Source: Microbacteriaceae bacterium (GTDB lineage: Bacteria > Actinomycetota > Actinomycetes > Actinomycetales > Microbacteriaceae). Taken from it: DNA of 64,000 nucleotides. A program made the translations under genes and the position numbers. The number at the start of each line of letters is the position of its first letter. The stretch's first letter is position 1. The notes beneath the pieces were generated by a model. That model was not told the origin of the DNA, did no database searches, and worked only from the letters and a program-made list of their open reading frames with translations. Positions 1 to 64,000 of this stretch are shown here, one piece after another. The stretch is from positions 58,032 through 122,031 of the forward strand of contig JAIXWK010000002.1 of NCBI GenBank assembly GCA_027491295.1, in the 5' to 3' direction.

Positions 1-1
1 T

Positions 2-406
2 GGTGACGATCAGTCCGTTTAGCAGACCGAAGATGATGCCGGTTAGAAGTGCTGCCAGAAGGGCCAAGAGGCCAAAGTCAGATTCGCTTCGGGAGTTGGC
101 ACTGAGAAGTACGAATGCCAATCCAGCGGATCCCATGATTCCCTCGATCGAAAGATCGATTGAACCAAGCAAAATCACAAGTGTTGCTCCAACGCCAATG
201 ATTAGAGGCAACGCTGCCTGGTCCATTAGGTTGCGAAGATTCTCGACGCTTGCGAAACGAGGGTTGAGAATCGAAAAGATAATGATGAGGGCGAACAGGG
301 TGGCGATCAGAGCACTTGGCTCCGCCAGTCTGCGCCAGTTGATGCGATTGGAAATCGCTGCGGTGTTAGCGCTTGGGGTGATGGTCCCCGAGTTGTTGTT
401 TGCCAT
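2..406 (-). CDS. Sugar ABC transporter permease, RbsC/BPD_transp_2 type (5' part only; runs off the left edge)
   Basis: Not in the ORF track. Manual translation from ATG at 406 gives MANNNSGTITPSANTAAISNRINWRRLAEPSALIATLFALIIIFSILNPRFASVENLRNLMDQAALPLIIGVGATLVILLGSIDLSIEG. The F-S..NL.N..Q and GxTLVILxGxIDLS motifs are typical of CUT2 permeases, and the gene lies directly downstream of a sugar-binding protein. Confidence 0.9.
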   Translation of the reverse strand, partial: MANNNSGTITPSANTAAISNRINWRRLAEPSALIATLFALIIIFSILNPRFASVENLRNLMDQAALPLIIGVGATLVILLGSIDLSIEGIMGSAGLAFVLLSANSRSESDFGLLALLAALLTGIIFGLLNGLIVT

Positions 407-443
407 GCTAAGTCACATTCCTTTGGCAGTTTAGGTGGGTGGC

Positions 444-481
444 GAATGCCCAGCTAGCTATTACTAACTAGCTGGGCATTC
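444..481 (-). terminator. Stem-loop between the binding-protein gene and the permease gene (terminator or mRNA stabiliser)
   Basis: Perfect 14-bp inverted repeat GAATGCCCAGCTAG (444-457) / CTAGCTGGGCATTC (468-481). Confidence 0.6.
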
Positions 482-504
482 ACTACTTTTCTTTTAGCTC
501 TGGA

Positions 505-1668
505 CTAGCGTCCTGGAAGGACCTCTGGGCCTGCACCAATTAGCTTGAATGGTGCGGTGTCCCAAGGACCGTTGATGAGTAGCTGATCAATCCAGCCGTC
601 GATGTCGTTGTCCAAAGATGCGAACTCCTCGAAGTTCTCTGGACCAACACAAGCAATCTCAAACAAGCTGTGACGCTTCTCGTCTGGAAGCTCTGAAGGC
701 TTGATCTCACCAATTGCCGCAAGGTATGCGGTGTATAGACCGATAGCTGATGCTGCCCAGCCACGGTGGAAGGTCTCGCCAACAATTGCATTGTTGCCAC
801 GGCCGGAGCGCATGTCTTCAATGGTTGGTGGGTATAGACCGTCAGATACGAACTTCACCTGGTTTAGAAGGCCTGCGTCCTCAAATGCCTTCATGGCACC
901 GATCTGCATACCGTCGTCAGCAGTCCAGACACCCTTGATGTCGGCACCGTACTTGGTGATTAGGTCCTGAGAGTTCTTGTAAGCAAGCTCTGGGTCCCAG
1001 TCAGAAGGACGAACGTCAACCAACTCGACGTCTGGCCATCTGGTTGAAAGTGCGTACTCAAGACCAGCGACACGAGTCTGGCTGGTGGTCGAGTCCTGTA
1101 CTCCAGGAAGAGCAATGATCTTGCCCTTGCCGCCGATGGACTCGGCTAGGCGGTCTGCAGTACATTCACCGGAAGAAACACCAGGGTGCTTCTGGAATGC
1201 AACGAAGTTGTCGCCAACATCCTTTGGCTCGTAGTCATCTGGCTTGTTCCACCAGATGGTAACGAAACCGCCAGCTGCCTTAGTGGCCTCCACGATGATT
1301 GGAGCATCCGCACTGGAAACCGTGTTTACGAACATAACTACGGTCTTGCCCTTTGCAAGGATTGCCTGGATCTTGGAGTTCTGTACCTGAGATGAACCTT
1401 CAGAGTCCACGATCTCGATTGGGACTCCGAGCTTCTTTGCTAGCGCCTGAGCACCAGCAATGTTTGCTGCAAAGTATGGGTTGGTGGTGTTGATAACTGA
1501 AGCTACAAAAACGATGTCGTCTTTGCTTACTACCTTTTGCTCAGTGGTTTCGGTTCCGGTTGAGGTGCTTTCGGTCGCTGCGGTGGTGCAGCCTGCCATG
1601 GTTAGGCCGGCAACCATCGCGATACCAAAGAGCTTAACTAGCCGGTTTGCCTTCGACTTGAGAGACAT
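505..1668 (-). CDS. Sugar ABC transporter substrate-binding lipoprotein (Peripla_BP_4/RbsB-like)
   Basis: Lipobox TMAGC, followed by NPYF, the D..Q..I motif and DDGMQIGA, typical of class I periplasmic sugar-binding proteins. Confidence 0.9.
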   Translation of the reverse strand: MSLKSKANRLVKLFGIAMVAGLTMAGCTTAATESTSTGTETTEQKVVSKDDIVFVASVINTTNPYFAANIAGAQALAKKLGVPIEIVDSEGSSQVQNSKIQAILAKGKTVVMFVNTVSSADAPIIVEATKAAGGFVTIWWNKPDDYEPKDVGDNFVAFQKHPGVSSGECTADRLAESIGGKGKIIALPGVQDSTTSQTRVAGLEYALSTRWPDVELVDVRPSDWDPELAYKNSQDLITKYGADIKGVWTADDGMQIGAMKAFEDAGLLNQVKFVSDGLYPPTIEDMRSGRGNNAIVGETFHRGWAASAIGLYTAYLAAIGEIKPSELPDEKRHSLFEIACVGPENFEEFASLDNDIDGWIDQLLINGPWDTAPFKLIGAGPEVLPGR

Positions 1669-1751
1669 CTTTGACTCCTTTTTGGGTTATCTCAGTCGCT
1701 TGTTTCCAAGCTCCTGAATTTCTATTCGCATGTCGGATTGACATTCACAAG

Positions 1752-1780
1752 AGACTATTTATAAAAATTTGGATAGTCAA
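1752..1780 (-). promoter_or_regulatory. Candidate sigma-A promoter of the sugar ABC operon
   Basis: Minus strand reads TTGACT (1780-1775), 17-nt spacer, TAGTCT (1757-1752) in AT-rich intergenic DNA. Confidence 0.5.
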
Positions 1781-1870
1781 GCAGATAATGCAAAATTATT
1801 CATTTGTTATTAACATGTGATAAAACAAACCCGTCGACCAAATGGCCAACGGGTCCGTTTCATCAGGTTT

Positions 1871-3106
1871 CTAGCGGAAGTTACGGAAGAACGTCTGAAC
1901 GTCGTCCACGTAGATTTCTGGAACTTCTAGTGGCGCGAAGTGTCCTCCGTCGTTGTGAACACGGTACTGCTGCAGGTTGAAATACTTCTCGGTCCAAACG
2001 ATTGGCGGCTTGTAAATCTCACCTGGGTAGATGCTTACCGCGGTTGGAACCGACACCACTGGGAAGTTAGTGTGCGAAGGCTTCCATGGGTTGCCTAGAC
2101 ACTCCCAGTAGTAACGGGAAGAGGATCCACCGGTGTTGGTTAGGAAGTAAACCGCTGCGGTAGTGATTAGGTCTTCTTTAGGCCAGACCCTCTCAAATGC
2201 ATCGGTTCCTGCGCCACGCTCTGCCAAGCCCCAGAAGTATCGCTTCTCGGTGATCCAGGCAAGCTGGGCTGCTGGTGAGTCGGCGACCAAAGCACCCAGG
2301 GTCTGGGGCTTGGTTAGCTGAATCTCGCCGTAACCACTCTCGCGCTCGACAAAGAGTTTGCCGCGCTCGAACCAACCAGCCTCATCGGCGTTGTAGTTGT
2401 GGCCAGCTGGCAGTCCCAGGATTGGATCGAAGTCAATCCCTTCAGGCTGGTCTGGGTGGGTTGGTAGGTAGTGGCTCATCTGAGCTGGGAAGTGGGTGTA
2501 AACACCAATCACATCGTCGGCGTACTTGTGACCGTGCTGCTGCGCAATCAAAGCACCCCAGTCACCACCGGCGGTTGCATACTTCTCGTATCCAAGAACA
2601 TCCTTCATCAGGGTGTTCTCTAGATCGGCAGTGTGCCACCAGTTCCAGCCGGTCTCCTTCAGTGGCGAAGAGAAGCCGTATCCAGGAAGCGAGATCAGAA
2701 CCACATCGAAGGAGTCCTCTGGGTCTCCACCAAACTTTTCAGGGTTGGTGAATGGCTCAATAACCTTGCGAACATCCCAGAAGGTCCATGGCCAACCGTG
2801 GTGTAGCAATAGTGGCATTGGGTTCTTGCCGCTGCCCTTGACGTGAATGAAGTGCAGTGGGACTCCCATGAGGTCAACCTTGAAGTGTGGGAGCTCGTTC
2901 ATTCTGCGCTCAACGTCGCGCCAGTCGTATTGATTGATCCAATAATCAACCAGGGTGCGGTGATAATCGGTGTTGTATCCGTAGTCCCAGTTTTCGTTTC
3001 CGAAGTCATCTGGGAATCTGGTCCTGCGCAAACGCTCCATCATGTCCTGCAGGTCTGCATCAGGAATGTGGATCTTGTAAGGCCGGACGTCGTACTTTGA
3101 GGACAT
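1871..3106 (-). CDS. Epoxide hydrolase (EHN plus alpha/beta-hydrolase, microsomal type)
   Basis: Motifs HGWP, GGDWGA (nucleophilic Asp) and GGHFAPLE (catalytic His), plus the N-terminal EHN pattern RLRRTRFPD. Start placed at ATG 3106, after a GAAAGGG SD. Confidence 0.9.
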   Translation of the reverse strand: MSSKYDVRPYKIHIPDADLQDMMERLRRTRFPDDFGNENWDYGYNTDYHRTLVDYWINQYDWRDVERRMNELPHFKVDLMGVPLHFIHVKGSGKNPMPLLLHHGWPWTFWDVRKVIEPFTNPEKFGGDPEDSFDVVLISLPGYGFSSPLKETGWNWWHTADLENTLMKDVLGYEKYATAGGDWGALIAQQHGHKYADDVIGVYTHFPAQMSHYLPTHPDQPEGIDFDPILGLPAGHNYNADEAGWFERGKLFVERESGYGEIQLTKPQTLGALVADSPAAQLAWITEKRYFWGLAERGAGTDAFERVWPKEDLITTAAVYFLTNTGGSSSRYYWECLGNPWKPSHTNFPVVSVPTAVSIYPGEIYKPPIVWTEKYFNLQQYRVHNDGGHFAPLEVPEIYVDDVQTFFRNFR

Positions 3107-3257
3107 GGCCATCCCTTTCATTTTTGTAAGAATCTTCAAACACGTCGCTGTGTTGTGAATGATGATTCATTGTTTGACTTGCTATTCAGTATTTAGTTTT
3201 TTTGGGGTCTTGTCAATTGACTGCTCCTGCGAGCCTCAACCAAAGTTCAAGGCCCGG

Positions 3258-4223
3258 TTAGCTGGTGCTGATTAACTGCTCTGCGGTTGATAGGTCTGTG
3301 ATGAGAACGTTGATCCACTCTCCCTTGGCTGCCGCCCTAAGCGCGGCGAGCTTGTCATCGCCAGATGCCACCGCAATGCGAATCGGGGTCTTGGCAAGCT
3401 GCTCCAGAGTGATTCCAATTACAAGAGCATCTAGCGAGGAATCAACTGGCTTTCCCTCAGCGTCAATGAAGCGAAGGTTGATTTGGCCAACAGCGCCCTT
3501 TAGAACTGGAATCTCGAGCTGGTCCTGGGTGAAGAAGTTTGCACCGGCGTAGTTTGGTGAAGCGATGTCGCAGGAGCCAACTCCAACCAGCGCCAGATCC
3601 AAATTGTCCATCAGGGCGATTGCTTCTCGCGCATGCGGGTCGTTCTGAATCAGCGATTCAGCGATCAGCGAGTTGGTCACCACGCTCGGGAGTCTGAGGA
3701 ACACCGGTGTTCCACCCAATGCGTTGGCAAACATTTCAGTTGCCAAAGTTGCTTCGTGTTGAACCAGTGGCGAACCGACATCTCCCAGCAGCTCAACGAT
3801 GTTGTCCGGGGCCATCTTCAAAAAGCGATTGAACTCTCGGGCTAGCGAGCGAAGCGAGCGAGACCAGGCAGTAAAGCCGATGTTCTTTCCCTCAAGCGGC
3901 ATCGCCTCAATCAAGGAAGCTGCCGCCCTGCCCAAATCCTGGTTCAGGTTAGCGGTCTCTCCAACTGATGAAACGATGTGTACCTGCAGCAGGCCGAGCT
4001 TGTCTTCAAGCTGCATCTCAAGATCAGGGTGTAGTCCGCGAGGAGCGACGACAGTTGTCTTCACAACACCAAAGTCATCAGCGGCGGCAAGGAGTCGAGA
4101 CACTCTCGCCTGCGAAACCCCAAGTTCCTTCGCAATCTGGGTTTGCCTGAGCTGCTTTGAGTAATACAGCTTGGCAACCCTGGAAATCATGCGGAGTTGC
4201 TCGGCGTCGAGCGAACTAACCAT
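3258..4223 (-). CDS. SorC/LsrR/DeoR-type sugar-binding transcriptional regulator
   Basis: N-terminal HTH (VAKLYY..Q.QIAKELGVSQARVSRLL) and a C-terminal sugar-binding domain ending in INVLITD. Confidence 0.9.
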   Translation of the reverse strand: MVSSLDAEQLRMISRVAKLYYSKQLRQTQIAKELGVSQARVSRLLAAADDFGVVKTTVVAPRGLHPDLEMQLEDKLGLLQVHIVSSVGETANLNQDLGRAAASLIEAMPLEGKNIGFTAWSRSLRSLAREFNRFLKMAPDNIVELLGDVGSPLVQHEATLATEMFANALGGTPVFLRLPSVVTNSLIAESLIQNDPHAREAIALMDNLDLALVGVGSCDIASPNYAGANFFTQDQLEIPVLKGAVGQINLRFIDAEGKPVDSSLDALVIGITLEQLAKTPIRIAVASGDDKLAALRAAAKGEWINVLITDLSTAEQLISTS

Positions 4224-4323
4224 GAATTGACCCCTACTTCTTTGTGGTGGATGAAGACTAAAGCATTTTCTATCACGTTATGAATAGAAATGCTACAAAA
4301 TGCTAACGGAGGTTCCGATCGGC

Positions 4324-4352
4324 TTGACACCAGAAAGAAGAAGAACTAGCTT
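4324..4352 (+). promoter_or_regulatory. Candidate sigma-A promoter of the glpD-like/glpK-like pair
   Basis: TTGACA (4324-4329), 17-nt spacer, TAGCTT (4347-4352). Confidence 0.55.
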
Positions 4353-4505
4353 GATAGGAATGTCCATGCAAGTAGTGGATAATTATTTTCTCAGGGCAGA
4401 GAAGGGGTCTGGGTGGGTAATCGCAGTGGTGCGCGCCTGACTCAGGCTCGAAAGAAAAGTCCGACTCTCTTTCCAAAACAAATAACAGCGAAGGATACTT
4501 TGTAG

Positions 4506-6134
4506 ATGCCAAACGCAAAAAAGACTGCAACGCCAGCCAAAGAGTATGACCTGGTCGTCATCGGAGCCGGCATCAACGGCCTTGGCATCGCTAAAGATGC
4601 CGCTGAGCGCGGTATGTCAGTTGTGCTGGTTGAGCAAGAGGACATTTGCTTTGGAGTATCGGCCTGGTCTGGACGCCTAATTCACGGCGGGCTTCGCTAC
4701 TTGGAACACATGGATCTGCCACTGGTTCGCGAATCACTCAAGGAGCGCGAGCGACTATTCAAGCTGGCTCCTCACCTGGTAAAGCCAGTCGATTTGATCA
4801 TGCCCTTCTACAAGAAAAATCGCAGGCCGGCTTGGATGATTTGGGCTGGCATGATGGCCTACGACTTCCTCTCTATAGATAAGACCGTTCCGTGGCACCG
4901 AATCCTGGGCAAAGCCAAAGTGAAGGATCGCTTCAAAGGTATGTCTGACTCAGGACTCGGCGGAGCAGCTGTGTTTATTGACGGCCAGGTTGAGTATGCC
5001 GAGCGCCTCTGCGTCGAACTCGCACTCGGTGCCAGTGAGCTAGGCGGCGAGATAAGAATCCACGAGAAGGTTGTGGGATTTGAATTCAGCAACGGCCGGG
5101 TGGTTGGAGTCCAGACCCTCAACTCCGAAGGTAAGACTTCGTCAATCAAGGCTAAAGCTGTAATCAATGCCGCTGGGCCATGGGTTGACCGCGTCAACGA
5201 CAACCTCAAGCAGGGAAACACCAAGCGGCTGATCGGAGGCACAAAGGGAAGCCACATTATTGTTGACCCTTTCCCAGGTGCACCAAATGACGTGATCTAC
5301 TACGAATCCCAGGCTGACGGCAGACTGGTTTTGGTTATTCCTTGGATGGGTCGTTACTTGATCGGCACCACCGACACCAAATTTGACCTTGAACCGGATG
5401 CCGCCCGCGCAGACCAAACCGAAATCGAGTATCTACTGCGCGAAGTGAATGCACTGATTCCAGAGTCTGGTCTAACCCAAAAAGACATCCTCTACACCTA
5501 CAGCGGAGTTCGTCCGCTACCATACGCTCCTGGAGTTTCGGAGTGGAAGATCCCTAGAAGCCACATCGTTCTGGACCACACCAGCGACTCGCTACCTGGT
5601 CTTTACTCGGTGGTCGGCGGGAAGCTAACCACCTTCCGTCAACTCGCGGAGGATGCGGTGACCCTGGTTTTGAAGAAAGAATTTGGTGAGCGTCGTGCCT
5701 GCGTGAACAAGCAGAAGATGTTCCCTGGAGCTCAAGACACAGACTGGTCTGCATTGAAAGCAGAGCTGGTCGCTGGAGGGGCCATAAAGCCAGATACCGC
5801 CGAGCGCTTGGTCGCGCTCTATGGATGCAGGGCTCGACTGGTTGCAAGTTACGTGAAAAAAGATTCAAAATTGGCGGAGCGTTTTGACCCTAGATCACCG
5901 GCAATTGCTGCTGAGCTAGTGGTAGCGACCCAAGACGAATTTGCCCAAACCCTGACCGACATCTACGCCAGAAGAATTCTGCTGGCATTCGAACCGGGAC
6001 ACGGGCTCGAGTCGGTCAAAAGAGCGAGCGAGATTGTCGGCAAGCTAAATGGTTGGGACAAAAAGTTAGTTGCGCAGAACATCAAGGAATATCAGGTGTG
6101 GCTAGATCACCTGAAGGTTCCTAAGGTGGCCTAA
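4506..6134 (+). CDS. glpD: FAD-dependent glycerol-3-phosphate/polyol-phosphate dehydrogenase (GlpD/EryB family), copy 1
   Basis: Motifs GAGING, SGRLIHGGLRYLE, KGSHI, IGTTD, YSGVRPL and GGKLTTFR. Confidence 0.85.
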   Translation: MPNAKKTATPAKEYDLVVIGAGINGLGIAKDAAERGMSVVLVEQEDICFGVSAWSGRLIHGGLRYLEHMDLPLVRESLKERERLFKLAPHLVKPVDLIMPFYKKNRRPAWMIWAGMMAYDFLSIDKTVPWHRILGKAKVKDRFKGMSDSGLGGAAVFIDGQVEYAERLCVELALGASELGGEIRIHEKVVGFEFSNGRVVGVQTLNSEGKTSSIKAKAVINAAGPWVDRVNDNLKQGNTKRLIGGTKGSHIIVDPFPGAPNDVIYYESQADGRLVLVIPWMGRYLIGTTDTKFDLEPDAARADQTEIEYLLREVNALIPESGLTQKDILYTYSGVRPLPYAPGVSEWKIPRSHIVLDHTSDSLPGLYSVVGGKLTTFRQLAEDAVTLVLKKEFGERRACVNKQKMFPGAQDTDWSALKAELVAGGAIKPDTAERLVALYGCRARLVASYVKKDSKLAERFDPRSPAIAAELVVATQDEFAQTLTDIYARRILLAFEPGHGLESVKRASEIVGKLNGWDKKLVAQNIKEYQVWLDHLKVPKVA

Positions 6135-6161
6135 AGATATAGCAAAGACACTGGAGAGAAG

Positions 6162-7667
6162 ATGCAGAAATACGTTCTGGCCCTAGACGAGGGATCAAGC
6201 AGCGCCCGTGCTGTGCTTTTCGATGAGTCAGGACTGGCAGTCAGCGACCACGCCGTGCCAATTCATGCAATCTTCCCAAAGCCAGGCTGGGTAGAGCTAG
6301 ATCCGGAAGCCGTTTGGCAGGCAATGCTGGAGGCTATCCACCAGGCCATGCGAAAGATTGGCGCTACAGCCGAGAACATTCTGGTGGTTGGCATAACCAC
6401 TCACCGCGAAACGGCAATCATCTGGGACCGTAAGACCGGAAAACCGCTTTACAACGCCGTCATGTGGAGCTCTAAGCAAACGGATGAAATTGTTGAGGGC
6501 TGGAGACAGAGCGGACTAGATGGTCTGATTCGCGAACGCACCGGAGTGAGAAACGACTCCTACTTCTCCGCTGGAAAAATTGCTTGGCTTTGCCAAAATG
6601 TCGACGGATTACTGCAGCGTGCTGATAAATCGGAGCTGGCCTTCGGAACCATGGACAGCTGGTTGTTATTCAAGCTCACCGGGGGCCAAAGACACGCTAC
6701 CGACTTCAGTGCTGCCTCTAGGACCGCGCTGCTCAACATCAACACCGGTAGCTGGGACCTTGAGCTGGCACAGACCCTGGGGATTCCAACTGCCCTACTT
6801 CCAACAGTTTTAGAGTCGGATGACTATTTCGGTGATGTAGCTCCTGGCATTCTTCCTGGACCAATGCGTGGATCAGTTCCAATTCGCGGCATTCTTGGCG
6901 ATCAGCAGGCTGGACTATTTGGACAAGCGTGTTTGAAACCAGGGGATGCAAAGAACACCTACGGGACCGCAGGAGTATTGACTGTCAACGTTGGCAACAA
7001 GCCGCAACTAATGCCAGGAATGACCTCAAGTATTGCCTGGGGATTAGAGGACAAGCTCACCTATGAAGCCGAGGGCGTGGTTTTCTTCAGTGGAAAAACA
7101 ATGCAGTGGCTCAGGGATAACTTAGGGCTGATGGCGTCTTCGCTCGAAGCGGAAGCGCTCGCCAGGTCTGTCAGCGATAACGGCGGGGTGTATTTGGTGC
7201 CAGCGTTCAACGGGCTTTGCGATCCATATTGGGATAGAGACGTGCGAGGCTCAATCATGGGATTGCAGCTGGACACCACCAAGGCGCACCTGGTTCGAGC
7301 CGGGCTTGAATCGATGGCCTATCAGACCGCAGACAACGTTGACGCGTTGATTAGCGGCGGCGTGGATGTGCCGGCTCTAAAGATTGATGGTGGAGCGGTA
7401 AAGAACGATTGGCTCTGCCAGTTCCAAGCAGATGTGCTTGGAATCCCAGTTCTCAGGCCAACCGAACCCGAGAGAACCGCATTGGGAGTTGCTCACATCG
7501 CAGGGGCCGCGGTTGGTGCCTGGAGCTTAGAGTCAATTTCCGACCGATGGGAACTGGATAGAGAATTCGTACCCGCAATCTCCGCCGATCAGCGTGCTGA
7601 ACTTATGGCCGGATGGAATGAAGCGGTTGCCGCAACCAGGTCTCTGCCACCGAGGCGCAAGGGTTAG
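6162..7667 (+). CDS. glpK: FGGY carbohydrate kinase, glycerol-kinase-like
   Basis: Motifs ALDEGSSS, ITTHRET, GDQQAGLFG, KNTYGT, PAFNGL and DGGAVKN. The substrate may not be glycerol (DEG where GlpK has DQG). Confidence 0.75.
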   Translation: MQKYVLALDEGSSSARAVLFDESGLAVSDHAVPIHAIFPKPGWVELDPEAVWQAMLEAIHQAMRKIGATAENILVVGITTHRETAIIWDRKTGKPLYNAVMWSSKQTDEIVEGWRQSGLDGLIRERTGVRNDSYFSAGKIAWLCQNVDGLLQRADKSELAFGTMDSWLLFKLTGGQRHATDFSAASRTALLNINTGSWDLELAQTLGIPTALLPTVLESDDYFGDVAPGILPGPMRGSVPIRGILGDQQAGLFGQACLKPGDAKNTYGTAGVLTVNVGNKPQLMPGMTSSIAWGLEDKLTYEAEGVVFFSGKTMQWLRDNLGLMASSLEAEALARSVSDNGGVYLVPAFNGLCDPYWDRDVRGSIMGLQLDTTKAHLVRAGLESMAYQTADNVDALISGGVDVPALKIDGGAVKNDWLCQFQADVLGIPVLRPTEPERTALGVAHIAGAAVGAWSLESISDRWELDREFVPAISADQRAELMAGWNEAVAATRSLPPRRKG

Positions 7668-7669
7668 TT

Positions 7670-8392
7670 TTAGGAGTATTCCTGGCGGAAAAGCTGGTTA
7701 CCGAAAGCCCTGATTTGATCGCTGAGGAAGACCTTTACCAGGTTCGGGTCAAAGCTGCCGATTTCCAGATCTAAAGCTCCAACGGTTGCTGGATCCCACT
7801 CAAAGTTGAGTGCCTGATTAACTTCGCTCAATACTTCTCTAACCTCGTCAGCTTCTGACAACTGCAAAACTCCGCTGATCAGCCTCGCGCCGCTTGAAGC
7901 TCGCTGGGCGGTTCCGATCAATTTGGTTTTGTTTCGAGCATTCACGCTGTATGTGCCCGGGCAGAACTCCCCCGGAACAGGTCCTAGTCGAGCATCCACG
8001 GCAATTGATCGAAGAGTGCCAACCAAAGCCAGTCCAAACTCTTTGAAGATGAATGAGCTCTGGTAACGCAAACGAGGCTCTGGCAAGACCAAGTCAAAGA
8101 CCAAAGAGTTCTCGTTGTAGACCACGGTTCTGCCACCGGTGGTTCGAAGCACTGGCTGGTATCCCATGTCCTGCGCTATTTCCCAGGCACGATCGAATCC
8201 CGGCATCAGAGCCTCGCGCTTACTGAAAGCAACAGTTCGTGCCGGGGTGTAAACCCTGGTCTGTGGTCCAAACTCGGGATCCTTGGCAACTTCTCGAATC
8301 ATCAAAAGCGAGTAATTCATTTGAACCTGCGCGGACACAGAGTTCTGTTCCGAGGTTTCTACCAAATCAAAAGGGCCGTTAGGACTGAGCAT
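7670..8392 (-). CDS. Lipoate-protein ligase family (BPL_LplA_LipB)
   Basis: Motifs RTTGGRTV, GEFCPG and KLIGTAQR; last gene of the lipoyl-dependent operon. Confidence 0.8.
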   Translation of the reverse strand: MLSPNGPFDLVETSEQNSVSAQVQMNYSLLMIREVAKDPEFGPQTRVYTPARTVAFSKREALMPGFDRAWEIAQDMGYQPVLRTTGGRTVVYNENSLVFDLVLPEPRLRYQSSFIFKEFGLALVGTLRSIAVDARLGPVPGEFCPGTYSVNARNKTKLIGTAQRASSGARLISGVLQLSEADEVREVLSEVNQALNFEWDPATVGALDLEIGSFDPNLVKVFLSDQIRAFGNQLFRQEYS

Positions 8393-8412
8393 TGATCATT
8401 TCTCCTGAAAGA

Positions 8413-9090
8413 TCACTCAGCTGAAATTGGGCTCTGAAGCAGTTCAGCAAAGTGCTGCAAGAACTTAGCTCCAGTCGCACCGTCGATAGCCCGGTGATCG
8501 CAAGTAAGGGTGAATTCCGCAATTGGAAGCCAGGTATCTTGGCCGTCCACTTTCCTCAGCCGCTGCTCGGTAGAGCCCACCGCCAGAATGGCAGCCTGTG
8601 GCACGTTGAGGATTGCGTCAAATCTGCGGATTCCCATCATCCCGAGGTTGGAGATGGTGAAGGTTCCAAGTGTGATGTCAGGTCGGGTCAGTGTTCCGGT
8701 TCTGGCGCGCTCCACAATCTCTGCTCGGCGAGCGGCAATGCCTTGAAGTGAAAGAGAGTCGGCGTCATGAATTACTGGGACCGTCAGGCCCTGGTCGGTT
8801 GCAACCGCAAGTCCGATATTCGCCTGGGCAAAGGGAATCACTCCCTCTTCATCCACGTGCACGTTCAGCTCAGGGACAGCTGCAAGGGTGCGACCGGAAA
8901 CATACACCAACAGGTCGGTTAGGTTTGCACCGGGGCTGACCTGCTTTATCTTGAGAGCTTCAGTCATGTCGACCTCGACGGTCAGGTGAAAAGCTGGCAC
9001 CTGCCAGGCGGCAATCATGTGACGAGCTGCGGTTCTTCGAATTCCTTTGAATGGAATCTTTTCACCGGTCTCTGTCTCTACTGCGGTCAT
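8413..9090 (-). CDS. 2-oxoacid dehydrogenase E2 acyltransferase, catalytic domain only
   Basis: Motifs NIGLAVAT..GL.VPVI, GTFTISNLG and DHRAIDG (catalytic His/Asp). At 225 aa it has no lipoyl or E3-binding domain. Confidence 0.9.
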   Translation of the reverse strand: MTAVETETGEKIPFKGIRRTAARHMIAAWQVPAFHLTVEVDMTEALKIKQVSPGANLTDLLVYVSGRTLAAVPELNVHVDEEGVIPFAQANIGLAVATDQGLTVPVIHDADSLSLQGIAARRAEIVERARTGTLTRPDITLGTFTISNLGMMGIRRFDAILNVPQAAILAVGSTEQRLRKVDGQDTWLPIAEFTLTCDHRAIDGATGAKFLQHFAELLQSPISAE

Positions 9091-9938
9091 GTTAGGGCCG
9101 GAGCCTTTCCTGCGCAGCCGTAGTCCTGCATTTTCTGGATGGTGGCTTCAATCATGCGGCGACGGCCTTCGTCCATTGCCTCTTCTAGCTGGCGGTCACC
9201 CTTGCTGAAGGTGTCTTCTATGCCGGATCGGAATGCGTGCCTAAGGTCAGTGTCGGCATTTAGCTTGTGAACTCCGGCGGAGATAGCCTGCCTGAGCTCG
9301 TCAACAGGAACACCAGAGGCTCCGTGTAGCACCAGCGGAATGTTGGTTGCCTCTCGGATCTGGTTTACCAGGTCGATAGCCAGCGGCTGGGGTTTGAGGT
9401 TGGTGACACCGTGCATCACGCCGGCAGAAATCGCCAATAGGTCAACACCGGTCTTGGCGACAAACTCTTCAGCCTGTTCGACCTTGGTGTAAAAGTCAGG
9501 CCAGTGGATTGAGTCAGCAGCGTCAGGAATCTGTCCAAGCTCGGCTTCAACTGGAATACCGAAGGAGTGGGCGACCTCGACTACCTGCTTTGTCTTTTCA
9601 ATATTCTCCGCAAATGGCAGGTGAGAGCCGTCGAACATAATCGAATCAAAACCAAGCTTGATTGCCTCGAAAACCTCATCGTAGGTTCCGTGATCAAGGT
9701 GGATTGGGGCCACTGCCTCAGACTTATCGCGCTCGCGCAAGGTCATGTAGAAGGCCTCGGCAAGGCCCATGTGTGGCACAACTGCGCGGCCAACCTGCAA
9801 GAAAACCGGGGCGTTTGCCCGCTCCGCTGCTCTGATTAGGGCTTGGGTGGTTTCTGGATTGTGCATGTTGAAACCGCCGATTGCGTATCCCCCGGCTTGA
9901 GCGGCTTGGATCAAGCCGATTATATCAATCTTGGACAT
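9087..9938 (-). CDS. Class II (metal-dependent) ketose-bisphosphate aldolase family
   Basis: Motifs IHLDH, SIMFDGS, VEAELG, MHG and LVLHGASG. Confidence 0.9.
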   Translation of the reverse strand: MSKIDIIGLIQAAQAGGYAIGGFNMHNPETTQALIRAAERANAPVFLQVGRAVVPHMGLAEAFYMTLRERDKSEAVAPIHLDHGTYDEVFEAIKLGFDSIMFDGSHLPFAENIEKTKQVVEVAHSFGIPVEAELGQIPDAADSIHWPDFYTKVEQAEEFVAKTGVDLLAISAGVMHGVTNLKPQPLAIDLVNQIREATNIPLVLHGASGVPVDELRQAISAGVHKLNADTDLRHAFRSGIEDTFSKGDRQLEEAMDEGRRRMIEATIQKMQDYGCAGKAPALT

Positions 9939-9972
9939 GTTGCTTTTCCTATACTCGTTTTCTTATTGCCGA

Positions 9973-10212
9973 TTAGTTCGTTTCGATGATTGCGACCACG
10001 GTGCGGACCTCTACGGCCTCGCCCTCAGGAACCAGAATCTCCACCAGGGTTCCGGTTGCCGGAGATTCCAAAACCTCTTCGACCTTCTCCGCTTCGACCT
10101 CTGCCAGCGGCTCATCCTCAACTACGGAGTCACCAACTTTCTTCAGCCACTGGATGATCGATCCCTCGCTCATTCCCATGCCCCACTGTGGGAGCAGAAC
10201 TTCAACTCTCAT
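9973..10212 (-). CDS. Stand-alone lipoyl (biotin/lipoyl attachment) domain
   Basis: 79 aa: LPQWGMGMSEG, W.KKVGD.V, EVEAEKV (lipoyl Lys) and ESPATG. Confidence 0.9.
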   Translation of the reverse strand: MRVEVLLPQWGMGMSEGSIIQWLKKVGDSVVEDEPLAEVEAEKVEEVLESPATGTLVEILVPEGEAVEVRTVVAIIETN

Positions 10213-10229
10213 TTACTAGCTCCTTCTGA

Positions 10230-11231
10230 TTAGCGCAGTCCCGCTACCTTGCGGATGGCGTCTGCGATGGTTATTCGGTTTGGGTACATTTGCTTCTCCA
10301 GCGCTGGGCTGAATGGAATCTGCATGTCAGGTGCCGTCACGCGGATGATTGGCGCCTTCAGTGCGTCAAAGATCTCCTCTGACACGATTGCGCTGATCTC
10401 GCCAGCTGCACCACAGGTGCGGTGTGCCGGTTCTGCCACGACAAGACGGCCGGTCTTGGAAACCGACTCTAGAATCGCCCTGGTGTCCATTGGAACAAGG
10501 GTTCGAGGGTCGATAACCTCAACCGATACTCCCTCTGCAGCCATCGCATCGGCTGCTGCCACTGCCTCTGGTACCGATGAGGAGATTGCAACCACGGTGA
10601 CATCTGTGCCCTCTCGAGCGATGCGAGCCTTGCCAAACGGAATTCGATATTCTTCGTCGCTAACCTCTTCTTTGCTGCCCCAAAGCAAGCAAGCTTCAAA
10701 GGTCAAGACCGGGTCATCAGAATCAATTGCGTAGCGCAGCAACCCCTTGGCATCCGATGGCGAAGATGGTGCGATGATCTTCAGTCCCGGAACGTTCATA
10801 AACATTGGGTATGGACGATCTGAGTGGTGCGCCCCGGTGTTTAGCCCGTAGAACATTGCAGAGCGGAAAACAACCGGCATTGATGCCTGGCCTCCAAACA
10901 TGTAGCGGTTCTTTGCCACCTGGTTCACGAACTGATCCATGGCCATGTAGAGGAAGCTCGAGTAGGAAAGATCAACGATTGGACGCAATCCGGTCATTGC
11001 CGCGCCGGCGGCAAACCCAACGATGGCCTCCTCGGAGATTGGAGTGTTTCGGATTCGATCGCGGCCGTACATCTGAAGAAAATCACCTTTGTCGGCGCGG
11101 CTCTTGCCACCTCCGGTGGTGCCGTAAACATTTGCCTCAACGTCCTCACCGATGATGATGACTCGCTCGTCGGCGTCCATCGCCTCGCGCTGGGCTGCAC
11201 CGATAGCGCCCAAGTAACTCATCAAGCTCAT
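10230..11231 (-). CDS. ThDP-dependent dehydrogenase E1 beta subunit (AcoB/PdhB-like)
   Basis: Motifs IGEDV, NTPISE, HHS..P, EVIDPRTL.P and IRVTAPD. Confidence 0.9.
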   Translation of the reverse strand: MSLMSYLGAIGAAQREAMDADERVIIIGEDVEANVYGTTGGGKSRADKGDFLQMYGRDRIRNTPISEEAIVGFAAGAAMTGLRPIVDLSYSSFLYMAMDQFVNQVAKNRYMFGGQASMPVVFRSAMFYGLNTGAHHSDRPYPMFMNVPGLKIIAPSSPSDAKGLLRYAIDSDDPVLTFEACLLWGSKEEVSDEEYRIPFGKARIAREGTDVTVVAISSSVPEAVAAADAMAAEGVSVEVIDPRTLVPMDTRAILESVSKTGRLVVAEPAHRTCGAAGEISAIVSEEIFDALKAPIIRVTAPDMQIPFSPALEKQMYPNRITIADAIRKVAGLR

Positions 11232-12217
11232 GCGAACTGCTCCTCTTTGTCGGTGTAGAGATCTGCAAATGCGGTCTCTGGCTCTGGGTATGGGCTCTCG
11301 TCGGTGAAACGAACTGCCTCGTCCACCTCGGCTAGCACCTCTGCTTCAAGGGCATCAAGTTCTTCAGCCGTAAAGTGACCCTCGGCAATTAGGTGGTTTC
11401 GGAACAGCACAATCGGGTCACGCTTGAGCCACTGCTCACGTTCTTCTGGGTCTCGATAGTCGGTGCCGATTCTGAGGCCCTCGGAGTGCTCATTGAAGCG
11501 ATAGGTAACCACTTCAATTAGAGATGGTCCCTCGCCTGCCCTGGCTCGAGCTGCAGCCTCAGATACCGCATTGAAAACTTCCAACACGTCCTGACCGTTC
11601 TCGACCCTGACTCCAAAGATGCCAAAGCCAGCGGCACGATCCGCGATTACACCTGAGGTGACGGTGTGGGCCGGGGTGCTCAAGGCGTACTGGTTGTTCT
11701 CGCACAAGAAAATAACCGGGAGCTTCCATACGCCAGCCATGTTGATGGACTCGTAGAGCACACCTTGGTTGGCCGCACCATCACCGAAGAAGGCCAGTGA
11801 AACGTGACTCTTTTTCAATACTGATGCCGATAGCGCTGCACCGGCTGCAATCGGAATTGACGAACCGACAATTCCAGATTCACCCAGGCTGCCGACACTG
11901 AAATCCGCTAGGTGAAGCGATCCACCCTTGCCCTTGCAAACGCCAGTTGCCTTACCTACAAGCTCTGCCATCAGTGGACCCAGTGGGGAACCCTTACCAA
12001 TCGGGTGTCCGTGGCTGCGGTGGTTACCGGTCATGTAATCCTCATCGCGAAGCGCCATGGTTGCGCCTACCACCTGGGCCTCTTGGCCAATGCTGGTGTG
12101 AACGGTTCCGGGGATGTGACCGCGCTTAACCATCTTTGAGGCGCGCTCGTCGAAGTAGCGGATGCGCAGCATTCGACGCTGCATTTCCAGCATCTGATCC
12201 TTAGTTGGTGCTGCCAT
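11228..12217 (-). CDS. ThDP-dependent dehydrogenase E1 alpha subunit (AcoA/PdhA-like)
   Basis: Motifs HTSIGQEA, NHRSHGH, GGSLH, the ThDP motif GDGAANQG...ENNQY, and HSEG. Start placed at ATG 12217, after GAAAGG. Confidence 0.9.
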   Translation of the reverse strand: MAAPTKDQMLEMQRRMLRIRYFDERASKMVKRGHIPGTVHTSIGQEAQVVGATMALRDEDYMTGNHRSHGHPIGKGSPLGPLMAELVGKATGVCKGKGGSLHLADFSVGSLGESGIVGSSIPIAAGAALSASVLKKSHVSLAFFGDGAANQGVLYESINMAGVWKLPVIFLCENNQYALSTPAHTVTSGVIADRAAGFGIFGVRVENGQDVLEVFNAVSEAAARARAGEGPSLIEVVTYRFNEHSEGLRIGTDYRDPEEREQWLKRDPIVLFRNHLIAEGHFTAEELDALEAEVLAEVDEAVRFTDESPYPEPETAFADLYTDKEEQFA

Positions 12218-12294
12218 TGAACTGCCTTTCGCTTCCTGCTTAATCATAATTATTCACTTCTTGTTTTATTATTCTACACATCCGCAAATTTTTT

Positions 12295-13140
12295 TCAACA
12301 ATTTCCCACCGAGGTGTTTTGGATGGGCAAAAGTTCGTCAATTCTCCTCAGGACAAATGTGGGTGTGATGCCGGTTTTGACCGGGTCATAGACCAATCCT
12401 TGGCTCTCTCCGGTGAGCACCAGGGCGGAGTGAATTCCAGCATTTACCGCCATCTTTATATCCGTGGTTGGTCGGTCGCCGACCATGATGGTTCGCTCAG
12501 GGGAGGCAGCAAGTCTTTGCATTGCGACATCGATCATGATCTGATCTGGCTTACCCATGTTGAAACTGCACTTCACTCCCGTGGTCGCCTCGATGGCCGC
12601 GACCACTCCAGCGGCATCCGGCTCGCCGTTGCCATTCGGAAACGGGCAGTATCGATCTGGGTTAGTGGTAATCAACTCGCCCCTACCGTGCTTCCAGAGC
12701 GTATCGAAAGCAATCTGCAGCTTCCGGTAGTGAAAGTCATGGTCATAACTTGCAATCACGATGTCGATCTCAGCCGGATTGTCACTGATCTCGATACCTG
12801 CCTCTTCTAGGGCGGCAATAAGTGGTGGGTCTGAGATTGGAAACACTTTGGCTCCGGGGCGATTGGCCTGAAGCCATCCCACGGTCGAAATGATTGTGTT
12901 GAGGATCTCATCGAGCTCAACTTCGATTCCAAGTCTTCGCAACTTGTCCACATACATCTGCGGGCTCTTGGTTGGGTTATTGCTCAAGAACACTCGCTGG
13001 CTTCCGCGGGCCCGAAGCGAATCAAGTAGCTCGCGAGCTCCGGGCAATAGCTCTTCGCCGAGGTAAATGGTTCCGTCTAGATCAAACAGGTAGGCGTCAT
13101 AAAAGTCTTCGGGTCTATCTCCAACTTTATCCACGCTCAT
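12295..13140 (-). CDS. HAD-IIA (NagD/AraL-like) sugar-phosphate phosphatase
   Basis: Motifs FDLDGT, SNNP, TNPD, GKP and VGDRPTTDI. Confidence 0.9.
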   Translation of the reverse strand: MSVDKVGDRPEDFYDAYLFDLDGTIYLGEELLPGARELLDSLRARGSQRVFLSNNPTKSPQMYVDKLRRLGIEVELDEILNTIISTVGWLQANRPGAKVFPISDPPLIAALEEAGIEISDNPAEIDIVIASYDHDFHYRKLQIAFDTLWKHGRGELITTNPDRYCPFPNGNGEPDAAGVVAAIEATTGVKCSFNMGKPDQIMIDVAMQRLAASPERTIMVGDRPTTDIKMAVNAGIHSALVLTGESQGLVYDPVKTGITPTFVLRRIDELLPIQNTSVGNC

Positions 13141-13142
13141 TT

Positions 13143-14639
13143 CTACAGCTCCTGAATTGCAGAGAAGGTTGATTTCAACGCCGGGTATAGCGACTTGTAA
13201 ACCTCGAAGTAGCGGTCGTAGCGGGCAGCATTGTCTGGGTTGGGTAGAAACTCTTGACTAAAGCCGGACATTTTTGCAGAGGCGTCTGGGATCGATTCAT
13301 ACACGCCAAGTGCTGCGAAGCCGAGCATTGCAGCGCCTAGCGCAGTGGCCTCTTGGGACCGAGCGATTGCTATCGGAATGCGCAGATTATCAGCGAGAAT
13401 CTGACACCAGAGCGCGCTCTTAGAGCCACCACCCATTGTGATGAAGCGCTCAACCGGTTGACGAATGGTGGCACTCGCAGTTTCGATGCAGAGCCGCAAT
13501 TCAAAAGCGATACCCTCCAAGATTGAGCGATACAGGTGCTCATTTCCATGGATTCCCGAGAAGCCAACTATCGAACCGCGGGCATTTTGGTCCCAGTAGG
13601 GAGTTAGCGCACCATTCCAGTAGGGCAGGGTAAACAACCCCTCACTACCAATTGGGACCTCAAGTGCCTTGGACTCCCAGTATTGTTCCGGGGCCAATCC
13701 CATGCTGTTCTCGGGCTGGCTTATGTGAGTCTTGAACCAATTCACCATGTAGGTGCCGGCACCGACAAAAAACTCGTAGTTGTAACTGCCAGGAACGGTC
13801 CCGGACATCGCCCGATAGGCAAAGCTTGGCTTGTAGTCATCCGAGTAGATTCCGGCAATCAAACCGGTGCCGAGGTTGAGATAACCGGTTCCCGGGGCTG
13901 CAACTCCTGCACCCAAACCAGCGCACTGGCCATCGCCGCCGCCTGAAATCAAAGGTAGTTCTAGCGGTAAACCGAGCGCCTTGCTCACCTCTGGCAGAAG
14001 GGTCGCAATCACAGTTCCGGGCACACAAAGCTCCGGGAAGACATCATCTGACAGCTGCAGGGTCCTGAGGATCTCCGGACTGTAGTCCATGGATTCGAGG
14101 TCGACTACTCCCAGTGGATCAGCACTTGCGGTCGAGGTGGCGAACATTCCAGTTAGCTGAAGCGACAGGTAGGCGTGCACATCTGCCACTCGGCTGATCT
14201 TCGCAAACACCGCTGGCTCGTTGTCCCTGATCCAAAGCAACTTATAAAACGCAGGGGTGGGGTTGGCTGGCTTGCCGGTGAGGGTGTGAATTCGGCTGGT
14301 TCCAAAACGCTTGACCTGATCGTGGGCCCTGGTGTCAAGCCAAAGCATGGCAGGTCGCAGTGGCTCATCATTCTCATCTAGGCAGGCGAAGCTTTCACGC
14401 TGGTGGGTGAGCACCAGGGCCTTTATCTTGGTTGCATCGACGCCTTTGACCGCAGCCGCAATAGCTGCACTTGTGGCAGTCCACCAGGCCTTAGGGTCTT
14501 GCTCTCCCCAGCCCTCATTGGGAATGCTGAGTGGTATTTCCTGTCGGCCTTCGCTCAGCTGACGGCCGCTCACATCCCAGACAATTGCCTTGGCAGCAGT
14601 GGTTGAGCAGTCAACCGAGATGACTAGCTGTTCGCTCAT
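13143..14639 (-). CDS. FGGY pentulose/xylulokinase-like carbohydrate kinase
   Basis: Motifs VDCSTTAAK, HQRES, GGDGQCAGLG, LGTG and GGGSKS. Confidence 0.85.
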   Translation of the reverse strand: MSEQLVISVDCSTTAAKAIVWDVSGRQLSEGRQEIPLSIPNEGWGEQDPKAWWTATSAAIAAAVKGVDATKIKALVLTHQRESFACLDENDEPLRPAMLWLDTRAHDQVKRFGTSRIHTLTGKPANPTPAFYKLLWIRDNEPAVFAKISRVADVHAYLSLQLTGMFATSTASADPLGVVDLESMDYSPEILRTLQLSDDVFPELCVPGTVIATLLPEVSKALGLPLELPLISGGGDGQCAGLGAGVAAPGTGYLNLGTGLIAGIYSDDYKPSFAYRAMSGTVPGSYNYEFFVGAGTYMVNWFKTHISQPENSMGLAPEQYWESKALEVPIGSEGLFTLPYWNGALTPYWDQNARGSIVGFSGIHGNEHLYRSILEGIAFELRLCIETASATIRQPVERFITMGGGSKSALWCQILADNLRIPIAIARSQEATALGAAMLGFAALGVYESIPDASAKMSGFSQEFLPNPDNAARYDRYFEVYKSLYPALKSTFSAIQEL

Positions 14640-16078
14640 GCAGTCACCTGGGCTATCGCCAAATCAGTGAGCTCCAAGACTCTTTCCCAGTCGGATTTTT
14701 CCCATCTGCCACAAAGCGCAAGCAGGTCCACCGCGGTAAATCGATTGCGCATCAGGTGGCAGTTTGCGACCGACCACTGCCAAATCTCTTCGGTCACCCA
14801 CGGCTCAAGATCTGCATAGGTCATCGGAGCACCGGATACCAGCAGCCCCTGCGCCAAAGCCTCTGGTATTGGTGCGATTGCCGCAAGCTTGCTCGGATCA
14901 ATCTGCCAGGCCTTTAGTTGGGCAACGATGCTTGGCTGCAGGGCCTGGACCTTCTCCAGCTTCTTGGTCACATCAGAAATACATTCGCTGGTGAGCGATC
15001 CAGATTTATCGATGCCGGCAAACGCCGTGGTTACCTTTTGAGCAAATAAGTCGATGTCGACTGCCTGAAGTTCTAGCTCGGGAAGAATCTCCAATAGGTA
15101 GCGCCAGGCCATTGCGGATACCAGCGATGCCACACCAACCTGAGCGCCGTGAAGTCCGACCTGTTTCGCAGATGCAACCGCTCTCATATCTAATAGATGG
15201 CTGATTAGGTGCTCGGTGCCAGACAGGCAAGCGGTCGTTCCCGCAATACCGGTTCCAATGCCGCGGATAGCTAGGACTTTTGTCAACTGCTCAACTGCAC
15301 CCAGGTTCCCAATGGCCAGACCATTGCCCCACTCAGCTGGGTCGCCCGCAAATGCCAACAGCAAATCGCGAGGGGTCTCGTGAAAACTTGAATCAAGGCC
15401 CAATCGGCTGGCGAGCTCCCAGTCAGCCGGTGCCGTGTATAGCGACAGCGCCTCACCAAAGCCGGCAAGGTTTAGCTCCAGAGGAGCGCTCTGAATTACC
15501 TCGAGATCGGCAAGAACCACCTCTGGCCAGTTGGAGGCAATGGTCCGCTTCACACCATTTTTTAAGACCACCGAAACGTTGTCGGTGTAGCCATCCACCG
15601 AGGCCGCGGTCTGAATAGAAATCAACTGCGTGCCGGGATTCCTATTGCAAGCAACCTTGGCAATGTCACTAATGGTTCCGCCACCTAAGCCAACCACAAG
15701 GTCATGTCCCGGCACCGCTGCGCTGGCTAGGTCCAAAGTCTTGTCGTCAACTTTTACCACTCCGTCTGCGGTGAGGGTAAGCCAAGTCACTTTGAAGTAT
15801 TTGGAAAGGGTCTCATGCACGTAAGCCTTGAAGTCACGCTGCCCTTTGAAGATTGTCACGTCGTCGGTAATGAAAAGAACCTTCGCTCCAACCGGCTCAA
15901 TCATTTGCTCACGCAGGATTTCGGCGGCTGCGAATACCAATAACTCGGAGGCGTTCCATGAGATCTCTAGCTGCTTGATGCCAAGGGGAACCAGTCGCTC
16001 CGGCTGTGGCGCGGAGGCAATAACGGACTTGATGCGTGACAAGTCAGTTGGATCACTCACATTGGAAAAGCTAGACAT
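14636..16078 (-). CDS. Glycerol-1-phosphate dehydrogenase-like (AraM/EgsA; DHQS/Fe-ADH superfamily) NAD(P)-dependent oxidoreductase
   Basis: Motifs GLGGGTISDIAK, TAASVDGYT, SGTEHLISH and LHGAQVG. Start placed at ATG 16078. Confidence 0.8.
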   Translation of the reverse strand: MSSFSNVSDPTDLSRIKSVIASAPQPERLVPLGIKQLEISWNASELLVFAAAEILREQMIEPVGAKVLFITDDVTIFKGQRDFKAYVHETLSKYFKVTWLTLTADGVVKVDDKTLDLASAAVPGHDLVVGLGGGTISDIAKVACNRNPGTQLISIQTAASVDGYTDNVSVVLKNGVKRTIASNWPEVVLADLEVIQSAPLELNLAGFGEALSLYTAPADWELASRLGLDSSFHETPRDLLLAFAGDPAEWGNGLAIGNLGAVEQLTKVLAIRGIGTGIAGTTACLSGTEHLISHLLDMRAVASAKQVGLHGAQVGVASLVSAMAWRYLLEILPELELQAVDIDLFAQKVTTAFAGIDKSGSLTSECISDVTKKLEKVQALQPSIVAQLKAWQIDPSKLAAIAPIPEALAQGLLVSGAPMTYADLEPWVTEEIWQWSVANCHLMRNRFTAVDLLALCGRWEKSDWERVLELTDLAIAQVTA

Positions 16079-16105
16079 CAGCAACCTCACCTTCGAGAAC
16101 TAATC

Positions 16106-16139
16106 TGCATGTTTATTCATTACTAGAATAAACTATGCA
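16106..16139. promoter_or_regulatory. Palindromic candidate operator just downstream of a TTGACA-18-TACTCT promoter (minus strand, 16177-16148)
   Basis: TGCAT-GTTTATTC-N7-GAATAAAC-T-ATGCA in the divergent intergenic region. Confidence 0.55.
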
Positions 16140-16189
16140 TTGATACTAGAGTAAAAAGAAACAGGAAGCGTTGTCAAGGCGGTTTTGAA

Positions 16190-17734
16190 ATGTCAAAGTC
16201 AAAGGATTCAACCCTCTACGATGTGGCGATTATCGGCGGTGGGATTAACGGAGCGGTTTCCGCTGCCCGGCTTTCCGCGTCCGGCCTGAAGGTCCTGCTA
16301 CTGGAGCGAGGCGACTACGCCTCCACCACCTCCCAAGAGTCGAGCAATCTGGTGTGGGGTGGCATCAAGTACCTCCAGAGCTACGAATTTGGTTTGGTTT
16401 ACAAACTCTGCCGATCTCGCAACCAGCTCATGCGCTGCTACCCAAACCGCATTCGCGAAATTGGCTTTTTGGCATCGATCGGACCCACCTCACCATTTGG
16501 CAGAGTTCTTGGCCTGTTTGGCACCATGGCGTACTGGGTAATCGGCGGCTTTGCGACAAAAATGCCGAAGCTCTACCTAGCTAATCGCGCCACTGTTATT
16601 GAGCCGAGCTTCATTCCAGGCCGAGCAGCGCTTGAGTATTTTGACGCGGAGCTTCCGGACAACGACAGCAGATTTGTTTGGGACTTCATTTCTACCGCCA
16701 AGCGATTTGGCGCTCAGGTTTGCAACTACTCTGAGCTAGTTGAGGCCCAGTTCGATGGTGAGTGGAATCTGCTTGCCCAAGATGCCCACACCGCTGAAAA
16801 GATCGAATACCGAGCCAAGAGCGTAGTGAACGCGACTGGTCCTTTCGCAGCCGGCGTCTCAGAGCTTCTGGGAGTAACTCCTAAATCCAGGCTCGTGCTA
16901 TCCAAGGGCGTTCACCTAATTGTGCCCAAGATCCACAACTCTGATCGGGTCCTAGCTTTTTGGGACGAAGAGGGTCGAATGTTCTATGTGCTGCCAATGG
17001 GCGACCGGAGCATGATTGGCACAACTGACACCAGAGTCGATAGTGAGACCAAGGAAGTTACCCAAGAAGATCGTGATTTCCTTCTTCGTCAGATCAACAA
17101 AGAAATGAACCTAGAGCGGCCACTAGTCGAATCCGACATCATCTCGGAGCGTTGCGGAGTCAGACCATTGGTTGCCGGTAGCTCTAAGGGAGACACATCG
17201 GATTGGCACAAGCTATCCAGAAAGCACGTTATTGAAACCGCAATCGAGAAGCGGGTCGTAACGGTGTTCGGCGGGAAGCTAACCGACTGCCTCAATGTGG
17301 GCGACGAGGTGTTCGCCGCGGTGAAGAAGTTCCAGCTCGGTAAATTCGGCGTCGCTGAGAACTGGTACGGCGAAGAGTCCAAGGAGTCTCAGCAAAGCTT
17401 TGAGAAAGCGGCAAGGCCGGTGTTTGGAAGCGGGCCAGCTGCTGAGCTGATTGTTTCCGAGTTGTGGCGCCGTCATGGGAGCAGCGCCCTTGAGATTCTG
17501 GAGCTTGCCCGAACAAACGAAGAACTGCGTGAGCCGATCTTCGAAGGACTTGGTATCTGCGGTGCTGAGGTTAGGTATGTTTTGGAACATGAGCAGGTCA
17601 AGACAGCCGATGACCTACTAAGGCGCAGGTTGCCGATTGCGATGTGTCGCTCGGCTAGCGAAATTGCGCAAAACATCAAGCTGAACCAACTGCTACCATA
17701 TGCAGCATCGACGTCCCCGAAGGAATTGGCTTAA
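16190..17734 (+). CDS. glpD: FAD-dependent glycerol-3-phosphate dehydrogenase, copy 2
   Basis: Motifs GGGINGA, SSNLVWGGIKYL, KGVHL, IGTTD, CGVRPL and GGKLT. The stop overlaps the glpX start (TAATG). Confidence 0.85.
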   Translation: MSKSKDSTLYDVAIIGGGINGAVSAARLSASGLKVLLLERGDYASTTSQESSNLVWGGIKYLQSYEFGLVYKLCRSRNQLMRCYPNRIREIGFLASIGPTSPFGRVLGLFGTMAYWVIGGFATKMPKLYLANRATVIEPSFIPGRAALEYFDAELPDNDSRFVWDFISTAKRFGAQVCNYSELVEAQFDGEWNLLAQDAHTAEKIEYRAKSVVNATGPFAAGVSELLGVTPKSRLVLSKGVHLIVPKIHNSDRVLAFWDEEGRMFYVLPMGDRSMIGTTDTRVDSETKEVTQEDRDFLLRQINKEMNLERPLVESDIISERCGVRPLVAGSSKGDTSDWHKLSRKHVIETAIEKRVVTVFGGKLTDCLNVGDEVFAAVKKFQLGKFGVAENWYGEESKESQQSFEKAARPVFGSGPAAELIVSELWRRHGSSALEILELARTNEELREPIFEGLGICGAEVRYVLEHEQVKTADDLLRRRLPIAMCRSASEIAQNIKLNQLLPYAASTSPKELA

Positions 17735-18708
17735 TGGCTCCAGATAGAGAGCTAGTAGCAGATCGAAACTTGGCCATGGAGTTGGTGCGCGCCACCGAGG
17801 CCGCAGCAATCAGGGCATTTCCACTAATTGGCAAAGGTGACAAAAATGCCGCAGATGGTGCGGCTGTAGATGCCATGCGGGCATTTTTAGGAACCGTTGA
17901 TTTTGAGGGTCTGGTAGTAATCGGCGAGGGTGAAAAAGATAATGCCCCAATGCTTTTCAATGGGGAGATTGTTGGCACCGGGCACGGACCAAAAGTGGAC
18001 ATCGCGGTGGACCCAATTGATGGGACTTCCCTCACAGCCGCTGGTCGCATGAATGCCATCTCCGTAATCGCCGTCTCGGATCGCGGAACAATGCTCGATG
18101 CTTCGTCGGTTTACCGGATGCAGAAGTTTGTTACCGGCGAGCCAGGAGTTGGCGTTTGTGACATGTCAATGTCGATCAAGGACAACCTCACCGAGTACGC
18201 ACGCGCTGCAAAGAAAGATGTGACGGAGCTACTGGTTGCTGTGCTGGACCGGGATTACAACGAAGATGTCATTGACGAGGTGCGCTCAGCAGGGGCCGCG
18301 ACCAGGCTGTTGCGAGATGGAGACGTTGCTGGCGGCATCCAAGCTGCTCGGAGTGAATCGCGCATTGATATGTGCATTGGGAAAGGCGGCTCTCCCGAGG
18401 GAATTGTGACCGCGTGTGGCGTGCGTGCTCTGGGTGGTTTCATGCAGGGGAAGCTCGCCCCAAGGGATGAGTCAGAAATCCTTGCGGGCAATAAAGCTGG
18501 CCTCAAGTTTGACTACGTCTACCAGATGGATGAGCTAGTGAGCTCTGACAACACATTCTTTGTCGCAACCGGCGTCACCGATGGTCCACTGGTGTCAGGG
18601 GTTCGCAAAAAGGGAAACCTAATCCTCGCTGAGTCAATTGTGATCCGTGGCAAGACCGGAACTGTTCGAAAGATCTTTGCCGAGTATCAAGCAGCACGCT
18701 GGCTCTGA
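17734..18708 (+). CDS. glpX: Class II fructose-1,6-bisphosphatase
   Basis: Motifs ELVRATEAAA, VVIGEGEKDNAPML, VDPIDGT, DGDV, SPEG and ATGVTDG. Confidence 0.95.
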   Translation: MAPDRELVADRNLAMELVRATEAAAIRAFPLIGKGDKNAADGAAVDAMRAFLGTVDFEGLVVIGEGEKDNAPMLFNGEIVGTGHGPKVDIAVDPIDGTSLTAAGRMNAISVIAVSDRGTMLDASSVYRMQKFVTGEPGVGVCDMSMSIKDNLTEYARAAKKDVTELLVAVLDRDYNEDVIDEVRSAGAATRLLRDGDVAGGIQAARSESRIDMCIGKGGSPEGIVTACGVRALGGFMQGKLAPRDESEILAGNKAGLKFDYVYQMDELVSSDNTFFVATGVTDGPLVSGVRKKGNLILAESIVIRGKTGTVRKIFAEYQAARWL

Positions 18709-18730
18709 TTAGCTCACAAACTAGAAAGCA

Positions 18731-19549
18731 CTAGCCCTCAAGAACACCGAGCGCTTTGGCTAGGTTCAGAATCTTCTCGGCACGCTTGATTCTTGGTGGG
18801 TCAGAGCCATCGCGAATCATTCCGCCGGAAGCCGTAAAGTCTTCGAAGAACTCTTGAGCCCAAACGATGTCGGACTCGGTAGGACAAATGGTTTCGTTGA
18901 TGACCACGGTTTGCTTTTCATCAAGGCAAAGCTTCCCGGTAAGGCCCAATGTGACAGCGAGCGCTGCCTGCTGCCTAAGCACCGAGTGGTTTGGTCCAAC
19001 CGTAGGTCCATCGATGGGTCCGGGTAGGTCACCGATGCGACTAGCCAAAACCAACTTGGTTCTTGGATAGCTCATGGCTAGGTCATCCGAGCTGGTGCCG
19101 GTGTCTCTTCGATAGTCACCGGATCCGAATGCCAGGCGGAAAGCACCCTTGGCTTTTGCGATCTCTACGGCATTTTCGATACCCAGGGCCGATTCCACCA
19201 GGGGAATGATAGGCAGGTGAGAGCCAAGCAGCTTGTAGGTTTGCTCGACGTTCTGACCGTCCTCGGTCTTAGCCAGCATCACACCTTTGAGACCAGGGGC
19301 TCTGCTGAGTGCAATCAAGTCATCTCGCCAAAACTCGGTGCTGGCATCGTTTACTCGGACCCAAGCGGAACCAGACTGCAGCCAATAGACCACAGCGTCT
19401 CTTGCGCGCTCTTTGTTTAGTGGGTCTACGGCATCCTCAATGTCAATGACGATCTGGTCTGCTCTTGATTCCCTGATGGCATCTAACTGCTCAGCCCTAA
19501 GGCTGTTCACCAGTAACCATGACCTGGAAATATCAGGCTGAATCGACAT
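18731..19549 (-). CDS. CitE-like / HpcH-HpaI aldolase-citrate lyase family protein
   Basis: Motifs DIEDAV, WVRVN, VMLAK, LVESALG and FGSGD. Start is ATG 19549 or 19561. Confidence 0.8.
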   Translation of the reverse strand: MSIQPDISRSWLLVNSLRAEQLDAIRESRADQIVIDIEDAVDPLNKERARDAVVYWLQSGSAWVRVNDASTEFWRDDLIALSRAPGLKGVMLAKTEDGQNVEQTYKLLGSHLPIIPLVESALGIENAVEIAKAKGAFRLAFGSGDYRRDTGTSSDDLAMSYPRTKLVLASRIGDLPGPIDGPTVGPNHSVLRQQAALAVTLGLTGKLCLDEKQTVVINETICPTESDIVWAQEFFEDFTASGGMIRDGSDPPRIKRAEKILNLAKALGVLEG

Positions 19550-19681
19550 CTCTAGCTCCATTACTGAAAGGCGTATTTGAAACACTATTGCAAGAAATTG
19601 CTGTCCGCTCCGCATTGGCTGAAAGTTGAACTCGCAACCCGGCGAACTTGCCTATGATGAGAAGTAAGCCAAGGAGCTGAA

Positions 19682-20032
19682 ATGACAGATACCAACCCAT
19701 ACGCCAGCCAAGACCTAACCCCCGGGAACGAGAAGACCCTTGCAATCGCAAGTCACTTGCTCGCAATCCCTTTTGAGTTTCTCGCCCCCGTTATCGGATA
19801 CTTTGTCTTCCGGGGCAAGGGCCCCTTCATCACTCACCACGTGCGGGAGTCACTGAACTTCGGCATCACAATGCTTTTGGTCATGGTGATTTTGGCCATC
19901 TCCATAATCGGATTGCTCATATGGTGGGTGCCGCCGATTTACTGGTTCATCATGCGCGTTATCGCTGCCATCAAGGCTGCTCAGGGTGAGTTCTACAAGT
20001 ACCCGCTAACACTGCGCTTGATTACCAAGTAA
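19682..20032 (+). CDS. DUF4870-like small membrane protein
   Basis: EK.LA..SHLL, H.RESLNF and C-terminal G..YKYPL pattern with three hydrophobic segments. Confidence 0.8.
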   Translation: MTDTNPYASQDLTPGNEKTLAIASHLLAIPFEFLAPVIGYFVFRGKGPFITHHVRESLNFGITMLLVMVILAISIIGLLIWWVPPIYWFIMRVIAAIKAAQGEFYKYPLTLRLITK

Positions 20033-20040
20033 GAATTCAT

Positions 20041-20085
20041 TAAATAAAGAACCCGCCAAGAATCACTTGGCGGGTTCTTTATTTA
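20041..20085. terminator. Bidirectional intrinsic terminator
   Basis: Perfect 20-bp inverted repeat TAAATAAAGAACCCGCCAAG / CTTGGCGGGTTCTTTATTTA with a 5-nt loop, between convergent genes. Confidence 0.85.
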
Positions 20086-20086
20086 C

Positions 20087-20890
20087 TTAGCCAACGATGG
20101 CTGGAATTATCGCTCCGGAGAATACCTGCCACGCGAGCAAGGTCTTAGCGACCAAGCTCAAGGTGATGTAGGTAGCCTCACCGAATAGGTAGTTCCTCCA
20201 AGGTCCAATCTTCTTGTACTGGAACGCCTGGTTGAAGGCAAAGGTGTTGAAGAAGATAAACAGTGCCACGATGATTCCATAAACAAATCCTGGAACCTCT
20301 GAGGCGCTAGTGGAGCCCGGCTGCAAGGTGTAGAGCACGATGATCAGCCAAGGCACGATACCGGTAATCGAGCCCATGATAAATGGCAATCCCTTGCCAT
20401 TTCCTGGAGTCTCATACTTCTCCTGCAGTGCTCCAAAGAAAATCATTGAGGCGTTCACCGCAAAGATTCCAACCAGCGCTGCAAAGTCAGAGACACCGGT
20501 TAGCTGGGCAATCAACCAAATCATGATTGAGGAGGACAGTGAGTACTCAACCCAGCGGAAGTAGTTGTGGTTCTTCTCAAGCCCTGCTTTGTAGCGGGGG
20601 AAGAACGTCGGTGAGGAAATCAAGAAGTGGAATAGTGCGGATAGCGCTAAGAACGCAACCACACCTGCACCAAGGTTGATCTCAAACAGCACGACGCGGT
20701 CGGTTGGCAGGTCAAACCCCGGAGGTCCCGTTGGGTAATCCAGGGTGGTTGGAAAAAGAATCTGGTTGTCTAACAGAGTCAAGACATAACCCAGACCAAC
20801 AGCCTGAATCAGGTGCAGAAATCCTGCAACTACGTTGTAACGGCGAAGTCCGGAGATGTGTTGGGAGGTTGTTCTTTGTTTCTTGGCCAT
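20087..20890 (-). CDS. Heliorhodopsin (HeR)
   Basis: Seven hydrophobic segments, basic N-terminus (MAKKQR..LRRYN), N..G.LH, SALFH, RWVEYSLSS (Glu counterion) and LSLVAK (retinal Lys). Confidence 0.95.
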   Translation of the reverse strand: MAKKQRTTSQHISGLRRYNVVAGFLHLIQAVGLGYVLTLLDNQILFPTTLDYPTGPPGFDLPTDRVVLFEINLGAGVVAFLALSALFHFLISSPTFFPRYKAGLEKNHNYFRWVEYSLSSSIMIWLIAQLTGVSDFAALVGIFAVNASMIFFGALQEKYETPGNGKGLPFIMGSITGIVPWLIIVLYTLQPGSTSASEVPGFVYGIIVALFIFFNTFAFNQAFQYKKIGPWRNYLFGEATYITLSLVAKTLLAWQVFSGAIIPAIVG

Positions 20891-20986
20891 AGCGGCCTCC
20901 TTATTGAAGTTAGCTAAACACTATGCCCTCATGGGTAATTCAGCCCTCTAGGGTGAGCTCCAAACTAGGTAACTAGCCTGCGCGGA

Positions 20987-21253
20987 TTACTTAGTACCGC
21001 GATTGCGGGCGAAGAAGCTCTTTACCTTGGCGGCAATTCGCTCTAGCCCTTGAAGGCCCTGCTTGTTGAGCTCTCTTGCCCACTCGATTTCTAGCGCAAG
21101 AATCGAAAGTCCAAAGAATATGAATAGCAGTCCTGGGCCCGGGGTAACCATCATGATCAGGCCAAGAATCAAAAGCACAAAACCGACCACCATGGTTAGC
21201 GCCCACCTGACCGGATGAGGCAACTTGGCAAGGAATGCTTTGATCTTTTCCAC
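20987..21253 (-). CDS. PGPGW-domain small membrane protein
   Basis: TPGPG.L....GL.ILA.E.EWA motif. Confidence 0.8.
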   Translation of the reverse strand: MEKIKAFLAKLPHPVRWALTMVVGFVLLILGLIMMVTPGPGLLFIFFGLSILALEIEWARELNKQGLQGLERIAAKVKSFFARNRGTK

Positions 21254-21326
21254 GATCTTTACCTTCTGACTATTGCTTTAAATCTAATACGACTAGATGT
21301 TTATTCGATGTGATTGCCAAGGCTCG

Positions 21327-21770
21327 TTAGCCAAGCTTGAGGGCGAGCACAACCTGTCCGCCACCGGCGGTTATCTGAGTGCTGAGGTTTAGCTCGGGAG
21401 CCAGTCTGCTGATTCGATCCAACAGCCAATCGGAGGCCAGCTCAGCATCTTGCTGATCTGGACAGCGAGCAATTATCTCTCGGCCACCTTTTTTGCGAAG
21501 TCTTTCAACAGTCTCAAAAATTGGAGATGGGTCAACCACTAAAAGGTCTTTTGGCCATGGCACCAGTGGAGAGATTTTGCCCTTCATGGTGTTGCACTGA
21601 CGATGAGCTAAACGCTCCACAAAGTCAGCGCCTTTTTTGACTCGAATGGCACCGTAGCTATCGACGCTAGGTCCCTGGTCGTTGTTGACTGAAAGGTCAG
21701 GGTCCACCGGCTTATCGCACAGCCAGCAAATCCAGTTGTCCTGGTCACCAACGGCATTTAGATCACTCAT
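21327..21770 (-). CDS. HNH-like zinc-ribbon protein, probably catalytically degenerate
   Basis: WICWLC...SVDS...LAHRQCNTMKG; the usual DH is replaced by DS. Confidence 0.55.
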   Translation of the reverse strand: MSDLNAVGDQDNWICWLCDKPVDPDLSVNNDQGPSVDSYGAIRVKKGADFVERLAHRQCNTMKGKISPLVPWPKDLLVVDPSPIFETVERLRKKGGREIIARCPDQQDAELASDWLLDRISRLAPELNLSTQITAGGGQVVLALKLG

Positions 21771-21828
21771 AGGAAAAGACTAGAGCAGCCCATCAAATAA
21801 AGACGAGCTGCTCTAGTAAGTGCTTTAT

Positions 21829-23061
21829 CTAGACCAGTTTGTGAAGCTTGAGTTTGATGCCAACCATTACTGCGGCAAACATCACGGCACCAAAGACCCA
21901 ACCGGCCAAAGAGAAGGCCTGGATCCCAGATAGCAGCACACCGATGGTGCAGCCAAGCGAAATCATGGCTCCCCAACCCAGCAGGACCCCGCCCAATAAC
22001 CCCGAGGCTGAGCCCTTTAGGCTCAGCGGTTCGATCTTGAATCTTCCTCCAGCCAAAGCGGCGGCGAATGAGGCAACCACGATGCCAAGAATGATCCAGC
22101 CGTTATTGGTGATGGTCTCAGAAATGATTCCGACACAGCCGGCCAGGGCATCCAGTCCATTTAAAGTCTCAGGCAAGAGTGCCTGGGAGTCCAACAATGT
22201 CCTAGTGGTTGTTCCAATCTGCCTGGTCACGCCAAGTGGTTCGATTCTTAGGTACGCGAAGGTGCCGATCAGGCCCACGAGCGCACCGGTGATAGCCGGC
22301 GACCAGCGTTTACGGAACAGCGAGTAGCCAATCGCCGAGATGGTGAACGGGTTCTCGATGGTCGCGTAGTTGCGGTCTTGCTTCTTGGTAAACCTAAGTG
22401 TCACCAGCACCAGGATTCCGATAGCTACCAAGGTCAGAATCAGAGATCCGTTGTAGCCGAGGTGATCGGGAAGCCAGACCACTGGAGCTTGCTGAATTTG
22501 ACTTAGGTAAAGGTCATTCCAGCCCAAAAGCGCTAGCCCAAATCCAATCACAACACCAAACAGCGATGGGATTGCCCTCAGGGAACCCTGGCCAATTCGA
22601 TACAGATGACCCGCGATGCAGGCACCGGAAAGGACCATGCCGAAACCAAAGGCTGCAGCCCCTGCAACCAATGCCCAGCTAATTGGGCCAATGTGCGCAG
22701 CCGGTGGCAGGTACTCACCATTTGGCACGGGAAGGAACAATGCGAAGACTATGGAGTAGCCGGTGGCACCGGTGGCCAAAGCGACAAAGATGCTGATTAG
22801 ACCTGTGGTGACTCCGTTTTCGATAGCGTCTCGGAAGATGCAAAAGAAGCAAAATCTGCCACGCTCGAAGATGATTCCAAGGGAAATTCCGATAAGCAGC
22901 GAGAGCGCGGCGGGGCTTCCAAACTTCGGATCGTTTCCTAGTGAGGTGGCCAGCGCGATTAGGGCAGCAACAATGGCCAGGCCAACAACGCTCTTTAAGA
23001 TTTCGCCCCTGGTCCAGATATAACGTGAATCAGTGACCTCCTTACGGAGGTCACTGACCAC
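21829..23061 (-). CDS. YeeE/YedE family sulfur-compound (thiosulfate) transporter
   Basis: Motifs RGRFCFF, FGFGMVLSGAC..G and GAMISLGCTIG, with about 9-10 TM segments. Start uncertain; GTG 23061 chosen so it does not overlap the rhodanese gene. Confidence 0.85.
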   Translation of the reverse strand: MVSDLRKEVTDSRYIWTRGEILKSVVGLAIVAALIALATSLGNDPKFGSPAALSLLIGISLGIIFERGRFCFFCIFRDAIENGVTTGLISIFVALATGATGYSIVFALFLPVPNGEYLPPAAHIGPISWALVAGAAAFGFGMVLSGACIAGHLYRIGQGSLRAIPSLFGVVIGFGLALLGWNDLYLSQIQQAPVVWLPDHLGYNGSLILTLVAIGILVLVTLRFTKKQDRNYATIENPFTISAIGYSLFRKRWSPAITGALVGLIGTFAYLRIEPLGVTRQIGTTTRTLLDSQALLPETLNGLDALAGCVGIISETITNNGWIILGIVVASFAAALAGGRFKIEPLSLKGSASGLLGGVLLGWGAMISLGCTIGVLLSGIQAFSLAGWVFGAVMFAAVMVGIKLKLHKLV

Positions 23062-23081
23062 TGAATTGCTAGGGGAAGACA

Positions 23082-24047
23082 CTACTTCTTGCCCCACACA
23101 GTGCCGGCTGGGTTCTCGATTGGAACACCAACCGAGTTGCCGTACTCGGTCCAAGAACCGTCGTAAAGCTTGACGTTGTAGCCAAGGATCTGGCTTAGCA
23201 CGAACCAGCTGTGGCTGGCACGCTCGCCGATGCGGCAGTAAGTGATAACTGGCTTCTTGCCGTCAATGCCTGCGGCCTTGTAAAGGGCAATTAGATCTGC
23301 CTTGCTCTTGAATGTTCCATCGGCGTTCAAGGTGCTCTTCCAGCCTACGTTTACCGCCGTTGGGATGTGTCCGGCGCGAACTGCGAGCTCGTCAAAACCA
23401 GCTGGAGCGAAGATTTTTCCGTTGAACTCATCTGTTGAGCGGATATCTACCAGCTTGGAAGTGGACTGCTTCTTCGCAACCTTCACAACCTCTGGCAAGA
23501 ATGCACGTAGCTTGGCATCAGCGGTTGCTGCGGTGAAGTTTCCCTTGGCTGGGTTTGGAACGATTGGGGTAAGTGCACGACCGTCCTTTTCCCACTTTGC
23601 GCGACCGCCGTCTAGGAGGCGAACATCCTTAGCGCCGTAGAGCTTGAAAATCCAAGCGCCCCAGGCTGCAAACCAGTTGCTGTTGTCACCATAGAGAACA
23701 ACGATGCTATCCTTATTGATGCCTGCGGACTGAACCAACTTGGTGAAGTCGGCCTTGGACGCAACGTCGCGGTTCACGGTGTCAACCAAGTCTGTGTGCC
23801 AGCGGAATTCGAATGCGCCCTGAATGTGACCGCGAGCGTAAGCACCCTCCTCAACAGTCACCTCGATGAGCTTGACCTTTGGGTTGGTGAGGTTGGTGCT
23901 TAGCCAGTCGGCGGAAACCACCGCGTTCGGGTTTGCAGCAGCGCTAGCCGGTGCAGCACCGATACCGATAAGGGAAAGGGAAGCGATAGCAGCTCCCGCG
24001 ATGAAAGAAACGAGCTTCTTCCTGAAGCTCTTGACGGTGTAACTCAT
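23082..24047 (-). CDS. Tandem-domain rhodanese/thiosulfate sulfurtransferase with an N-terminal signal peptide
   Basis: Motifs GHIQGA, LLDGG, GHIP.A, YCRIGERAS and YDGSWTEY. The N-terminus is basic, then hydrophobic, then APASA-AA. Confidence 0.9.
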   Translation of the reverse strand: MSYTVKSFRKKLVSFIAGAAIASLSLIGIGAAPASAAANPNAVVSADWLSTNLTNPKVKLIEVTVEEGAYARGHIQGAFEFRWHTDLVDTVNRDVASKADFTKLVQSAGINKDSIVVLYGDNSNWFAAWGAWIFKLYGAKDVRLLDGGRAKWEKDGRALTPIVPNPAKGNFTAATADAKLRAFLPEVVKVAKKQSTSKLVDIRSTDEFNGKIFAPAGFDELAVRAGHIPTAVNVGWKSTLNADGTFKSKADLIALYKAAGIDGKKPVITYCRIGERASHSWFVLSQILGYNVKLYDGSWTEYGNSVGVPIENPAGTVWGKK

Positions 24048-24201
24048 TTGTATCTCCTGTTGTTTGGTCTGCCGTGTCAGTGATTCTTGACAGCTGAGAC
24101 ATACAAAAACAGGAAATTGGAAATGTCACAAATAGGTCGGTAACAGTTGGTCAACCTTGGTAATAAAACTTCACAAACCGCTTACGGATTGACCGAAAGC
24201 A

Positions 24202-25356
24202 CTAATCGTCGTCGCCCTCTTCACGATCTTCGCCCTCTCCTGCAGGCACGGATGCCTGAGGGAGGGTTCCGGTTGCGCCGGCCGCAGCGGTCGAGAGAGC
24301 GCCTAGCTTGAAGCCATCGAGCGTGTTATTTGGTCTCGATGCACCAGCGTGCTGACCGGAGAAAGCTGCGGTCCCGTCCTTGCCACAGATTGCCTTAATC
24401 ACACTTGCCCCACCCGGGTGGGAAGAAACATATGGAGTTAGGTCATAAACGTTTTTGTTTACTACCGACCAGCAGTCCGTTCCGGTGTTGTGCTTTGCGA
24501 GCTCGGCTGCGGTGTAGGTGCCTGGCTGAGCGCTTGGGCTAGTAGGGGTTGTAGTTGGCTCGGTTGTTGGCGCTGCACTTGGATCGCTCGGTGCAACATC
24601 CCCCGCATAGACACCGATTGCAAGACCTGCTAGCTCGCTCGCAGGTCGCTGCTGTCCGCCATGCTGCGTCTTGAATGCGGCTGTCGCATCAATGCCGCAA
24701 AGGTTTGTCAGCGCACCAGCGCCACCTGGGTGCTGTTGAATGTATGGGGTCAGGTCGTAAACAGTCTGATCAATAACGGTCCAGCAGTCATCTGGAGAGG
24801 CGTGTTTTGCGACCTCAGTGAGCGTTATGCCCTCAACTTCAGCGGTTGGCTCAGTCGAAGGGCTTGGCAAAGCGGTAGGGGTTTCATAGGGTGCGATTCG
24901 GCTCGCCCAGGTTGCTTCAGCACCTGAGTGCCCAACAAAGTAGGTCAGCGTCGATACCGAGATGATGCCGGCTAAAGCCAAGCCTGCTGCAGCCTGTAAT
25001 TGCCACTTAGGCCTGTCCTTGCGCTGCAGAAAGTAGAAGGTGATTCCGAGAGCTAGCAGCCCGACCGATGCCGGAAAAAGAATTGTTCCAAGAGCTTCAT
25101 GGGTCTGTGGGGCTCCGATTCGCTCACTTAGTGCCTCGCCAGATTCTTTGGCGATGTAGGTGAATACGGTCGAGAGTCCAAGCCCGATCAAGGTGAGGGG
25201 GAAGAAGCTTTTGCGCCACTTAGGTGCAAAAATCAAAATTGCGAGCGCTAGTGCCGAAAGCGGAAGTAGCACGACTGCGCCGTGAACGGCGAGTGGATGG
25301 ACTGGTAATCCACCGAAGGTGTCTAGCAGGGATGAGGTGTTCAATGATCGAGCCAT
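24202..25356 (-). CDS. DUF2231-like membrane domain fused to two cytochrome-b5-like heme-binding domains
   Basis: HPLAVH, HEALG and GHSGA in a 4-TM region. Two b5 repeats (EVAKH...DCW.V....VYDLT.Y...HPGG......CG.D.T.AF..QH) joined by Pro/Thr linkers. Confidence 0.8.
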   Translation of the reverse strand: MARSLNTSSLLDTFGGLPVHPLAVHGAVVLLPLSALALAILIFAPKWRKSFFPLTLIGLGLSTVFTYIAKESGEALSERIGAPQTHEALGTILFPASVGLLALGITFYFLQRKDRPKWQLQAAAGLALAGIISVSTLTYFVGHSGAEATWASRIAPYETPTALPSPSTEPTAEVEGITLTEVAKHASPDDCWTVIDQTVYDLTPYIQQHPGGAGALTNLCGIDATAAFKTQHGGQQRPASELAGLAIGVYAGDVAPSDPSAAPTTEPTTTPTSPSAQPGTYTAAELAKHNTGTDCWSVVNKNVYDLTPYVSSHPGGASVIKAICGKDGTAAFSGQHAGASRPNNTLDGFKLGALSTAAAGATGTLPQASVPAGEGEDREEGDDD

Positions 25357-25470
25357 AACTAAAAACTACTCTCCATTTCTGGGAGTTGTCTGGACTAAGG
25401 CTGTGACAATCCGGCAGGGAATTCGATTTCCCTAAACCCTAGACTTGTGGCCAAACGAGATCGGTGAAAC

Positions 25471-26862
25471 ATGTTTCCAAAAGACTTCCTTTGGGGTGTT
25501 GCAACCTCCAGCTACCAAATCGAAGGCGCTGCTTACGAAGACGGTAAGGGTAAGTCAATCTGGGACACCTTCTGCGAAGAGCCGGGTCGTGTAAACAACG
25601 GCGACCACGGACTAACCGCAAACGATCACTACCACCGCTATGCAGATGACGTAGCCCTTATGAAGTCACTTGAGGCTCAGGCCTACCGCTTCTCTATCTC
25701 TTGGCCAAGACTCTTCCCTAACGGCGATGAGGTTCGCGAGGACCGGGGTTTTGCTTTTTACCACAAGCTCATCGACGAGCTAGAGCAGGCCGGCATTGAG
25801 CCGGTGCTAACGCTTTACCACTGGGATTTGCCACAGGCGCTGCAGGACAAAGGCGGCTGGGCAAATCGCGATATCGTGAAAGCGTTTGAATACTATGCCC
25901 AAGAAGTTGCCAAGGAATTTGGTCACCGCGTAAAACGCTTCTCACCAATCAACGAACCTTGGGTAGTAGCTTGGCTCGGCTACGGAATGGGCGTGCACGC
26001 ACCTGGTATTCAAGATGTTGCTCAGGCCGTTGCCGCATCCCATCACACAGTTATGGCTCACAACGCAGCGCTCAAGGCCATTAAGCGTGTTGCGCCAACC
26101 GCTTTGGTTGGGCCAGTTCTAAACCAGGCGATGCCTGATGTCGACGATTTTTTTGACCCGGAGCAGATTCACGCCGCCAAGGTAATGGATGCCCAGCAGA
26201 ACCTGTTTTGGATGGATGGCATTTTCCGCGGAGAGTACCCAGAACTTGCTTGGGAGATGTATGGAGATCACCTAAAGAAAGTGGTTCAACCAGGGGACCT
26301 TGAAGTCGTTGAAAACGACTGGCTCGGCATCAACTACTACTTCAATGCGCGCATTGGACACCGAGTTTCAAAGGATCACTTCTCGCGCGCGAGGGTTATT
26401 GACCAGCTAATGGATTACGCGGTAGAGGCTCAGTCACAGGGACCTCTGACCGACATGGGTTGGCCGGTAACTCCATACGGAATTGGCGACCTACTGGTGC
26501 GCTGGACGCGCGAGTATGGCTCTCTGGTGCCGCAGATGTTCATCACTGAGAACGGCTGTGCGTATCAGACTGGACCGGATGCCAATGGAGTGGTTGATGA
26601 CCAACAGCGCATCCAGTACCTAAACGATCACCTTTACAGCGTTCAAGATGCGATTAGTCGCGGGGCTGATGTTGGTGGCTATTTCCAGTGGTCGCTAATG
26701 GACAACTTCGAATGGGCAGAGGGCTACGACAAGCGCTTCGGAATCGTCTATGTCGACTTTGATACCCAAGAGCGAATCCCGAAGGAATCAGCCAAGTTCT
26801 ATTCCCAGGTGATCAAAACCTCGGGCGCGAACCTGACCGTGCGCCAAAGCAAAGTCTCCTAA
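25471..26862 (+). CDS. Glycoside hydrolase family 1 beta-glucosidase
   Basis: Motifs FLWGVATSSYQIEG, YRFSISWPR, TLYHWDLP, NEP, ITENG, WSLMDNFEW and RFGIVYVD. Confidence 0.95.
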   Translation: MFPKDFLWGVATSSYQIEGAAYEDGKGKSIWDTFCEEPGRVNNGDHGLTANDHYHRYADDVALMKSLEAQAYRFSISWPRLFPNGDEVREDRGFAFYHKLIDELEQAGIEPVLTLYHWDLPQALQDKGGWANRDIVKAFEYYAQEVAKEFGHRVKRFSPINEPWVVAWLGYGMGVHAPGIQDVAQAVAASHHTVMAHNAALKAIKRVAPTALVGPVLNQAMPDVDDFFDPEQIHAAKVMDAQQNLFWMDGIFRGEYPELAWEMYGDHLKKVVQPGDLEVVENDWLGINYYFNARIGHRVSKDHFSRARVIDQLMDYAVEAQSQGPLTDMGWPVTPYGIGDLLVRWTREYGSLVPQMFITENGCAYQTGPDANGVVDDQQRIQYLNDHLYSVQDAISRGADVGGYFQWSLMDNFEWAEGYDKRFGIVYVDFDTQERIPKESAKFYSQVIKTSGANLTVRQSKVS

Positions 26863-26889
26863 GAAACTAGCTCTCGGGGCAAAAGTGCG

Positions 26890-27939
26890 TCAAAGAGGTA
26901 AATGCTTCCTCGCGGTATTTGGATAGAAGTTCACGGCTCCGCGGACCCAAACCGTCACGCGCATGCCAACCTCAGGAGCGAATGGCCCATTCGATCTAGC
27001 ACGAACCTTTTGACTTGGGGTTTGGACCTCAACAACGGCATCGTGACCGAAGAAGACTCGACCAATGACCTCGGAGTCACCATTTGGATTTGGCTGCAGG
27101 TAGAAGTTCTCACTGCGAACCGCAACCACACCTTTTTGACCATCTTCAATATGGTTCAACGCGGTTAGCTTGCCCAGGGAGGTGTGAACCTTGCCATCCA
27201 CCACCTCGCCATCAATCAAGACTGAGTCTCCTAGGAAGGTTGCGATCCCGAGGTCAGCTGGGGCGTTGTAGATCTCAGTTGGAGTTCCAACCTGAATGAT
27301 CGTTCCAGATCTCATAATCGCAACCCGGTCAGCCAATGAAAGTGCTTCTTCCTGATCGTGAGTCACCAAGATCGCTGTTGCTCCCTCGGCCTTCAGAGCT
27401 GCTTTCACCTCGAGCCGCAACACCTCGCGCAATTCGGCGTCAAGTGCGCTGAATGGCTCATCAAGCAAAACAAGTGCCGGCTTATTGGCAAGTGCTCTTG
27501 CCAGGGCAACGCGCTGGGCCTGACCGCCAGAGAGTTGATCCGGTGTGCGATCAGCAAACTCTTCCATTCGAACAAGTTTTAGTAGCTCCAAGACCCTGGC
27601 CTGCTTCTCCGCCTTGCCCAAGCCCCTAAGTCCAAACTCGATGTTACCTGAAACCGTTAGGTGAGGAAAAAGTGCTGCGTCTTGAGGCACGATGCCGATT
27701 CCGCGACGTTCGGGCGCGGTCAAAGCCTCAGCGCTTGAGACCTTCTGACCGCTCAGCCAAATCTCGCCGGCACTAGGAGCTTCAAAGCCAGCAATCAAGC
27801 GAAGCAAAGTTGATTTTCCTGCACCGCTGGCACCTAAGACCGCAATCAACTCTTTTTGCTCAACTGAAAGATTCACGTCGTGGAGAATCTCTTGCCCGCC
27901 AAAGCTGACCGAGAGATTCTTGATCTGAAGCTGCGTCAT
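26890..27939 (-). CDS. Fe3+ ABC transporter ATP-binding subunit (FbpC-like)
   Basis: Motifs GASGAGKS, LSGGQAQR, LLDEPF and VTHD. True start is ATG 27939, overlapping the permease stop (ATGA). Confidence 0.85.
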   Translation of the reverse strand: MTQLQIKNLSVSFGGQEILHDVNLSVEQKELIAVLGASGAGKSTLLRLIAGFEAPSAGEIWLSGQKVSSAEALTAPERRGIGIVPQDAALFPHLTVSGNIEFGLRGLGKAEKQARVLELLKLVRMEEFADRTPDQLSGGQAQRVALARALANKPALVLLDEPFSALDAELREVLRLEVKAALKAEGATAILVTHDQEEALSLADRVAIMRSGTIIQVGTPTEIYNAPADLGIATFLGDSVLIDGEVVDGKVHTSLGKLTALNHIEDGQKGVVAVRSENFYLQPNPNGDSEVIGRVFFGHDAVVEVQTPSQKVRARSNGPFAPEVGMRVTVWVRGAVNFYPNTARKHLPL

Positions 27940-29447
27940 TTGACATTCACCTCCGAGATCAATTTGCGGGCCTGGGCATTTAGCACCAAAGCTGGCACAC
28001 CCGCAATGATAATTAACAGCAGCGCATAGGGCGCAGCCTGGGAGTAGGACAGGGTCTCGGTGGCCGCCCAAAGCTCTGTCGCCAAGGTGTCAACTCCGTT
28101 TGGCCTCAGCAGCAGGGTTGCCGGCAGTTCTTTCAAAACCGCAAGGGATGCCAGCGCGATTCCAGCCCAGATTCCAGCTCGAGACATCGGTAACACCAGC
28201 TTGAAGATCGCTTCGAGCTTTCCAAGACCAAGGGATCTGGCAACCTGCTCCTGAGCCTTTGAAACCTGAGCGATCGGAGTGGTGATAACCGAGAGTGCGT
28301 TAGGCAAAAACAAAATCAGATAGACAAAGATCAATAGCCAAACTGTTTGATAAATAGCCGGAGTTAGGTTTGCCCCAAAGAAGACCAGCGATAGCGCAAT
28401 CACCAAGGCAGGTAGTGCGTGGGAAGACCACACCGTGAGCTCGACACCTGATGCAAAACGGCTAGGGAATCTCACGTTCCAGATCGCTATCGCGGTGGCA
28501 AAGATTCCAATCACCAGACCCGCGCTTACAGCCATCCCCAGTGATGCCCCAAGCGCGCCAAGAATCTCTGACACATCCCATGCCTCGCCGGAGAAAGTCC
28601 ATGAGATCAATGCCGCAATCGGCACCAAGCTAGATCCGATTGCAACAATCAAAAGCATTGCCCCAGCCAAGTACTTCCAACGGCCAAGTTGAATCTTTAG
28701 TTGCCTGGACTGCTTCTCGACCTGGGTGTAGTCGGTTCGATATCGCTTCTCGAAATACAGCACTATCAGAGTTAGCAGCACCAAAACCACAGCTAAAGCT
28801 GCAGCTGCGGTTCGGTCAAAGGATCCGCGATAAGCGTTGTAGATGGCTCTGGTGAAAGTATCGAAGCGAAGAATCGATACCGCTCCAAATTCACTCAGGG
28901 TGTAAAGCGCAACCAGCAACCCCGAAGCCATCGCGGCAGAACGAACTTGAGGCCAGGTAACACGAAGTAAGACCTGAAAGCTGGTAAGTCCAAGAGACCT
29001 TGCGACCTCTTCCTGATTCACGTTTGAGCGAATCAAGGCTGCCGAAACAGCCAGAAAGACATATGGTGCGCTGGCCAGCGACAGTGTGATCCAGGAGGCA
29101 AAAAATCCGTTGAAGGATGGAAAGACGGAGGTGTATGCCAATGCCAACACGTAGCTTGGGATTGCCAGCGGCAAGGTGCCGAGCACAGCGAAAAAAGCTG
29201 CTCCGAACAAGTTAGTGCGGGTGGTTAGCCACGCTTGCAAAAAGCCAAGCAGCATTGCGGTGATGGTAACTGAAACCGTCAGCAACAAGGTGTTTGCCAA
29301 CAGCTCCAGGGTCCTTGCTCGCAATAACTCTGCAAGTGCTTTTTCGAACCCGCCGAACAAACGAATCAGCAGGTAACCAAGCGGCAATAGAGCCGACAGG
29401 GCAGCAAAAACTCCCAACGCGGAAATTGCTAATGGGGGTTTTTGCAT
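27936..29447 (-). CDS. Fe3+ ABC transporter permease (FbpB-like, two BPD_transp_1 domains)
   Basis: Two EAA-like loops (EEVARSLG, EQVARSLG) and about 12 TM segments. Confidence 0.85.
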   Translation of the reverse strand: MQKPPLAISALGVFAALSALLPLGYLLIRLFGGFEKALAELLRARTLELLANTLLLTVSVTITAMLLGFLQAWLTTRTNLFGAAFFAVLGTLPLAIPSYVLALAYTSVFPSFNGFFASWITLSLASAPYVFLAVSAALIRSNVNQEEVARSLGLTSFQVLLRVTWPQVRSAAMASGLLVALYTLSEFGAVSILRFDTFTRAIYNAYRGSFDRTAAAALAVVLVLLTLIVLYFEKRYRTDYTQVEKQSRQLKIQLGRWKYLAGAMLLIVAIGSSLVPIAALISWTFSGEAWDVSEILGALGASLGMAVSAGLVIGIFATAIAIWNVRFPSRFASGVELTVWSSHALPALVIALSLVFFGANLTPAIYQTVWLLIFVYLILFLPNALSVITTPIAQVSKAQEQVARSLGLGKLEAIFKLVLPMSRAGIWAGIALASLAVLKELPATLLLRPNGVDTLATELWAATETLSYSQAAPYALLLIIIAGVPALVLNAQARKLISEVNVK

Positions 29448-29454
29448 GTTTTGA

Positions 29455-30453
29455 CTAAATCAGCCCAGCTTGACGAATCAGCTCGAGAGTGCGCTCCAAC
29501 GAGTCGAGGTCGCTTAGATCAACCTTTGGAGATGGGATTTCAGTCAGTGGAGTCAAGTCATCCGCCGGCATCACGCCAGCAATCAGTGGGTACTCCCTGG
29601 TGGTCTCCGCAAAGTAGGTCTGGCCGGTTTGCGAAAGCAAGTACTCGACGAACTTTCTAGCCGCAGTGGAGTCATTGACGATTCCAACGCCTGCCGCGTT
29701 GATTAGGTTGCCGACATCGTTAGTTTCAAACTGGGCAATCTTTGACTTCATATTCTCAACACCCTGCTCCTGAGCAAGGGCATACCAGTAGTAGTGGTTG
29801 ATCAAACCAAGATCGACCTGGCCAGCTTCAACGGCCTCCAGGATCGCAGCGTTCTTCTCGAAGATGACGGCGTTCTGCTTCATGGCTGTCAGCCACTCCA
29901 AGGTCTTGTCATCGCCCTCAACTACTCGCATAGCTGTGACAAAGGCCTGGAAAGACGCATTGCTAGGAGCAATTGCAACCCTGCCCTTCCAGATTGGATC
30001 TGCAAGGTCGAAGACAGACTTTGGTAGTTCGGTGACCGTGTTTGGGTTGTAGCTCATCACTCGAACTCGACCGGAGACGCCTACCCACATTCCATCGGCT
30101 GCCGAGTAGGCGCTTGGAACTAGGTCATAAATCTCTTGAGGCAGCTTGGTAAAAAGCCCCGCCTTGGAGACAGCTCCAAGCGCTCCGCCATCCTGCGCAA
30201 AAAAGACATCTGCCGGGGAGTTATCCCCCTCTTCTAAAAGTTGAGCTGCAAGCTCAGCACTGCTTGCGTAGCGGACCTCAACCTGAATGCCGGTCTCTTC
30301 CTCAAACATGTCAATCAGTGGCTGCACCAATTCCTCATCACGACCTGCGTAAAGCACGATCGAATCCTGCTCGGAGGTCTCCGGCTCAGCTGCGCAGCCA
30401 GTTAGAGCGATAAGGGCGGTTAGGGAGAGAGCAAATAGCTTGTTGAAGCGCAA
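29455..30453 (-). CDS. Fe3+ ABC transporter substrate-binding lipoprotein (FbpA/FutA-like)
   Basis: Lipobox LTGC; motifs EEG..SPADVF, ASFQAFV and LINHYYW (adjacent Tyr iron ligands). Confidence 0.9.
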   Translation of the reverse strand: MRFNKLFALSLTALIALTGCAAEPETSEQDSIVLYAGRDEELVQPLIDMFEEETGIQVEVRYASSAELAAQLLEEGDNSPADVFFAQDGGALGAVSKAGLFTKLPQEIYDLVPSAYSAADGMWVGVSGRVRVMSYNPNTVTELPKSVFDLADPIWKGRVAIAPSNASFQAFVTAMRVVEGDDKTLEWLTAMKQNAVIFEKNAAILEAVEAGQVDLGLINHYYWYALAQEQGVENMKSKIAQFETNDVGNLINAAGVGIVNDSTAARKFVEYLLSQTGQTYFAETTREYPLIAGVMPADDLTPLTEIPSPKVDLSDLDSLERTLELIRQAGLI

Positions 30454-30494
30454 AGTGTTCCTTTCAAAAACGAGTTCTTAACGAACTTCTCTGA

Positions 30495-30513
30495 ATAGGT
30501 TAGGTTTACCTAA
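30495..30513. promoter_or_regulatory. DtxR/IdeR-type iron box overlapping the -10 of the Fe3+ ABC promoter
   Basis: ATAGGTTAGGTTTACCTAA matches TWAGGTWAGSCTWACCTWA at 17 of 19 positions. The minus-strand promoter is TTGACA (30525-30520), 17 nt, TAACCT (30502-30497). Confidence 0.85.
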
Positions 30514-30611
30514 CTAGTTTGTCAAGACGAGCCATTCCCGCTGGCAGAGCTAGTGGATTAGACTTTGGGTTGCTCGGTCTGATGATTCATGCCGCCTAGG
30601 AAAGATTTAGA

Positions 30612-32210
30612 TTGATAGCGGTTCAAGACCTCGAAATTCAAATTGGTGCCAGGACTTTGATGTCCGGCGTGAATTTCCGCATCCAAAAGGGTGACAAGGT
30701 CGGCCTTGTAGGTCGCAACGGTGCCGGTAAAACCACCCTCACCAAGATTCTCTCCGGGGATGGCCAGCCAACTCTCGGAACAGTTTCCGTGCACGGTCAA
30801 ATTGGTTACCTGCCCCAGGACCCGAGATCTGGCGATCCGAAAGAATTGGTGCGGACCAGAATCCTGAATGCTCGTGGACTGGGGGATATCTCGGCTCGCA
30901 TGCTCAAGGCAACCATGGATATGGCAAGCACCGATCAAAAGATTCACGATGCAGCCATGAAGAAATATGCCCGAGCTGAAGAAGAGTTCAATGCCGCCGG
31001 TGGTTATGCCGCGGAGGCGGAGGCGTCTTCGATTGCCTCAAACCTTGGCATTAGCGAACAGACTTTGCACCAAGAACTTGGGACTCTCTCCGGTGGCCAG
31101 CGCCGAAGAATTGAGCTGGCTCGAATCCTGTTTTCGAATGCAGAGACCATGCTGCTGGATGAGCCAACCAACCACCTTGATGCCGACCGTGTGGTTTGGC
31201 TTAGAAACTTCCTGAAGAACTACGCCGGCGGCTTGATTGTGATAAGTCACGATGTTGACCTGGTTGAAGAAACCGTAAACCGAGTGTTCTACCTCGATGC
31301 CAACCGCCAGGTAATCGACATCTACAACATGGGTTGGAAGAACTACCTAAAGCAGCGTGAGGCTGACGAGGAACGTCGCAAGCGTGAGCGTTCGGGAGCC
31401 GAGAAGAAGGCTGCCGTTTTGACTCTGCAGGCTGCAAAGTTTGGTGCCAAGGCAACCAAGGCCGCTGCCGCCCACCAGATGCAGCGCCGTGCCGAGAAGC
31501 TCCTCAGTGGTCTCGATGCGGTTCGCGAACAAGACCGGGTTGCCAAGATCAAGTTCCCAGAACCTGCTCCGTGTGGCAAGACCCCGCTTATGGCGTCGAA
31601 CCTCTCCAAGAGCTATGGCTCGCTGGAGATCTTCACAGCGGTTGACCTAGCTATTGACCGTGGCAGCAAGGTAGTGGTCATCGGACTAAACGGTGCCGGC
31701 AAGACCACCCTGCTGCGCATGCTCGCCGGAGTGGATAAACCCGACACCGGACAGATCGAACCGGGCCACGGTCTCAAGATTGGCTACTTCGCCCAGGAGC
31801 ATGAAACTTTGGATGTCACCAAAACCGTGCTGCAAAACATGCAGTCCTCAGCACCACAGCTAAATGACACCGACTGCCGCAAAGTATTGGGTTCGTTCCT
31901 ATTCTCGGGTGACGATGTTTCTAAGCCGGCAGGGGTGCTATCCGGTGGCGAGAAGACCCGCTTGGCATTAGCGGCATTGGTTGTATCCAGCGCAAACGTT
32001 TTGCTGCTTGATGAGCCAACCAACAACTTGGACCCGGCAAGCCGCGAGGAAATCCTGCGGGCGCTAGCTTCCTTCACGGGAGCGGTGGTTTTGGTTAGCC
32101 ACGATGTGGGTGCGGTTGAAGCGCTAAACCCAGAGCGAGTTTTAATTCTGCCGGATGGCGTTGAAGACCACTGGAACCAGGGTTACGCGGATCTGATTTC
32201 GCTGAGCTAA
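30612..32210 (+). CDS. ABC-F family ATPase (ribosome-associated)
   Basis: Two NBDs (GRNGAGKT, LSGGQRRR, LLDEPTNHLD; GLNGAGKT, LSGGEKTR, LLDEPTNNLD) and no TM segments. Confidence 0.9.
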   Translation: MIAVQDLEIQIGARTLMSGVNFRIQKGDKVGLVGRNGAGKTTLTKILSGDGQPTLGTVSVHGQIGYLPQDPRSGDPKELVRTRILNARGLGDISARMLKATMDMASTDQKIHDAAMKKYARAEEEFNAAGGYAAEAEASSIASNLGISEQTLHQELGTLSGGQRRRIELARILFSNAETMLLDEPTNHLDADRVVWLRNFLKNYAGGLIVISHDVDLVEETVNRVFYLDANRQVIDIYNMGWKNYLKQREADEERRKRERSGAEKKAAVLTLQAAKFGAKATKAAAAHQMQRRAEKLLSGLDAVREQDRVAKIKFPEPAPCGKTPLMASNLSKSYGSLEIFTAVDLAIDRGSKVVVIGLNGAGKTTLLRMLAGVDKPDTGQIEPGHGLKIGYFAQEHETLDVTKTVLQNMQSSAPQLNDTDCRKVLGSFLFSGDDVSKPAGVLSGGEKTRLALAALVVSSANVLLLDEPTNNLDPASREEILRALASFTGAVVLVSHDVGAVEALNPERVLILPDGVEDHWNQGYADLISLS

Positions 32211-35200
32211 CCCTCAAGAGCCTTCTTGATGCGCTGCAGTGATACTGGATCTTTAGTTCCCAGAGTTTGAGCAAACAGGCTCACTCGCAATTCTTCGAGC
32301 AGCCATCTTGCTCGCACCAAATTCTCCGCAGATGAACTAGGTAGCGGCAACTCTCCCCCGGCATTGATGAACACCTGCTGGGCTTGAACCAGCTCAACCT
32401 GCGCAGCGCGATCTTTGAGCGGGTTCTCCTGCATCTTGGTAACCCGAATGGTGATGGCTTTGAGGTAAACCGGCAAGCGCTTGAGTCTTTCCAGCGGTGT
32501 AACTGAAATGAAGTTCTTTGAAAGCAGCTGGGCGATGTGTGCCTTCTCATCGCTGAGTTCGTTTAGGAAGTCCATCGCACTGGCAGATGAAATAGCTTTA
32601 TTGGCTTCTCGAGCAGCATCAGAAATCTCACTTGAGAGCGCAACAATCTCAAAGCAAAACTCCAAGACCTTTGCCTGGACGCTGTCGCGTATTAGCTCGA
32701 ATTCTTTGCGAGCAAAGATAAGTCCGTCAGCCCTAACCTTTTGGATTTCCTCAATGGCAAGCGCTGCGATTACATCATCGACAAATGCACCAATGCCCTG
32801 GTAAGGCAAGGAAGCGAGCGCAAGTTTCTCCTGCTGCTTGAGGTGAGACTCGATGTATTTGGCGGGAGTTGGAATTGCGATTCTGACCAGTTCAGCAACA
32901 GCTCTTGGATGCCTAGCAAGACGATCAGCCTCGGTTGCTAGCACTTCTATGTCTACCGACTTTCCGTTTAGCACAAGCGCTGGGTAAGCCTTGATACTGC
33001 TATTGCCACTTACTGTTTCAACTAACTCGGTGAGCTGGTCGAAGTCCCAAGACTTCAACCCTTGACGCTCTAGATCTTTGTGTAGTCGAGTGGCAACCTG
33101 GGCGACAGCGCGCTGGCCCTCGGATTTGAACTTGCTTTGGAGTTCAACCAGGTCTGTCGAAGTTGCAACAGCCTTACCCTTTTGATCCACAACTCGGTAG
33201 GTCATTTTGAGTCCGTCTGAAAGCTTGCTCAGGTCAAAGTCCGATGCCAACACCTTGACGCCAGCCATAGTTTGAATTGTCTGGGCCATGGTTTCGGTCA
33301 GAGCGCCTGTTGGGTGCAGTTCAACCAAGATCTTCTTGGCCCAATCTGCCGCCGGGACCACCGCCTTACGAATGGATTTTGGTAGCGCTCGAATCATCTC
33401 TGTGACTAGTTCCAACCGAAGGCCGGGGACCAGCCAGTCAAATTCAGTGGAATTCAAGCTCGGCAAAACCTCAACGGGAATGCTTATTGTGACACCGTCT
33501 TCTAAATCACCCGGGGCAAATCGATACTGCAGATCGAACTGATGCCCGTGGGTGATCCAGCTTGAAGGGAACTCATTCTCATCCGGAGCTACCAGCGCAA
33601 CCTCTTTGAGGTTTTCTCGGGTCATGGTCAGAAGGCTGGGCTTTTCCTCCCTTATCTTTCGCCACCAACCCTCAAACGCACGTGTTGAGAAAACATCTAG
33701 TGGAATGCGGTTATTGAAAAAGCGGTATTGGTCCTGCTCATCTGGAATTAGCTCTGGCTTTCTAGCTCGCTCAGCCTCTGCTTCAAGCTCTGCCAAGAGT
33801 TTGCGGTTCTCTCGTTCAAAGCTCTGCTTGGAATCCCATTCGCCATCAACCAGAGCATGCCGAATAAACAGCTCTCTGGCATGCATTGGATCGATGCGCG
33901 AGTACTGCACCTTTTGACCCGAGATGATCACCAAGCCAAAGAGCGTGACCTTCTCAAGTGCAATGGCAGCGCCCATCTTCTTTTCCCAGTGCGGATCAGA
34001 AATCTGGCGCTTGCACAACTCCCCGGCAATCTCTGCAGCCCAGGCCGGATCAACCGCCGCATTCATGCGAGCAAAGAGCCTGCTGGTTTCAACAAGTTCT
34101 GCTGACATCAAAGCCTCGGGAGGCTTTTTGGCGAGCGCCGATCCTGGGAAAAGGACGAACTTTCTGCCGTTGGAACCCAAATACTCTCGAGACGTCCTTT
34201 GCTTTACCGGCTTACCGTTTACGAACTTTTGCTTTTGATCCTGCAACAGCCCCAGCTGGCTCAATAGACCCGCCAGCACCGACTTGTGGATTGCATCGGG
34301 GTTCACTCGCGCTGGTCCATAATCCAAGCCCAGCGGCTTAGAGACCAGCTTGAGCTGCTTGACAAGGTCCTGCCACTCTCGAATGCGCAGGAAGTTTAGG
34401 TGCTCCGCCTTACATAGCTTTCTAAAGGCGCTCGAGGAGAGCTTGCCCTGTTGCCCTTCAAGGTGATTCCAGAGATTGACCAGGGTTAGGAAGTCTGAGG
34501 TTGGGTCCGTGAAGCGAGCGTGTAGCAGGTCTGCCTTCTCACGCTTTTCGATAGGGCGCTCTCTTGGATCCTGAATGGTGAGTCCCGCAACAATCACCAT
34601 TACCTCTCGGGTGACATTGTTCTTAGTTGACTCCAAAAGCATTCGAGCGAATCTCGGTTCAATCGGCAGTCGTGCCAACTGCTTGCCCAACCCAGTGAGA
34701 ACGAGCTGCCCCTGCTCATCCTGGGCTAGCGCTCCAAGTTCAACTAGCAGGTTGTTACCGTCCTTGACGCCTTTATTGTCAGGTGCCTGCAGGAAAGGGA
34801 ACTTCCCCAGTTCGCCAAGGCCTAGGTTGGCAGCCTGCAGGATTACAGATGCCAAATTAGTGCGCAGTATTTCCGGATCGGTGAACTCTGGTCTGGAATT
34901 GAAATCCTCTTGGGAGTAGAGCCGTATCACAGTTCCAGGAGAGGTGCGACCGGCACGACCGGCACGCTGGTTAGCGCTGGCTTGGCTAATCGCCTCAATC
35001 GGTAAGCGCTGAACTTTGAGCCTGGTGCTGTATCTAGAGATGCGAGCGGTTCCCGCATCGATCACATACTTGATGTTTGGAATGGTCAAAGAGGTCTCGG
35101 CAACGTTTGTTGCGAGAATCACTCGCTGTTGAATACCTGCTGACTTTGAAGGCTCAAAGACTCGGTGCTGCTCGGCGGAGCTCAAGCGCCCATAAAGCGG

Positions 35201-35989
35201 CAGCACCTCTATGCGCTTGGTTAGTTGACCAGCGGTTGCAGCTCCAATAATCGCGTCTTGGGCATCGCGGATCTCTGACTCTCCCGATAGAAACACCAAC
35301 ACATCGCCAGCCTCTTCACGCTCCAGCTCCTTGATTGCTGAGACCACACCATCGATGTAGTCGTCAGCTGTGGTCTCAGCATCTGGGTCAGACTCCCCCT
35401 GTTTTTCAGAAACCACCGGGCGGTAGCGAATCTCGATCGGGAAGGTGCGGCCGCTGACCTCAATGATTGGGGCATCATCGAAGTGCCGGCTAAAGGACTG
35501 TGGGTCAATGGTTGCCGAGGTGATGATTACCTTGAGATCTTTGCGCTTTGGGAGTAGCTGCTTGAGGTAACCGAGCAGAAAGTCAATGTTCAGGCTGCGC
35601 TCGTGAGCCTCGTCGATGATTATGGTGTCGTATTGATTCAGGTTTCTATCGTTCTGCATCGCATTTAGTAAGATGCCGTCGGTCATTACCTTGACCAGGG
35701 TCTTCTTCGACGATGTGTCAGTGAAGCGAACCTGGTAACCAACCTCTTGGCCAAGCTCCACTTTGAGTTCCTCGGCAATTCGCTCCGCCACCGAACGCGC
35801 TGCGATGCGACGGGGTTGGGTGTGTGCGATGGACTTGCGACCAAGTTCCAAGCACATCTTTGGAATCTGCGTGGTCTTACCCGAACCGGTGGCACCGGCA
35901 ATTACCACTACCTGGTTATTCTGAATCGCCTCAATAATCTCCTCGCGAAGAAGGGAGACTGGCAGGTCATCTGGGTAATTTATATTCAC
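32207..35989 (-). CDS. hrpA: ATP-dependent DEAH RNA helicase HrpA
   Basis: Motifs GATGSGKTTQIPK, HTQPRRIAA, DEAHER, SAT, ATNVAETSLT and QRAGRAGR; DUF3418-like C-terminus (RWLLEELRVSLFAQ). Confidence 0.95.
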   Translation of the reverse strand: MNINYPDDLPVSLLREEIIEAIQNNQVVVIAGATGSGKTTQIPKMCLELGRKSIAHTQPRRIAARSVAERIAEELKVELGQEVGYQVRFTDTSSKKTLVKVMTDGILLNAMQNDRNLNQYDTIIIDEAHERSLNIDFLLGYLKQLLPKRKDLKVIITSATIDPQSFSRHFDDAPIIEVSGRTFPIEIRYRPVVSEKQGESDPDAETTADDYIDGVVSAIKELEREEAGDVLVFLSGESEIRDAQDAIIGAATAGQLTKRIEVLPLYGRLSSAEQHRVFEPSKSAGIQQRVILATNVAETSLTIPNIKYVIDAGTARISRYSTRLKVQRLPIEAISQASANQRAGRAGRTSPGTVIRLYSQEDFNSRPEFTDPEILRTNLASVILQAANLGLGELGKFPFLQAPDNKGVKDGNNLLVELGALAQDEQGQLVLTGLGKQLARLPIEPRFARMLLESTKNNVTREVMVIVAGLTIQDPRERPIEKREKADLLHARFTDPTSDFLTLVNLWNHLEGQQGKLSSSAFRKLCKAEHLNFLRIREWQDLVKQLKLVSKPLGLDYGPARVNPDAIHKSVLAGLLSQLGLLQDQKQKFVNGKPVKQRTSREYLGSNGRKFVLFPGSALAKKPPEALMSAELVETSRLFARMNAAVDPAWAAEIAGELCKRQISDPHWEKKMGAAIALEKVTLFGLVIISGQKVQYSRIDPMHARELFIRHALVDGEWDSKQSFERENRKLLAELEAEAERARKPELIPDEQDQYRFFNNRIPLDVFSTRAFEGWWRKIREEKPSLLTMTRENLKEVALVAPDENEFPSSWITHGHQFDLQYRFAPGDLEDGVTISIPVEVLPSLNSTEFDWLVPGLRLELVTEMIRALPKSIRKAVVPAADWAKKILVELHPTGALTETMAQTIQTMAGVKVLASDFDLSKLSDGLKMTYRVVDQKGKAVATSTDLVELQSKFKSEGQRAVAQVATRLHKDLERQGLKSWDFDQLTELVETVSGNSSIKAYPALVLNGKSVDIEVLATEADRLARHPRAVAELVRIAIPTPAKYIESHLKQQEKLALASLPYQGIGAFVDDVIAALAIEEIQKVRADGLIFARKEFELIRDSVQAKVLEFCFEIVALSSEISDAAREANKAISSASAMDFLNELSDEKAHIAQLLSKNFISVTPLERLKRLPVYLKAITIRVTKMQENPLKDRAAQVELVQAQQVFINAGGELPLPSSSAENLVRARWLLEELRVSLFAQTLGTKDPVSLQRIKKALEG

Positions 35990-36057
35990 ACTGGTCGATT
36001 TGGTCTCGGGGCTTTCCAGCCTAATTGAACCGCCTTGCCGACAAGTAGCTTGGCTAA

Positions 36058-37191
36058 CTAAACCCGCAGCTTATTCTTGGCGGCTTCAGTAGTTTTCAGA
36101 GCAAATGGCCAGATGGCGTCGCTTGGACTGAGGCCCATGTGTAGCGTCACAAAATCAGCGGTAGGTAAAAACAGCAGCTGGTGGTGCAAATCCAGATTGG
36201 CTTGATCGTCTGGAATTTCAAATTCCAGCGCCGCCTGTAGTAAGGCCATGAGTGCCTTCGGCTCCCTACCGGAGTCAGCGAGTATTCTCGCCGGGCCGAT
36301 GATTCGCTCGCTGCGAGAAATCTTTCGAATTGGATCTCTGCCAACTCGAACAATCAAGTCATCTAGCAGTGGGTTTCCAAGTCGCTCAAGGGTCTTCCGC
36401 ACATAGTCACCCTGCTCCACCGAGCTGAATCCATGCTTGATTACCAATGCCCTAGAGGTTTCTTCCAACACCGCAGCGACCTCGCGCTCAATCTCTGGGT
36501 TTTTTAGGGCTGTGGCGATTGTGGTTTGGCCTGCCTTCTGACCCAGGTAGGCGATGGCGCAGTGGGCCGTATTTACGGTGTAAAGCTTGCGTTCGATAAA
36601 AGGTTGCAGGTCTTCCACGAGTTTCGCAGTGGGAACACGTAGTGGAATTTCAAGATTCTTTGTTTCGATTACCCACTCCGAAAACACTTCAACCTCTACA
36701 TCGGGAAAAAGTTCGGCATCTTGCATCGGCACAATGCGGTCTACCGCCGTATTACAAAAGATCATTCGAGAATGATCGATTCCATACTTGGCAATCTCTT
36801 CCGCCAATGAGTCAGTCGCGTTCACCGCGTTTTCGCATGCCATAACTAGAACCGGCGTGGGGAGCTGGCGCAGCAATATCGCTTCCGCAATAGCAGGAGC
36901 GATGCGGGGCAAAATATTCACTCCGACTGCTGCCGTTATTAGGTCGGCGGTTACTAGTTCGTCTCGTAACCGCTCTGGCTCGAGCATGGAGTTTATGGCG
37001 GAGAAATTCTTGTAGTCCGAAGTGATTCCACCCTCGCCGATCTCAACCACTCGATAGTGGCCGGCGGAATTTAGTGAATCAATGACATCTGAGTTGACGT
37101 CTGCGAAAACAACGTGATAACCGGAATCTTGAAGGACTGCCCCAATGAAGCCACGGCCGATATTGCCCGCACCAAAATGCACTGCTTTCAT
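36058..37191 (-). CDS. mtlD: Mannitol-1-phosphate 5-dehydrogenase
   Basis: Motifs KAVHFGAGNIGRGFIG, MACEN, AVDRIVP, ERKLYTVN, RVGRDPIRK and ERIIGP. Confidence 0.95.
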   Translation of the reverse strand: MKAVHFGAGNIGRGFIGAVLQDSGYHVVFADVNSDVIDSLNSAGHYRVVEIGEGGITSDYKNFSAINSMLEPERLRDELVTADLITAAVGVNILPRIAPAIAEAILLRQLPTPVLVMACENAVNATDSLAEEIAKYGIDHSRMIFCNTAVDRIVPMQDAELFPDVEVEVFSEWVIETKNLEIPLRVPTAKLVEDLQPFIERKLYTVNTAHCAIAYLGQKAGQTTIATALKNPEIEREVAAVLEETSRALVIKHGFSSVEQGDYVRKTLERLGNPLLDDLIVRVGRDPIRKISRSERIIGPARILADSGREPKALMALLQAALEFEIPDDQANLDLHHQLLFLPTADFVTLHMGLSPSDAIWPFALKTTEAAKNKLRV

Positions 37192-37219
37192 GGTTTGCCC
37201 CCTTCCTTGGCCTGACTAA

Positions 37220-37660
37220 TCAGAGACTGGCGCCTGAAGCTATTAGCTTCAGAATTTCTTCTTTTGAATCAGAACCATAGAAAACCTCAAGGTTCTCTGG
37301 TTCTTGTAACAGCTCTGCCAGCTGCCCTAAAAGCTCAACGTGGGCATCTCCTCGGGAGGCGATTCCCAAAACACAACGAACCTCTTCTTCGGCCCAAGCT
37401 ATGGGTGTTTGAAGTTGCAGGAAGACTAACTGGTCCCTTATTACGTATTTACGGGACTCGTCGGTCCCGTGAGGAATCGCGAACCCGACACCGATGGCAG
37501 ATGGAAAGATTTGTTCTCTTTCCCACATTGCATCTGCATACTCTTGACTTACAGCTCCCAGTTCGACCAGGAGTTTTCCGCATTGAGCTACTGCCTCCTC
37601 CGCAGAGGAGGCAGTAGCACCAATCACGATTCCGGCTTGAGTGATTAGCTCAGTCGCCAA
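37220..37660 (-). CDS. PTS EIIA component (mannitol/fructose family)
   Basis: Motifs M.ERE and FAIPHGT (phospho-His). Start placed at TTG 37660. Confidence 0.85.
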   Translation of the reverse strand: MATELITQAGIVIGATASSAEEAVAQCGKLLVELGAVSQEYADAMWEREQIFPSAIGVGFAIPHGTDESRKYVIRDQLVFLQLQTPIAWAEEEVRCVLGIASRGDAHVELLGQLAELLQEPENLEVFYGSDSKEEILKLIASGASL

Positions 37661-37964
37661 CGATCTCAGCACCTTCTGAGAGGTCTGACACCAATTGAGC
37701 GATTTTGAAATCACCTAAGAACATGTCGAATACGATCACCACCGAGCCAGGGACAGCTTGCTTGGCCCGACTCCCAAGACCGCGGTGACAGAGCACCACG
37801 TCATGAGGTTCGTCAGCAAGCTGATTGACCGGGGTGTGGCTCACGGTGATACCGGTGCGCTTCAGCTGCTTTGCAAGCATCCTGGCAACCATCACAGAAG
37901 AACCCATGCCCGCTTCGCAAGCAACAACAATGTGCTTGACGTCAGCTCCGGAGATAGTTGCCAT
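37650..37964 (-). CDS. PTS EIIB component (mannitol type)
   Basis: Motif VACEAGMGSS. Confidence 0.9.
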   Translation of the reverse strand: MATISGADVKHIVVACEAGMGSSVMVARMLAKQLKRTGITVSHTPVNQLADEPHDVVLCHRGLGSRAKQAVPGSVVIVFDMFLGDFKIAQLVSDLSEGAEIVGD

Positions 37965-37966
37965 CG

Positions 37967-39079
37967 TTACTCAGCGGCTCCGGTCTTCATTGCCTTGCTC
38001 TTTGCCTTGGCAGCCTCTAGGTCGTCGTCACCAGCTTTTGATGCCTTCAAGATGAAGAAGGTGACTACGAACGAAACTGCTGCCGATAGCAAGATTCCCG
38101 CAAAGACACCGAAGTGGTTTCCTGGAGGGGTAACTGCAAGGTAAGCGAAGATGGATCCTGGAGATGGTGTTGCAACTAGTCCAACTCCGGTAGCCAAGAA
38201 GATTGCAACACCAGTAGCACCACCGGCAATAGCGCCAAGGATTACTAGTGGACGTAGCAATACGTATGGGAAGTAGATCTCGTGGATTCCACCTAGGAAG
38301 TGGATGATGATTGCTCCAGGTGCGGAACCACGAAGGATCTTTGGACCGGCTAGCCAGAAGGCAACCAAGATTCCAAGACCAGGACCAGGGTTGGTCTCAA
38401 GCATGAACATGATTGACTTGCCAAGCTCCTCGGCCTGAACAACACCGATTGGTGCAAGTACACCGTGGTTGATTGCGTTATTGAGGAATAGCACCTTTGC
38501 TGGCTCAATCAAAATTGAAGCAAGTGGCAACAATCCAGTGTCAATCAGCGCCTGTACGCCCTTGCCCAACACGTCCGAAAGTGCGTTAACGGTTGGACCA
38601 ATTCCCAAGAATCCAAGGATTGCCATTAGCAAACCTGCGATACCTAGGGAGAAGTTACCGATAAGCATCTCGAATCCTGGAGGGGTTACTGGGTCTAGGA
38701 CTGCGTCGATCTTCTTCAAAGCCCATGCTGCTAGAGGGCCAATAATCATGGCACCTAGGAACATTGGGATTGAAGTTCCCACAATTACACCAACAGTTGC
38801 AACTGCACCGATAACAGCTCCACGCTGTCCGTGTACAAGTCGACCACCGGTGTAACCAATGAGGATTGGCAATAGGTTGACGATCATTGGACCGACCATT
38901 GCAGCTAGCTGCTCGTTAGGTGTCCAACCGGTCGGGATGAAAAGTGCAGTTAGGAGTCCCCAAGCAATGAATGCTCCGATGTTTGGGATTACCATGCCTG
39001 CGAGGTTTCCACCTAGCTTCTGAACCGCTGCACGCCAGCCAGTGTGGCCACCGTCACCCGCGGGGATAAAATTACTCAT
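37967..39079 (-). CDS. mtlA: PTS mannitol EIIC permease
   Basis: Motifs PNIGAFIAWG, EPAKVLFLNNAINHG, ETNPGPGLG and GGIHEIYFPYV. Confidence 0.95.
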   Translation of the reverse strand: MSNFIPAGDGGHTGWRAAVQKLGGNLAGMVIPNIGAFIAWGLLTALFIPTGWTPNEQLAAMVGPMIVNLLPILIGYTGGRLVHGQRGAVIGAVATVGVIVGTSIPMFLGAMIIGPLAAWALKKIDAVLDPVTPPGFEMLIGNFSLGIAGLLMAILGFLGIGPTVNALSDVLGKGVQALIDTGLLPLASILIEPAKVLFLNNAINHGVLAPIGVVQAEELGKSIMFMLETNPGPGLGILVAFWLAGPKILRGSAPGAIIIHFLGGIHEIYFPYVLLRPLVILGAIAGGATGVAIFLATGVGLVATPSPGSIFAYLAVTPPGNHFGVFAGILLSAAVSFVVTFFILKASKAGDDDLEAAKAKSKAMKTGAAE

Positions 39080-39211
39080 GGGTACTACCTTCCTTTAGGG
39101 GGTTTGTGTTCACGGGCGGTGACTGTCGGTTTTGGAGCTATATCTGAGGCCCAAAAAGCTTGAGCACCGTCCCTATCCCTCTGACCCCAGTAAAGGGTCG
39201 TTGGGAATTCT

Positions 39212-39970
39212 TTAAGCGAGCACAACATCTACACCTGCGCTCGAAAACTTATCCAAATACTTCTGTTCGATATCTAAGTTTGTGACCACTCGGTCAAAGT
39301 CTTCAAAGTTTGCAAATTTGGCAGGATAGGGAATCCCGAACTTTCCGCTGTCTGCCAGAAGAATTTTCTCGTGGGACTGCTGCATCATGATCTTCTTTAC
39401 CTGGGACTCGTCCGTGTCGAAGGCTGTTATTCCACCCTCCAAGGATGCGCCATTGGTTCCAATGAAGGCCAAGATGGCGTTGTAGTCAGCGACCTCAGAA
39501 GCGGTCTTAGCCCCAACAGAGCTGTGGGTTGCCGGACGAATGCGACCACCAAGCACAACAGTTTGGGTTGAGCTATCCGCGAGTTTGGATGCGAGATTGA
39601 TGTTGTTGGTAACGACAATTAGCTTTGGCTTATCTCTGAGGTAAGGGGCAAGGCATTCGGTCGTCGAGCCTCCATCGACAAAGATGCATCCTTCTTCCGG
39701 AATGTATGAGGAGGCGAGTTGAGCCACCATTCGTTTTTTGTCAGGGTTGAGGCCAAGTCTTTCGGTCATCGTGTACTCGTGACCGAAGCGATCGTTTGAA
39801 ATCGCTCCGCCGTGCACCCGACGAAGTGCCCCCCGACGCTGAAGCAGATCTAGGTCTCTTCTGACGGTCTCTACCGCGACATCCAGTTTCACAGCGGCGC
39901 GGCCCGCATCAAGCTTTCCCTCGATGCGCGTCCACTCAACTAACTTGAGTCTTCGCTCTTCTGCCAACAT
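39212..39970 (-). CDS. DeoR/GlpR family transcriptional regulator
   Basis: Motifs ETVRRDL.LL...G.LRRVHGGA, DGGSTT, TN and DSGKFG. Confidence 0.9.
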   Translation of the reverse strand: MLAEERRLKLVEWTRIEGKLDAGRAAVKLDVAVETVRRDLDLLQRRGALRRVHGGAISNDRFGHEYTMTERLGLNPDKKRMVAQLASSYIPEEGCIFVDGGSTTECLAPYLRDKPKLIVVTNNINLASKLADSSTQTVVLGGRIRPATHSSVGAKTASEVADYNAILAFIGTNGASLEGGITAFDTDESQVKKIMMQQSHEKILLADSGKFGIPYPAKFANFEDFDRVVTNLDIEQKYLDKFSSAGVDVVLA

Positions 39971-40392
39971 CTTCGTTGATCTCCGTTTTTGCCTGTATGG
40001 CTAATTTTTCACGACAGTAACAGCGAATTCTCAGAAAAGTTAGGTGAAACGGGCAGAAACCCACAAAAAAAGATAACTTTTCTATAACAAGTAGTTCTGT
40101 CCTAGATGACTGCAGCAGGCAGGGGACGTCCTGGTAAATTATTTCCGGCTTGCGGCAAAATGCCTCTGTTTCCTCTCCAAAGCAGACCTTTAGGCAGCAT
40201 GAGGATTTTTTGTCCGCTGATTATCTCGGTTAGGAACACGCCAAGCGGGATGCATGGCGAGCGAAAAAGAACTTTTAGCTAGAGCTTCAATTTTCAAGTA
40301 GCTTTCAGTTGGGCGGTATCTTTAGCCCAAGACGAGGCGTACAAGATGATCGAAGTCGGATTTCGCCTCGGCCGTTTTGAGTTAGGAGACCA

Positions 40393-40605
40393 GTGAATCT
40401 GAATCTAGATAGTTTTTGGTACGGAATTCTTGTGGTGGCCGCCGTGCTTTTTTTCGGCTGGAGAGTTTCCAGAAGCCTCAAAGCGATAAAGGCAGCCAGG
40501 GCTGCAAAAAAGTCTGCTCCGCTTATCGAATGGCTTTACCTAGTTATGGCGCTGTTCCTGGCTTCTTTGTTTGTTTTAAACGCTCTGGGCCTGGTCAACG
40601 GCTAA
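40393..40605 (+). CDS. Small hypothetical protein with two TM segments, upstream of actinorhodopsin
   Basis: 70 aa, two hydrophobic segments separated by a basic loop; SD TAGGAG before the GTG start. Confidence 0.65.
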   Translation: MNLNLDSFWYGILVVAAVLFFGWRVSRSLKAIKAARAAKKSAPLIEWLYLVMALFLASLFVLNALGLVNG

Positions 40606-40779
40606 GAAAATCCGCAACAAGTTACCAAAACGTTACCTTTTTAGCGGTTAAGCAACTCGCATCATGCTGTTAAATCGCTGTGAGTCGAGCAATGTAGCCG
40701 ATTCGCCTGAGCCGATAAAGCTCGACGAGTGGACTTCTGACTTGTACCTAATTAAAAAGTCATCGAAAGGACTTTCGAA

Positions 40780-41553
40780 ATGGAATCATTGATCAGCGAG
40801 GGCGGATACAACATCGTATTCAACATGCTCTCTATGGGTATTGCAGCGATGCTTTTCACCACCATCTTCTTGGTGATGGCAAAGGACCGCGTTCTACCTC
40901 GTTACCGCATGGCAGTAATGGTTTCGGCAACCGTAACCGGTATCGCTGCCTACCACTACTTCAGAATGTTTGACAGCTTCAACCACGCTTTTGGACCAGA
41001 CGCCATCGAAGGCACTGTGTACAACGTGGGCTACCGTTACGTGGACTGGCTACTAACAGTTCCTCTACTTCTAGTTGAGGTTATTGCTGTTCTAGGTCTA
41101 GCCCGCGCACTGCAGAGCTCCCTACTAGTTCGCCTAGTACCAGCTGCTGCACTGATGATCGGTCTTGGTTACCCAGGAGACGCACAGCTAGACATCGCAG
41201 GCATCGCGCCTTCTGTCTGGGGTCTACTATCGACCATCCCATTCCTATACATCTTGTACGTACTATTCGTTGAGCTAGGCAAGTCCCTAGACAAGCAGTC
41301 CGCTGCAGTTCAGCGCAAGATCAAGGAACTACGTTTGCTTCTTCTAGCAACCTGGGGTGTTTACCCAATCGCCTTCATTGCAAACATGAACGCAACTGGT
41401 TTCGACGAGGGTGGATTCGTACTACGCGAGGTTGGCTACTCAGTAGCTGACATCTTGGCTAAGTGTCTATTCGGTCTAGTGATCTTCACCATCGCTCGCA
41501 TCAAGAGCGCTGAGGACGACGCTAGCTTCGCTAAGTCAGAGTTCAAGGACTAA
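40780..41553 (+). CDS. actR: Actinorhodopsin (xanthorhodopsin-family outward proton pump)
   Basis: YRYVDWLLTVPLLLVE (DTE motif), LMIGLGYPG, WGLLSTIPF, WGVYPI and DILAKCLFG (retinal Lys). Strongly biased codon use (cta, gct). Confidence 0.95.
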   Translation: MESLISEGGYNIVFNMLSMGIAAMLFTTIFLVMAKDRVLPRYRMAVMVSATVTGIAAYHYFRMFDSFNHAFGPDAIEGTVYNVGYRYVDWLLTVPLLLVEVIAVLGLARALQSSLLVRLVPAAALMIGLGYPGDAQLDIAGIAPSVWGLLSTIPFLYILYVLFVELGKSLDKQSAAVQRKIKELRLLLLATWGVYPIAFIANMNATGFDEGGFVLREVGYSVADILAKCLFGLVIFTIARIKSAEDDASFAKSEFKD

Positions 41554-41572
41554 TAGAAAGGTTGTGGCTCCA

Positions 41573-41680
41573 GTGAAAAAAATCGATTGGGACGTTGTCC
41601 AAGCCGTTGTGCTAGTGGGAATGCTTCCAGCGATGTTGATCTTCGGAGCTATCTTCCCTTCGCTATTCGCGAACTACTAA
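41573..41680 (+). CDS. 35-aa single-TM microprotein downstream of actR, not in the ORF track
   Basis: GTG 41573 to TAA 41680 gives MKKIDWDVVQAVVLVGMLPAMLIFGAIFPSLFANY. SD AGAAAGG at 41555-41561; the ORF ends just before the terminator. Confidence 0.65.
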   Translation: MKKIDWDVVQAVVLVGMLPAMLIFGAIFPSLFANY

Positions 41681-41690
41681 AGCTAAAAAG

Positions 41691-41720
41691 AAACCCCGGG
41701 TCTTAGGACCCGGGGTTTTT
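41691..41720. terminator. Bidirectional intrinsic terminator ending the actR transcript
   Basis: AAACCCCGGGTC-TTAG-GACCCGGGGTTT, flanked by A and T tracts. Confidence 0.9.
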
Positions 41721-41729
41721 CTTTAACCG

Positions 41730-42194
41730 CTATTTGAACCACTCGGTCGGTGGTCCCAAGAACAACAGGAATGCAAACACCGCCGGAATGGCGATCAGCA
41801 AAACTGCTAGCAGCAGATAGGGACGCGCAATGAACCAGCGAAATAGCCGATCGATGAATCCCTTATCTCTTGGGTCTTGACTCGCAACAGTTCTCCAAGA
41901 ACCCTCAAGGGCCGAGATTGAAACCAACCTGCGCTCAAAAGGAATGGTGGCGAATGGCACAATCGCAAGCGCTACTGCCAGAGCCAACTTGCCAAAGCTC
42001 CAGCGCTGGTTGATGCCAACCAACAAAGCGGTCACGGCATAGCCCAAAAAGACGGCTCCGTGGATGCCTCCGGCAATCGTCACAATCGCAGGGATTGGAT
42101 CTCCCATTGCCCGTATCACCAGTGCGGCAATAAGTAGCGTCCAGGTAATCGCCTCGCCTCTAGCGAAGGTTAGGAAAAGTTGCTTCGGTTTCAC
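41730..42194 (-). CDS. DUF3817-domain membrane protein
   Basis: A..EAITW.LLI, G.IHG..F..Y and A.VPF.T.PFE pattern. Confidence 0.75.
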   Translation of the reverse strand: MKPKQLFLTFARGEAITWTLLIAALVIRAMGDPIPAIVTIAGGIHGAVFLGYAVTALLVGINQRWSFGKLALAVALAIVPFATIPFERRLVSISALEGSWRTVASQDPRDKGFIDRLFRWFIARPYLLLAVLLIAIPAVFAFLLFLGPPTEWFK

Positions 42195-42220
42195 GTAACT
42201 CCTTTGGTTGCCCCAAGAGT

Positions 42221-43627
42221 TTATGCGCGAAGGGCCTTTGCCAGCTCCCTAAAGTGCTCGACCATCTTGTCCATGTCCTTCTGAGTGTGCATGAGAGAAA
42301 CCAACCACTGCTCATCGAGTCCCGGAGGGGTGATGATGCCGCGGTTGATGCCCCAGAGCCAGCTCAGTTCGGCAATTCCAAAGTCAACGTTTTTGAAGTC
42401 GCGATAGTTGCGAACCGGAGTCTTAGACCAGGTGATTGCTCCCTTTAGTCCCAATCCGATGGTGTGAGCTGGAAGCTCATACTCTTCGATAATTGCGTTG
42501 ATCTTGTTCAGGGTATTGACGTTTATCTGCTCGGCTTTTTGCATCGCCTTTGGAGTTACTAGCTCCTCAACCGCCATCACCGCTGCCAGAACCAACGGGT
42601 TACCGTTGTAGGTTCCGTAGTGTGCCATGCGGCCATCGACAACTGCGTCCATGTACTTCTGCTTGCCACCAAAAGCAGCAACTGGAAGCCCGCCGCCGAT
42701 GCTCTTAGCCAGGGTAATCAGGTCAGGCTCAACTCCGGTTCGACCGGCTGCGCCAGCCTCTCCAGCGGTGAGGCCAGTCTTTACCTCATCGAAGATCAAG
42801 CAAATGTCGTACTTATCGCACAGCGCTCTAACTCCATGAAGGTAACCCTCGTCCGGAAGCACGATGGAGATGTTCTCCATTACCGGCTCCAGGCAGAAGG
42901 CTGCAATCTTGTGAGCGTTCTCGCTCATGATCTTCTCGAGGTATTCGAGGTTGTTGTAAGGAACTACAAACACCTCACCTGGCTCTACCTCAGATGGAAC
43001 CTCTGGGATAGGCGCATTGCCATCTCCGATGTTCGCAAGCTTTGGCTTGACCGATACCTGAAGTGGGTCGTAACCACCGTGGTATCCACCCTCAAGTTTG
43101 ATGATTGCATTTTTTCCGGTTGCCGCACGCGCGGTTCGAATCGCATACATCAGCGATTCGGTGCCGGAATTGGTAAAGCGAATCATGTCTAGGTTGAAGC
43201 GCTTTTTGAACAATTCAGCCGCCACGGTAGCGGTTGGCGAAGGGGTTACAAACAAGGTTCCGGTATTCCTAAGAGCACGCTTTACAAAGCGAACCACCTT
43301 TGGATTTAGGTGTCCGACCATCATTGCGCCAAAGCCCATGGATAGATCCAACAGCTTGCGGCCGTCGACGTCCTTGACGTAAGCGCCCTTGGCGCTTGCT
43401 ATGGAAATGGGGTAGGGGTCCCAGTGCTGGAAGCTAGATGTAACTCCCATTGGTAGGGACTTGCTGGCTTGAACGTTCTCTTTGCCAGATAGTTTTGTGG
43501 TTTTTTGGAATAGCTCCCACTCTTTGGTGAGCAGCTGTCTAACTCTGTCTTGATTCAATTCACGAGAGGTATTAGGTACCACTCGGTGTCCAGCAGGGTC
43601 GTGTTTTGGGTTATGCACTTGTGACAC
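42221..43627 (-). CDS. Class III PLP aminotransferase, glutamate-1-semialdehyde aminomutase-like
   Basis: Motifs FTNSGTE, GGYHG, LIFDEVKTG, LAKSIGGG.P and GTYNGNP. Start placed at GTG 43627, after AAAGGAG. Confidence 0.8.
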   Translation of the reverse strand: MSQVHNPKHDPAGHRVVPNTSRELNQDRVRQLLTKEWELFQKTTKLSGKENVQASKSLPMGVTSSFQHWDPYPISIASAKGAYVKDVDGRKLLDLSMGFGAMMVGHLNPKVVRFVKRALRNTGTLFVTPSPTATVAAELFKKRFNLDMIRFTNSGTESLMYAIRTARAATGKNAIIKLEGGYHGGYDPLQVSVKPKLANIGDGNAPIPEVPSEVEPGEVFVVPYNNLEYLEKIMSENAHKIAAFCLEPVMENISIVLPDEGYLHGVRALCDKYDICLIFDEVKTGLTAGEAGAAGRTGVEPDLITLAKSIGGGLPVAAFGGKQKYMDAVVDGRMAHYGTYNGNPLVLAAVMAVEELVTPKAMQKAEQINVNTLNKINAIIEEYELPAHTIGLGLKGAITWSKTPVRNYRDFKNVDFGIAELSWLWGINRGIITPPGLDEQWLVSLMHTQKDMDKMVEHFRELAKALRA

Positions 43628-43797
43628 GAGTATCACTCCTTTGTGTTCACCCACTCTCGCACACTGTTTGAAAAATAGCGAATTGGCGACACGCGAGTTC
43701 GCTAATGGCCAAAGAAAGGCTTTATTTCGGGCTTTTTGAAATGCACTGAGTCAGAAAATGGAGATAACCTGAGACCCTTGAGAAAGAAAGGCGATAG

Positions 43798-45237
43798 GTG
43801 CAACTGTTACTCGCCGATCAACTCGGACCACATTTTGAGCTCGAAGAAAAATTGCTGCTACCGATTGTTGATAGCCAATTTTCTAAGCGCAACTACCATC
43901 GCCAAAAAGCTCACCTGATTCGCTACGCGCAACTCGCAAGAGCTAAAGCATCGAATGTTGAAACTGTTCGTCTGGAAAGTTATCGAGACCTCAAAGACGT
44001 TCCTGGGCTCACCTCGATGGTCAGCGGATCTTCGAGATCCTTTGACGCTCTATCCGATTTGCTAAACCTAACCAAGTTAGAAAACCCAGGCTTTTGCTCA
44101 AACAAAGAGGACTGGAACGCTTACCTTGCTAAAGCCGGCAAGAGACTTCGCTTGGAAGACTTCTATCGCCTGCAGCGCGCTCGACTTGACCTCTTGATGG
44201 ATAACAACGAACCGGTTGGCGGCAAATGGAACTTCGATGAAGAAAACCGACTTCCTCCCCCAAAGCCAGGTCTTGGACTTCCTTCTCCATATCGCCCAAT
44301 TGAGGACGAGCTAGACAATCAGGTCAGAGCCGAGCTGGATGCACTAGAGAAAAGCGGTAAGGCAACATTCATCGGACTAGATGGTCCAAGAATTTTCCCT
44401 GGCGATCGCAACCAGGCCTTGGCTGCGCTAAATGATTTCATCGCAAATCGGCTGGATCTATTTGGCCCATACGAAGATGCGATGGATAACCGAGATTGGA
44501 CCATGGCTCACTCGATGCTCTCGGTCCCGATGAATCTCGGGCTTCTCTCGCCACTTGAAGTGGTCAATGCCGCCGTTGATGCATACAAATCTGGGAGTGC
44601 TCGGCTTGCAAGTGTTGAGGGATTTGTCAGGCAAATTATCGGCTGGAGAGATTACGTTTGGCAGCTTTACTGGCACTTTGATCAGGACTACCAAAACCTC
44701 AACGAACTGGGGGCGACCGCAGAAATCCCTGCCGGATGGCAAGAACTAACCGCCAAGGGTATTGACGCAAACTGTCTTTCCAGCACGTTGAAGGATTTAA
44801 ACGAACGCGCCTGGACCCACCACATCCCAAGGCTTATGGTGCTGGGTAACACCGCCTTACAGCGCGGCTTTGACCCTAAAGCGGTAAACGACTGGTTTAT
44901 TGATTCCTTTGCCGATGGCACCCCTTGGGTGATGCCGGCAAACGTGATTGGAATGTCGCTGTATGCCGATGGCGGCAAGATGTCCACCAAGCCCTACACC
45001 TCCGGCGGTGCATACATCAACAAGATGAGTAACTACTGCGGCTCTTGCAAATTCAAACCAACCATTCGTGTTGGCGAGGACGCCTGTCCATTCACCGCCG
45101 GCTACTGGAACTTCCTATCCAAAAACTCTGAGCGATTGAAATCCAACCACCGCATGTCTCAGCCCATGGCAGGTCTTCGCCGGCTAACGGATTTAGAACA
45201 ATTGCTAAACCAGGAACAAAGCCGGGAATCGCTTTGA
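43798..45237 (+). CDS. FeS-cluster bacterial cryptochrome/(6-4) photolyase (PhrB/CryB-like, DPRP family)
   Basis: Motifs L.LADQL, H.QK, GGKWNFD.ENR, FGPYEDAM and HHIPRLM; four Cys (NCL, YCGSC, ACPF). Confidence 0.9.
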   Translation: MQLLLADQLGPHFELEEKLLLPIVDSQFSKRNYHRQKAHLIRYAQLARAKASNVETVRLESYRDLKDVPGLTSMVSGSSRSFDALSDLLNLTKLENPGFCSNKEDWNAYLAKAGKRLRLEDFYRLQRARLDLLMDNNEPVGGKWNFDEENRLPPPKPGLGLPSPYRPIEDELDNQVRAELDALEKSGKATFIGLDGPRIFPGDRNQALAALNDFIANRLDLFGPYEDAMDNRDWTMAHSMLSVPMNLGLLSPLEVVNAAVDAYKSGSARLASVEGFVRQIIGWRDYVWQLYWHFDQDYQNLNELGATAEIPAGWQELTAKGIDANCLSSTLKDLNERAWTHHIPRLMVLGNTALQRGFDPKAVNDWFIDSFADGTPWVMPANVIGMSLYADGGKMSTKPYTSGGAYINKMSNYCGSCKFKPTIRVGEDACPFTAGYWNFLSKNSERLKSNHRMSQPMAGLRRLTDLEQLLNQEQSRESL

Positions 45238-45259
45238 GAGGCCTTAGGTTTTAGTCACC

Positions 45260-46786
45260 ATGCCAAAAGAAATCACCGCGGGACTTACGATCCTGAAAGA
45301 CAAGAGCGGGAAACCCGCGCTCTGTTTAGTTACCGGAGCCACCGGCTACATCGGTGGTCGCCTAATCGTTCAACTTCTTGAAGCCGGTTATCGAGTGCGA
45401 GTGCTGGCTAGAAATCCACAGCGACTCTCAACCCACACCTGGATCAATCAAGTAGAGCTTGTTGAGGGTGACGCCAATGACCAGGCAGCCCTTGATTCCG
45501 CGCTGTCCGGAGTCTCGGTGGCCTACTACCTACTGCATGCACTTTTGGTAAAGGGTGACTTTGAGCAGCTGGAGCGAGACATGGCGCAAGGCTTTGGTGA
45601 TGCAGCGAAGCGAAACAAGGTAGGCAAAATCATTTACCTCGGTGGCATCATCACCCCTGGTCAAGATGCCTCCCCGCACCTTCAGGCCAGAGTCGACACC
45701 GGTCGAATTCTTGCCGAATCTGGCGTCCCAACTTTTGAGCTTCGAGCCGGCGTAGTAATTGGATCTGGTTCGGCATCTTTTGAAATGCTTCGATATCTAA
45801 CCGAACGCCTACCAATCATGACTACGCCGAAGTGGGTAAAGAACCGCATTCAGCCAATCGCGGTTAGAGATGTTCTTCGCTATTTGGTTGGCACCGCCGG
45901 GCTGACTGCCAAACAAGCTGGGATTTACGAAATCGCAGGGCCCGAGGTTTTCACCTACGCAGAAATGATGCAGGCCTACGCGAAAGTTGCGGGCCTCAGA
46001 AAAAGAATCATCATTCCGCTGCCGGTGCTGACTCCAAAACTCTCAAGCGGTTGGGTTGGTCTGGTTACTCCGGTTCCAATAACCCTGGCAAGGCGCTTGG
46101 TAGACAGCCTCAGGAACGAGGTGGTTGCAACTGACCAGCGAATTCGCAAACTGATTCCCGACCCTGAGGGCGGTCTAACCAACTTTGAAAGAGCGGTTGG
46201 CCTAGCGCTGGTAAAGATCAAAGAGGCCAGAGTGGAAACCCGCTGGTCAGATGCGTCATCCCCTGGCACCCCGTCTGAACCGCTGCCTACCGACCCGGAT
46301 TGGGCAGGTGGTTCGCTCTATAAAGATGTCCGCATCACCCACACCAATGACTCCATCGAAGAGGTCTGGAAGCGAGTCGAGGCAATTGGTGGCGATAACG
46401 GTTACTCGACTGCGAGCTGGGCTTGGGAGCTGCGCGGAATCATGGACCGCCTGGTGGGAGGAGTTGGACTCAGACGAGGCAGACGCGATCCCAACCACCT
46501 AGAGGTTGGCGATGCCCTTGATTTCTGGAGAGTAGAACAAGTAATTCCTCAGCAGCTATTGCGACTGCGGGCCGAGATGAAACTCCCCGGTCGGGCATGG
46601 TTGGAATTTGACCTGGAAGTTGATCCCGAAACTAAGGGAACGATCTTGACCCAGGTAGCCATCTATGCTCCAAAGGGCCTATTTGGTCAGATCTACTGGT
46701 GGGCAGTTTGGCCAATGCACGGGTTGGTTTTCCCATCGATGGCACGCTCACTAGCAAGGTCCAATAAAGTGACCAAAGGCTCCTAA
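45260..46786 (+). CDS. Atypical SDR/NAD(P)-binding protein with a C-terminal DUF2867-like domain
   Basis: Motifs VTGATGYIGG, GSGSASFEM, GD.LDFWRV, LRAEMKLPGRAWL and GL.G..YW. Confidence 0.85.
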   Translation: MPKEITAGLTILKDKSGKPALCLVTGATGYIGGRLIVQLLEAGYRVRVLARNPQRLSTHTWINQVELVEGDANDQAALDSALSGVSVAYYLLHALLVKGDFEQLERDMAQGFGDAAKRNKVGKIIYLGGIITPGQDASPHLQARVDTGRILAESGVPTFELRAGVVIGSGSASFEMLRYLTERLPIMTTPKWVKNRIQPIAVRDVLRYLVGTAGLTAKQAGIYEIAGPEVFTYAEMMQAYAKVAGLRKRIIIPLPVLTPKLSSGWVGLVTPVPITLARRLVDSLRNEVVATDQRIRKLIPDPEGGLTNFERAVGLALVKIKEARVETRWSDASSPGTPSEPLPTDPDWAGGSLYKDVRITHTNDSIEEVWKRVEAIGGDNGYSTASWAWELRGIMDRLVGGVGLRRGRRDPNHLEVGDALDFWRVEQVIPQQLLRLRAEMKLPGRAWLEFDLEVDPETKGTILTQVAIYAPKGLFGQIYWWAVWPMHGLVFPSMARSLARSNKVTKGS

Positions 46787-46799
46787 ATAAGTTAGTTGG

Positions 46800-47786
46800 T
46801 TGCAAATGGCAAACGTGCGCTGGGCAATGGTTGGAACCGGCCTAATGGCCGATCTAATTCTCCGGGACTTTCCTCTAAGTGAAGACACCGAGCTGGTTGC
46901 CTTGGTTTCACGAGACGCCGCCAAAGCGGATCAGAAGCTTGCCGAAGTTGGAATTAGCGCACTGAGTCTTTCCTTTGAGCAGGCAATTGCTCACCCTGAG
47001 ATTGACCTTATCTATATAGCCTCCCCGCACTCCGAGCACTTCTGGATGGCAAAGGCAGCTCTTGGGGCCGGCAAGCACATTTTGGTGGAGAAGTCATTTA
47101 TGAACTCGGCCGAAGAGGCCGAAGAGATTTATGCCCTTGCTGGACAAAAGAATCTCTTCTCCATGGAAGCGATGTGGACCAAGTTCCTTCCGCTGCACAA
47201 TGAGCTCATCGAGATCGTGAAGTCCGGTCGCATTGGACAACTGCGTTTGATTGAAGCCAATTTTGGTTTCTTGCGAACCTTTGACAACGACCACAGATTG
47301 TTCAACAAGGAACTTGGTGGCGGGTCGAGTCTGGACCAGGGCGTTTACACCACAACCCTTAACCGCTGGTTTGCCGACAGTCCGATCAAGCACCAGAGGA
47401 CAGCTGGCTACAACTACCCAAATGGTGTCGATGCGCTGGCGATGACCAATTTTGAATTTGAGAATGGAGTAGCGGGGCGAGGTAATTCCTCACTTGCAAC
47501 CGCACTTGGATTGGCAGCCCGATTGGTTGGTGATCTTGGAATCATTGAGATTCAAGAAGCGTTCTGGCACACCACGGATGCGGTTATCAAAACCTATGCG
47601 CCAAACAGCGATGTGGCTAAAGTTGAGAACATCTCAAGACCGCGCAAGGGTGCGGGCTACGTTCACATGATTGAGGCAGTGAGCAATTCAGTGCTCGCTG
47701 GTGAAATTGAAAACCGCCAGCACACTCACGCCTTTAGCCTCGAGGTCATGCGCTCGCTAGATCAAACCCGCGCAGACCTGGGTTAG
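46800..47786 (+). CDS. Gfo/Idh/MocA family oxidoreductase
   Basis: Motifs W..VGTG, IYIASPH..H, GKHILVEK and GGG.SLD.GVY. Confidence 0.9.
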   Translation: MQMANVRWAMVGTGLMADLILRDFPLSEDTELVALVSRDAAKADQKLAEVGISALSLSFEQAIAHPEIDLIYIASPHSEHFWMAKAALGAGKHILVEKSFMNSAEEAEEIYALAGQKNLFSMEAMWTKFLPLHNELIEIVKSGRIGQLRLIEANFGFLRTFDNDHRLFNKELGGGSSLDQGVYTTTLNRWFADSPIKHQRTAGYNYPNGVDALAMTNFEFENGVAGRGNSSLATALGLAARLVGDLGIIEIQEAFWHTTDAVIKTYAPNSDVAKVENISRPRKGAGYVHMIEAVSNSVLAGEIENRQHTHAFSLEVMRSLDQTRADLG

Positions 47787-49075
47787 TTACTGAGGCTAGC
47801 TCCACACTGGTAGAAGCGGTAAACCAGGTTGTCCATCGCCAATCGGTGGTTGGCGTCTGCCCGTTCCGACAAGTTGTAAACCGTGAAGATTAGCTCGGTG
47901 CCGTCTTTGGCCATCAGGAACCCGGCCAGCGAATAACCGGTGCGGATGTAGCCGGTTTTAGCAAAGACTTTGCCCTTGGTGTCAAGCTTGCTGCCGGTGG
48001 CAAATCGGGATTTGAGTGAACCGCTCTGTCCTGAGACCGGAAGTCCCGCCTCAAGTGCTTCGTAGTCACCGACTCCTTGGTCGACTAAAACCAGCAGGTC
48101 ATTGATCAAAGCAGCTGGAACCAGATTGAGATTGGACAATCCCGAGCCATCGACTATTGAGATCTGCGAAACGTCTAAACCGCGTGCCTTGAGCACTTTC
48201 TTGTAAAGCGTGTTTAGAGAAGCCATGCTGCCATCGAGGCCGTATTTGATGCTCGCCACCCGGCCCAAAGCTTCTGCTATTGAGTTATCCGAGACCCGAA
48301 GCATGTTGGCAATAAGTTCACTCACCGGGCGAGATTGCACGCTCGCGATTACCACCGAGTTGCTCGGTGCTTTGGCGACACTTGCTTTCAGACCAGTTGC
48401 GAGGCCTTGCTTGTTTAGCGAGGCAACAAACAGCTCCCCTGCCTGCTTCACCGGAGTCGCGGTGCGCTGTGCCAACCAACTGTTTGGATAGCGAGTGCTG
48501 GTCAGCCGGGCGGCATCGATTTGCAGCGCGGAAACCGCAGCCATGTAGCCGGAGGTCAAACCGAGCTTGCTCCAGGTTGGGTGCCACTCCTTATCGCCTC
48601 CAAAAAGCGAAGAGTCAACCGAGACAGCGGAAATGGAAACCGAACTGGCTTTTGCCCAGGCCGATATTTGTTTGGTCAAGGTATCCAACTTTGGGGCCTT
48701 GGCATAGTAAGAAGTGATGTTGCCCGGCATGCGAGAAAGCGTGACATCCCCGTCTCCAACCAAATAAATCTTTCCGGGTTCTGTTGGGCTAACCATCACG
48801 CTGGTGGTAATCCGGTAGTCCGGCCCCAAGACATCTAGGGCAACAGCGGCGGTGAGGACCTTCATAACCGATGCGGTTCTGGCTGGCTGCTGCTCATTTT
48901 TGGAAAAAAGCGTCTGGCCGCTGGATGCGTTGATGACTTCAACGTGAAGCTGCTTGATGTTGCTTGATGCAAGCTGCTTTTCTGGTGTGCAGCCAGCGGC
49001 GTGAGCGGGCGTTGGAAAAAGCGCCACAATAAGAATTGATAGGGCCAGCAGAAGGGATTTGGTTTGTTTTTGCAT
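47783..49075 (-). CDS. dacB: D-alanyl-D-alanine carboxypeptidase/endopeptidase (peptidase S13, PBP4)
   Basis: Signal peptide; motifs ASVMK (SxxK), SDN, DGSGLS and AKTG. Confidence 0.9.
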   Translation of the reverse strand: MQKQTKSLLLALSILIVALFPTPAHAAGCTPEKQLASSNIKQLHVEVINASSGQTLFSKNEQQPARTASVMKVLTAAVALDVLGPDYRITTSVMVSPTEPGKIYLVGDGDVTLSRMPGNITSYYAKAPKLDTLTKQISAWAKASSVSISAVSVDSSLFGGDKEWHPTWSKLGLTSGYMAAVSALQIDAARLTSTRYPNSWLAQRTATPVKQAGELFVASLNKQGLATGLKASVAKAPSNSVVIASVQSRPVSELIANMLRVSDNSIAEALGRVASIKYGLDGSMASLNTLYKKVLKARGLDVSQISIVDGSGLSNLNLVPAALINDLLVLVDQGVGDYEALEAGLPVSGQSGSLKSRFATGSKLDTKGKVFAKTGYIRTGYSLAGFLMAKDGTELIFTVYNLSERADANHRLAMDNLVYRFYQCGASLSN

Positions 49076-49208
49076 GCTTGGGCAAAACTAACAGCTTGCG
49101 CCAAATACCAGCCTCTGGCTCGCCAAAGTAGGGTAACCTAATAGAAATTTCCGCCCATTGTTGCGCGCGTAGCCTGAGTACTTCCCACCCCGTGTCTAAA
49201 GGAATTTC

Positions 49209-50657
49209 ATGTCAGACAAAGCAAATATTGGCGTCGTTGGTCTCGCCGTAATGGGCTCGAACCTAGCCCGCAACTTGGCATCGCGCGAAGGCAATAGAGT
49301 TGCCATCTACAACCGTTCTGTTGAGCGCACCGACCTATTGGTGAGCGAGCACCCAGAGGCCAACTTCATTCCAAGCGAAACCATCGATGAATTCGTGGCT
49401 TCGCTTGCAAAACCACGCACCGCGATCATCATGGTTCAGGCAGGTGCCGGCACCGACGCTGTAATCAGCCAGTTGGCCGAGAGATTCGAATCAGGCGACA
49501 TCATCGTTGACGGTGGTAACGCACTTTTCACCGACACCCTTCGTCGCGAAAAGGATGTCAGCGCCAAGGGCATTCACTTTGTTGGTGCTGGAATCTCCGG
49601 TGGTGAAGAAGGTGCCCTAAAAGGTCCATCGATCATGCCTGGTGGAACCGCTGAGGCTTATAAGACCCTCGGTCCAATCCTTTCCTCAATCGCCGCTATT
49701 GCCGAGGGTGAGCCGTGTGTTACCCACGTTGGCACCGATGGCGCGGGTCACTTTGTAAAGATGATTCACAACGGCATCGAATATGCCGACATGCAACTAA
49801 TCGCTGAGGCATACGACATTCTTCGCCAGGCTGGCGGCTTCTCCCCAAGTGAGATCTCTGACATCTTCATCGAGTGGAACAAAGGCGAGCTAGAGAGCTA
49901 CCTGATTGAGATCACCGCAGAGGTGCTCAAGCAGATTGACGCCAAGACCGGTAAGCCATTCGTAGATGTGGTTTTGGATGCAGCCGGCTCAAAGGGCACC
50001 GGAGTCTGGACCGTTCAGACCGCGCTGAACCTTGGCACTCCAGTGTCTGGAATTGCCGAGGCAGTGTTTGCAAGAAGCCTCTCCTCGCAGTCCAGCCAGC
50101 GCGCAGGAAATGCCGGCATGGCCAGCCACACCACCACTTGGTCAGTAAGCGATAAGGCAGCCTTTGTTGAGGATGTTCGTAAGGCTCTCTACGCATCCAA
50201 GATCATTGCCTACGCCCAGGGCTTTGACGCGATTCGCGCCGGAGCTGCGGAGTACAAGTGGAAAATCAACCTGGGTGCTGTCTCAAAGATCTGGCGTGGT
50301 GGTTGCATCATTCGTGCACAGTTCCTAAACCGCATTGCAGATGCCTACGGCAAGAACGAAAACCTACTTAGCCTTTTGTTTGATGACTACTTCGCCAAGG
50401 CAATCGATTCATCGCTCGCATCCTGGAGAAACGTGGTTGCTCACAGTTCGCTAGCCGGTATTCCAAACCCAGCCTTCTCATCTTCTTTGAGCTACTACGA
50501 CGGCCTGCGCGCAAAGCGCTTGCCGGCGGCACTGGTTCAGGGACAGCGCGACTTCTTTGGTGCTCACACCTACAAGCGCGTTGACCGCGATGGTGTCTTC
50601 CACACCCTTTGGTCGGCGGATCGCTCGGAGATCGAAACCACACCTTCTAGCCACTAG
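49209..50657 (+). CDS. gnd: 6-phosphogluconate dehydrogenase (NADP+, decarboxylating)
   Basis: Motifs GLAVMG.NLA.N, VDGGN, GISGGEEGA, KMIHNGIEY, WRGGCIIRA and QRDFFGAHTY. Confidence 0.97.
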   Translation: MSDKANIGVVGLAVMGSNLARNLASREGNRVAIYNRSVERTDLLVSEHPEANFIPSETIDEFVASLAKPRTAIIMVQAGAGTDAVISQLAERFESGDIIVDGGNALFTDTLRREKDVSAKGIHFVGAGISGGEEGALKGPSIMPGGTAEAYKTLGPILSSIAAIAEGEPCVTHVGTDGAGHFVKMIHNGIEYADMQLIAEAYDILRQAGGFSPSEISDIFIEWNKGELESYLIEITAEVLKQIDAKTGKPFVDVVLDAAGSKGTGVWTVQTALNLGTPVSGIAEAVFARSLSSQSSQRAGNAGMASHTTTWSVSDKAAFVEDVRKALYASKIIAYAQGFDAIRAGAAEYKWKINLGAVSKIWRGGCIIRAQFLNRIADAYGKNENLLSLLFDDYFAKAIDSSLASWRNVVAHSSLAGIPNPAFSSSLSYYDGLRAKRLPAALVQGQRDFFGAHTYKRVDRDGVFHTLWSADRSEIETTPSSH

Positions 50658-50667
50658 ATTTCATTAG

Positions 50668-51543
50668 GTGAAATCACACTGGATTTGGAAGTTTCTTCCA
50701 ATGGCCCTGATCTGGGGCTCCAGTTTCCTATTCACCGAACTCTCACTTAGATTCCTACCTTTTTACGGTGTCGCCTTTTGGCGCACGTTCCTTGGTGGCG
50801 CGGCAATGTTTGGCTTGGTGTTTTTACTCAAGCTTCAGCTACCAAAGGGAACCCAGTGGTTCCACCTCTGGGTAGCCGGTGTCTTGATGTCGGCAATACC
50901 GTTTGCACTGTTTAGCTTCGCGCAGCAATCGACCACTTCCTCGCTGGCGGCAATCATTGGTGCCACTACCCCAATTTTCACACTGCTTGCAATCTTGACT
51001 ATCTACCGAACCGAGAAGGTGACGATTATCGCCACTATTGGTTTGGCGGTTGGGCTAATCGGTGTCGCGATCACCCTCGGGATTTGGGAAGGCTTTGGCC
51101 AAAACGACCCGCTTGCAATTGGAGCACTGGTTTTGGCAACCATTTCCTATGGCATCGGTGGGCCATATATCCGCAAGTATGTAACCCCGATGAATCTCTC
51201 GGGGACTTCTTCGGCGGCAGCCCAGGTATTCACGAGCGCCATCACGCTGTTGCCGTTTTACCTATTTACGGGACCACTTTTCACGGGGCCTCCAAGCATG
51301 GAATCACTTTTGGCGCTTCTGGCCCTGGGGGTTTTGGGCTCTGGCTTTGCCTACCGACTATTTCACGATGTCGTCAAAGCGGCTGGATCTACCGTTGCGC
51401 TAACCGTCACCTTCACCAATCCGGTGTTGGCAACCATCTGGGGCATTTTGCTATTGGGTGAAGAGCTGCACTGGTATGAACCAATTGGTGGTGCGGTAGT
51501 AATACTGGGAGCCTGGCTAGCTCAAAACAAGAGCTCTAAATAG
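50668..51543 (+). CDS. DMT/EamA family transporter
   Basis: ALIWGSSF motif and about 10 TM segments arranged as two repeats. Confidence 0.85.
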   Translation: MKSHWIWKFLPMALIWGSSFLFTELSLRFLPFYGVAFWRTFLGGAAMFGLVFLLKLQLPKGTQWFHLWVAGVLMSAIPFALFSFAQQSTTSSLAAIIGATTPIFTLLAILTIYRTEKVTIIATIGLAVGLIGVAITLGIWEGFGQNDPLAIGALVLATISYGIGGPYIRKYVTPMNLSGTSSAAAQVFTSAITLLPFYLFTGPLFTGPPSMESLLALLALGVLGSGFAYRLFHDVVKAAGSTVALTVTFTNPVLATIWGILLLGEELHWYEPIGGAVVILGAWLAQNKSSK

Positions 51544-52426
51544 TGGTTGCGTAACCGCGCCAAACCACAGTTGGTTTGAAGCCCTGATTTTCGTAAAGCT
51601 GCAATGCTCCGGACTCATTGCCGGTGTCCACACCGAGCCCGACAGACTGGTAACCCTTCTCGGCGGCGTGAGCGACTCCCCACTGCAGCAATAACTTTCC
51701 GAGCCCTAAGCCGCGGAACTTCTCCAGCACACCGAGTTTGTCCACCCAGCCGCCATTCATCTCTGACCGAGCGTCATTGGAGATCAAAAGACCAGCCGGT
51801 TCACCTTTTACCTTGGCAATAAATACGCCTTTGCGATCCAGCTTAGGTTCGGTGGTTTTCTCTGCGAGCCAATCATCGTGGCCAAGTGGAATGTAACCGA
51901 AGTGACCGGAGAAAGATTCGCTCTCAAGCATGTGTAGCGTGCGTGACTCACCCTCCAGGTCAACCGCCTCAATGGTGATGTCCTTTGGGAGCTGGGGGAA
52001 GCCCTGCTCAACTGGCTCTTTGACCATCTTGTAGTAGTCACGCAGAAAGCTCAGGCCGCTCTCCTCAAACAGCGCAAGCAGCTCGGTGTCCATCTTGTTG
52101 CAAAAGGTTCTAACGTCAAAGCCCTTGCGGTTTTGCGCTAGCCACTCAAAGCCGGCATCAAATAGCTCTTTGGACTGCGCCTTAGTGCCAACGGTAAAAA
52201 AGTCTGGGTCAACGCGGTTTCTTGGAGTCGAGGTTTGGATGAACATCACTGCTTTGATTCCGCCGTCATCCAAGACCATGGTGTGGGAAGGCTCTTCGTA
52301 GCCATTTAGAAATTCGGTGATTTCACTAAGTGGCATCAGTTCAAAGTCTGGGTCAACGCGTAGTTCGTGGTTATTGCAAACCAAAAGCAGTTCTTGAGCG
52401 TCATCAAGGGTTGCGACTCTAATCAT
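51536..52426 (-). CDS. GNAT family N-acetyltransferase
   Basis: C-terminal GVL..FRGLGLGK.LL motif and A..LYE..GF. Confidence 0.85.
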   Translation of the reverse strand: MIRVATLDDAQELLLVCNNHELRVDPDFELMPLSEITEFLNGYEEPSHTMVLDDGGIKAVMFIQTSTPRNRVDPDFFTVGTKAQSKELFDAGFEWLAQNRKGFDVRTFCNKMDTELLALFEESGLSFLRDYYKMVKEPVEQGFPQLPKDITIEAVDLEGESRTLHMLESESFSGHFGYIPLGHDDWLAEKTTEPKLDRKGVFIAKVKGEPAGLLISNDARSEMNGGWVDKLGVLEKFRGLGLGKLLLQWGVAHAAEKGYQSVGLGVDTGNESGALQLYENQGFKPTVVWRGYATTI

Positions 52427-52832
52427 TGGTAGCTGCTGTCCTTAGATTTTCGATGGTCCAGGGCCGAACCTCAAAAAATAATAATCGCGAACAAATTGCC
52501 AAACAAGGCAAAGATCTATAGCCGGATCTCGCTATCCGAGCAGGAAAAGGCAGTTTTCGCGACGGTTAGTCGAGCTTCTTGCCCCTGCAAGCTGAAATCC
52601 GGTTGGCCGAGATCGATTTTCTATGACTTATTTGCTAACGATTTGTTAATAAATGTCGGTGTGTTGAGGTCAAATTGGCTGTAAAAACCCCTGTTTCTAC
52701 AGCCCGTAAAAATAACTTTTCAGCACATTAGATGAACAACCCGCGACACGCGGGATTTGCTACCGCCTTAAAGTTCAACCTGTGGGTTAATGTTCATGAA
52801 ATAACTAAATAAGTGAAAAAAATCGCGAGTTG

Positions 52833-52848
52833 CTACTACATCTAGTGG
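52833..52848. promoter_or_regulatory. Candidate NrdR box upstream of nrdH
   Basis: CTACTACATCTAGTGG is near-palindromic and fits acaCwAtATaTwGtg. No clear second box at the usual spacing. Confidence 0.6.
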
Positions 52849-52944
52849 TTAAGTGCTAATGTTGTAAATCCACAGTTTGCGAGATTTTTCACAAAAATTT
52901 GCTAAAACCGGGCCTAAAAACCCACTTACCCAGGAGGAACACCA

Positions 52945-53169
52945 ATGGCGGTGACCGTTTACACGCTCCCAGCTTGCGTGCAGTGCGACAGCACTAAGCG
53001 CATGTTGCAGCGCAACCAGATTGAGTATGCCGAGGTCGACATGTCTCAGGACCCAGTAGCTCTAGAAATGGTCAAGACCTTGGGTTACACCGCCGCACCA
53101 GTAGTTGTCTCTGGAGACGAGCACTGGAGCGGTTTCCGCATGGACAAAATCCAAGCAATCTCAGCGTAG
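52945..53169 (+). CDS. nrdH: Glutaredoxin-like NrdH
   Basis: Motifs CVQC and APVV...HWSGFR.D.I. Confidence 0.95.
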
Positions 53170-53171
53170 AA

Positions 53172-53572
53172 ATGGTGAAGGAGATGTTCGATGTTGTTTA
53201 TTTCTCGAGCGTCTCAGAAAACACCAAACGGTTCGTAGACAAACTCGGTGCCAACGCCATCCGGATTCCACTGAAATCTGAAGAAGCAGCCGACTTTGTT
53301 CACGATCGGGACAGCGTCCTAGTAGTTCCCACCTACGGTGGCGGCAACGATGAATCAACTGTTCCAAAACAAGTAATCAAATTCTTGAATAATCCGGTAA
53401 ATCGGAAACATATCAAGGCGGTTATTGCCGGGGGAAACACCAATTTTGGTGCCCACTTCTGCAAGGCCGGCGACATAGTCGCCAGCAAACTCGGGGTTCC
53501 AGTGCTGTATCGGTTCGAGATCACTGGCACCCCAGAAGACGTAACGGAAGTAAAAGAAAGGCTGGCCGAACT

Positions 53573-53588
<16 letters not shown>
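53172..53588 (+). CDS. nrdI: Flavodoxin-like NrdI
   Basis: Motifs YFSS.SENT.RFV, PTYGGG, GNTNFG and FE..GT. Confidence 0.95.
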
Positions 53589-56730
<3,142 letters not shown>

Positions 56731-56739
56731 GAGATATTC

Positions 56740-56790
56740 ATGGACTGCAATTGCGGTAAAGACACTTGTGGCTGCGGCGGCAAGCACTAA
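56740..56790 (+). CDS. 16-aa Cys-rich peptide, metallothionein-like or leader peptide, not in the ORF track
   Basis: SD TAGGAG overlapping the nrdF stop, ATG at 56740; reads MDCNCGKDTCGCGGKH then TAA. Confidence 0.55.
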   Translation: MDCNCGKDTCGCGGKH

Positions 56791-56808
56791 ATAAAGCATT
56801 AGCAAAGG

Positions 56809-56840
56809 AACCGGCCGGTTTGTAATTGGCCAGTTTTTTT
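56809..56840 (+). terminator. Intrinsic terminator between the Cys-rich peptide and zupT
   Basis: AACCGGCC (56809-56816) pairs with GGCCAGTT (56828-56835) with one mismatch, followed by a T run. Confidence 0.6.
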
Positions 56841-56860
56841 GACCCAATAAGGAGGTGACT

Positions 56861-57682
56861 GTGGAAAGCGGATTCATTCTGGCGTTCCTGGTCACTCTCG
56901 GAGCCGGTCTTGCAACCGGAATTGGCTCGACGCTCGCCTTTTTCACCAAAACCACCAACAAGTCTTTCTTCGCCATCGCAATGGGCTTCTCTGCCGGTGT
57001 GATGGTCTATCTCTCCTTTGTTGAGATCATCCCCAAGTCCACCAAATACATCGCGGAGACAATTCCTGCGGTGCAGGCTTCGGCGGTTGCCGCAATCGCC
57101 ATGGTTGGCGGCATGATCGTGATGGCTATCATCGATGCGCTGGTTCCATCCGGTGCAAACCCGCACGAAAACACCGAGATTGAGCTGTTGGGCAGCGAGC
57201 AGGAACGATCTGAGGCCAGGGCGAACAAGGTCTTGCTCCGCACCGGGCTATTTGTTGCCCTAGCGATTGCGATTCACAACTTCCCAGAGGGTCTTGCGAC
57301 CTTCCTGCTGGTATTGGATGACCCGCAAATCGGTATCGCCTTGGCAATTGCTGTTGCGCTGCACAACATTCCAGAAGGAATTGCAGTCTCTGTGCCGGTC
57401 TATTACGCCACAAAGTCCAAGGTCAAGGCATTCCGCCTGAGCTTCCTCTCCGGCCTTGCAGAGCCGGCTGGAGCCGTTATTGGCTACCTTCTCCTTGCCC
57501 AGTTCCTAGATCACTTTGTTTTGGGCATCCTTTTTGCCATGGTTGCCGGAGTAATGGTCTTTTTGGCGATCGATACGCTTTTGCCAACCGCACGAAACTC
57601 AGCTCGTGGTCACCTCAGTGTCTATGGGTTTATTGCAGGTGTTGCGGTCATGGCCGCAAGCCTGGTTCTGCTTCGGCTTTAG
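56861..57682 (+). CDS. zupT: ZIP family metal transporter (ZupT/GufA)
   Basis: Motifs GFSAGVM.Y.SF.EI, AIAIHNFPEG, A.ALHNIPEG and SGLAEP.G. SD AGGAGG before GTG 56861. Confidence 0.95.
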   Translation: MESGFILAFLVTLGAGLATGIGSTLAFFTKTTNKSFFAIAMGFSAGVMVYLSFVEIIPKSTKYIAETIPAVQASAVAAIAMVGGMIVMAIIDALVPSGANPHENTEIELLGSEQERSEARANKVLLRTGLFVALAIAIHNFPEGLATFLLVLDDPQIGIALAIAVALHNIPEGIAVSVPVYYATKSKVKAFRLSFLSGLAEPAGAVIGYLLLAQFLDHFVLGILFAMVAGVMVFLAIDTLLPTARNSARGHLSVYGFIAGVAVMAASLVLLRL

Positions 57683-60600
57683 ATAATCCCGGTCAGATTC
57701 AGGGTTACCAGCAGCATCGCTACGCCACCGATTCGGTAAACCCAACGGTTGCGCTTGCCCGGTCTTAGCTCATCCGGAGTTGCACCCTCACGGCCAAACA
57801 TCGACAGGATGCTCAGCAATAGCAGTGGTAGGGGTATCAGCACGAAGCTCAGCTCCGCGTAGGCCGGGGTTGCACCCAGCCAGATGGCCAATAGCGCCGA
57901 GGTGCTCGAGGCAACCAAGATGGTGAAGGCAAGGCCTGGAACACCGGTGGGCAAGATTCTCCAGATCAGCGGCACGTTAGGGAATTTGTCCTGGTACCAG
58001 CCGATGACGGTGGGAAGTAGGAACAGTGCGGATCCAACAAAGGCCTGCCATCCAAAGCCAACAATTGCACCCGAAAGTACCACCCAGATACCGTAGCGAA
58101 TCAATAGGGCAACGGCCTTCTGCACCAGCGGTGAATCAGGCAGCTCGGTTGGGTTGATCTTGTTCAGACGAGCTGGGAAGTAGCGAGCGGAACCCTCCTC
58201 GAGCAACACGCGCAAAGCAGCCGCAATAGCAATCGCGAGACCGAACTCGGTGACGTGGTTGGCCATATTCAGCGTCAAACCAGAGATTGCCGGCATAACC
58301 GAAACCATGGTCATAACTGACCAGCCGGCCATAAATGGCGCAATCGCTAGGTCAGCCAATCTCTCCCACCAGGAATCCAGGTCTCGAGCAGGTTCCTTGC
58401 GGAGCGTGCGGAACGCTGTGGCAAGCATTGCCGGACCGATCGCGATGATCATTACACCCATTAGGGTCCTGATCTGGCTTAGGTCAGGAAGCTGCCCTGC
58501 GGCAATGATCGAACCAACCAAGAACACCAAGGTTGCTGCAAAGCCGGCAAATGCATCAAAGAGCCCCAGAACCGCAATCGCAAGCATTAGGTACCAGGTA
58601 GGGGCGAATACCTCACCACCGTTTTGGATTACAGCGGTCAGAGCCAGTCCAACACCTGCGATAGGCAGTAGCAAGGTGGTTGATCCGAGAATCGCACGCA
58701 GGTAAGCACCATCGTTGACAACCTTGGACAACAGCGGTGAAACAGGCGCTAGCAGCAGCGCTAGATCATGGGTGAACCTATCGAGGAAGGTAAGCCACCT
58801 GGATTTGAACCAGCGGAGCCTGTCTCCCCAGTTCTCATCGATAAGTTCAATTTGATCGTGAGCAACCTCAAGCTCGGCAAGGTCTTCGTCGTTCTGTTCA
58901 GACTCTGAGCTCGAAGATCCTGAACTTGACGACGAGCTGCTTGCTGCAGCGGCTCCTGCGGCCGCAGCTGCGGCGGCAGCCATTGCACCAACCAACAGAC
59001 CAATGGTCGCGAGAATGGCTTCTGGCGAGCCAAGTGGGTCATATTGTTCAATGACCGCGTCATCGCCACCGGAAGGCTCTGGGCTTGGTTCTGGGCTTGG
59101 AGCTTCCGTCGCCTCAGGCAAAGGCGAAGCCGTAGGCCCCACGATTACCTCTGAACCACTGGCTGGCTCCTCAGCCGGCTCTGATGGACCTGGTTCCGGA
59201 TCGGTGCTCTGCGAAGGCTCAGGAGCTGGCGGCGTCGGCTTCACGGTCGGGGTAGGCGTGACAGTCGGAGTTGGGGTCGGGGTTGGGGTCGGGGTTGGTG
59301 AAACCGTCGGCGAAACCGTCGGAGGCACGGTAGGAGTAACTGGATCTGGGGTAACAGTAACGGCCAGCGAAGGAGGAGCTGGCGGGGTGTAACTTGCCAC
59401 AGCTGCAACACCGAGTCCTAGTGCGTTTCTTGCCTTGACGCTTACGTTGTATGTGACGCCAGGACTTACCGTTCCAACCTCGCACATTCTGACCTGGATG
59501 TTGGCACAAATCGTTTGACCATTGACCTGAACGTTGTAGTCCTCGATGGCGAAACCACCATCCGAGTTTGGAGCACCCCAGCTCACGATGATCTTTGATT
59601 CATCCTGGGTATCAAGTGACAGCTGGGTCGGGGCAGCAGGAGCCGATAGACCGACCTTGACACCGTTTGCGGTGTTGATGGTCTGAGAGGACGAGTAGGT
59701 GTCGGTGATGGTTACAACCTTCATGGTGTAACCAACGGTCGCGCTCTCGGTGGCAGCGTTCTGCTGCACCGAAGCAAGTGAGACAAAGCCCATAGGCCTG
59801 TGCTGCATGGTGCCAAATACAAAGACCTTGCTGTTCGTGCGGTAGTAGGAGCTGACAACATTCAGCTGAGGCTGAACGAATACCGCTGGTGCAATGGTCG
59901 GGCTCGACGAAGCAATCTGGGTTATCGCCATCGAGATTGTCGACGAGGTCGAGTTGGTGATCGTTGAGGTCGGTGTTGCGGGCTGCTGGGTGCCGGTAAC
60001 CCAAACGTAAACCTCGTAGCGCAAGAAGTTACCATCGATGGCAACCGGTGCAGCCCAGGTCATATCCAATCCACCAGTGGATACGTTCGCACTGAGCTGC
60101 GTAACGCTCATCTCGGCACGAGATGGGGTTAGCGGAATGGTTACCGTGGAGTACTGACCAATGCCTGCGTTAGTAATTGGTGCAATCCTTGCGGTGTAGG
60201 CACGACCGTTTGGAATACCCGCGATGGTACAGACCAGCGGAACTGTTGTGGTACAGGCCGAGTTCACATACTTGTTGTTGTTCACATCGGTCACTTCGAG
60301 GCGGTAACGCTGAACCGCGCTGCCACCCAGGTAAGAAGGTGCTGTGTAACCAAGGGTGAACCACTGGTTACCTACCGCTGCCGACACCAACGAAGGAGAA
60401 CCGGCCAGGTCTGGCTCAACAAAGAACAGGCGCGATACATCTGGTGCCGGAGCCCATGAGCCATTACCGGCCTGGGATGCCACAATCAGACACTTACCTT
60501 CTGCGACCAGTGTCACAATGCCGTTCTGGGTCACCGTACAGGCGGTGATACCAGCAGAGATGGTGTAGCTGACGTCAAGCCCAGAGCTTGCCTGAGCACC

Positions 60601-63600
60601 AAGGCGCCAAGAAGGTGATCCGTAGGTCTTGTCGCTCAGCATCTCGAAGTTGATGGTCTGGTTCTGACGTCCAATTTCAAAGCGTTGAGACGCGGTGTTG
60701 GCCGCGTATACGTTGTTACCCGCCTGGGTCGCAGTTACCTCACAGTAGCCACTGCGTAGGAACAAGACCTGGCCGGAGACCGAGGACGACATGGTACAGA
60801 CCGCAGGCGAGTAGCTCACGTTGCTACTTGCTTGAATCTCCTGGCCCAAGGCAATGGTGTAGCTGATGCTTAGGCCGCTAGATGCGGTTGCTACCGCCTG
60901 GTAGGTCTGACCTGCAAGCGGCATCAAAGGAAGCGCACTTGTGAAGCTGACCTGCTGAATCTGCTTGGAGAAGCTGAAGGTGATTGCCGGGCTGGTTGCC
61001 AGGTTGTAGTTCACATCCTGAACCTTCTGCGCGCTAACCTCACAGGCACCATTGCGGGCAGCGCGAAGGGTGGTTCCAATTAGCGAACACTGCGCGGTGC
61101 CGTTGTCGGTGATGGTGTAGCTAACGGTTCCAGTTCCAGAACCACCAACAGTGAAGAGCTCAATGTCTCCAACTGCGGTAGCGCGAGAGTTACCAATCTC
61201 AAGTGGCTGCTGGGCAATTCTCAGCACTGTGACGTCCATCATCTCTGAGACCACCTGCAGGTGGTTGGCATCGCCGGAGCGGGCGGCAAAGATCGTACAG
61301 GTTGGACTTAGGTCCTCGGTGGCATTGCCCTGGAACGCAAGCGAGGTTCCGATGGTGCGGCAGTCACCGGTGGCGAAGAACCTGGTGGTCGCGGTTCCGC
61401 TACCACCGGTTGCGCTAAGCGGCAGTACCTGACCGAAGTCGACGTAGTCAACGTTGGTAATGGTCAGCGGAGCCTGTGGCGACTTGGCGATAACCAAGGT
61501 GATGTCCTTGGTGTTGGACTTGAAGTAGATGCCATCGGCAACGCTTGCGCGAACCACACAGTTTCCAGCACCAATTACCGTCACTACACCAGAGCTACTG
61601 TTCACCGAACAGAGGCTCGGAGTGGTTACTACGAAGCTAATGCTGTGCTCGGTTGAGTCGGTGTACAAAATTGCTGGGCTGACAGTCTTACTTGCACTGT
61701 AAACAACCGGCGAGTAGCTCAGGTTGATCTCGGCGGTCTTGAACACTGAGAAGCTTGTGGTGTCAGCCAGTGAGAAGCCGCCGGAGGCTGCGAAGTTCAA
61801 CGTGTAGTTCACACCAGGTGAACCGGTAGCCGCTAGACCTGCGAACTGCACCTCACCATTTACCGCGGTAGCGGTGTTAGATCCGCTAACCGCTCCACCG
61901 CTACCAGATCCAATGGTTGCGGTAACAACGGTTGCGCTGTCGTAGATGGTCCTATTTCCAAAGCGGTCGAATAGGAACAGCTTTGGCTGGGTAGCTAGCG
62001 CGGCACCCTGGCGACCACCCTGAACATACGGCGACTGAGCAACCATGTAAGAGGCAGTGGTGTGCGAGACAACCAGGTTCGTCGCGGTAGTAATCGCAAA
62101 CGAACCGGATGCAGTGGTTGCGGTGAAGGTCAACTGCTGCGATACCGAAGGTGTTGCAACCAGGGTCAGACCGCTAAAGGTCACGACACCGTTGACGGCT
62201 TGCGAGCTGGTTCCAGCCTCGATGTAGCCGCCACCGATCGATACCGAGGCCACGATGGTTGCAGAGGTAGAGGTTGCGATGTTGCCGTCGAAGTCCAATA
62301 GGCGAAGCACCGGCTGTGTGGCCATAACTTCACCAGTGCGCTGTGCGATCGGCTGTGTAATCCACTGAAGAGTTGCGGCAGCTGCCGGTGATACCTGAAT
62401 TGCGCTGGAGTTCACGCTGAAGCTACCTGCGCTAAAGCCAAGTACATAGTTGCGGTTTGTGGCACCTGTGAAGGTCAGGTTGGTAAAGGTTGCGATGCCG
62501 CCGACAACTGTGACGGTTGTGGTTCCACCGACCAAAGCACTCGCACCACCCGGACGGTTAGGTCCTGATACCAGTGCAACGGTCACCTGAGTTGAGTTGT
62601 CGGTGGTGACAACGTTCCCAAAGCGGTCCAGCAACCTAGCTACCGGCTGAACACTTAGAGCCTCTGCAGTTACGCCGCCAACCGGCTGGGTCTGCATCAC
62701 GATCGAGGAAGGAGCAGCCGGTGAAATGCTGATGTTGTTGGAGCTGGTTCCGGTGAGTCCCGCACTTGCAAACTGCAGGTTGTAGGTGGTGGTTGGCGAT
62801 CCCTCGATGCGGAGCGAGTTGTAGGTACCGATACCGTTTACAACCAGTGCGCTAACAGACGCAATAGTTGCATCCTGACCGCTGACCAGTCGACCACCGC
62901 TACCAGCAATGGTCACATCAATGCTTCCCACGTAGTTGGTAACGAGGTTGCCGTAGCGGTCCTCAACTCGAACCATTGGCTGGGCGCCCAATAGCTCTGC
63001 CGCAACAGCAAGGCTGCTTGGCTGCTGTGAGATCCGCAGCTTGGTTGGGTCGGCGAAGGTGAGACTCAAGTTCTGCGAGTTAGGCGAGACAACCGCAGCC
63101 GAAGCCGAGTTCACTGCACCTAGCAAGGTGAAGCGAAGCTGCTGGTTTTCTCCAGGAGGAGCTACCAGGGTTAGGTTCTGGAAGTCGGCAATACCGTTTA
63201 TAACACTTGCCAAGCCATTCGACTCGATAGAGCCGCTACCAACAACTACCGAAGCGCTAATGGTCACGTTGGTCAACGAGGTGGTTCGGTTGCCGTCGAA
63301 GTCGTAAACCACAATCGTTGGCGACTGAACAAGCGGGTCACCGGTCTTGTTGCCTGCAACAGGAGAGGTCGAGATTGCCAGGTACTCAGCATCGGCGTGG
63401 GTTACCTGCAGGTTGACCTCAGCGGTGTGCTGGTTAGAGCCGAAAGTAAAGTTCAGGCGGTAAATCTGACTTGGGTCAACCACCAGCGCAAGGTTCGAGA
63501 AGGTAGCAACACCGGCGGTTGCCGATACCGTGAAGTTCTTTAGGTAGTCCCGGTTACCTCGAGGCGTGAGGTTTAAGGTAGCGGTTACCACATCTGAGGA

Positions 63601-64000
63601 ATCCAGCACTCGGTTACCGGCGGCATCCTGAATCTCAATTACCGGCTGCACCTTGAGCGCCTCACCGGTCTTCGAGCGAACCTGGTTGGAGTCGGTCGAA
63701 GAAGGCAGACGCAAGAAGCCAATCTTGTTGGAAATACCGTGGGTAATGGTGATGTTGCTCTGAACCGCTGGGGTCACACCACCGGCTTGACGGTAGAAGT
63801 TGATCTCATAGGTGTTGCCAACTAGTCCCGAGATACCCATCTGGAAGGTGTAGACACCTGCGGTGTTGCGAACACCCTGGTTGTTGTTCACGTTCGCAGC
63901 ACTGCCCGAACCACTTTGAACCTGAGGGTTACCAATAATGGTGACCGCTGGGTCCTTGAAGACTCGGTTGCCAAAGCGGTCTAGCAATACCACCTGAGGC
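57679..64000 (-). CDS. Giant cell-surface protein, 3' part (more than 2100 aa; continues beyond the right edge): Ig-like repeats, FN3 domains, Pro/Thr stalk and a multi-pass C-terminal membrane domain
   Basis: At least seven repeats sharing D(R/F/A)xGN, most preceded by QP; several Q..I.F-type beta repeats; FN3-like segments (W.AP..DGG..I..Y.V); a PT/PE linker; about 9-10 C-terminal hydrophobic segments. The frame stays open to 64000. Confidence 0.85.
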   Translation of the reverse strand, partial: PQVVLLDRFGNRVFKDPAVTIIGNPQVQSGSGSAANVNNNQGVRNTAGVYTFQMGISGLVGNTYEINFYRQAGGVTPAVQSNITITHGISNKIGFLRLPSSTDSNQVRSKTGEALKVQPVIEIQDAAGNRVLDSSDVVTATLNLTPRGNRDYLKNFTVSATAGVATFSNLALVVDPSQIYRLNFTFGSNQHTAEVNLQVTHADAEYLAISTSPVAGNKTGDPLVQSPTIVVYDFDGNRTTSLTNVTISASVVVGSGSIESNGLASVINGIADFQNLTLVAPPGENQQLRFTLLGAVNSASAAVVSPNSQNLSLTFADPTKLRISQQPSSLAVAAELLGAQPMVRVEDRYGNLVTNYVGSIDVTIAGSGGRLVSGQDATIASVSALVVNGIGTYNSLRIEGSPTTTYNLQFASAGLTGTSSNNISISPAAPSSIVMQTQPVGGVTAEALSVQPVARLLDRFGNVVTTDNSTQVTVALVSGPNRPGGASALVGGTTTVTVVGGIATFTNLTFTGATNRNYVLGFSAGSFSVNSSAIQVSPAAAATLQWITQPIAQRTGEVMATQPVLRLLDFDGNIATSTSATIVASVSIGGGYIEAGTSSQAVNGVVTFSGLTLVATPSVSQQLTFTATTASGSFAITTATNLVVSHTTASYMVAQSPYVQGGRQGAALATQPKLFLFDRFGNRTIYDSATVVTATIGSGSGGAVSGSNTATAVNGEVQFAGLAATGSPGVNYTLNFAASGGFSLADTTSFSVFKTAEINLSYSPVVYSASKTVSPAILYTDSTEHSISFVVTTPSLCSVNSSSGVVTVIGAGNCVVRASVADGIYFKSNTKDITLVIAKSPQAPLTITNVDYVDFGQVLPLSATGGSGTATTRFFATGDCRTIGTSLAFQGNATEDLSPTCTIFAARSGDANHLQVVSEMMDVTVLRIAQQPLEIGNSRATAVGDIELFTVGGSGTGTVSYTITDNGTAQCSLIGTTLRAARNGACEVSAQKVQDVNYNLATSPAITFSFSKQIQQVSFTSALPLMPLAGQTYQAVATASSGLSISYTIALGQEIQASSNVSYSPAVCTMSSSVSGQVLFLRSGYCEVTATQAGNNVYAANTASQRFEIGRQNQTINFEMLSDKTYGSPSWRLGAQASSGLDVSYTISAGITACTVTQNGIVTLVAEGKCLIVASQAGNGSWAPAPDVSRLFFVEPDLAGSPSLVSAAVGNQWFTLGYTAPSYLGGSAVQRYRLEVTDVNNNKYVNSACTTTVPLVCTIAGIPNGRAYTARIAPITNAGIGQYSTVTIPLTPSRAEMSVTQLSANVSTGGLDMTWAAPVAIDGNFLRYEVYVWVTGTQQPATPTSTITNSTSSTISMAITQIASSSPTIAPAVFVQPQLNVVSSYYRTNSKVFVFGTMQHRPMGFVSLASVQQNAATESATVGYTMKVVTITDTYSSSQTINTANGVKVGLSAPAAPTQLSLDTQDESKIIVSWGAPNSDGGFAIEDYNVQVNGQTICANIQVRMCEVGTVSPGVTYNVSVKARNALGLGVAAVASYTPPAPPSLAVTVTPDPVTPTVPPTVSPTVSPTPTPTPTPTPTVTPTPTVKPTPPAPEPSQSTDPEPGPSEPAEEPASGSEVIVGPTASPLPEATEAPSPEPSPEPSGGDDAVIEQYDPLGSPEAILATIGLLVGAMAAAAAAAAGAAAASSSSSSSGSSSSESEQNDEDLAELEVAHDQIELIDENWGDRLRWFKSRWLTFLDRFTHDLALLLAPVSPLLSKVVNDGAYLRAILGSTTLLLPIAGVGLALTAVIQNGGEVFAPTWYLMLAIAVLGLFDAFAGFAATLVFLVGSIIAAGQLPDLSQIRTLMGVMIIAIGPAMLATAFRTLRKEPARDLDSWWERLADLAIAPFMAGWSVMTMVSVMPAISGLTLNMANHVTEFGLAIAIAAALRVLLEEGSARYFPARLNKINPTELPDSPLVQKAVALLIRYGIWVVLSGAIVGFGWQAFVGSALFLLPTVIGWYQDKFPNVPLIWRILPTGVPGLAFTILVASSTSALLAIWLGATPAYAELSFVLIPLPLLLLSILSMFGREGATPDELRPGKRNRWVYRIGGVAMLLVTLNLTGII
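59060..59390 (-). repeat. Low-complexity Pro/Thr/Ser/Glu linker (PTPTPTPT, PSPEPSPEP) inside the giant protein
   Basis: Short degenerate tandem repeats (GGGGTCGGGGTT, GAAACCGTCGG) that translate to PT/PS/PE runs. Confidence 0.85.

Follow-up and report, generated by a model that had tools for sequence, protein, structure and literature searches.

The erythritol pathway of Brucella and Rhizobium comprises the kinase EryA, the GlpD-like dehydrogenase EryB, which acts on a polyol phosphate, the SorC regulator EryD and the CUT2 transporter EryEFG. In Bacillus subtilis, an FGGY kinase, a HAD-IIA phosphatase and a glycerol-1-phosphate dehydrogenase (G1PDH) are encoded in one operon as araB, araL, and araM, and Lsr processing of AI-2 (LsrK, LsrR, LsrG, and LsrF) converts a phosphorylated C5 ketone to acetyl-CoA and DHAP. 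Acetoin dehydrogenase (AcoA/AcoB/AcoC/AcoL), whose substrate is an alpha-hydroxyketone and not a 2-oxoacid, uses a heterotetramer-type ThDP-dependent E1 alpha-beta, a lipoyl carrier, an acyltransferase to CoA and dihydrolipoyl dehydrogenase (E3). The only "oxidative ketolase" on sugar phosphates known to us is of the NapB/NapD type, in which the C2 transfer reportedly goes via a lipoyl group. In the account of Peng et al. (2012, PNAS) given in PMC7570522, the ThDP enzymes of the naphthyridinomycin (NapB/NapD) and quinocarcin (QncN/QncL) systems take a C2 unit off xylulose 5-phosphate to form a thioester.

The 64-kb stretch of DNA analysed here (the window) contains a cluster with a split lipoyl dehydrogenase complex that, judging from its sequence, probably converts a phosphorylated keto-sugar to an acyl-CoA and a small sugar-phosphate fragment. 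Nine co-oriented minus-strand ORFs, touching or overlapping, span positions 7670–16078, with intergenic distances of −4, −4, −4, 2, 17, 20, 34, and 47 nt. Searches with Pfam and NCBIfam profiles matched each ORF to the family named in the original prediction, and the catalytic motifs are intact in all operon proteins where they were checked. The limits first drawn for the operon were too narrow, as a SorC regulator, a GlpD-like dehydrogenase, a GlpK-derived kinase, an epoxide hydrolase and an ABC binding protein also belong to it. The E1 clade was found in 217 species-level genomes of Actinomycetota and some Alphaproteobacteria. Conservation of the gene set in other genomes, which the prediction presupposed, was observed: approximately 100 loci were mapped around orthologous E1 genes, and because the same genes flank E1 in these loci of two phyla, the association is far beyond chance. 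Full-text literature searching found no paper on the present gene set, in agreement with the earlier statement that no characterised pathway has this exact composition.

E1 alpha (11228–12247, minus strand, 339 aa) is a ThDP-binding subunit of the pyruvate dehydrogenase (PDH)/acetoin dehydrogenase type (E1_dh, PF00676, 273 bits). Conserved features are the GDGAANQG...ENN motif and the His within YRFNEHSEG, and the identity across Actinomycetota and Alphaproteobacteria is 69–83%. E1 beta (10230–11231, minus strand, 333 aa) consists of Transket_pyr and Transketolase_C domains (PF02779 and PF02780) and retains the counterparts of beta-Glu59 and beta-His128 of 1w85_B. After GEDVEANVYGTT, it carries the clade-specific insertion GGGKSRADKGD, which adjoins the conserved GEDV loop of the Pyr domain. 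This insertion of 9–10 residues with an invariant GK[ST]R...GD pattern is present in all cluster members and in none of the outgroup E1 betas or PDB references, and its basic character fits a phosphorylated substrate. The cluster E1 shares approximately 45% identity with ordinary E1s carried on plasmids and with an acoB-like gene beside AcoC in one locus (L023).

Because the catalytic residues of E1 are those of 2-oxoacid enzymes, and all of them are present, the sequence would also accommodate a 2-oxoacid substrate. The complex would then be a pathway-dedicated pyruvate or hydroxypyruvate dehydrogenase merely located among glycerol/polyol genes; PDH E1 alpha and beta are indeed the best named models (321 and 298 bits), and a more distant relative, H8 (55% identity), is labelled PDH E1 beta by PGAP. 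This explanation is very unlikely, however, as the scores are under the PDH equivalog cut-offs (394 bits for E1 alpha with TIGR03182), the tight linkage to kinases, polyol-phosphate dehydrogenases and sugar transporters across phyla would be left unexplained, and Actinomycetota normally use an AceE-type E1 for pyruvate. In addition, an enzyme able to form a 2-oxoacid is absent from every locus type among the approximately 100 mapped loci, which favours a hydroxyketone, specifically a ketose phosphate, as the most likely substrate of E1. The oxidoreductases of the cluster all work at the alcohol/ketone level (Fe-ADH-like and GlpD-like enzymes, and SDR or Zn-dependent dehydrogenases in variant loci), so that a ketol would be more natural for E1 than a 2-oxoacid. 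The proposal of an oxidative ketolase was retained in that these dehydrogenases suggest a ketol-type substrate and the E1 beta insertion a phosphorylated one, but such chemistry has a precedent in NapB/NapD. That system has a two-component transketolase E1, an ACP acceptor and an NRPS biosynthetic role, whereas the present one has a PDH-type E1, presumably a CoA acceptor, and a catabolic context. A biosynthetic C2 (glycolyl) donor of the NapB/NapD or QncN/QncL kind that feeds a secondary-metabolite assembly line would employ chemistry documented, in the account cited above, for tetrahydroisoquinoline antibiotics. It is nevertheless highly improbable here, since E1 is not a split transketolase, no ACP, NRPS or PKS was found in the 64-kb window or in any mapped locus, and the neighbours are transporters, kinases and a catabolic-type regulator.

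The acyl-carrying part of the complex is divided between two proteins. Lip (9973–10212, minus strand) is a free 79-aa lipoyl-domain protein of the E2 type and not of the GcvH type (Biotin_lipoyl, PF00364, 69 bits); the lysine of its lipoyl-lysine motif, EAEKV, is invariant in 62 orthologues, and the protein shares 46–57% identity with the N-terminal part of the unsplit E2s of outgroups. E2c (8413–9090, minus strand, 225 aa) is a stand-alone acyltransferase catalytic domain (2-oxoacid_dh, PF00198, 217 bits, residues 8–222), in which a Pfam search detected no lipoyl domain, E3/E1-binding domain or any other domain. Its top NCBIfam matches are acetyltransferases, and the DHRxxDG and [TS]xSNLG motifs are present in 55 of 55 orthologues. 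The domain content thus bears out the predicted division of E2, with the lipoyl protein free and the catalytic domain bare. Because a docking domain is absent, Lip would need to diffuse between separate enzymes in a similar way to the glycine cleavage H-protein, also a small free lipoyl protein, although Lip derives from an E2 N-terminus. Insertion of the aldolase gene was considered as the cause of the split and rejected: variant loci L005 and L012 have Lip and E2c side by side, and in many loci the two are also separated by glpD/glpK-like genes. The halves are fused in outgroups, and the gene orders indicate that the split preceded the aldolase insertion. The differences from acetoin dehydrogenase include this split without an E1/E3-binding domain, the unique GK[ST]R insertion, a SorC-type regulator, and a surrounding of sugar kinases, polyol-phosphate dehydrogenases, an aldolase and sugar ABC transporters.

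Lpl (7670–8392, minus strand, 240 aa) belongs to the lipoyl/octanoyl-protein ligase or transferase family (LplA-B_cat, PF21948, 31.6 bits against a cut-off of 27), with weak LipM/LipL-type NCBIfam matches and with RxxGG and K[LV]xGxAQR motifs conserved in 42 orthologues. Its probable role is the dedicated modification of Lip. Neither Pfam searches of the larger ORFs nor tblastn with a sister-locus E3 as the query detected an E3 gene in the 64 kb. The earlier observation that E3 is missing is accordingly correct for the window but not for the gene set, as E3 lies between E2c and Lpl in six relatives (L001, L083, L088, L095, L111, and L130; TIGR01350, 501 bits against 408.8). The lack of E3 in most loci and of an E3-binding domain in Lip and E2c would agree with a mechanism in which E1 cleaves ketose 1-phosphates, homologues of DHAP made by the GlpD-like and G1PDH-like chemistry, and phosphate is eliminated to give acetyl-ThDP by the logic of phosphoketolase. 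Reduced Lip would only shuttle acetyl to CoA in a redox-neutral cleavage with no stoichiometric E3. GlpD and G1PDH both oxidise the carbon neighbouring a phosphate ester, and the position of the basic insertion beside the GEDV loop, the acetyltransferase-like E2c and an acetyl-CoA product, which sidesteps the glycolyl-CoA problem described below, are also in its favour. This purely mechanistic proposal is distinctly unlikely, as the E1 alpha-beta family offers no precedent, the operon-encoded E3 of six genomes suggests a redox cycle, and the His protonating the dithiolane in reductive acylation is conserved.

Two pairs of kinases and dehydrogenases accompany the complex. The G1PDH-like enzyme (14636–16078, minus strand, 480 aa) is an AraM-like, metal-dependent NAD(P) polyol-phosphate dehydrogenase (Fe-ADH_2, 77 bits). 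Its ORF extends to 16090, where a GTG start would give 484 aa, and the in-frame ATG at 16078 corresponds to the operon end in the original prediction. The G1PDH model is its best named match (125 bits, far under 413), and its closest structures are G1P dehydrogenases (9h4x, 5fb3, and 4rgq). The TAASVDG, GxEHLxSH, and LHGAQVG motifs, which we take to carry the metal ligands, align with these structures and are conserved in 61 orthologues. FGGY2 (13143–14639, minus strand), with FGGY_N and FGGY_C domains, is a xylulokinase-like kinase whose best named match is XylB (298 bits, below 380). Always adjoining FGGY2, and present in about half of the loci, is an accessory HAD-IIA phosphatase of the sugar-phosphate/phosphoglycolate type (12295–13140, minus strand; TIGR01460, 122.9 against 100.15), the closest named families being PGP/PLP phosphatases and TIGR01457. 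The same three families are adjacent in B. subtilis araB/araL/araM, but the likeness is at the family level only, as the G1PDH score illustrates, and arabinose genes are absent here. On the plus strand, the core cluster member GlpD1 (4506–6134; DAO and DAO_C domains) is an FAD-dependent glycerol-3-phosphate-dehydrogenase-like protein (PRK12266, 355 bits, threshold 360) that occurs in approximately 68 loci, frequently between Lip and Ald. FGGY1 (6162–7667, plus strand) is a glycerol-kinase-derived kinase (GlpK subfamily NF000756, 584 against 498; equivalog TIGR01311, 560, below 590) approximately 50% identical to true GlpKs. In its substrate pocket, NQRET is replaced by (T/S)HRET and GTGxF by GTAGV in 43 of 43 orthologues, and Tyr135 by Phe in 27 of the 43. 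These substitutions indicate a remodelled glycerol pocket and an enzyme other than a plain glycerol kinase.

The SorC/DeoR-type sugar-phosphate-sensing regulator (3258–4223, minus strand; PF04198, 164 bits) is divergent from glpD1 and lies beside E1 in approximately 60 loci; B. subtilis-type DeoR (181 bits) and LsrR (107 bits) are both below cut-off. The FGGY kinase, GlpD-like FAD dehydrogenase, SorC regulator and CUT2 ABC transporter families are shared with the erythritol pathway, but EryC/EryH/EryI isomerases are absent here and an E1/lipoyl/E2 system and a class II aldolase are found instead. An FGGY kinase and a SorC-family regulator also characterise the Lsr system, and AI-2/DPD phosphate had been suggested as a substrate from a resemblance to LsrR. 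This suggestion found no support: FGGY2 scores higher with XylB than with LsrK (180 bits), the regulator scores higher with DeoR than with LsrR, and LsrG and LsrF are missing. The cleavage chemistry also differs from that of the Lsr system.

Besides E1ab–Lip–E2c, variant loci L005, L012, and L106 retain no more than a GlpK-like kinase, SDRs and a polyol-type transporter, which suggests that E1 acts on the product of a dehydrogenase and a kinase. In variant loci and a Rubrobacter plasmid, the partners of E1ab–Lip also include dehydrogenases of the SDR or Zn-dependent type with good scores against acetoin reductase/butanediol dehydrogenase and GolD/DthD models, as would be expected if E1ab/Lip/E2c were an acetoin-type dehydrogenase for a non-phosphorylated ketol, either 2,3-butanediol-derived acetoin or a free ketose (for example erythrulose, xylulose or a 1-deoxyketose). 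The kinases, GlpD-like enzyme and aldolase would then only process the released aldehyde, for example from glyceraldehyde via glycerol and glycerol 3-phosphate to DHAP. The glpD/glpK-like genes embedded within the operon and a canonical acoB–acoC adjoining the cluster in L023 are consistent with this, but we consider it rather unlikely. The G1PDH-like and GlpD-like enzymes come from families whose substrates for oxidation are phosphorylated polyols, sugar phosphates are the typical signals of SorC regulators, the basic E1 beta insertion would have no explanation, FGGY1 differs from a plain glycerol kinase, and neither an aldehyde dehydrogenase nor a reductase that could act on acetaldehyde is present.

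Ald (9087–9938, minus strand) is a class II (metal-dependent) ketose-(bis)phosphate aldolase of type B (PF01116, 275 bits; TIGR00167 subfamily, 234.6 against 215.6) whose closest structures are the KbaY/ketose-bisphosphate aldolases 8q57 and 8q58 and which lies beside E1 in 75 of approximately 95 loci. A second GlpD-like enzyme, GlpD2, and GlpX, a class II fructose/sedoheptulose bisphosphatase (16190–18708, plus strand; TIGR00330, 334 bits against 259), are divergent from the operon and linked to it in close relatives only, with the same layout in L081 and remnants in L001 and L088. EH (1871–3139, minus strand) is a cytoplasmic microsomal-type epoxide hydrolase without a signal peptide, with EHN and Abhydrolase_1 domains, HGWP, GGDWG, and GGHF motifs, and a score of 247 bits against the structure 5f4z. 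It is 74–83% identical in Actinomycetota and Rhodobacterales loci and in all 28 loci where it occurs adjoins BPbig (505–1668, minus strand), a large lipoprotein solute-binding protein of a monosaccharide/polyol-type (CUT2) ABC transporter (Peripla_BP_4, 119 bits; closest structure 2rjo; lipobox ...LTMAGC). BPbig is followed by the start of an ABC permease gene (1–300, minus strand) cut by the window edge, which a tblastn search using the permease family of the cluster located at 298–134 (42% identity, 55 aa); the order in sister loci is EH–BPbig–permease–ATPase. BP10, the binding protein of a second transporter, resembles the polyol-binding proteins 4rs3, 4rsm, and 5hko of Mycobacterium smegmatis. 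Transcripts of BPbig, EH, and E1 are present in a freshwater metatranscriptome, BPbig having the highest depth of the region.

Our main reading, to which we assign a probability of about 0.5, is a SorC-controlled catabolism of a small imported polyol, probably C4–C5, which in the present genome would probably enter at least partly as an epoxide opened by EH. FGGY1 with the FAD-dependent GlpD-like enzyme, and FGGY2 with the NAD(P)-dependent G1PDH-like enzyme, would phosphorylate the polyol and oxidise a carbinol, so that different stereoisomers may yield one common ketose phosphate. The ThDP of E1 alpha-beta would then attack the keto group and break the adjacent C–C bond, as in acetoin dehydrogenase and transketolase, and E1 would load the C2 acyl fragment reductively onto Lip, itself lipoylated by Lpl. 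Transfer of the acyl group to CoA by E2c and reoxidation of the carrier by an E3 encoded elsewhere in the present genome would complete the cycle. The aldehyde(-phosphate) remainder would pass to triose/pentose-phosphate metabolism via Ald with the help of the HAD and GlpX phosphatases. An ordinary ketose would yield glycolyl-CoA, for which the cluster has no obvious downstream enzyme, and this counts against the main reading, as do the absence of E2c within 10 kb in several alphaproteobacterial loci (L014, L018–L020, L023, and L028) and in the Rubrobacter plasmid, and the roles of Ald, the HAD phosphatase, EH, and a PepD-like M20 peptidase, which have no unique explanation. It is favoured by the acetyltransferase-like E2c, the operon-encoded E3 of six relatives, lipA in the Shinella locus, the polyol-type BP10, the remodelled FGGY1 and the E1 beta insertion. 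On the sequence evidence, the cluster is a widely conserved, uncharacterised gene set for sugar-alcohol breakdown in a freshwater actinobacterium, and it merits experimental work.

The operon comprises nine minus-strand ORFs at positions 7670–16090 that are separated by gaps of −4 to 47 nt in the ORF listing of the window. The last ORF, which encodes a protein resembling glycerol-1-phosphate dehydrogenase (G1PDH-like), has an in-frame ATG at 16078, the end coordinate of the original prediction. The families proposed there for all nine products, namely the G1PDH-like protein, an FGGY kinase (FGGY2), a HAD-IIA phosphatase (HAD), E1 alpha (E1a), E1 beta (E1b), a free lipoyl domain (Lip), a class II aldolase (Ald), an E2 catalytic domain (E2c) and a lipoate ligase-like protein (Lpl), were confirmed by Pfam and NCBIfam. 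None of the nine reached an NCBIfam equivalog cut-off; the assignments are thus at the family level and the enzyme specificities stay unassigned. Within its family, FGGY2 is xylulokinase-like. The catalytic signatures of E2c, Lip, E1b, E1a, the G1PDH-like protein and Lpl are kept across 42–62 orthologues. A megablast search of the operon against plasmids did not find near-identical DNA.

An alignment-based scan placed 217 species-level genomes in the E1 alpha clade, and the gene order was mapped in about 100 loci by ORF clustering with a GC3-based filter against the shadow ORFs of high-GC genomes. The gene set is kept around E1 in these loci. E1a orthologues of 69–83% identity occur in Arthrobacter, Pseudarthrobacter, Microbacterium, Cryobacterium, Sinomonas, Kocuria, Nakamurella, Nocardioides, Geodermatophilus, Streptomyces and Rubrobacter and, outside Actinomycetota, in Hyphomicrobiales and Rhodobacterales; the E1 alpha gene of the window shares 99% identity with its counterpart in a pond MAG (L081). 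The usual layout is [BP10-ATPase-permease]-G1PDH-like-FGGY2-HAD-E1a-E1b-Lip-(GlpD1-FGGY1)-Ald-E2c-(E3)-Lpl plus a SorC regulator, where BP10 is a transporter binding protein, GlpD1 is a GlpD-like FAD dehydrogenase and FGGY1 is a GlpK-like kinase. About 30 loci have a second transporter operon consisting of an epoxide hydrolase (EH), the binding protein BPbig, permease, ATPase, permease and a PepD-like M20 dipeptidase. Minimal variants are reduced to a transporter, one or more dehydrogenases, a GlpK-like kinase and E1ab-Lip-E2c(-Lpl), and their E1a is ~80% identical to that of the window, as close as the other orthologues. The oxidoreductases of the loci all act at the alcohol level. In the window these are Fe-ADH-like and GlpD-like enzymes; L005, L012 and L106 have SDRs, and a Rubrobacter plasmid has a Zn-dependent dehydrogenase. 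L005 also carries a split transketolase.

Several loci hold further genes. Thirteen loci have a gene of the BKACE family (beta-keto acid cleavage enzyme) joined to the cluster (entries L006, L092, L112–L117, L131 and L140–L142, mostly Cryobacterium), and in eight loci of Nocardioides, Kocuria and Streptomyces, E2c and glpD1 have the gene of a beta-lactamase-like serine hydrolase between them. The cluster copy on a Shinella plasmid (L149; 4174–11040 and from 28927 onward) includes lipA and a PfkB-type sugar kinase, a different alpha/beta-hydrolase (haloalkane-dehalogenase-like) beside a non-homologous binding protein, and, directly past a transposase, a glutathione-independent formaldehyde dehydrogenase. 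PGAP names on two plasmid copies of the cluster are wholly generic.

E1a and E1b have the features of the E1 component of alpha2beta2 ThDP-dependent 2-oxoacid/acetoin dehydrogenases, with E1_dh and its GDG...NN motif for ThDP/Mg in the alpha subunit and a Pyr and a C-terminal domain in the beta subunit. The cofactor-activating Glu and the catalytic His residues are kept: E1b has counterparts of the Geobacillus E1 beta (1w85_B) residues beta-Glu59 and beta-His128, and E1a has the alpha-His of YRFNEHSEG. The scores fell below the equivalog cut-offs for PDH E1 (TIGR03182, 321 vs 393.85; NF006667, 298 vs 321), and the window E1 matched no acetoin-specific E1 model in the NCBIfam search. Every E1b of the cluster contains an insertion of 9–10 residues, G(G)GK[S/T]Rxx(x)GD, directly after the GEDV...YGTTG segment; the insertion is missing from all outgroup E1b proteins compared and from the PDB references. 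The E1b of L033 is 61–65% identical and lacks the insertion, and this locus is also devoid of the sugar genes. The homologous loop of transketolase, which follows a strand of the Pyr domain, helps to bind the substrate phosphate, and by analogy a phosphate-binding role for the E1b insertion is plausible.

These family features could also belong to a dedicated 2-oxoacid dehydrogenase, which we consider less likely: a 2-oxoacid-forming enzyme was found in none of the locus types mapped. Its absence, together with oxidoreductases that are exclusively of the alcohol level, argues that the natural substrate of E1 is a hydroxyketone, as in acetoin dehydrogenase. A non-phosphorylated, acetoin-like ketol would be such a substrate and is likewise less likely. 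The minimal variants retain one or more dehydrogenases and a kinase with the E1 set, suggesting that E1 acts on the product of both.

The E2 of the cluster departs from the canonical architecture, with the catalytic domain (225 aa) and the lipoyl domain (79 aa) each standing alone and no PF02817 domain. E2c has the two catalytic motifs of PF00198, DHRxxDG (CDHRAIDG here) and [TS]xSNLG (TISNLG here), as checked in 55 orthologues. Lip matches the lipoyl domain PF00364 (69 bits), and the lysine of its EAEKV motif, which is predicted to be lipoylated, is invariant in 62 orthologues. Lip matches only PF00364 and E2-type NCBIfam models and is not a member of the GcvH family. In the window, as the original prediction noted, the aldolase gene lies between the two halves of E2; it is not what split them, as Lip and E2c are adjacent in L005 and L012, both of which lack the aldolase. 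Many other loci have glpD1, FGGY1 and Ald together between Lip and E2c. The outgroup E2 proteins (Dehalococcoidia and others, 50–60% identity) are single ORFs of 430–480 aa in which the N-terminus is of the lipoyl type and the C-terminus has DHR. This comparison, together with the adjacency in L005 and L012, indicates that the split preceded the insertion of other genes: E2 first lost its linker and binding domain and became two genes, with the other genes inserted later.

The lack of an E3 was correct for the window, in which none was found over 64 kb, and does not extend to the cluster in general. Six related genomes have a dihydrolipoyl dehydrogenase (TIGR01350, 501 bits vs 408.8) in the operon between E2c and Lpl, so that the missing E3 is a local feature and not a design principle. 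Lpl has an LplA/LipB-type catalytic domain (PF21948, weak at 31.6 bits) with a conserved K-x-x-G-x-A-Q-R lysine motif; its best NCBIfam models are GcvH:protein octanoyl/lipoyl transferases at 28–33 bits, scores that do not separate a ligase from a transferase. A plasmid of Sphingobium sp. RAC03 (pBSY17_1, L150) encodes at 5646–13280 a triad of E1a, E1b and free Lip without E2 (53% identity), next to two SDRs, a cupin, an M24 peptidase and a PQQ-dependent dehydrogenase, which suggests that free lipoyl carriers beside E1 alpha-beta are a wider theme. On a Paracoccaceae chromosome (L023), a canonical acoB and an AcoC-type E2 (lipoyl, E3-binding and alpha/beta-hydrolase domains) lie at 36–1993, directly upstream of a cluster copy without E2c, and the AcoC-type E2 might replace the missing acyltransferase of that copy.

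The genes flanking the operon are parts of the same system. The SorC/DeoR-type regulator (3258–4223, minus strand) is divergent from GlpD1 (4506–6134) and, on the same side, FGGY1 (6162–7667). Downstream of the regulator are EH (1871–3139) and BPbig (505–1668), a lipoprotein sugar-binding protein followed by a permease that is cut by the window edge. On the other side of the operon are a second GlpD-like gene and glpX (16190–18708). An HpcH/CitE-like acyl-CoA lyase family gene (18731–19615, minus strand) adjoins glpX and is kept only in the closest relative, L081; it could act on an acyl-CoA product, although its linkage is weak. A promoter and terminator scan returned fewer matches than in shuffled sequence, and the intergenic regions have no exact 12-mer in common, only separate AT-rich inverted repeats. 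The divergent promoter regions at 4224–4505 and 16079–16189 have one such repeat each, one being AGCATTTTCTAT-N10-ATAGAAATGCT and the other TGCATGTTTATTC-N7-GAATAAACTATGCA; the half-sites are loosely alike (GCAT-N-TT...), and the repeats are possible candidates for SorC operators.

EH has the features of microsomal epoxide hydrolases (EHN domain and alpha/beta-hydrolase fold, HGXP, the GGDWG nucleophile motif and the catalytic His), has no signal peptide and is 74–83% identical across phyla. BP10 resembles polyol-binding proteins of M. smegmatis. The source organism is a freshwater Microbacteriaceae, and DNA of the window was found in many freshwater metagenomes. In one freshwater metatranscriptome, contigs of 95–97% identity had depths of 30 for BPbig, 6–12 for EH and 6–7.5 for E1a/E1b.

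FGGY1 belongs to the GlpK subfamily (NF000756, 584 vs 498) but is below the equivalog cut-off of TIGR01311 (560 vs 590), and it is ~50% identical to true glycerol kinases. The glycerol-binding residues of E. coli GlpK, which we take to be Arg83, Glu84, Trp103, Tyr135, Asp245 and Phe270, are partly altered in this pocket: Phe270 is replaced by Val and NQ by (T/S)H in 43 of 43 sequences, and Tyr135 by Phe in 27 of the 43. FGGY1 is therefore probably not a plain glycerol kinase, and the pocket changes suggest a larger polyol. The G1PDH-like protein (480 aa, Fe-ADH_2) scored 125 vs 413 against its nearest named family, glycerol-1-phosphate dehydrogenase, and is ~100 aa longer. Three motifs that align with G1PDH structures, and that presumably carry the Asp/His/His metal ligands, are conserved. 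In a search against plasmids, GlpD1 had 41% identity to actinobacterial GlpD-like proteins and 35–37% to rhizobial proteins, values that do not separate EryB from GlpD placement. GlpD-type and G1PDH-type enzymes oxidize glycerol phosphates of opposite configuration, and having two kinase/dehydrogenase pairs would allow different stereoisomers to end up as the same ketose phosphate. Such convergence would be sensible if the polyol is meso or racemic, as a diol formed from an epoxide would be. Ald has the F_bP_aldolase fold of class II ketose-bisphosphate aldolases and scored above the cut-off of the TIGR00167 subfamily and below the equivalog cut-offs of FBA and tagatose-bisphosphate aldolase.

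From these observations, we give roughly even odds (about 0.5) to a role of the cluster in polyol catabolism, in which E1 would cleave a ketose phosphate made from the polyol and the C2 acyl group would move via free Lip and bare E2c to CoA. E3 would regenerate the lipoyl carrier, and the aldolase and phosphatases would process the leftover fragment. This model has three weak points. An ordinary ketose would yield glycolyl-CoA, for which the cluster lacks an obvious fate; E2c is missing near several alphaproteobacterial cluster copies; and the model does not give Ald, HAD, EH and the M20 peptidase unique roles. The glycolyl-CoA problem would be solved if E1 cleaved a ketose 1-phosphate with elimination of the phosphate to acetyl-ThDP and a redox-neutral lipoyl shuttle. 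The in-operon E3 of six genomes, however, speaks somewhat against this variant, which we infer from chemistry only. Its fullest form, in which a hitherto unknown mode of polyol breakdown would amount to a CoA-forming "phosphoketolase" that depends on a lipoyl carrier and is assembled from parts of dehydrogenase complexes, is improbable as a whole chain. Part of the polyols would arrive as environmental epoxides and be opened by the conserved cytoplasmic EH, and stereo-complementary kinase/dehydrogenase pairs would yield the ketose 1-phosphate. The PDH-like E1 with its putative phosphate-binding insertion would then cleave it, the ThDP-bound fragment would shed phosphate to give acetyl-ThDP, and free Lip would serve as a non-redox acetyl shuttle to CoA.

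For the ketose-phosphate cleavage model, tetritols and pentitols are the standing candidate substrates. 2-Methyltetrols and isoprene epoxydiols were attractive in view of EH and the need for stereo-convergence and were set aside, since the enzymes could not be fitted to a route to central metabolites that avoids a DXR-type rearrangement, for which no gene is present. D-Apiose/apiitol was considered because cleavage of apulose phosphate to DHA(P) fits the glycerol-like module and because L005 has a split transketolase. It was not adopted, as 5ibq, which we take to be the structure of an apiose-binding protein, is no nearer to the binding proteins than ribose/polyol binders are. AI-2/DPD, also among the substrates first proposed, was not supported: the scores were 180 vs 528 for LsrK and 107 vs 486 for LsrR, and no LsrG/LsrF homologue was present among the annotated ORFs.

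The cluster lies outside the PDH equivalogs, canonical E2s, GcvH, Lsr and Nap/Qnc, whose defining features were tested for and not found, and in its working it comes closest to an acetoin dehydrogenase coupled with the first steps of the erythritol pathway of Brucella. NapB/NapD and QncN/QncL supply tetrahydroisoquinoline antibiotics with a C2 unit that comes from xylulose 5-phosphate (Peng et al., 2012, as cited in PMC7570522). They are a precedent for the chemistry of ketose-phosphate cleavage, and the likeness is at the level of mechanism only: they are defined by an E1 of the split transketolase type, a lipoyl acyltransferase resembling E2, an ACP acceptor and an NRPS cluster, whereas the E1 of the present cluster is PDH-type and neither ACP nor NRPS is present. 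The NapB/NapD study is said to have described a lipoyl intermediate in the C2 transfer. A function as a biosynthetic C2 donor would follow this precedent and, with those partners missing, is less likely than catabolism. The original view that the cluster matches no described pathway agrees with the full-text literature, in which this gene set was not found; as many subscription papers lie outside the searchable text, this is absence of evidence only. The cluster has real potential for a new catabolic reaction.

The remainder of the window encodes a heliorhodopsin (20087–20890, minus strand; PF18761, 319 bits) and a type-1 bacteriorhodopsin-like protein (40780–41553, plus strand; PF01036, 127 bits), a combination typical of photoheterotrophic freshwater Actinomycetota. 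A mannitol-type PTS operon (36058–39970, minus strand) encodes an enzyme of the mannitol dehydrogenase family along with EIIA, EIIC and a DeoR regulator, and gives the window a second polyol system, of conventional type. A small gene cluster at 21829–25356 (minus strand) encodes a sulfur-transport protein (PF04143), a tandem rhodanese and a membrane protein in which DUF2231 is fused with two cytochrome b5 domains. An ORF of at least 2104 aa (57679–63993, minus strand) runs up to the window end; its sole Pfam match is one fibronectin type III domain, and it is probably a cell-surface protein.

If the ketose-phosphate cleavage model is true, a 2-oxoacid/acetoin-dehydrogenase module has been rebuilt as the C–C-cleaving step of sugar-alcohol catabolism from a free lipoyl carrier and a bare E2 core without docking domains, a chemistry so far documented only for the C2 donor in antibiotic biosynthesis. 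It would be a new entry route from polyols to acyl-CoA and a naturally occurring case of a minimal lipoyl system that is diffusible. A function would also be given to a cluster that over 200 species-level genomes carry, from Actinomycetota associated with soil, plants, ice and fresh water and from some Alphaproteobacteria. The transporter and EH genes of the cluster are transcribed in lakes, and the tight linkage of EH raises the question of which hydrophilic epoxide or polyol is harvested.

Follow-up and report, generated by a model that had tools for sequence, protein, structure and literature searches.

The 64-kb stretch of DNA analysed here (the window) carries an actinorhodopsin gene, actR, followed on the same strand by a small gene for a predicted single-pass membrane protein of 35 residues (Table 1). 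The window ActR is 53–95% identical to rhodopsins from Aquiluna, Rhodoluna and other actinobacteria, and it shares 78.7% identity with that of Ca. Aquiluna IMCC13023 (locus L097), which has been characterised (PMC8113403). Its translation contains RYVDWLLTVPLLLVE and ADILAKC and has the fold, the DTE-type motif and the Schiff-base lysine by which actinorhodopsins are recognised. Judged by these features, the product encoded upstream of the small gene is an actinorhodopsin, the light-driven proton pump of a freshwater actinobacterium.

Table 1 Features at the actR locus, in window coordinates
Feature	Position	Strand	Basis
Approximate 5' end of the actR transcript	40694..40717	+ (strand inferred)	RNA contig starts in four metatranscriptomes
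actR, actinorhodopsin gene, 257 aa	40780..41553	+	Pfam Bac_rhodopsin, E 1.2e-36
Shine–Dalgarno-like AGAAAGG	41555..41561	+	Sequence reading; 11 nt ahead of GTG 41573
Small gene, predicted 35-aa single-pass membrane protein MKKIDWDVVQAVVLVGMLPAMLIFGAIFPSLFANY	41573..41680	+	GTG start, conservation in 41 loci, codon periodicity
Bidirectional intrinsic terminator	41685..41725 (stem 41691–41718)	.	Terminator scan; drop in RNA depth
DUF3817 membrane-protein gene, convergent	41730..42194	-	Pfam DUF3817, E 1.1e-18; NCBIfam TIGR03954

The small-gene GTG lies 19 nt past the actR stop, and the frame runs for 35 codons to a TAA at 41678–41680; an alternative in-frame GTG upstream, at 41564, would give 38 residues with MAP added N-terminally. 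The six closest relatives have an equivalent Shine–Dalgarno element, GGAAAGG or AGAAAGA/G. actR itself ends in tandem in-frame stops, TAA TAG (41551–41556), the second of which (41554–41556) overlaps the beginning of AGAAAGG. The terminator stem has 12 pairs, 8 of them G–C, with a loop of 4, and the 113-nt stretch containing it folds at −41.7 kcal/mol. Because an A-run precedes the hairpin and a T-run follows it, it can terminate both the actR–small gene unit (+) and the convergent DUF3817 gene (-), which is syntenic only in the window, L001, L002 and L081–L084. The arrangement given in the first-pass annotation, which was made from the letters alone, is confirmed: AGAAAGG stands right after the actR stop, GTG 41573 opens a 35-aa ORF with a basic N terminus and a single helix (also predicted by AlphaFold2), the ORF ends 10 nt before a strong terminator, and the terminator scan of the window placed no terminator-like site between actR and the ORF, the gap being just 19 nt.

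On the other side, 174 nt upstream of actR and on the same strand, a 70-aa ORF with two hydrophobic stretches (40393–40605) is kept only in the closest relatives (86–87% in L082 and L083, 63% in L001), and metatranscriptome contig depth over it is 0. The ~420 nt between this ORF and a divergent gene for a DeoR-type regulator (39212–39970, minus strand), that is, 39971–40392, contain no convincing ORF and gave no Rfam match; a weak terminator-like site lies at 40355–40372 (+).

An ORF of this size carries little information by itself, since 58 ORFs of 20 aa or longer fall at least partly within the surrounding 4 kb; the comparison across loci is what raises it above chance. We fetched 80 loci around rhodopsin relatives and searched them for the peptide downstream by tblastn and with a profile. 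For protein search, a 41-aa read-through of the window frame served as query. The peptide was found directly 3' of the rhodopsin, on the same strand, in 12 of the 80. We then scanned 185,579 species genomes with the peptide pattern IDW[DE][LV][IV]Q.., which returned 28 loci. In total, 41 loci hold this peptide at the same place, in 31 distinct nucleotide versions, and across all 31 the 96-nt core has neither indels nor stops. Variation follows the codons: summed column entropy at positions 1, 2 and 3 is 25, 12 and 46, the third position being the most variable, pN/pS is 0.33 in frame versus 1.1 and 2.0 in the other two frames, and dN/dS is ~0.16 (64 unsaturated pairs). Synonymous sites are near saturation (pS 0.73), yet the frame is intact. 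No alternative frame is open across the 31 versions, each being stopped in 23–31 of them. Every copy has a Shine–Dalgarno sequence and a start codon at the aligned position; the start is ATG in nearly all, the window GTG being an exception inside its own subclade, and at 41573 the RNA contigs from close relatives have A in place of G, giving ATG.

The first-pass annotation had proposed looking in Luna-1 and acI genomes for a conserved small ORF downstream of actR; it is present without indels in the Aquiluna-like clade of Luna-1, and absent at all ActR loci sampled from acI-like genomes, from Rhodoluna and elsewhere. We conclude that 41573–41680 (+) is almost certainly a real, co-transcribed gene. 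A chance ORF, or a 3' UTR element of the actR mRNA that is not translated, is scarcely credible: ORFs of such size are indeed common nearby, but neither reading accounts for the codon periodicity, for so low an in-frame dN/dS, for a frame intact at near-saturated synonymous sites or for Shine–Dalgarno and start codons kept in 41 loci, and no RNA element accounts for the region, since Rfam searches in E-value mode (39900–42300) and gathering mode (whole window) reached no family at threshold and gave only sub-threshold matches, on the terminator.

Transcription was read from river and lake metatranscriptome contigs (n = 8 runs) placed on the window. These stem from close relatives (90–99% identity) and carry no strand information, and their depth is that reported by the assembler. 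In six of the eight metatranscriptomes a single contig bridges the actR coding region and the small gene (for example, 41179–41637, 41200–41636, 41425–41662 and 41476–41696), at depths of 33–76, equal to those of the actR contigs. RNA depth is 0 upstream of ~40635 and past 41703, and the contigs that start at the left edge of the transcript (Table 1), two of them with adapter sequence directly 5', suggest that the transcript begins there. The small gene of the window lineage is thus clearly the 3' cistron of the actR mRNA, which runs from ~40.70 kb to the terminator. For this lineage, bridging contigs of equal depth that end at the terminator bear out the earlier proposal that the ORF lies inside the actinorhodopsin transcript.

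The arrangement is different in most relatives. A gap of 18–19 nt with the terminator placed after the small gene occurs only in the subclade of the window (the window itself, L001, L002/L084, L081–L083 and L085). At ten other loci a G+C-rich hairpin with a T-run stands between the actR stop and the small-gene Shine–Dalgarno sequence, the whole intergenic region folding at −29 to −39 kcal/mol, and these relatives have a stronger Shine–Dalgarno sequence, AAGGAG or AGGGAG, 5–8 nt before an ATG. RNA levels differ accordingly in one marine metatranscriptome at the locus of Aquiluna sp. Uisw_065 (complete genome), where depth is 2,000–22,900 over actR, 0 over the hairpin, 31–43 over the small gene and 7–17 over the downstream nitroreductase gene. 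In other runs the depth is 64–109 for actR versus ~2 for the small gene, and overall the small-gene RNA of relatives with the intervening hairpin is ~100–500 times lower than that of actR. No conserved promoter was seen by eye in the 25–45 nt between the intervening terminator and the small gene, and we infer that these relatives express it by read-through. The two designs, low RNA with a strong Shine–Dalgarno sequence and equal RNA with a weak start, would then converge on a low ratio of small protein to ActR. At one locus (L016:1359–1620) the small gene stands between two hairpins as its own tiny unit, the hairpin after actR having a poor T-run and the one after the small gene a good one.

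The link to actR is close. In all 28 reference-genome loci with the peptide, a rhodopsin gene lies immediately upstream on the same strand. The upstream neighbours of actR fall into six classes across the carriers, and there are at least three arrangements downstream: a nitroreductase–cytochrome P450 pair; in the L015 clade, an 800-aa convergent gene inserted ahead of that pair; and in the clade of the window, DUF3817 plus an aminotransferase. Since both flanks vary, the pair of actR and the small gene is the invariant unit, and where the block broke, the small gene remained with actR and not with nitroreductase–P450. The link is also restricted. In a neighbour-joining tree of the rhodopsins all carriers fall in one clade, of Aquiluna-like Luna-1 bacteria, and three non-carrier lineages that have kept actR are nested within it (L009; L008 with L017; L005 with L007). 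From their position in the tree we read these as losses of the small gene. In these three lineages the next gene comes straight after the actR terminator; for L007 it is the nitroreductase gene itself. Co-occurrence with the presumed partner across genomes is therefore incomplete, being limited to one ActR clade with three absences inside it, and homologs also occur without an adjacent rhodopsin. ActR showed no co-variation with the presence or absence of the small gene: four alignment columns that seemed to track it (180, 237, 241 and 252) reflect phylogeny instead, given that L098 and L023 carry the gene and share the 'loss' states.

Most Aquiluna loci have a nitroreductase–P450 pair after actR, whether or not the small gene is present (for example, L094:4118–6029, L119:4130–6047 and L007:3841–5752), and several Rhodoluna loci (L042, L044 and L048) have a homologous P450 gene close by on the 5' side of actR. 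This neighbourhood may hint at a rhodopsin-related role of the two enzymes, such as carotenoid modification. What looked like a convergent gene next to the small ORF in L003-type loci is not one: the conserved 'gaaccac' there is part of the co-directional nitroreductase gene (RRTTRDF motif).

The encoded protein is small and hydrophobic, with 35 residues and one transmembrane helix. Its N-terminal segment is both basic and acidic (KK-IDWD), and the helix runs from W6 to Y35 with conserved P19, G25-A26 and P29; the 19-residue Kyte–Doolittle mean reaches 2.3. AlphaFold2, run with 83 sequences, predicts one helix (residues 6–27 and 29–32) at a mean pLDDT of 94. Across the same 83 sequences P19 and G25 are invariant, and I4, D5, W6, A26 and Y35 are at least 90% conserved. 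The helical moment of conservation is 6.35, against 2.99 ± 1.48 in shuffles, 1.8% of which reach it. Such one-faced conservation would look like a helix-packing surface, and with its conserved residues on one face the protein most likely packs against a membrane partner.

The family extends beyond the actR loci. A profile search of 5.8 billion proteins found at least 118 family clusters at 90% identity, all unnamed or 'hypothetical' and without a Pfam domain; they have stayed nameless because such peptides fall below the usual ORF-length cut-offs. An exhaustive HMMER scan of 1.84 billion representatives gave 13 true clusters at 50% identity, two long matches being repeat artefacts. As all 13 are at most 71 aa long, none is fused to a rhodopsin or to another domain. 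Searches of Pfam, NCBIfam and PDB sequences with the peptide and with the 83-sequence profile gave nothing at threshold, and hence no homology to CydX, KdpF, Hli, the Anabaena sensory rhodopsin transducer ASRT or any PDB chain. The Pfam family DUF7333 scored 14.4–14.6 bits over 18 residues in 3 of the 83 members, below its gathering score of 27 bits. The literature searched, including work on Aquiluna ActR and Luna-1 rhodopsins, makes no mention of the small gene; the family, its link with rhodopsin and its occurrence on phage-like contigs seem to be undescribed, whereas a microprotein beside a membrane machine is a known kind of object.

Among cellular reference genomes, only those of the one Aquiluna-like clade carry the family, always directly 3' of actR. 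Other members lie in phage-like surroundings. Six contigs of the IMG/VR viral collection carry one, P0110 being on a contig of 108.9 kb (IMGVR_UViG_3300002835_000063). P0105 and P0119 adjoin ThyX, P0106 and P0114 adjoin Dam and DUF4192, and P0058 and P0118 adjoin a Pyr_excise gene (T4-endonuclease-V type), a context in which HNH is also found; a further phage-like context has a 2OG-Fe oxygenase with a carbamoyltransferase auxiliary metabolic gene (AMG). The remaining neighbours are small ORFs without a Pfam match. Several neighbour genes match PHROG families, including carbamoyltransferase, 2OG-Fe oxygenase and DNA methyltransferases. A member is next to or near a pyrimidine-dimer excision gene at L132:3001–3641, L133:1082–1722 and L118:2906–4129, with a gap of 3 nt in L132 and L133; the recurrence of this neighbour in two phage-like contexts may be a shared sunlight theme or coincidence. 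A further auxiliary gene, ferrochelatase-like (phrog_2954, E 1.3e-11; L126:6589–7161), lies on an IMG/VR contig that has a family member.

Just one library family, phrog_14464, annotated as 'membrane protein', gave matches more than once, and these are weak. It matches 13 of the 83 sequences of the main alignment and 10 of the 21 in a divergent set (best E 4e-5), over nearly the whole peptide, which suggests that the family as a whole is distantly related to it. The window protein itself has no match to it at E 0.01, and this PHROG is of no known function. A tblastn search with three members against 50,697 GenBank phage records gave no match, possibly owing to low-complexity masking.

Two members, P0117 and P0122, lie between trmD and rplS and between dnaA and rpmH, with no rhodopsin nearby, and their C termini are of the phage type (FTPNY and FSSKY). 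TrmD in the P0117 lineage shares 84% identity with its counterpart in Aquiluna Tobar13m-G3, which belongs to the L009 lineage and has no actR-linked copy. Relocation of a lost actR-linked copy to the trmD–rplS spot was considered and rejected, as 0 of 80 trmD loci from reference genomes hold a copy, Tobar13m-G3 included. The two copies look like separate captures of phage-type sequence. The dnaA–rpmH copy (L127:2484–2609) precedes rpmH-rnpA-yidD-yidC and the trmD–rplS copy (L109:1584–1721) precedes rplS-lepB; both spots thus lie among highly expressed housekeeping genes with neighbours in membrane-protein biogenesis (YidC and signal peptidase I).

Single-helix small proteins that are encoded beside a membrane complex usually bind that complex, as do CydX of cytochrome bd and KdpF of the Kdp-ATPase. 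The small protein resembles both in having 30–40 residues, one transmembrane helix and conserved residues on one face, and in being co-transcribed, in the window, with an energy-transducing membrane protein. It differs from them in that the gene mostly stands behind a terminator, has been lost while the partner was kept, and has homologs in phage-like and unrelated loci. ASRT offers a different parallel, its gene lying immediately 3' of a microbial rhodopsin gene in the same transcript, but it is a soluble protein of ~125 residues and the partner of a sensory rhodopsin, whereas the small protein is a 35-residue membrane helix encoded behind a proton pump.

The first-pass annotation had proposed an accessory subunit of the rhodopsin, by analogy to the single-helix subunits of photosynthetic and respiratory complexes. 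A genuine membrane-protein gene, its place in the actR transcript of this lineage and its constant adjacency to actR all support part of this proposal. A structural subunit of that kind is not supported. The IMCC13023 genome carries the small gene. Expressed without it in E. coli, the ActR of this strain pumps protons, and the protein purified alone rebinds native carotenoids (PMC8113403). The peptide is thus at most non-essential for a rhodopsin that is active by itself. Together with the intervening terminator, the RNA gap of at least 100-fold, the three absences and the other clades without the gene, this argues against a stoichiometric or obligatory subunit, and the homologs found elsewhere point the same way.

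What we tentatively favour, short of calling it probable, is that ActR is the functional target and the small protein a dispensable, sub-stoichiometric candidate helper. The conserved helix face would pack against a membrane partner, and the single most likely partner would be ActR, since the neighbourhood has no invariant other than this pair and the gene was pulled into the actR mRNA in this lineage. The protein would then act as a helper or modulator that is needed in small amounts, with ActR insertion, folding, oligomer stability or chromophore loading as candidate targets. The mRNA of the relatives, at ~1/100–1/500 of actR, and the equal mRNA with a weaker start in this lineage both fit a helper of low amount.

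Nearly equal in standing, and likewise short of probable, is an autonomous membrane protein of a phage family that uses actR transcription and has no specific relation to ActR. It would be of the moron or host-takeover type, serving for example in superinfection exclusion or another phage–host membrane function, and would have been captured by cellular genomes more than once; its place behind actR would then result from one ancestral insertion and read-through from the most strongly transcribed gene of the cell. Sequence diversity is indeed highest outside the actR-linked group, members occur in at least four different phage-like contexts, and the six IMG/VR contigs, the PHROG matches of neighbouring genes and the hits to phrog_14464, which is filed under moron, AMG and host takeover, fit this origin. 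So do the phage-type sequences at trmD–rplS and dnaA–rpmH, beside highly expressed genes and, in the former case, in a lineage whose TrmD is 84% identical to that of an Aquiluna genome with an actR that lacks the gene. The intervening terminator and the three losses are also what would be expected if ActR does not need the protein. However, stable vertical inheritance under a dN/dS of 0.16 throughout a genus-level clade of streamlined 1.3-Mb genomes is not what defence or moron genes typically show, the pair with actR outlasted rearrangements on both sides, and the window lineage moved the gene ahead of the terminator, where its mRNA equals that of actR. Furthermore, the GenBank phage records gave no match, members are not beside lysis genes in the phage-like loci read, and no concrete mechanism is indicated.

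The phage-like homologs fit an origin of this kind and also a scenario in which phages carry a light-harvesting accessory gene of the host, as cyanophages do with hli, which they carry along with psbA. By analogy, the Hli/Scp proteins of cyanobacteria and cyanophages are likewise tiny one-helix membrane proteins tied to light harvesting and shared between host and phage, but the small protein has no chlorophyll-binding ExxNGR-type motif, and the phage-like loci read have no rhodopsin adjacent to it. The boldest form of the helper reading, in which the small protein would be the first known case of a protein partner dedicated to a light-driven, proton-pumping rhodopsin, and phages of freshwater actinobacteria would carry copies as an auxiliary gene for manipulating host rhodopsin phototrophy in the course of infection, is unlikely to be correct.

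We consider it quite improbable that the protein self-assembles into a small pore or leak, viroporin- or holin-like, that tunes the membrane potential, serving takeover in phages and used by the host beside its pump. A one-sided conserved face with Pro and Gly-Ala, occurrence in both phage-like contigs and cells, and a place next to the pump that generates the proton-motive force would suit such a function. The helix, however, has no polar or charged residues to line a pore, mRNA at the level of actR would be risky for a pore former, there is no adjacent endolysin in the phage-like loci read, and the purifying selection resembles that on housekeeping genes. Nor do the members look like phage holins: their phage-like neighbours are ThyX, Dam, Pyr_excise, 2OG-Fe oxygenase and small ORFs of no known function, and at the C terminus, where a holin has a charged tail, the protein reads ANY(R). 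Type I toxins such as shoB, paired with ohsC, are also short hydrophobic ORFs, and the small gene of relatives could be overlapped by a transcript that is convergent or lies downstream; the gene has no evident antisense RNA, is under strong purifying selection and has constitutively high mRNA in this lineage, and the Rfam match to ohsC (27.3 bits versus a gathering score of 50 bits) is the terminator.

Very doubtful, too, is a role as first cistron of a nitroreductase–P450 operon, as its membrane anchor or partner, in which the actR link would be indirect, for example through an operon that modifies a carotenoid or another light-related compound. In ~25 of 39 loci the nitroreductase GTG follows the small-gene stop by only 9–12 nt, with an overlapping P450 gene after it, and one RNA contig of low depth extends from the 3' half of the small gene into the beginning of the nitroreductase gene. 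Yet no homolog of either enzyme is found in the 64-kb window, the 800-aa convergent gene intervenes in the L015 clade and a terminator follows the small gene in L016, in L007 the small gene is missing, with actR, terminator, nitroreductase and P450 all retained, and neither enzyme is found in the phage-like and housekeeping contexts.

A microbial pump rhodopsin is usually taken to be a self-sufficient single-protein module, one protein plus retinal, and in some of the most abundant freshwater bacteria the actinorhodopsin gene ranks with those transcribed most strongly. Both readings of the small protein, as a helper of ActR and as a phage–host membrane factor that takes advantage of the actR promoter, are testable in culturable Aquiluna strains and in E. 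coli, and editing tools exist for related Luna-1 strains (PMC11577799). If it is an ActR helper, it would reveal a hidden accessory layer of rhodopsin phototrophy, with a bearing on the expression, assembly, antenna loading and heterologous use of these pumps.

Follow-up and report, generated by a model that had tools for sequence, protein, structure and literature searches.

A 16-codon open reading frame (sORF), situated directly downstream of nrdF, is a genuine protein-coding gene which, judging by its pattern of substitutions, has been selected at the amino acid level. In genome-streamlined aquatic Microbacteriaceae it occupies the fifth and final position of the nrdH-nrdI-nrdE-nrdF operon, the operon of class Ib ribonucleotide reductase (RNR). 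The small peptide that it encodes probably binds metal or has a redox role, rather than controlling the neighboring metal transporter.

The sORF was considered in the window, a stretch of 64,000 nt of DNA from a Microbacteriaceae genome (Table 1). All the elements described by the initial annotation were found in the sequence: a Shine-Dalgarno site (SD) overlapping the nrdF stop ahead of the ATG, a 16-residue ORF with two CxC pairs (four Cys), a hairpin with a U tract and then zupT with its own SD. The terminal His, mentioned in the same description, is present in the window peptide, MDCNCGKDTCGCGGKH; it is not conserved, as some variants end in N or S. The nrdF gene ends with TTC TAG (stop codon at 56728-56730), the GGAG core of the sORF SD occupies 56730-56733, and a spacer of 6 nt leads to the ATG. 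In a population variant close to the window, an A>G change at 56734 restores the GGAGG form of the SD. The sORF itself reads ATG GAC TGC AAT TGC GGT AAA GAC ACT TGT GGC TGC GGC GGC AAG CAC TAA. In its extended form the terminator hairpin spans 56803-56841, and it starts 13-22 nt past the sORF stop. Close relatives of NrdF carry the source annotation ‘class 1b ribonucleoside-diphosphate reductase subunit beta’.

Table 1. Features of the nrd operon and of the adjacent zupT gene, in window coordinates
Feature	Position	Strand	Basis or comment
nrdH, glutaredoxin-like, first gene of the operon	52945..53169	+	ORF; PF00462
nrdI, flavodoxin-like	53172..53588	+	ORF; PF07972
nrdE, class Ib RNR large subunit, 725-aa ORF	53573..55750	+	homologues in relatives with PF08343/PF00317/PF02867
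nrdF, class Ib RNR small subunit	55768..56730	+	PF00268 at 4.6e-95
Shine-Dalgarno site of the sORF, AGGAGA	56729..56734	+	overlaps/abuts the nrdF stop; GGAGG in most relatives
sORF, 16-aa peptide, last cistron of the nrd operon	56740..56790	+	stop TAA 56788-56790
Intrinsic terminator of the nrd operon	56803..56840	+	hairpin core 56813-56831, T7 56834-56840
Shine-Dalgarno site of zupT, AGGAGG	56850..56855	+	sequence
zupT-like gene, ZIP-family divalent-metal importer	56861..57682	+	PF02535; GTG start aligns with ATG of relatives

Upstream of nrdH, at 52830-52900, we saw AT-rich imperfect repeats (ACATCTAGTGG, CCACAGTTTGCGAG and TTTTTCACAAAAATTT), which might be NrdR boxes or boxes of a metal regulator. 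At the other end of the region, a 2104-aa ORF (57679-63993, minus strand) is convergent to zupT, the stop codons of the two overlapping by 4 nt. It contains fibronectin type III repeats (PF00041), a Pro/Thr-rich linker and a long hydrophobic C-terminal region; the product is probably a giant surface protein. Two minus-strand ORFs overlapping the sORF region (56626-56976 and 56738-57166) were treated as mechanical, since conservation does not extend past the sORF stop, relatives differing from one another beyond it.

Retrieval of loci from species-representative genomes, anchored on NrdF, placed the window among Aquiluna-type freshwater Microbacteriaceae: the NrdF identity to the window was 99% for locus L001 and 85-92% for named Aquiluna MAGs and isolates. 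The 15 closest species representatives had an NrdF identity of at least 81%; one locus (L017) ends inside nrdF and was left out, thus 14 could be read past this gene. Six of the 14 carried the sORF (L001, L004, L007, L008, L009 and L011), one of them being an isolate, Aquiluna sp. Uisw_065 (L008). The sORF is dispensable, being absent from the other 8 of the 14. Among ∼64 more distant actinobacteria, with loci anchored on NrdF as well, it was found in none. Two of the loci lacking the sORF, L002 and L003, have NrdF 98% identical to that of the window; they retain the terminator and zupT and, in the region past nrdF (about 4963-5050), show no remnant of the sORF, which suggests either a clean loss of the sORF or a recombination at the 3′-end of nrdF. 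In a by-eye comparison, ZupT of these two loci looks considerably more diverged from the window than NrdF.

We made a blind scan of all ORFs of 8-45 aa in six frames of 80 NrdF-anchored loci and of the window. Only seven of these ORFs had the CxC..CxC arrangement, and each was located directly after nrdF; this restriction to a single location argues that the sORF is more than a chance occurrence. A context-free scan, in which a degenerate DNA pattern for the peptide was run against metagenome contigs with no reference to nrdF, produced 57 matching loci: (i) 47 loci of the nrdF-linked family, which follow a ...DW(D/N)F-stop and an SD (GGAGG) and end right after KH; (ii) eight loci of an ORF from AT-rich marine contigs; (iii) two apparently chance matches. 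A peptide gene of this family located away from nrdF was found neither in the blind ORF scan nor in the context-free metagenome scan.

Sampling of NrdF protein clusters and of contigs added more divergent versions of the peptide: MDCNCSKDSCGCGTKN, MGCACGKDSCNCGGS, MGCACGKDSCNCGAS and MGCNCGKDSCGCGGSH. The whole collection contains 77 instances of the sORF, representing 31 distinct DNA sequences and 17 peptide variants, all directly 3′ of nrdF; the set obtained independently of the pattern is small (11 NrdF-anchored species or protein clusters with the sORF; 12 unique sequence contexts). The carriers are Aquiluna-like Microbacteriaceae genomes and metagenomes (aquatic actinobacteria). Existing gene calls on the metagenome, MAG and NCBI contigs that we examined, L152 included, omit the sORF.

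The marine matches of the context-free scan belong to a second family of tiny ORFs, unrelated to the nrdF-linked one. These ORFs of AT-rich marine contigs have 21 aa with 9 Cys and occur in L119 (10854-10919, plus strand) as well as in L081, L086, L104, L106, L112, L117 and L130. Four variants of MDCNC[TS][QE]C[SN]C[QN]K[AT]C[EN]C[AN]CC[ED]C were seen, with Cys positions conserved; there is no SD. The neighbors in L119, judged by eye from translations, look like glutamine synthetase, Na/Ca exchanger and pirin. The peptide is absent from a collection of 15 billion proteins and has no family match in Pfam or NCBIfam; it looks like an unannotated mini-metallothionein.

Returning to the nrdF-linked sORF, in the alignment of the 17 peptide variants the only invariant residues are Met1 and the four Cys (CxC-x3/4-CxC). 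The core is M-x-C-x-C-(x3-4)-C-x-C; K7 is nearly invariant, while D/E8, S/T9 and G13 are strongly preferred. Most instances were found by the pattern scan, which required MDCNC, Cys and KH, thus invariance in this subset is partly by construction, and the claim of invariance rests on the NrdF-anchored subset.

At the DNA level, synonymous variation is present at nearly every codon of the sORF (GAC/GAT, AAT/AAC, TGC/TGT, four Gly codons), Ser9 is encoded by AGC, TCA or TCT, and amino acid changes are conservative where the substitutions are not synonymous. Three length variants differ by whole codons, the indels being in-frame only. The Cys codons are conserved in the presence of synonymous, coding-type substitutions, a pattern that the initial annotation had proposed to look for in related genomes. 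The pN/pS ratio (Nei-Gojobori) was 0.22 for pooled sequences, 0.19 for the 16-codon sequences and 0.32 for the NrdF-anchored subset; for the last 16 codons of nrdF it was 0.03. Mean pairwise identity was 0.87-0.90 in the last 51 nt of nrdF, 0.82 in the sORF and 0.40-0.43 in the 13 nt past its stop. The SD of the sORF is retained despite variation in its sequence (GGAGG or GAAAGGAA) and spacing.

Two other sources of such conservation were considered and rejected. Read-through or frameshifting out of nrdF does not account for the sORF, since its frame relative to nrdF varies, all three frames being occupied across loci. RNA structure is not the cause either: RNAalifold produced a weak helix inside the sORF, but this helix is a product of the repeated UGC codons, with virtually no compensatory substitutions.

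One could also propose that the act of translation alone matters (for example, ribosomes stabilizing the 3′-end of the nrd mRNA or protecting it from Rho), with the peptide having no function. In agreement with this, the ORF is very short and not always retained, and the mRNA whose 3′-end it occupies is highly expressed. Still, we consider it quite unlikely in view of the constraint on amino acids (pN/pS of 0.2-0.3, the invariant Cys, Ser maintained across AGC and TCN codons, in-frame indels). Moreover, in relatives lacking the sORF a terminator of this kind follows the end of nrdF by 18-25 nt with no problem.

The initial annotation had also suggested co-expression of the peptide with the class Ib RNR, and two observations bear this out. 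Firstly, in every instance the SD of the sORF is located on the nrdF stop or behind it, so that ribosomes finishing nrdF can re-initiate at the sORF; from this geometry of SD and stop codon we infer translational coupling of the sORF to nrdF. Secondly, RNA contigs from separate metatranscriptomes join the 3′-end of nrdF and the entire sORF. In freshwater metatranscriptome assemblies nrdF is present at high word depth. An RNA contig of X23 (depth 393) covers 56671-56793 with a synonymous GAC>GAT change as well as the A>G change giving the GGAGG SD, a 1074-nt RNA contig of X30 ends at 56794, and one of X27 reaches 56855. Past the terminator the depth of RNA contigs is some 10- to 100-fold lower, and it is low for zupT; contig depth is a rough measure of expression, with DNA carry-over possible in RNA contigs. 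These data agree with a picture in which the nrd mRNA is abundant, the sORF is its 3′ cistron and the terminator that follows is leaky.

The terminator, a GC-rich stem-loop followed by a T run, is present with both hairpin and T run after every sORF instance. The distance from the sORF stop to the hairpin is 10-22 nt across instances (mode 13 nt), which is the ordinary geometry for the last gene before a terminator. Compensatory changes were observed at six pairs of the terminator stem, the only place where RNAalifold detected covariation. Terminator-like sites are not enriched as a class over 6.5 kb; the site after the sORF is the best one. A scan for sigma-70 promoters found none between nrdF and zupT, and since only about 20 nt separate the T tract from the zupT SD, there is no room for a zupT promoter past the terminator. 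An Rfam scan of 50000-60000 (E-values up to 1) gave no match, which indicates that there is no riboswitch or known leader in this region.

The gene located after the terminator could be considered in 54 instances. It was a ZIP gene in 30 of the 54 and an Nramp gene in 5; in 15 it was neither, and 4 instances were cut by the contig end. In the 15 instances the terminator is followed either by a convergent gene of S13 D-Ala-D-Ala carboxypeptidase or by an MFS gene and then that peptidase gene; here zupT is 1.4-2.7 kb away and has its own upstream region. The order sORF-terminator-Nramp was seen in L008, L102, L116, L125 and L126. As for loci lacking the sORF, three (L002, L003 and L006) keep the nrdF-terminator-zupT layout and five (L005, L012, L014, L015 and L173) have Nramp directly after nrdF with no terminator. 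The ZIP gene of the window is a neighbor of the sORF, and the sORF does not depend on zupT.

The slot after nrdF thus alternates between ZIP and Nramp divalent-metal importers in the Aquiluna-like clade, suggesting a genomic tie between the class Ib RNR operon and metal supply, probably that of Mn. In one lineage bearing the sORF (L138-L141) a heliorhodopsin gene (PF18761) is located directly after zupT (about 4498-5301, minus strand).

According to the second proposal of the initial annotation, the sORF would be a leader or sensor ORF for zupT. Ribosomes stalled at the Cys codons, or on a nascent chain with bound metal, would then control read-through into zupT (or mntH). Several facts speak for it: the sORF is positioned just upstream of the terminator, the next gene is mostly an importer with too little space behind the terminator for a separate promoter, the RNA contigs suggest a low level of terminator read-through, and Cys-codon sORF attenuators exist in mycobacteria (10.1101/834739). 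The weight of the evidence is on the other side. The sORF is linked to nrdF and not to zupT, given the 15 of 54 instances where the peptidase or MFS gene comes next and the three loci which have the same layout with no sORF in it. Pairing of the sORF with the 5′ arm of the terminator was no better than that of dinucleotide-shuffled sORFs (mean z +0.2 over 48 loci), the best such pairing averaging -7.9 kcal/mol, compared with -16.4 kcal/mol in the terminator hairpin. Neither the 48 loci nor RNAalifold showed an alternative pairing of the sORF that would act as antiterminator or sequester a ribosome binding site. With 10-22 nt from stop to stem, the stem core stays outside the footprint of a ribosome that terminates on the sORF. 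No two Cys codons are adjacent, CC being absent from every variant, and residues other than Cys (K7, D8, S/T9, G13) are conserved as well. A role of the sORF as leader peptide of zupT is therefore not supported, and we regard it as very unlikely.

The mycobacterial polycysteine sORFs are, according to Canestrari et al. (10.1101/834739), leaderless first cistrons with consecutive Cys codons, where stalled ribosomes open an RNA duplex hiding the RBS of the next gene, and they control Cys metabolism. The nrdF-linked sORF resembles them in being actinobacterial, unannotated, very short, Cys-containing and located upstream of other genes. It differs in having an SD and in being the last cistron, preceded by four nrd genes and followed by the terminator; its Cys pairs are CxC, never CC, and its downstream neighbors vary and are unrelated to Cys metabolism. 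None of the features expected from such an attenuator (a leaderless first cistron, a run of Cys codons, switching RNA pairing, a constant downstream gene) was observed for it.

What would the peptide do, then? The product is predicted to be a free cytosolic hydrophilic peptide of 15-16 residues with four thiolates, which could bind a metal ion of the soft or borderline type, with Zn(II), Cu(I), Cd(II) and possibly Fe(II) or Co(II) as candidates. One ion per peptide might be held as a tetrathiolate, or small clusters might form between peptides. Such a product would be a Cys4 thiolate micropeptide. Counting any such role, we give the peptide an about even chance of being a metal buffer, and the form that we prefer is a metallothionein-like sink aiding the metallation of NrdF.

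The preferred model would work as follows. The peptide would be made in step with NrdF, usually beside a broad-specificity divalent-metal importer (ZIP or Nramp); NrdF-coupled synthesis and the neighboring importer led us to propose it as a local sink for tight-binding thiophilic metals. A Cys4 peptide would bind Zn, Cu or Cd and not Mn, as thiolates are poor ligands of Mn. The sink would keep Zn, Cu and Cd off nascent NrdF, and the weakly binding Mn(II) (or Fe(II)) could then reach the NrdF site, which would make the peptide a metallothionein-like gatekeeper of metalation for class Ib RNR. A ZIP protein can import Mn (PMC8844249), and metals that bind more tightly have to be avoided in correct metalation, following Irving-Williams logic (PMC10087151). 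The part of the model concerning the importer is weakened by retention of the sORF in the 15 of 54 instances where no metal importer adjoins.

The term ‘ultra-minimal metallothionein’, used in the initial annotation, is plausible as far as composition and CxC motifs can tell, metal binding being predicted. The window peptide is 25% Cys with two CxC motifs and no aromatic residue. In the family, Cys makes up 25-27% of the 15-16 residues, against about 15-30% Cys with few or no aromatics in metallothioneins, and Phe, Tyr and Trp are absent from all 17 variants. The CxC-x3/4-CxC motif is invariant in the 31 unique DNAs, NrdF-anchored ones included. Other similarities to metallothioneins are the abundance of Gly/Ser/Asn/Lys, the metal-related neighborhood and the small size, probably with no structure in the metal-free form.

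On the other hand, there are only four Cys, which allow at most a mononuclear tetrathiolate per peptide and no multi-metal cluster within a single peptide; to our knowledge, every accepted metallothionein has far more than four Cys. The shortest accepted ones known are the fungal Cu-metallothioneins of about 25 aa, e.g. that of Neurospora crassa; bacterial metallothioneins suitable for comparison are SmtA/BmtA and the mycobacterial MymT. BLASTP against the N. crassa protein (with a sequence not taken from a database) gave only 4/6 compositional matches. There was no match to a Pfam or NCBIfam family at E-values up to 10 (queries with padded or duplicated peptide) and no relative in PDB at E-values up to 10 (family-profile search). 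Also, in difference from a stand-alone metal-induced gene, the peptide is encoded by the last coupled cistron of an RNR operon. Thus, the peptide may work like a metallothionein, and we do not claim that it is a member of the metallothionein family.

Among small proteins of manganese homeostasis one could mention E. coli MntS (42 aa), which is induced together with MntH (PMC4361602). Both MntS and, as proposed, the nrdF-linked peptide are functionally tied to supply of Mn, on which NrdF also depends; they differ in size and composition, and the MntS gene is separate and controlled by MntR, whereas the peptide is nrd-embedded and Cys-based.

The main rival to the metal-sink reading is a redox or Fe-S helper, which would maintain the redox state or the cofactor of RNR with a CxC dithiol couple, a rubredoxin-like Fe(Cys)4 or a small Fe-S centre. 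By analogy, such a helper would pass electrons to NrdI, NrdF or NrdE as a minimal counterpart of YfaE. In the E. coli nrdAB-yfaE operon, YfaE, a [2Fe-2S] ferredoxin of 84 aa that serves the class Ia NrdB, is encoded directly after nrdB. The position of the sORF mirrors that arrangement: a gene of a small protein with Cys ligands (predicted ones in the case of the sORF) immediately follows the gene of the RNR beta subunit in the same operon. The strict linkage and coupling to nrdF, whatever gene comes next, and the four invariant Cys at fixed spacing are in favor of the redox role as well; retention of the sORF where no importer is adjacent fits a role intrinsic to RNR better than an importer-linked one.

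Nevertheless, we consider a redox helper unlikely. The peptide has 16 residues and is linked to class Ib RNR, where NrdI already activates and where NrdH and NrdI of the same operon supply the known redox functions. Searches of Pfam, NCBIfam and PDB revealed no homology to ferredoxin or rubredoxin; of the features of YfaE, a protein with the 2Fe-2S ferredoxin fold, only gene position is shared. The CxC spacing is not known as a usual one for ligands of Fe-S or rubredoxin centres, and close relatives do without the gene.

A precursor of a modified or exported peptide (a RiPP or metallophore) could likewise be short and Cys-rich, and in one lineage (L108) the next gene codes for an MFS_3 ‘secretion effector’. 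This origin appears extremely improbable: no modifying enzyme or dedicated exporter is conserved beside the sORF in any context, its only constant neighbor being nrdF, and there is no leader/core architecture in 15-16 residues.

Neither the peptide strings nor Cys-rich small proteins linked to nrdF turned up in a literature search; the strict coupling of a Cys-rich micropeptide to the class Ib RNR operon is unprecedented. We tentatively propose, while regarding it as rather unlikely, that the peptide is a hitherto undescribed fifth component of the class Ib RNR system, gating the metal of NrdF or maintaining its cofactor. If true, it would be the shortest known metallothionein-like protein and among the shortest bacterial genes with a non-regulatory product.

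A conserved gene of 16 codons, maintained by selection, is thus added to an operon studied for decades. The carriers, ultramicrobacteria with streamlined genomes, abound in fresh and coastal waters, and a retained gene of 51 nt is unlikely to be idle in them. As the gene is carried by an isolate, Aquiluna sp. Uisw_065, experiments are feasible, and since the peptide is accessible by chemical synthesis, the chemistry that matters most can be examined directly. Metal binding by the peptide, if confirmed, would push the size limit of metallothionein-like proteins downward and would provide a simple natural model for shielding a weak-binding Mn site from tighter-binding metals.
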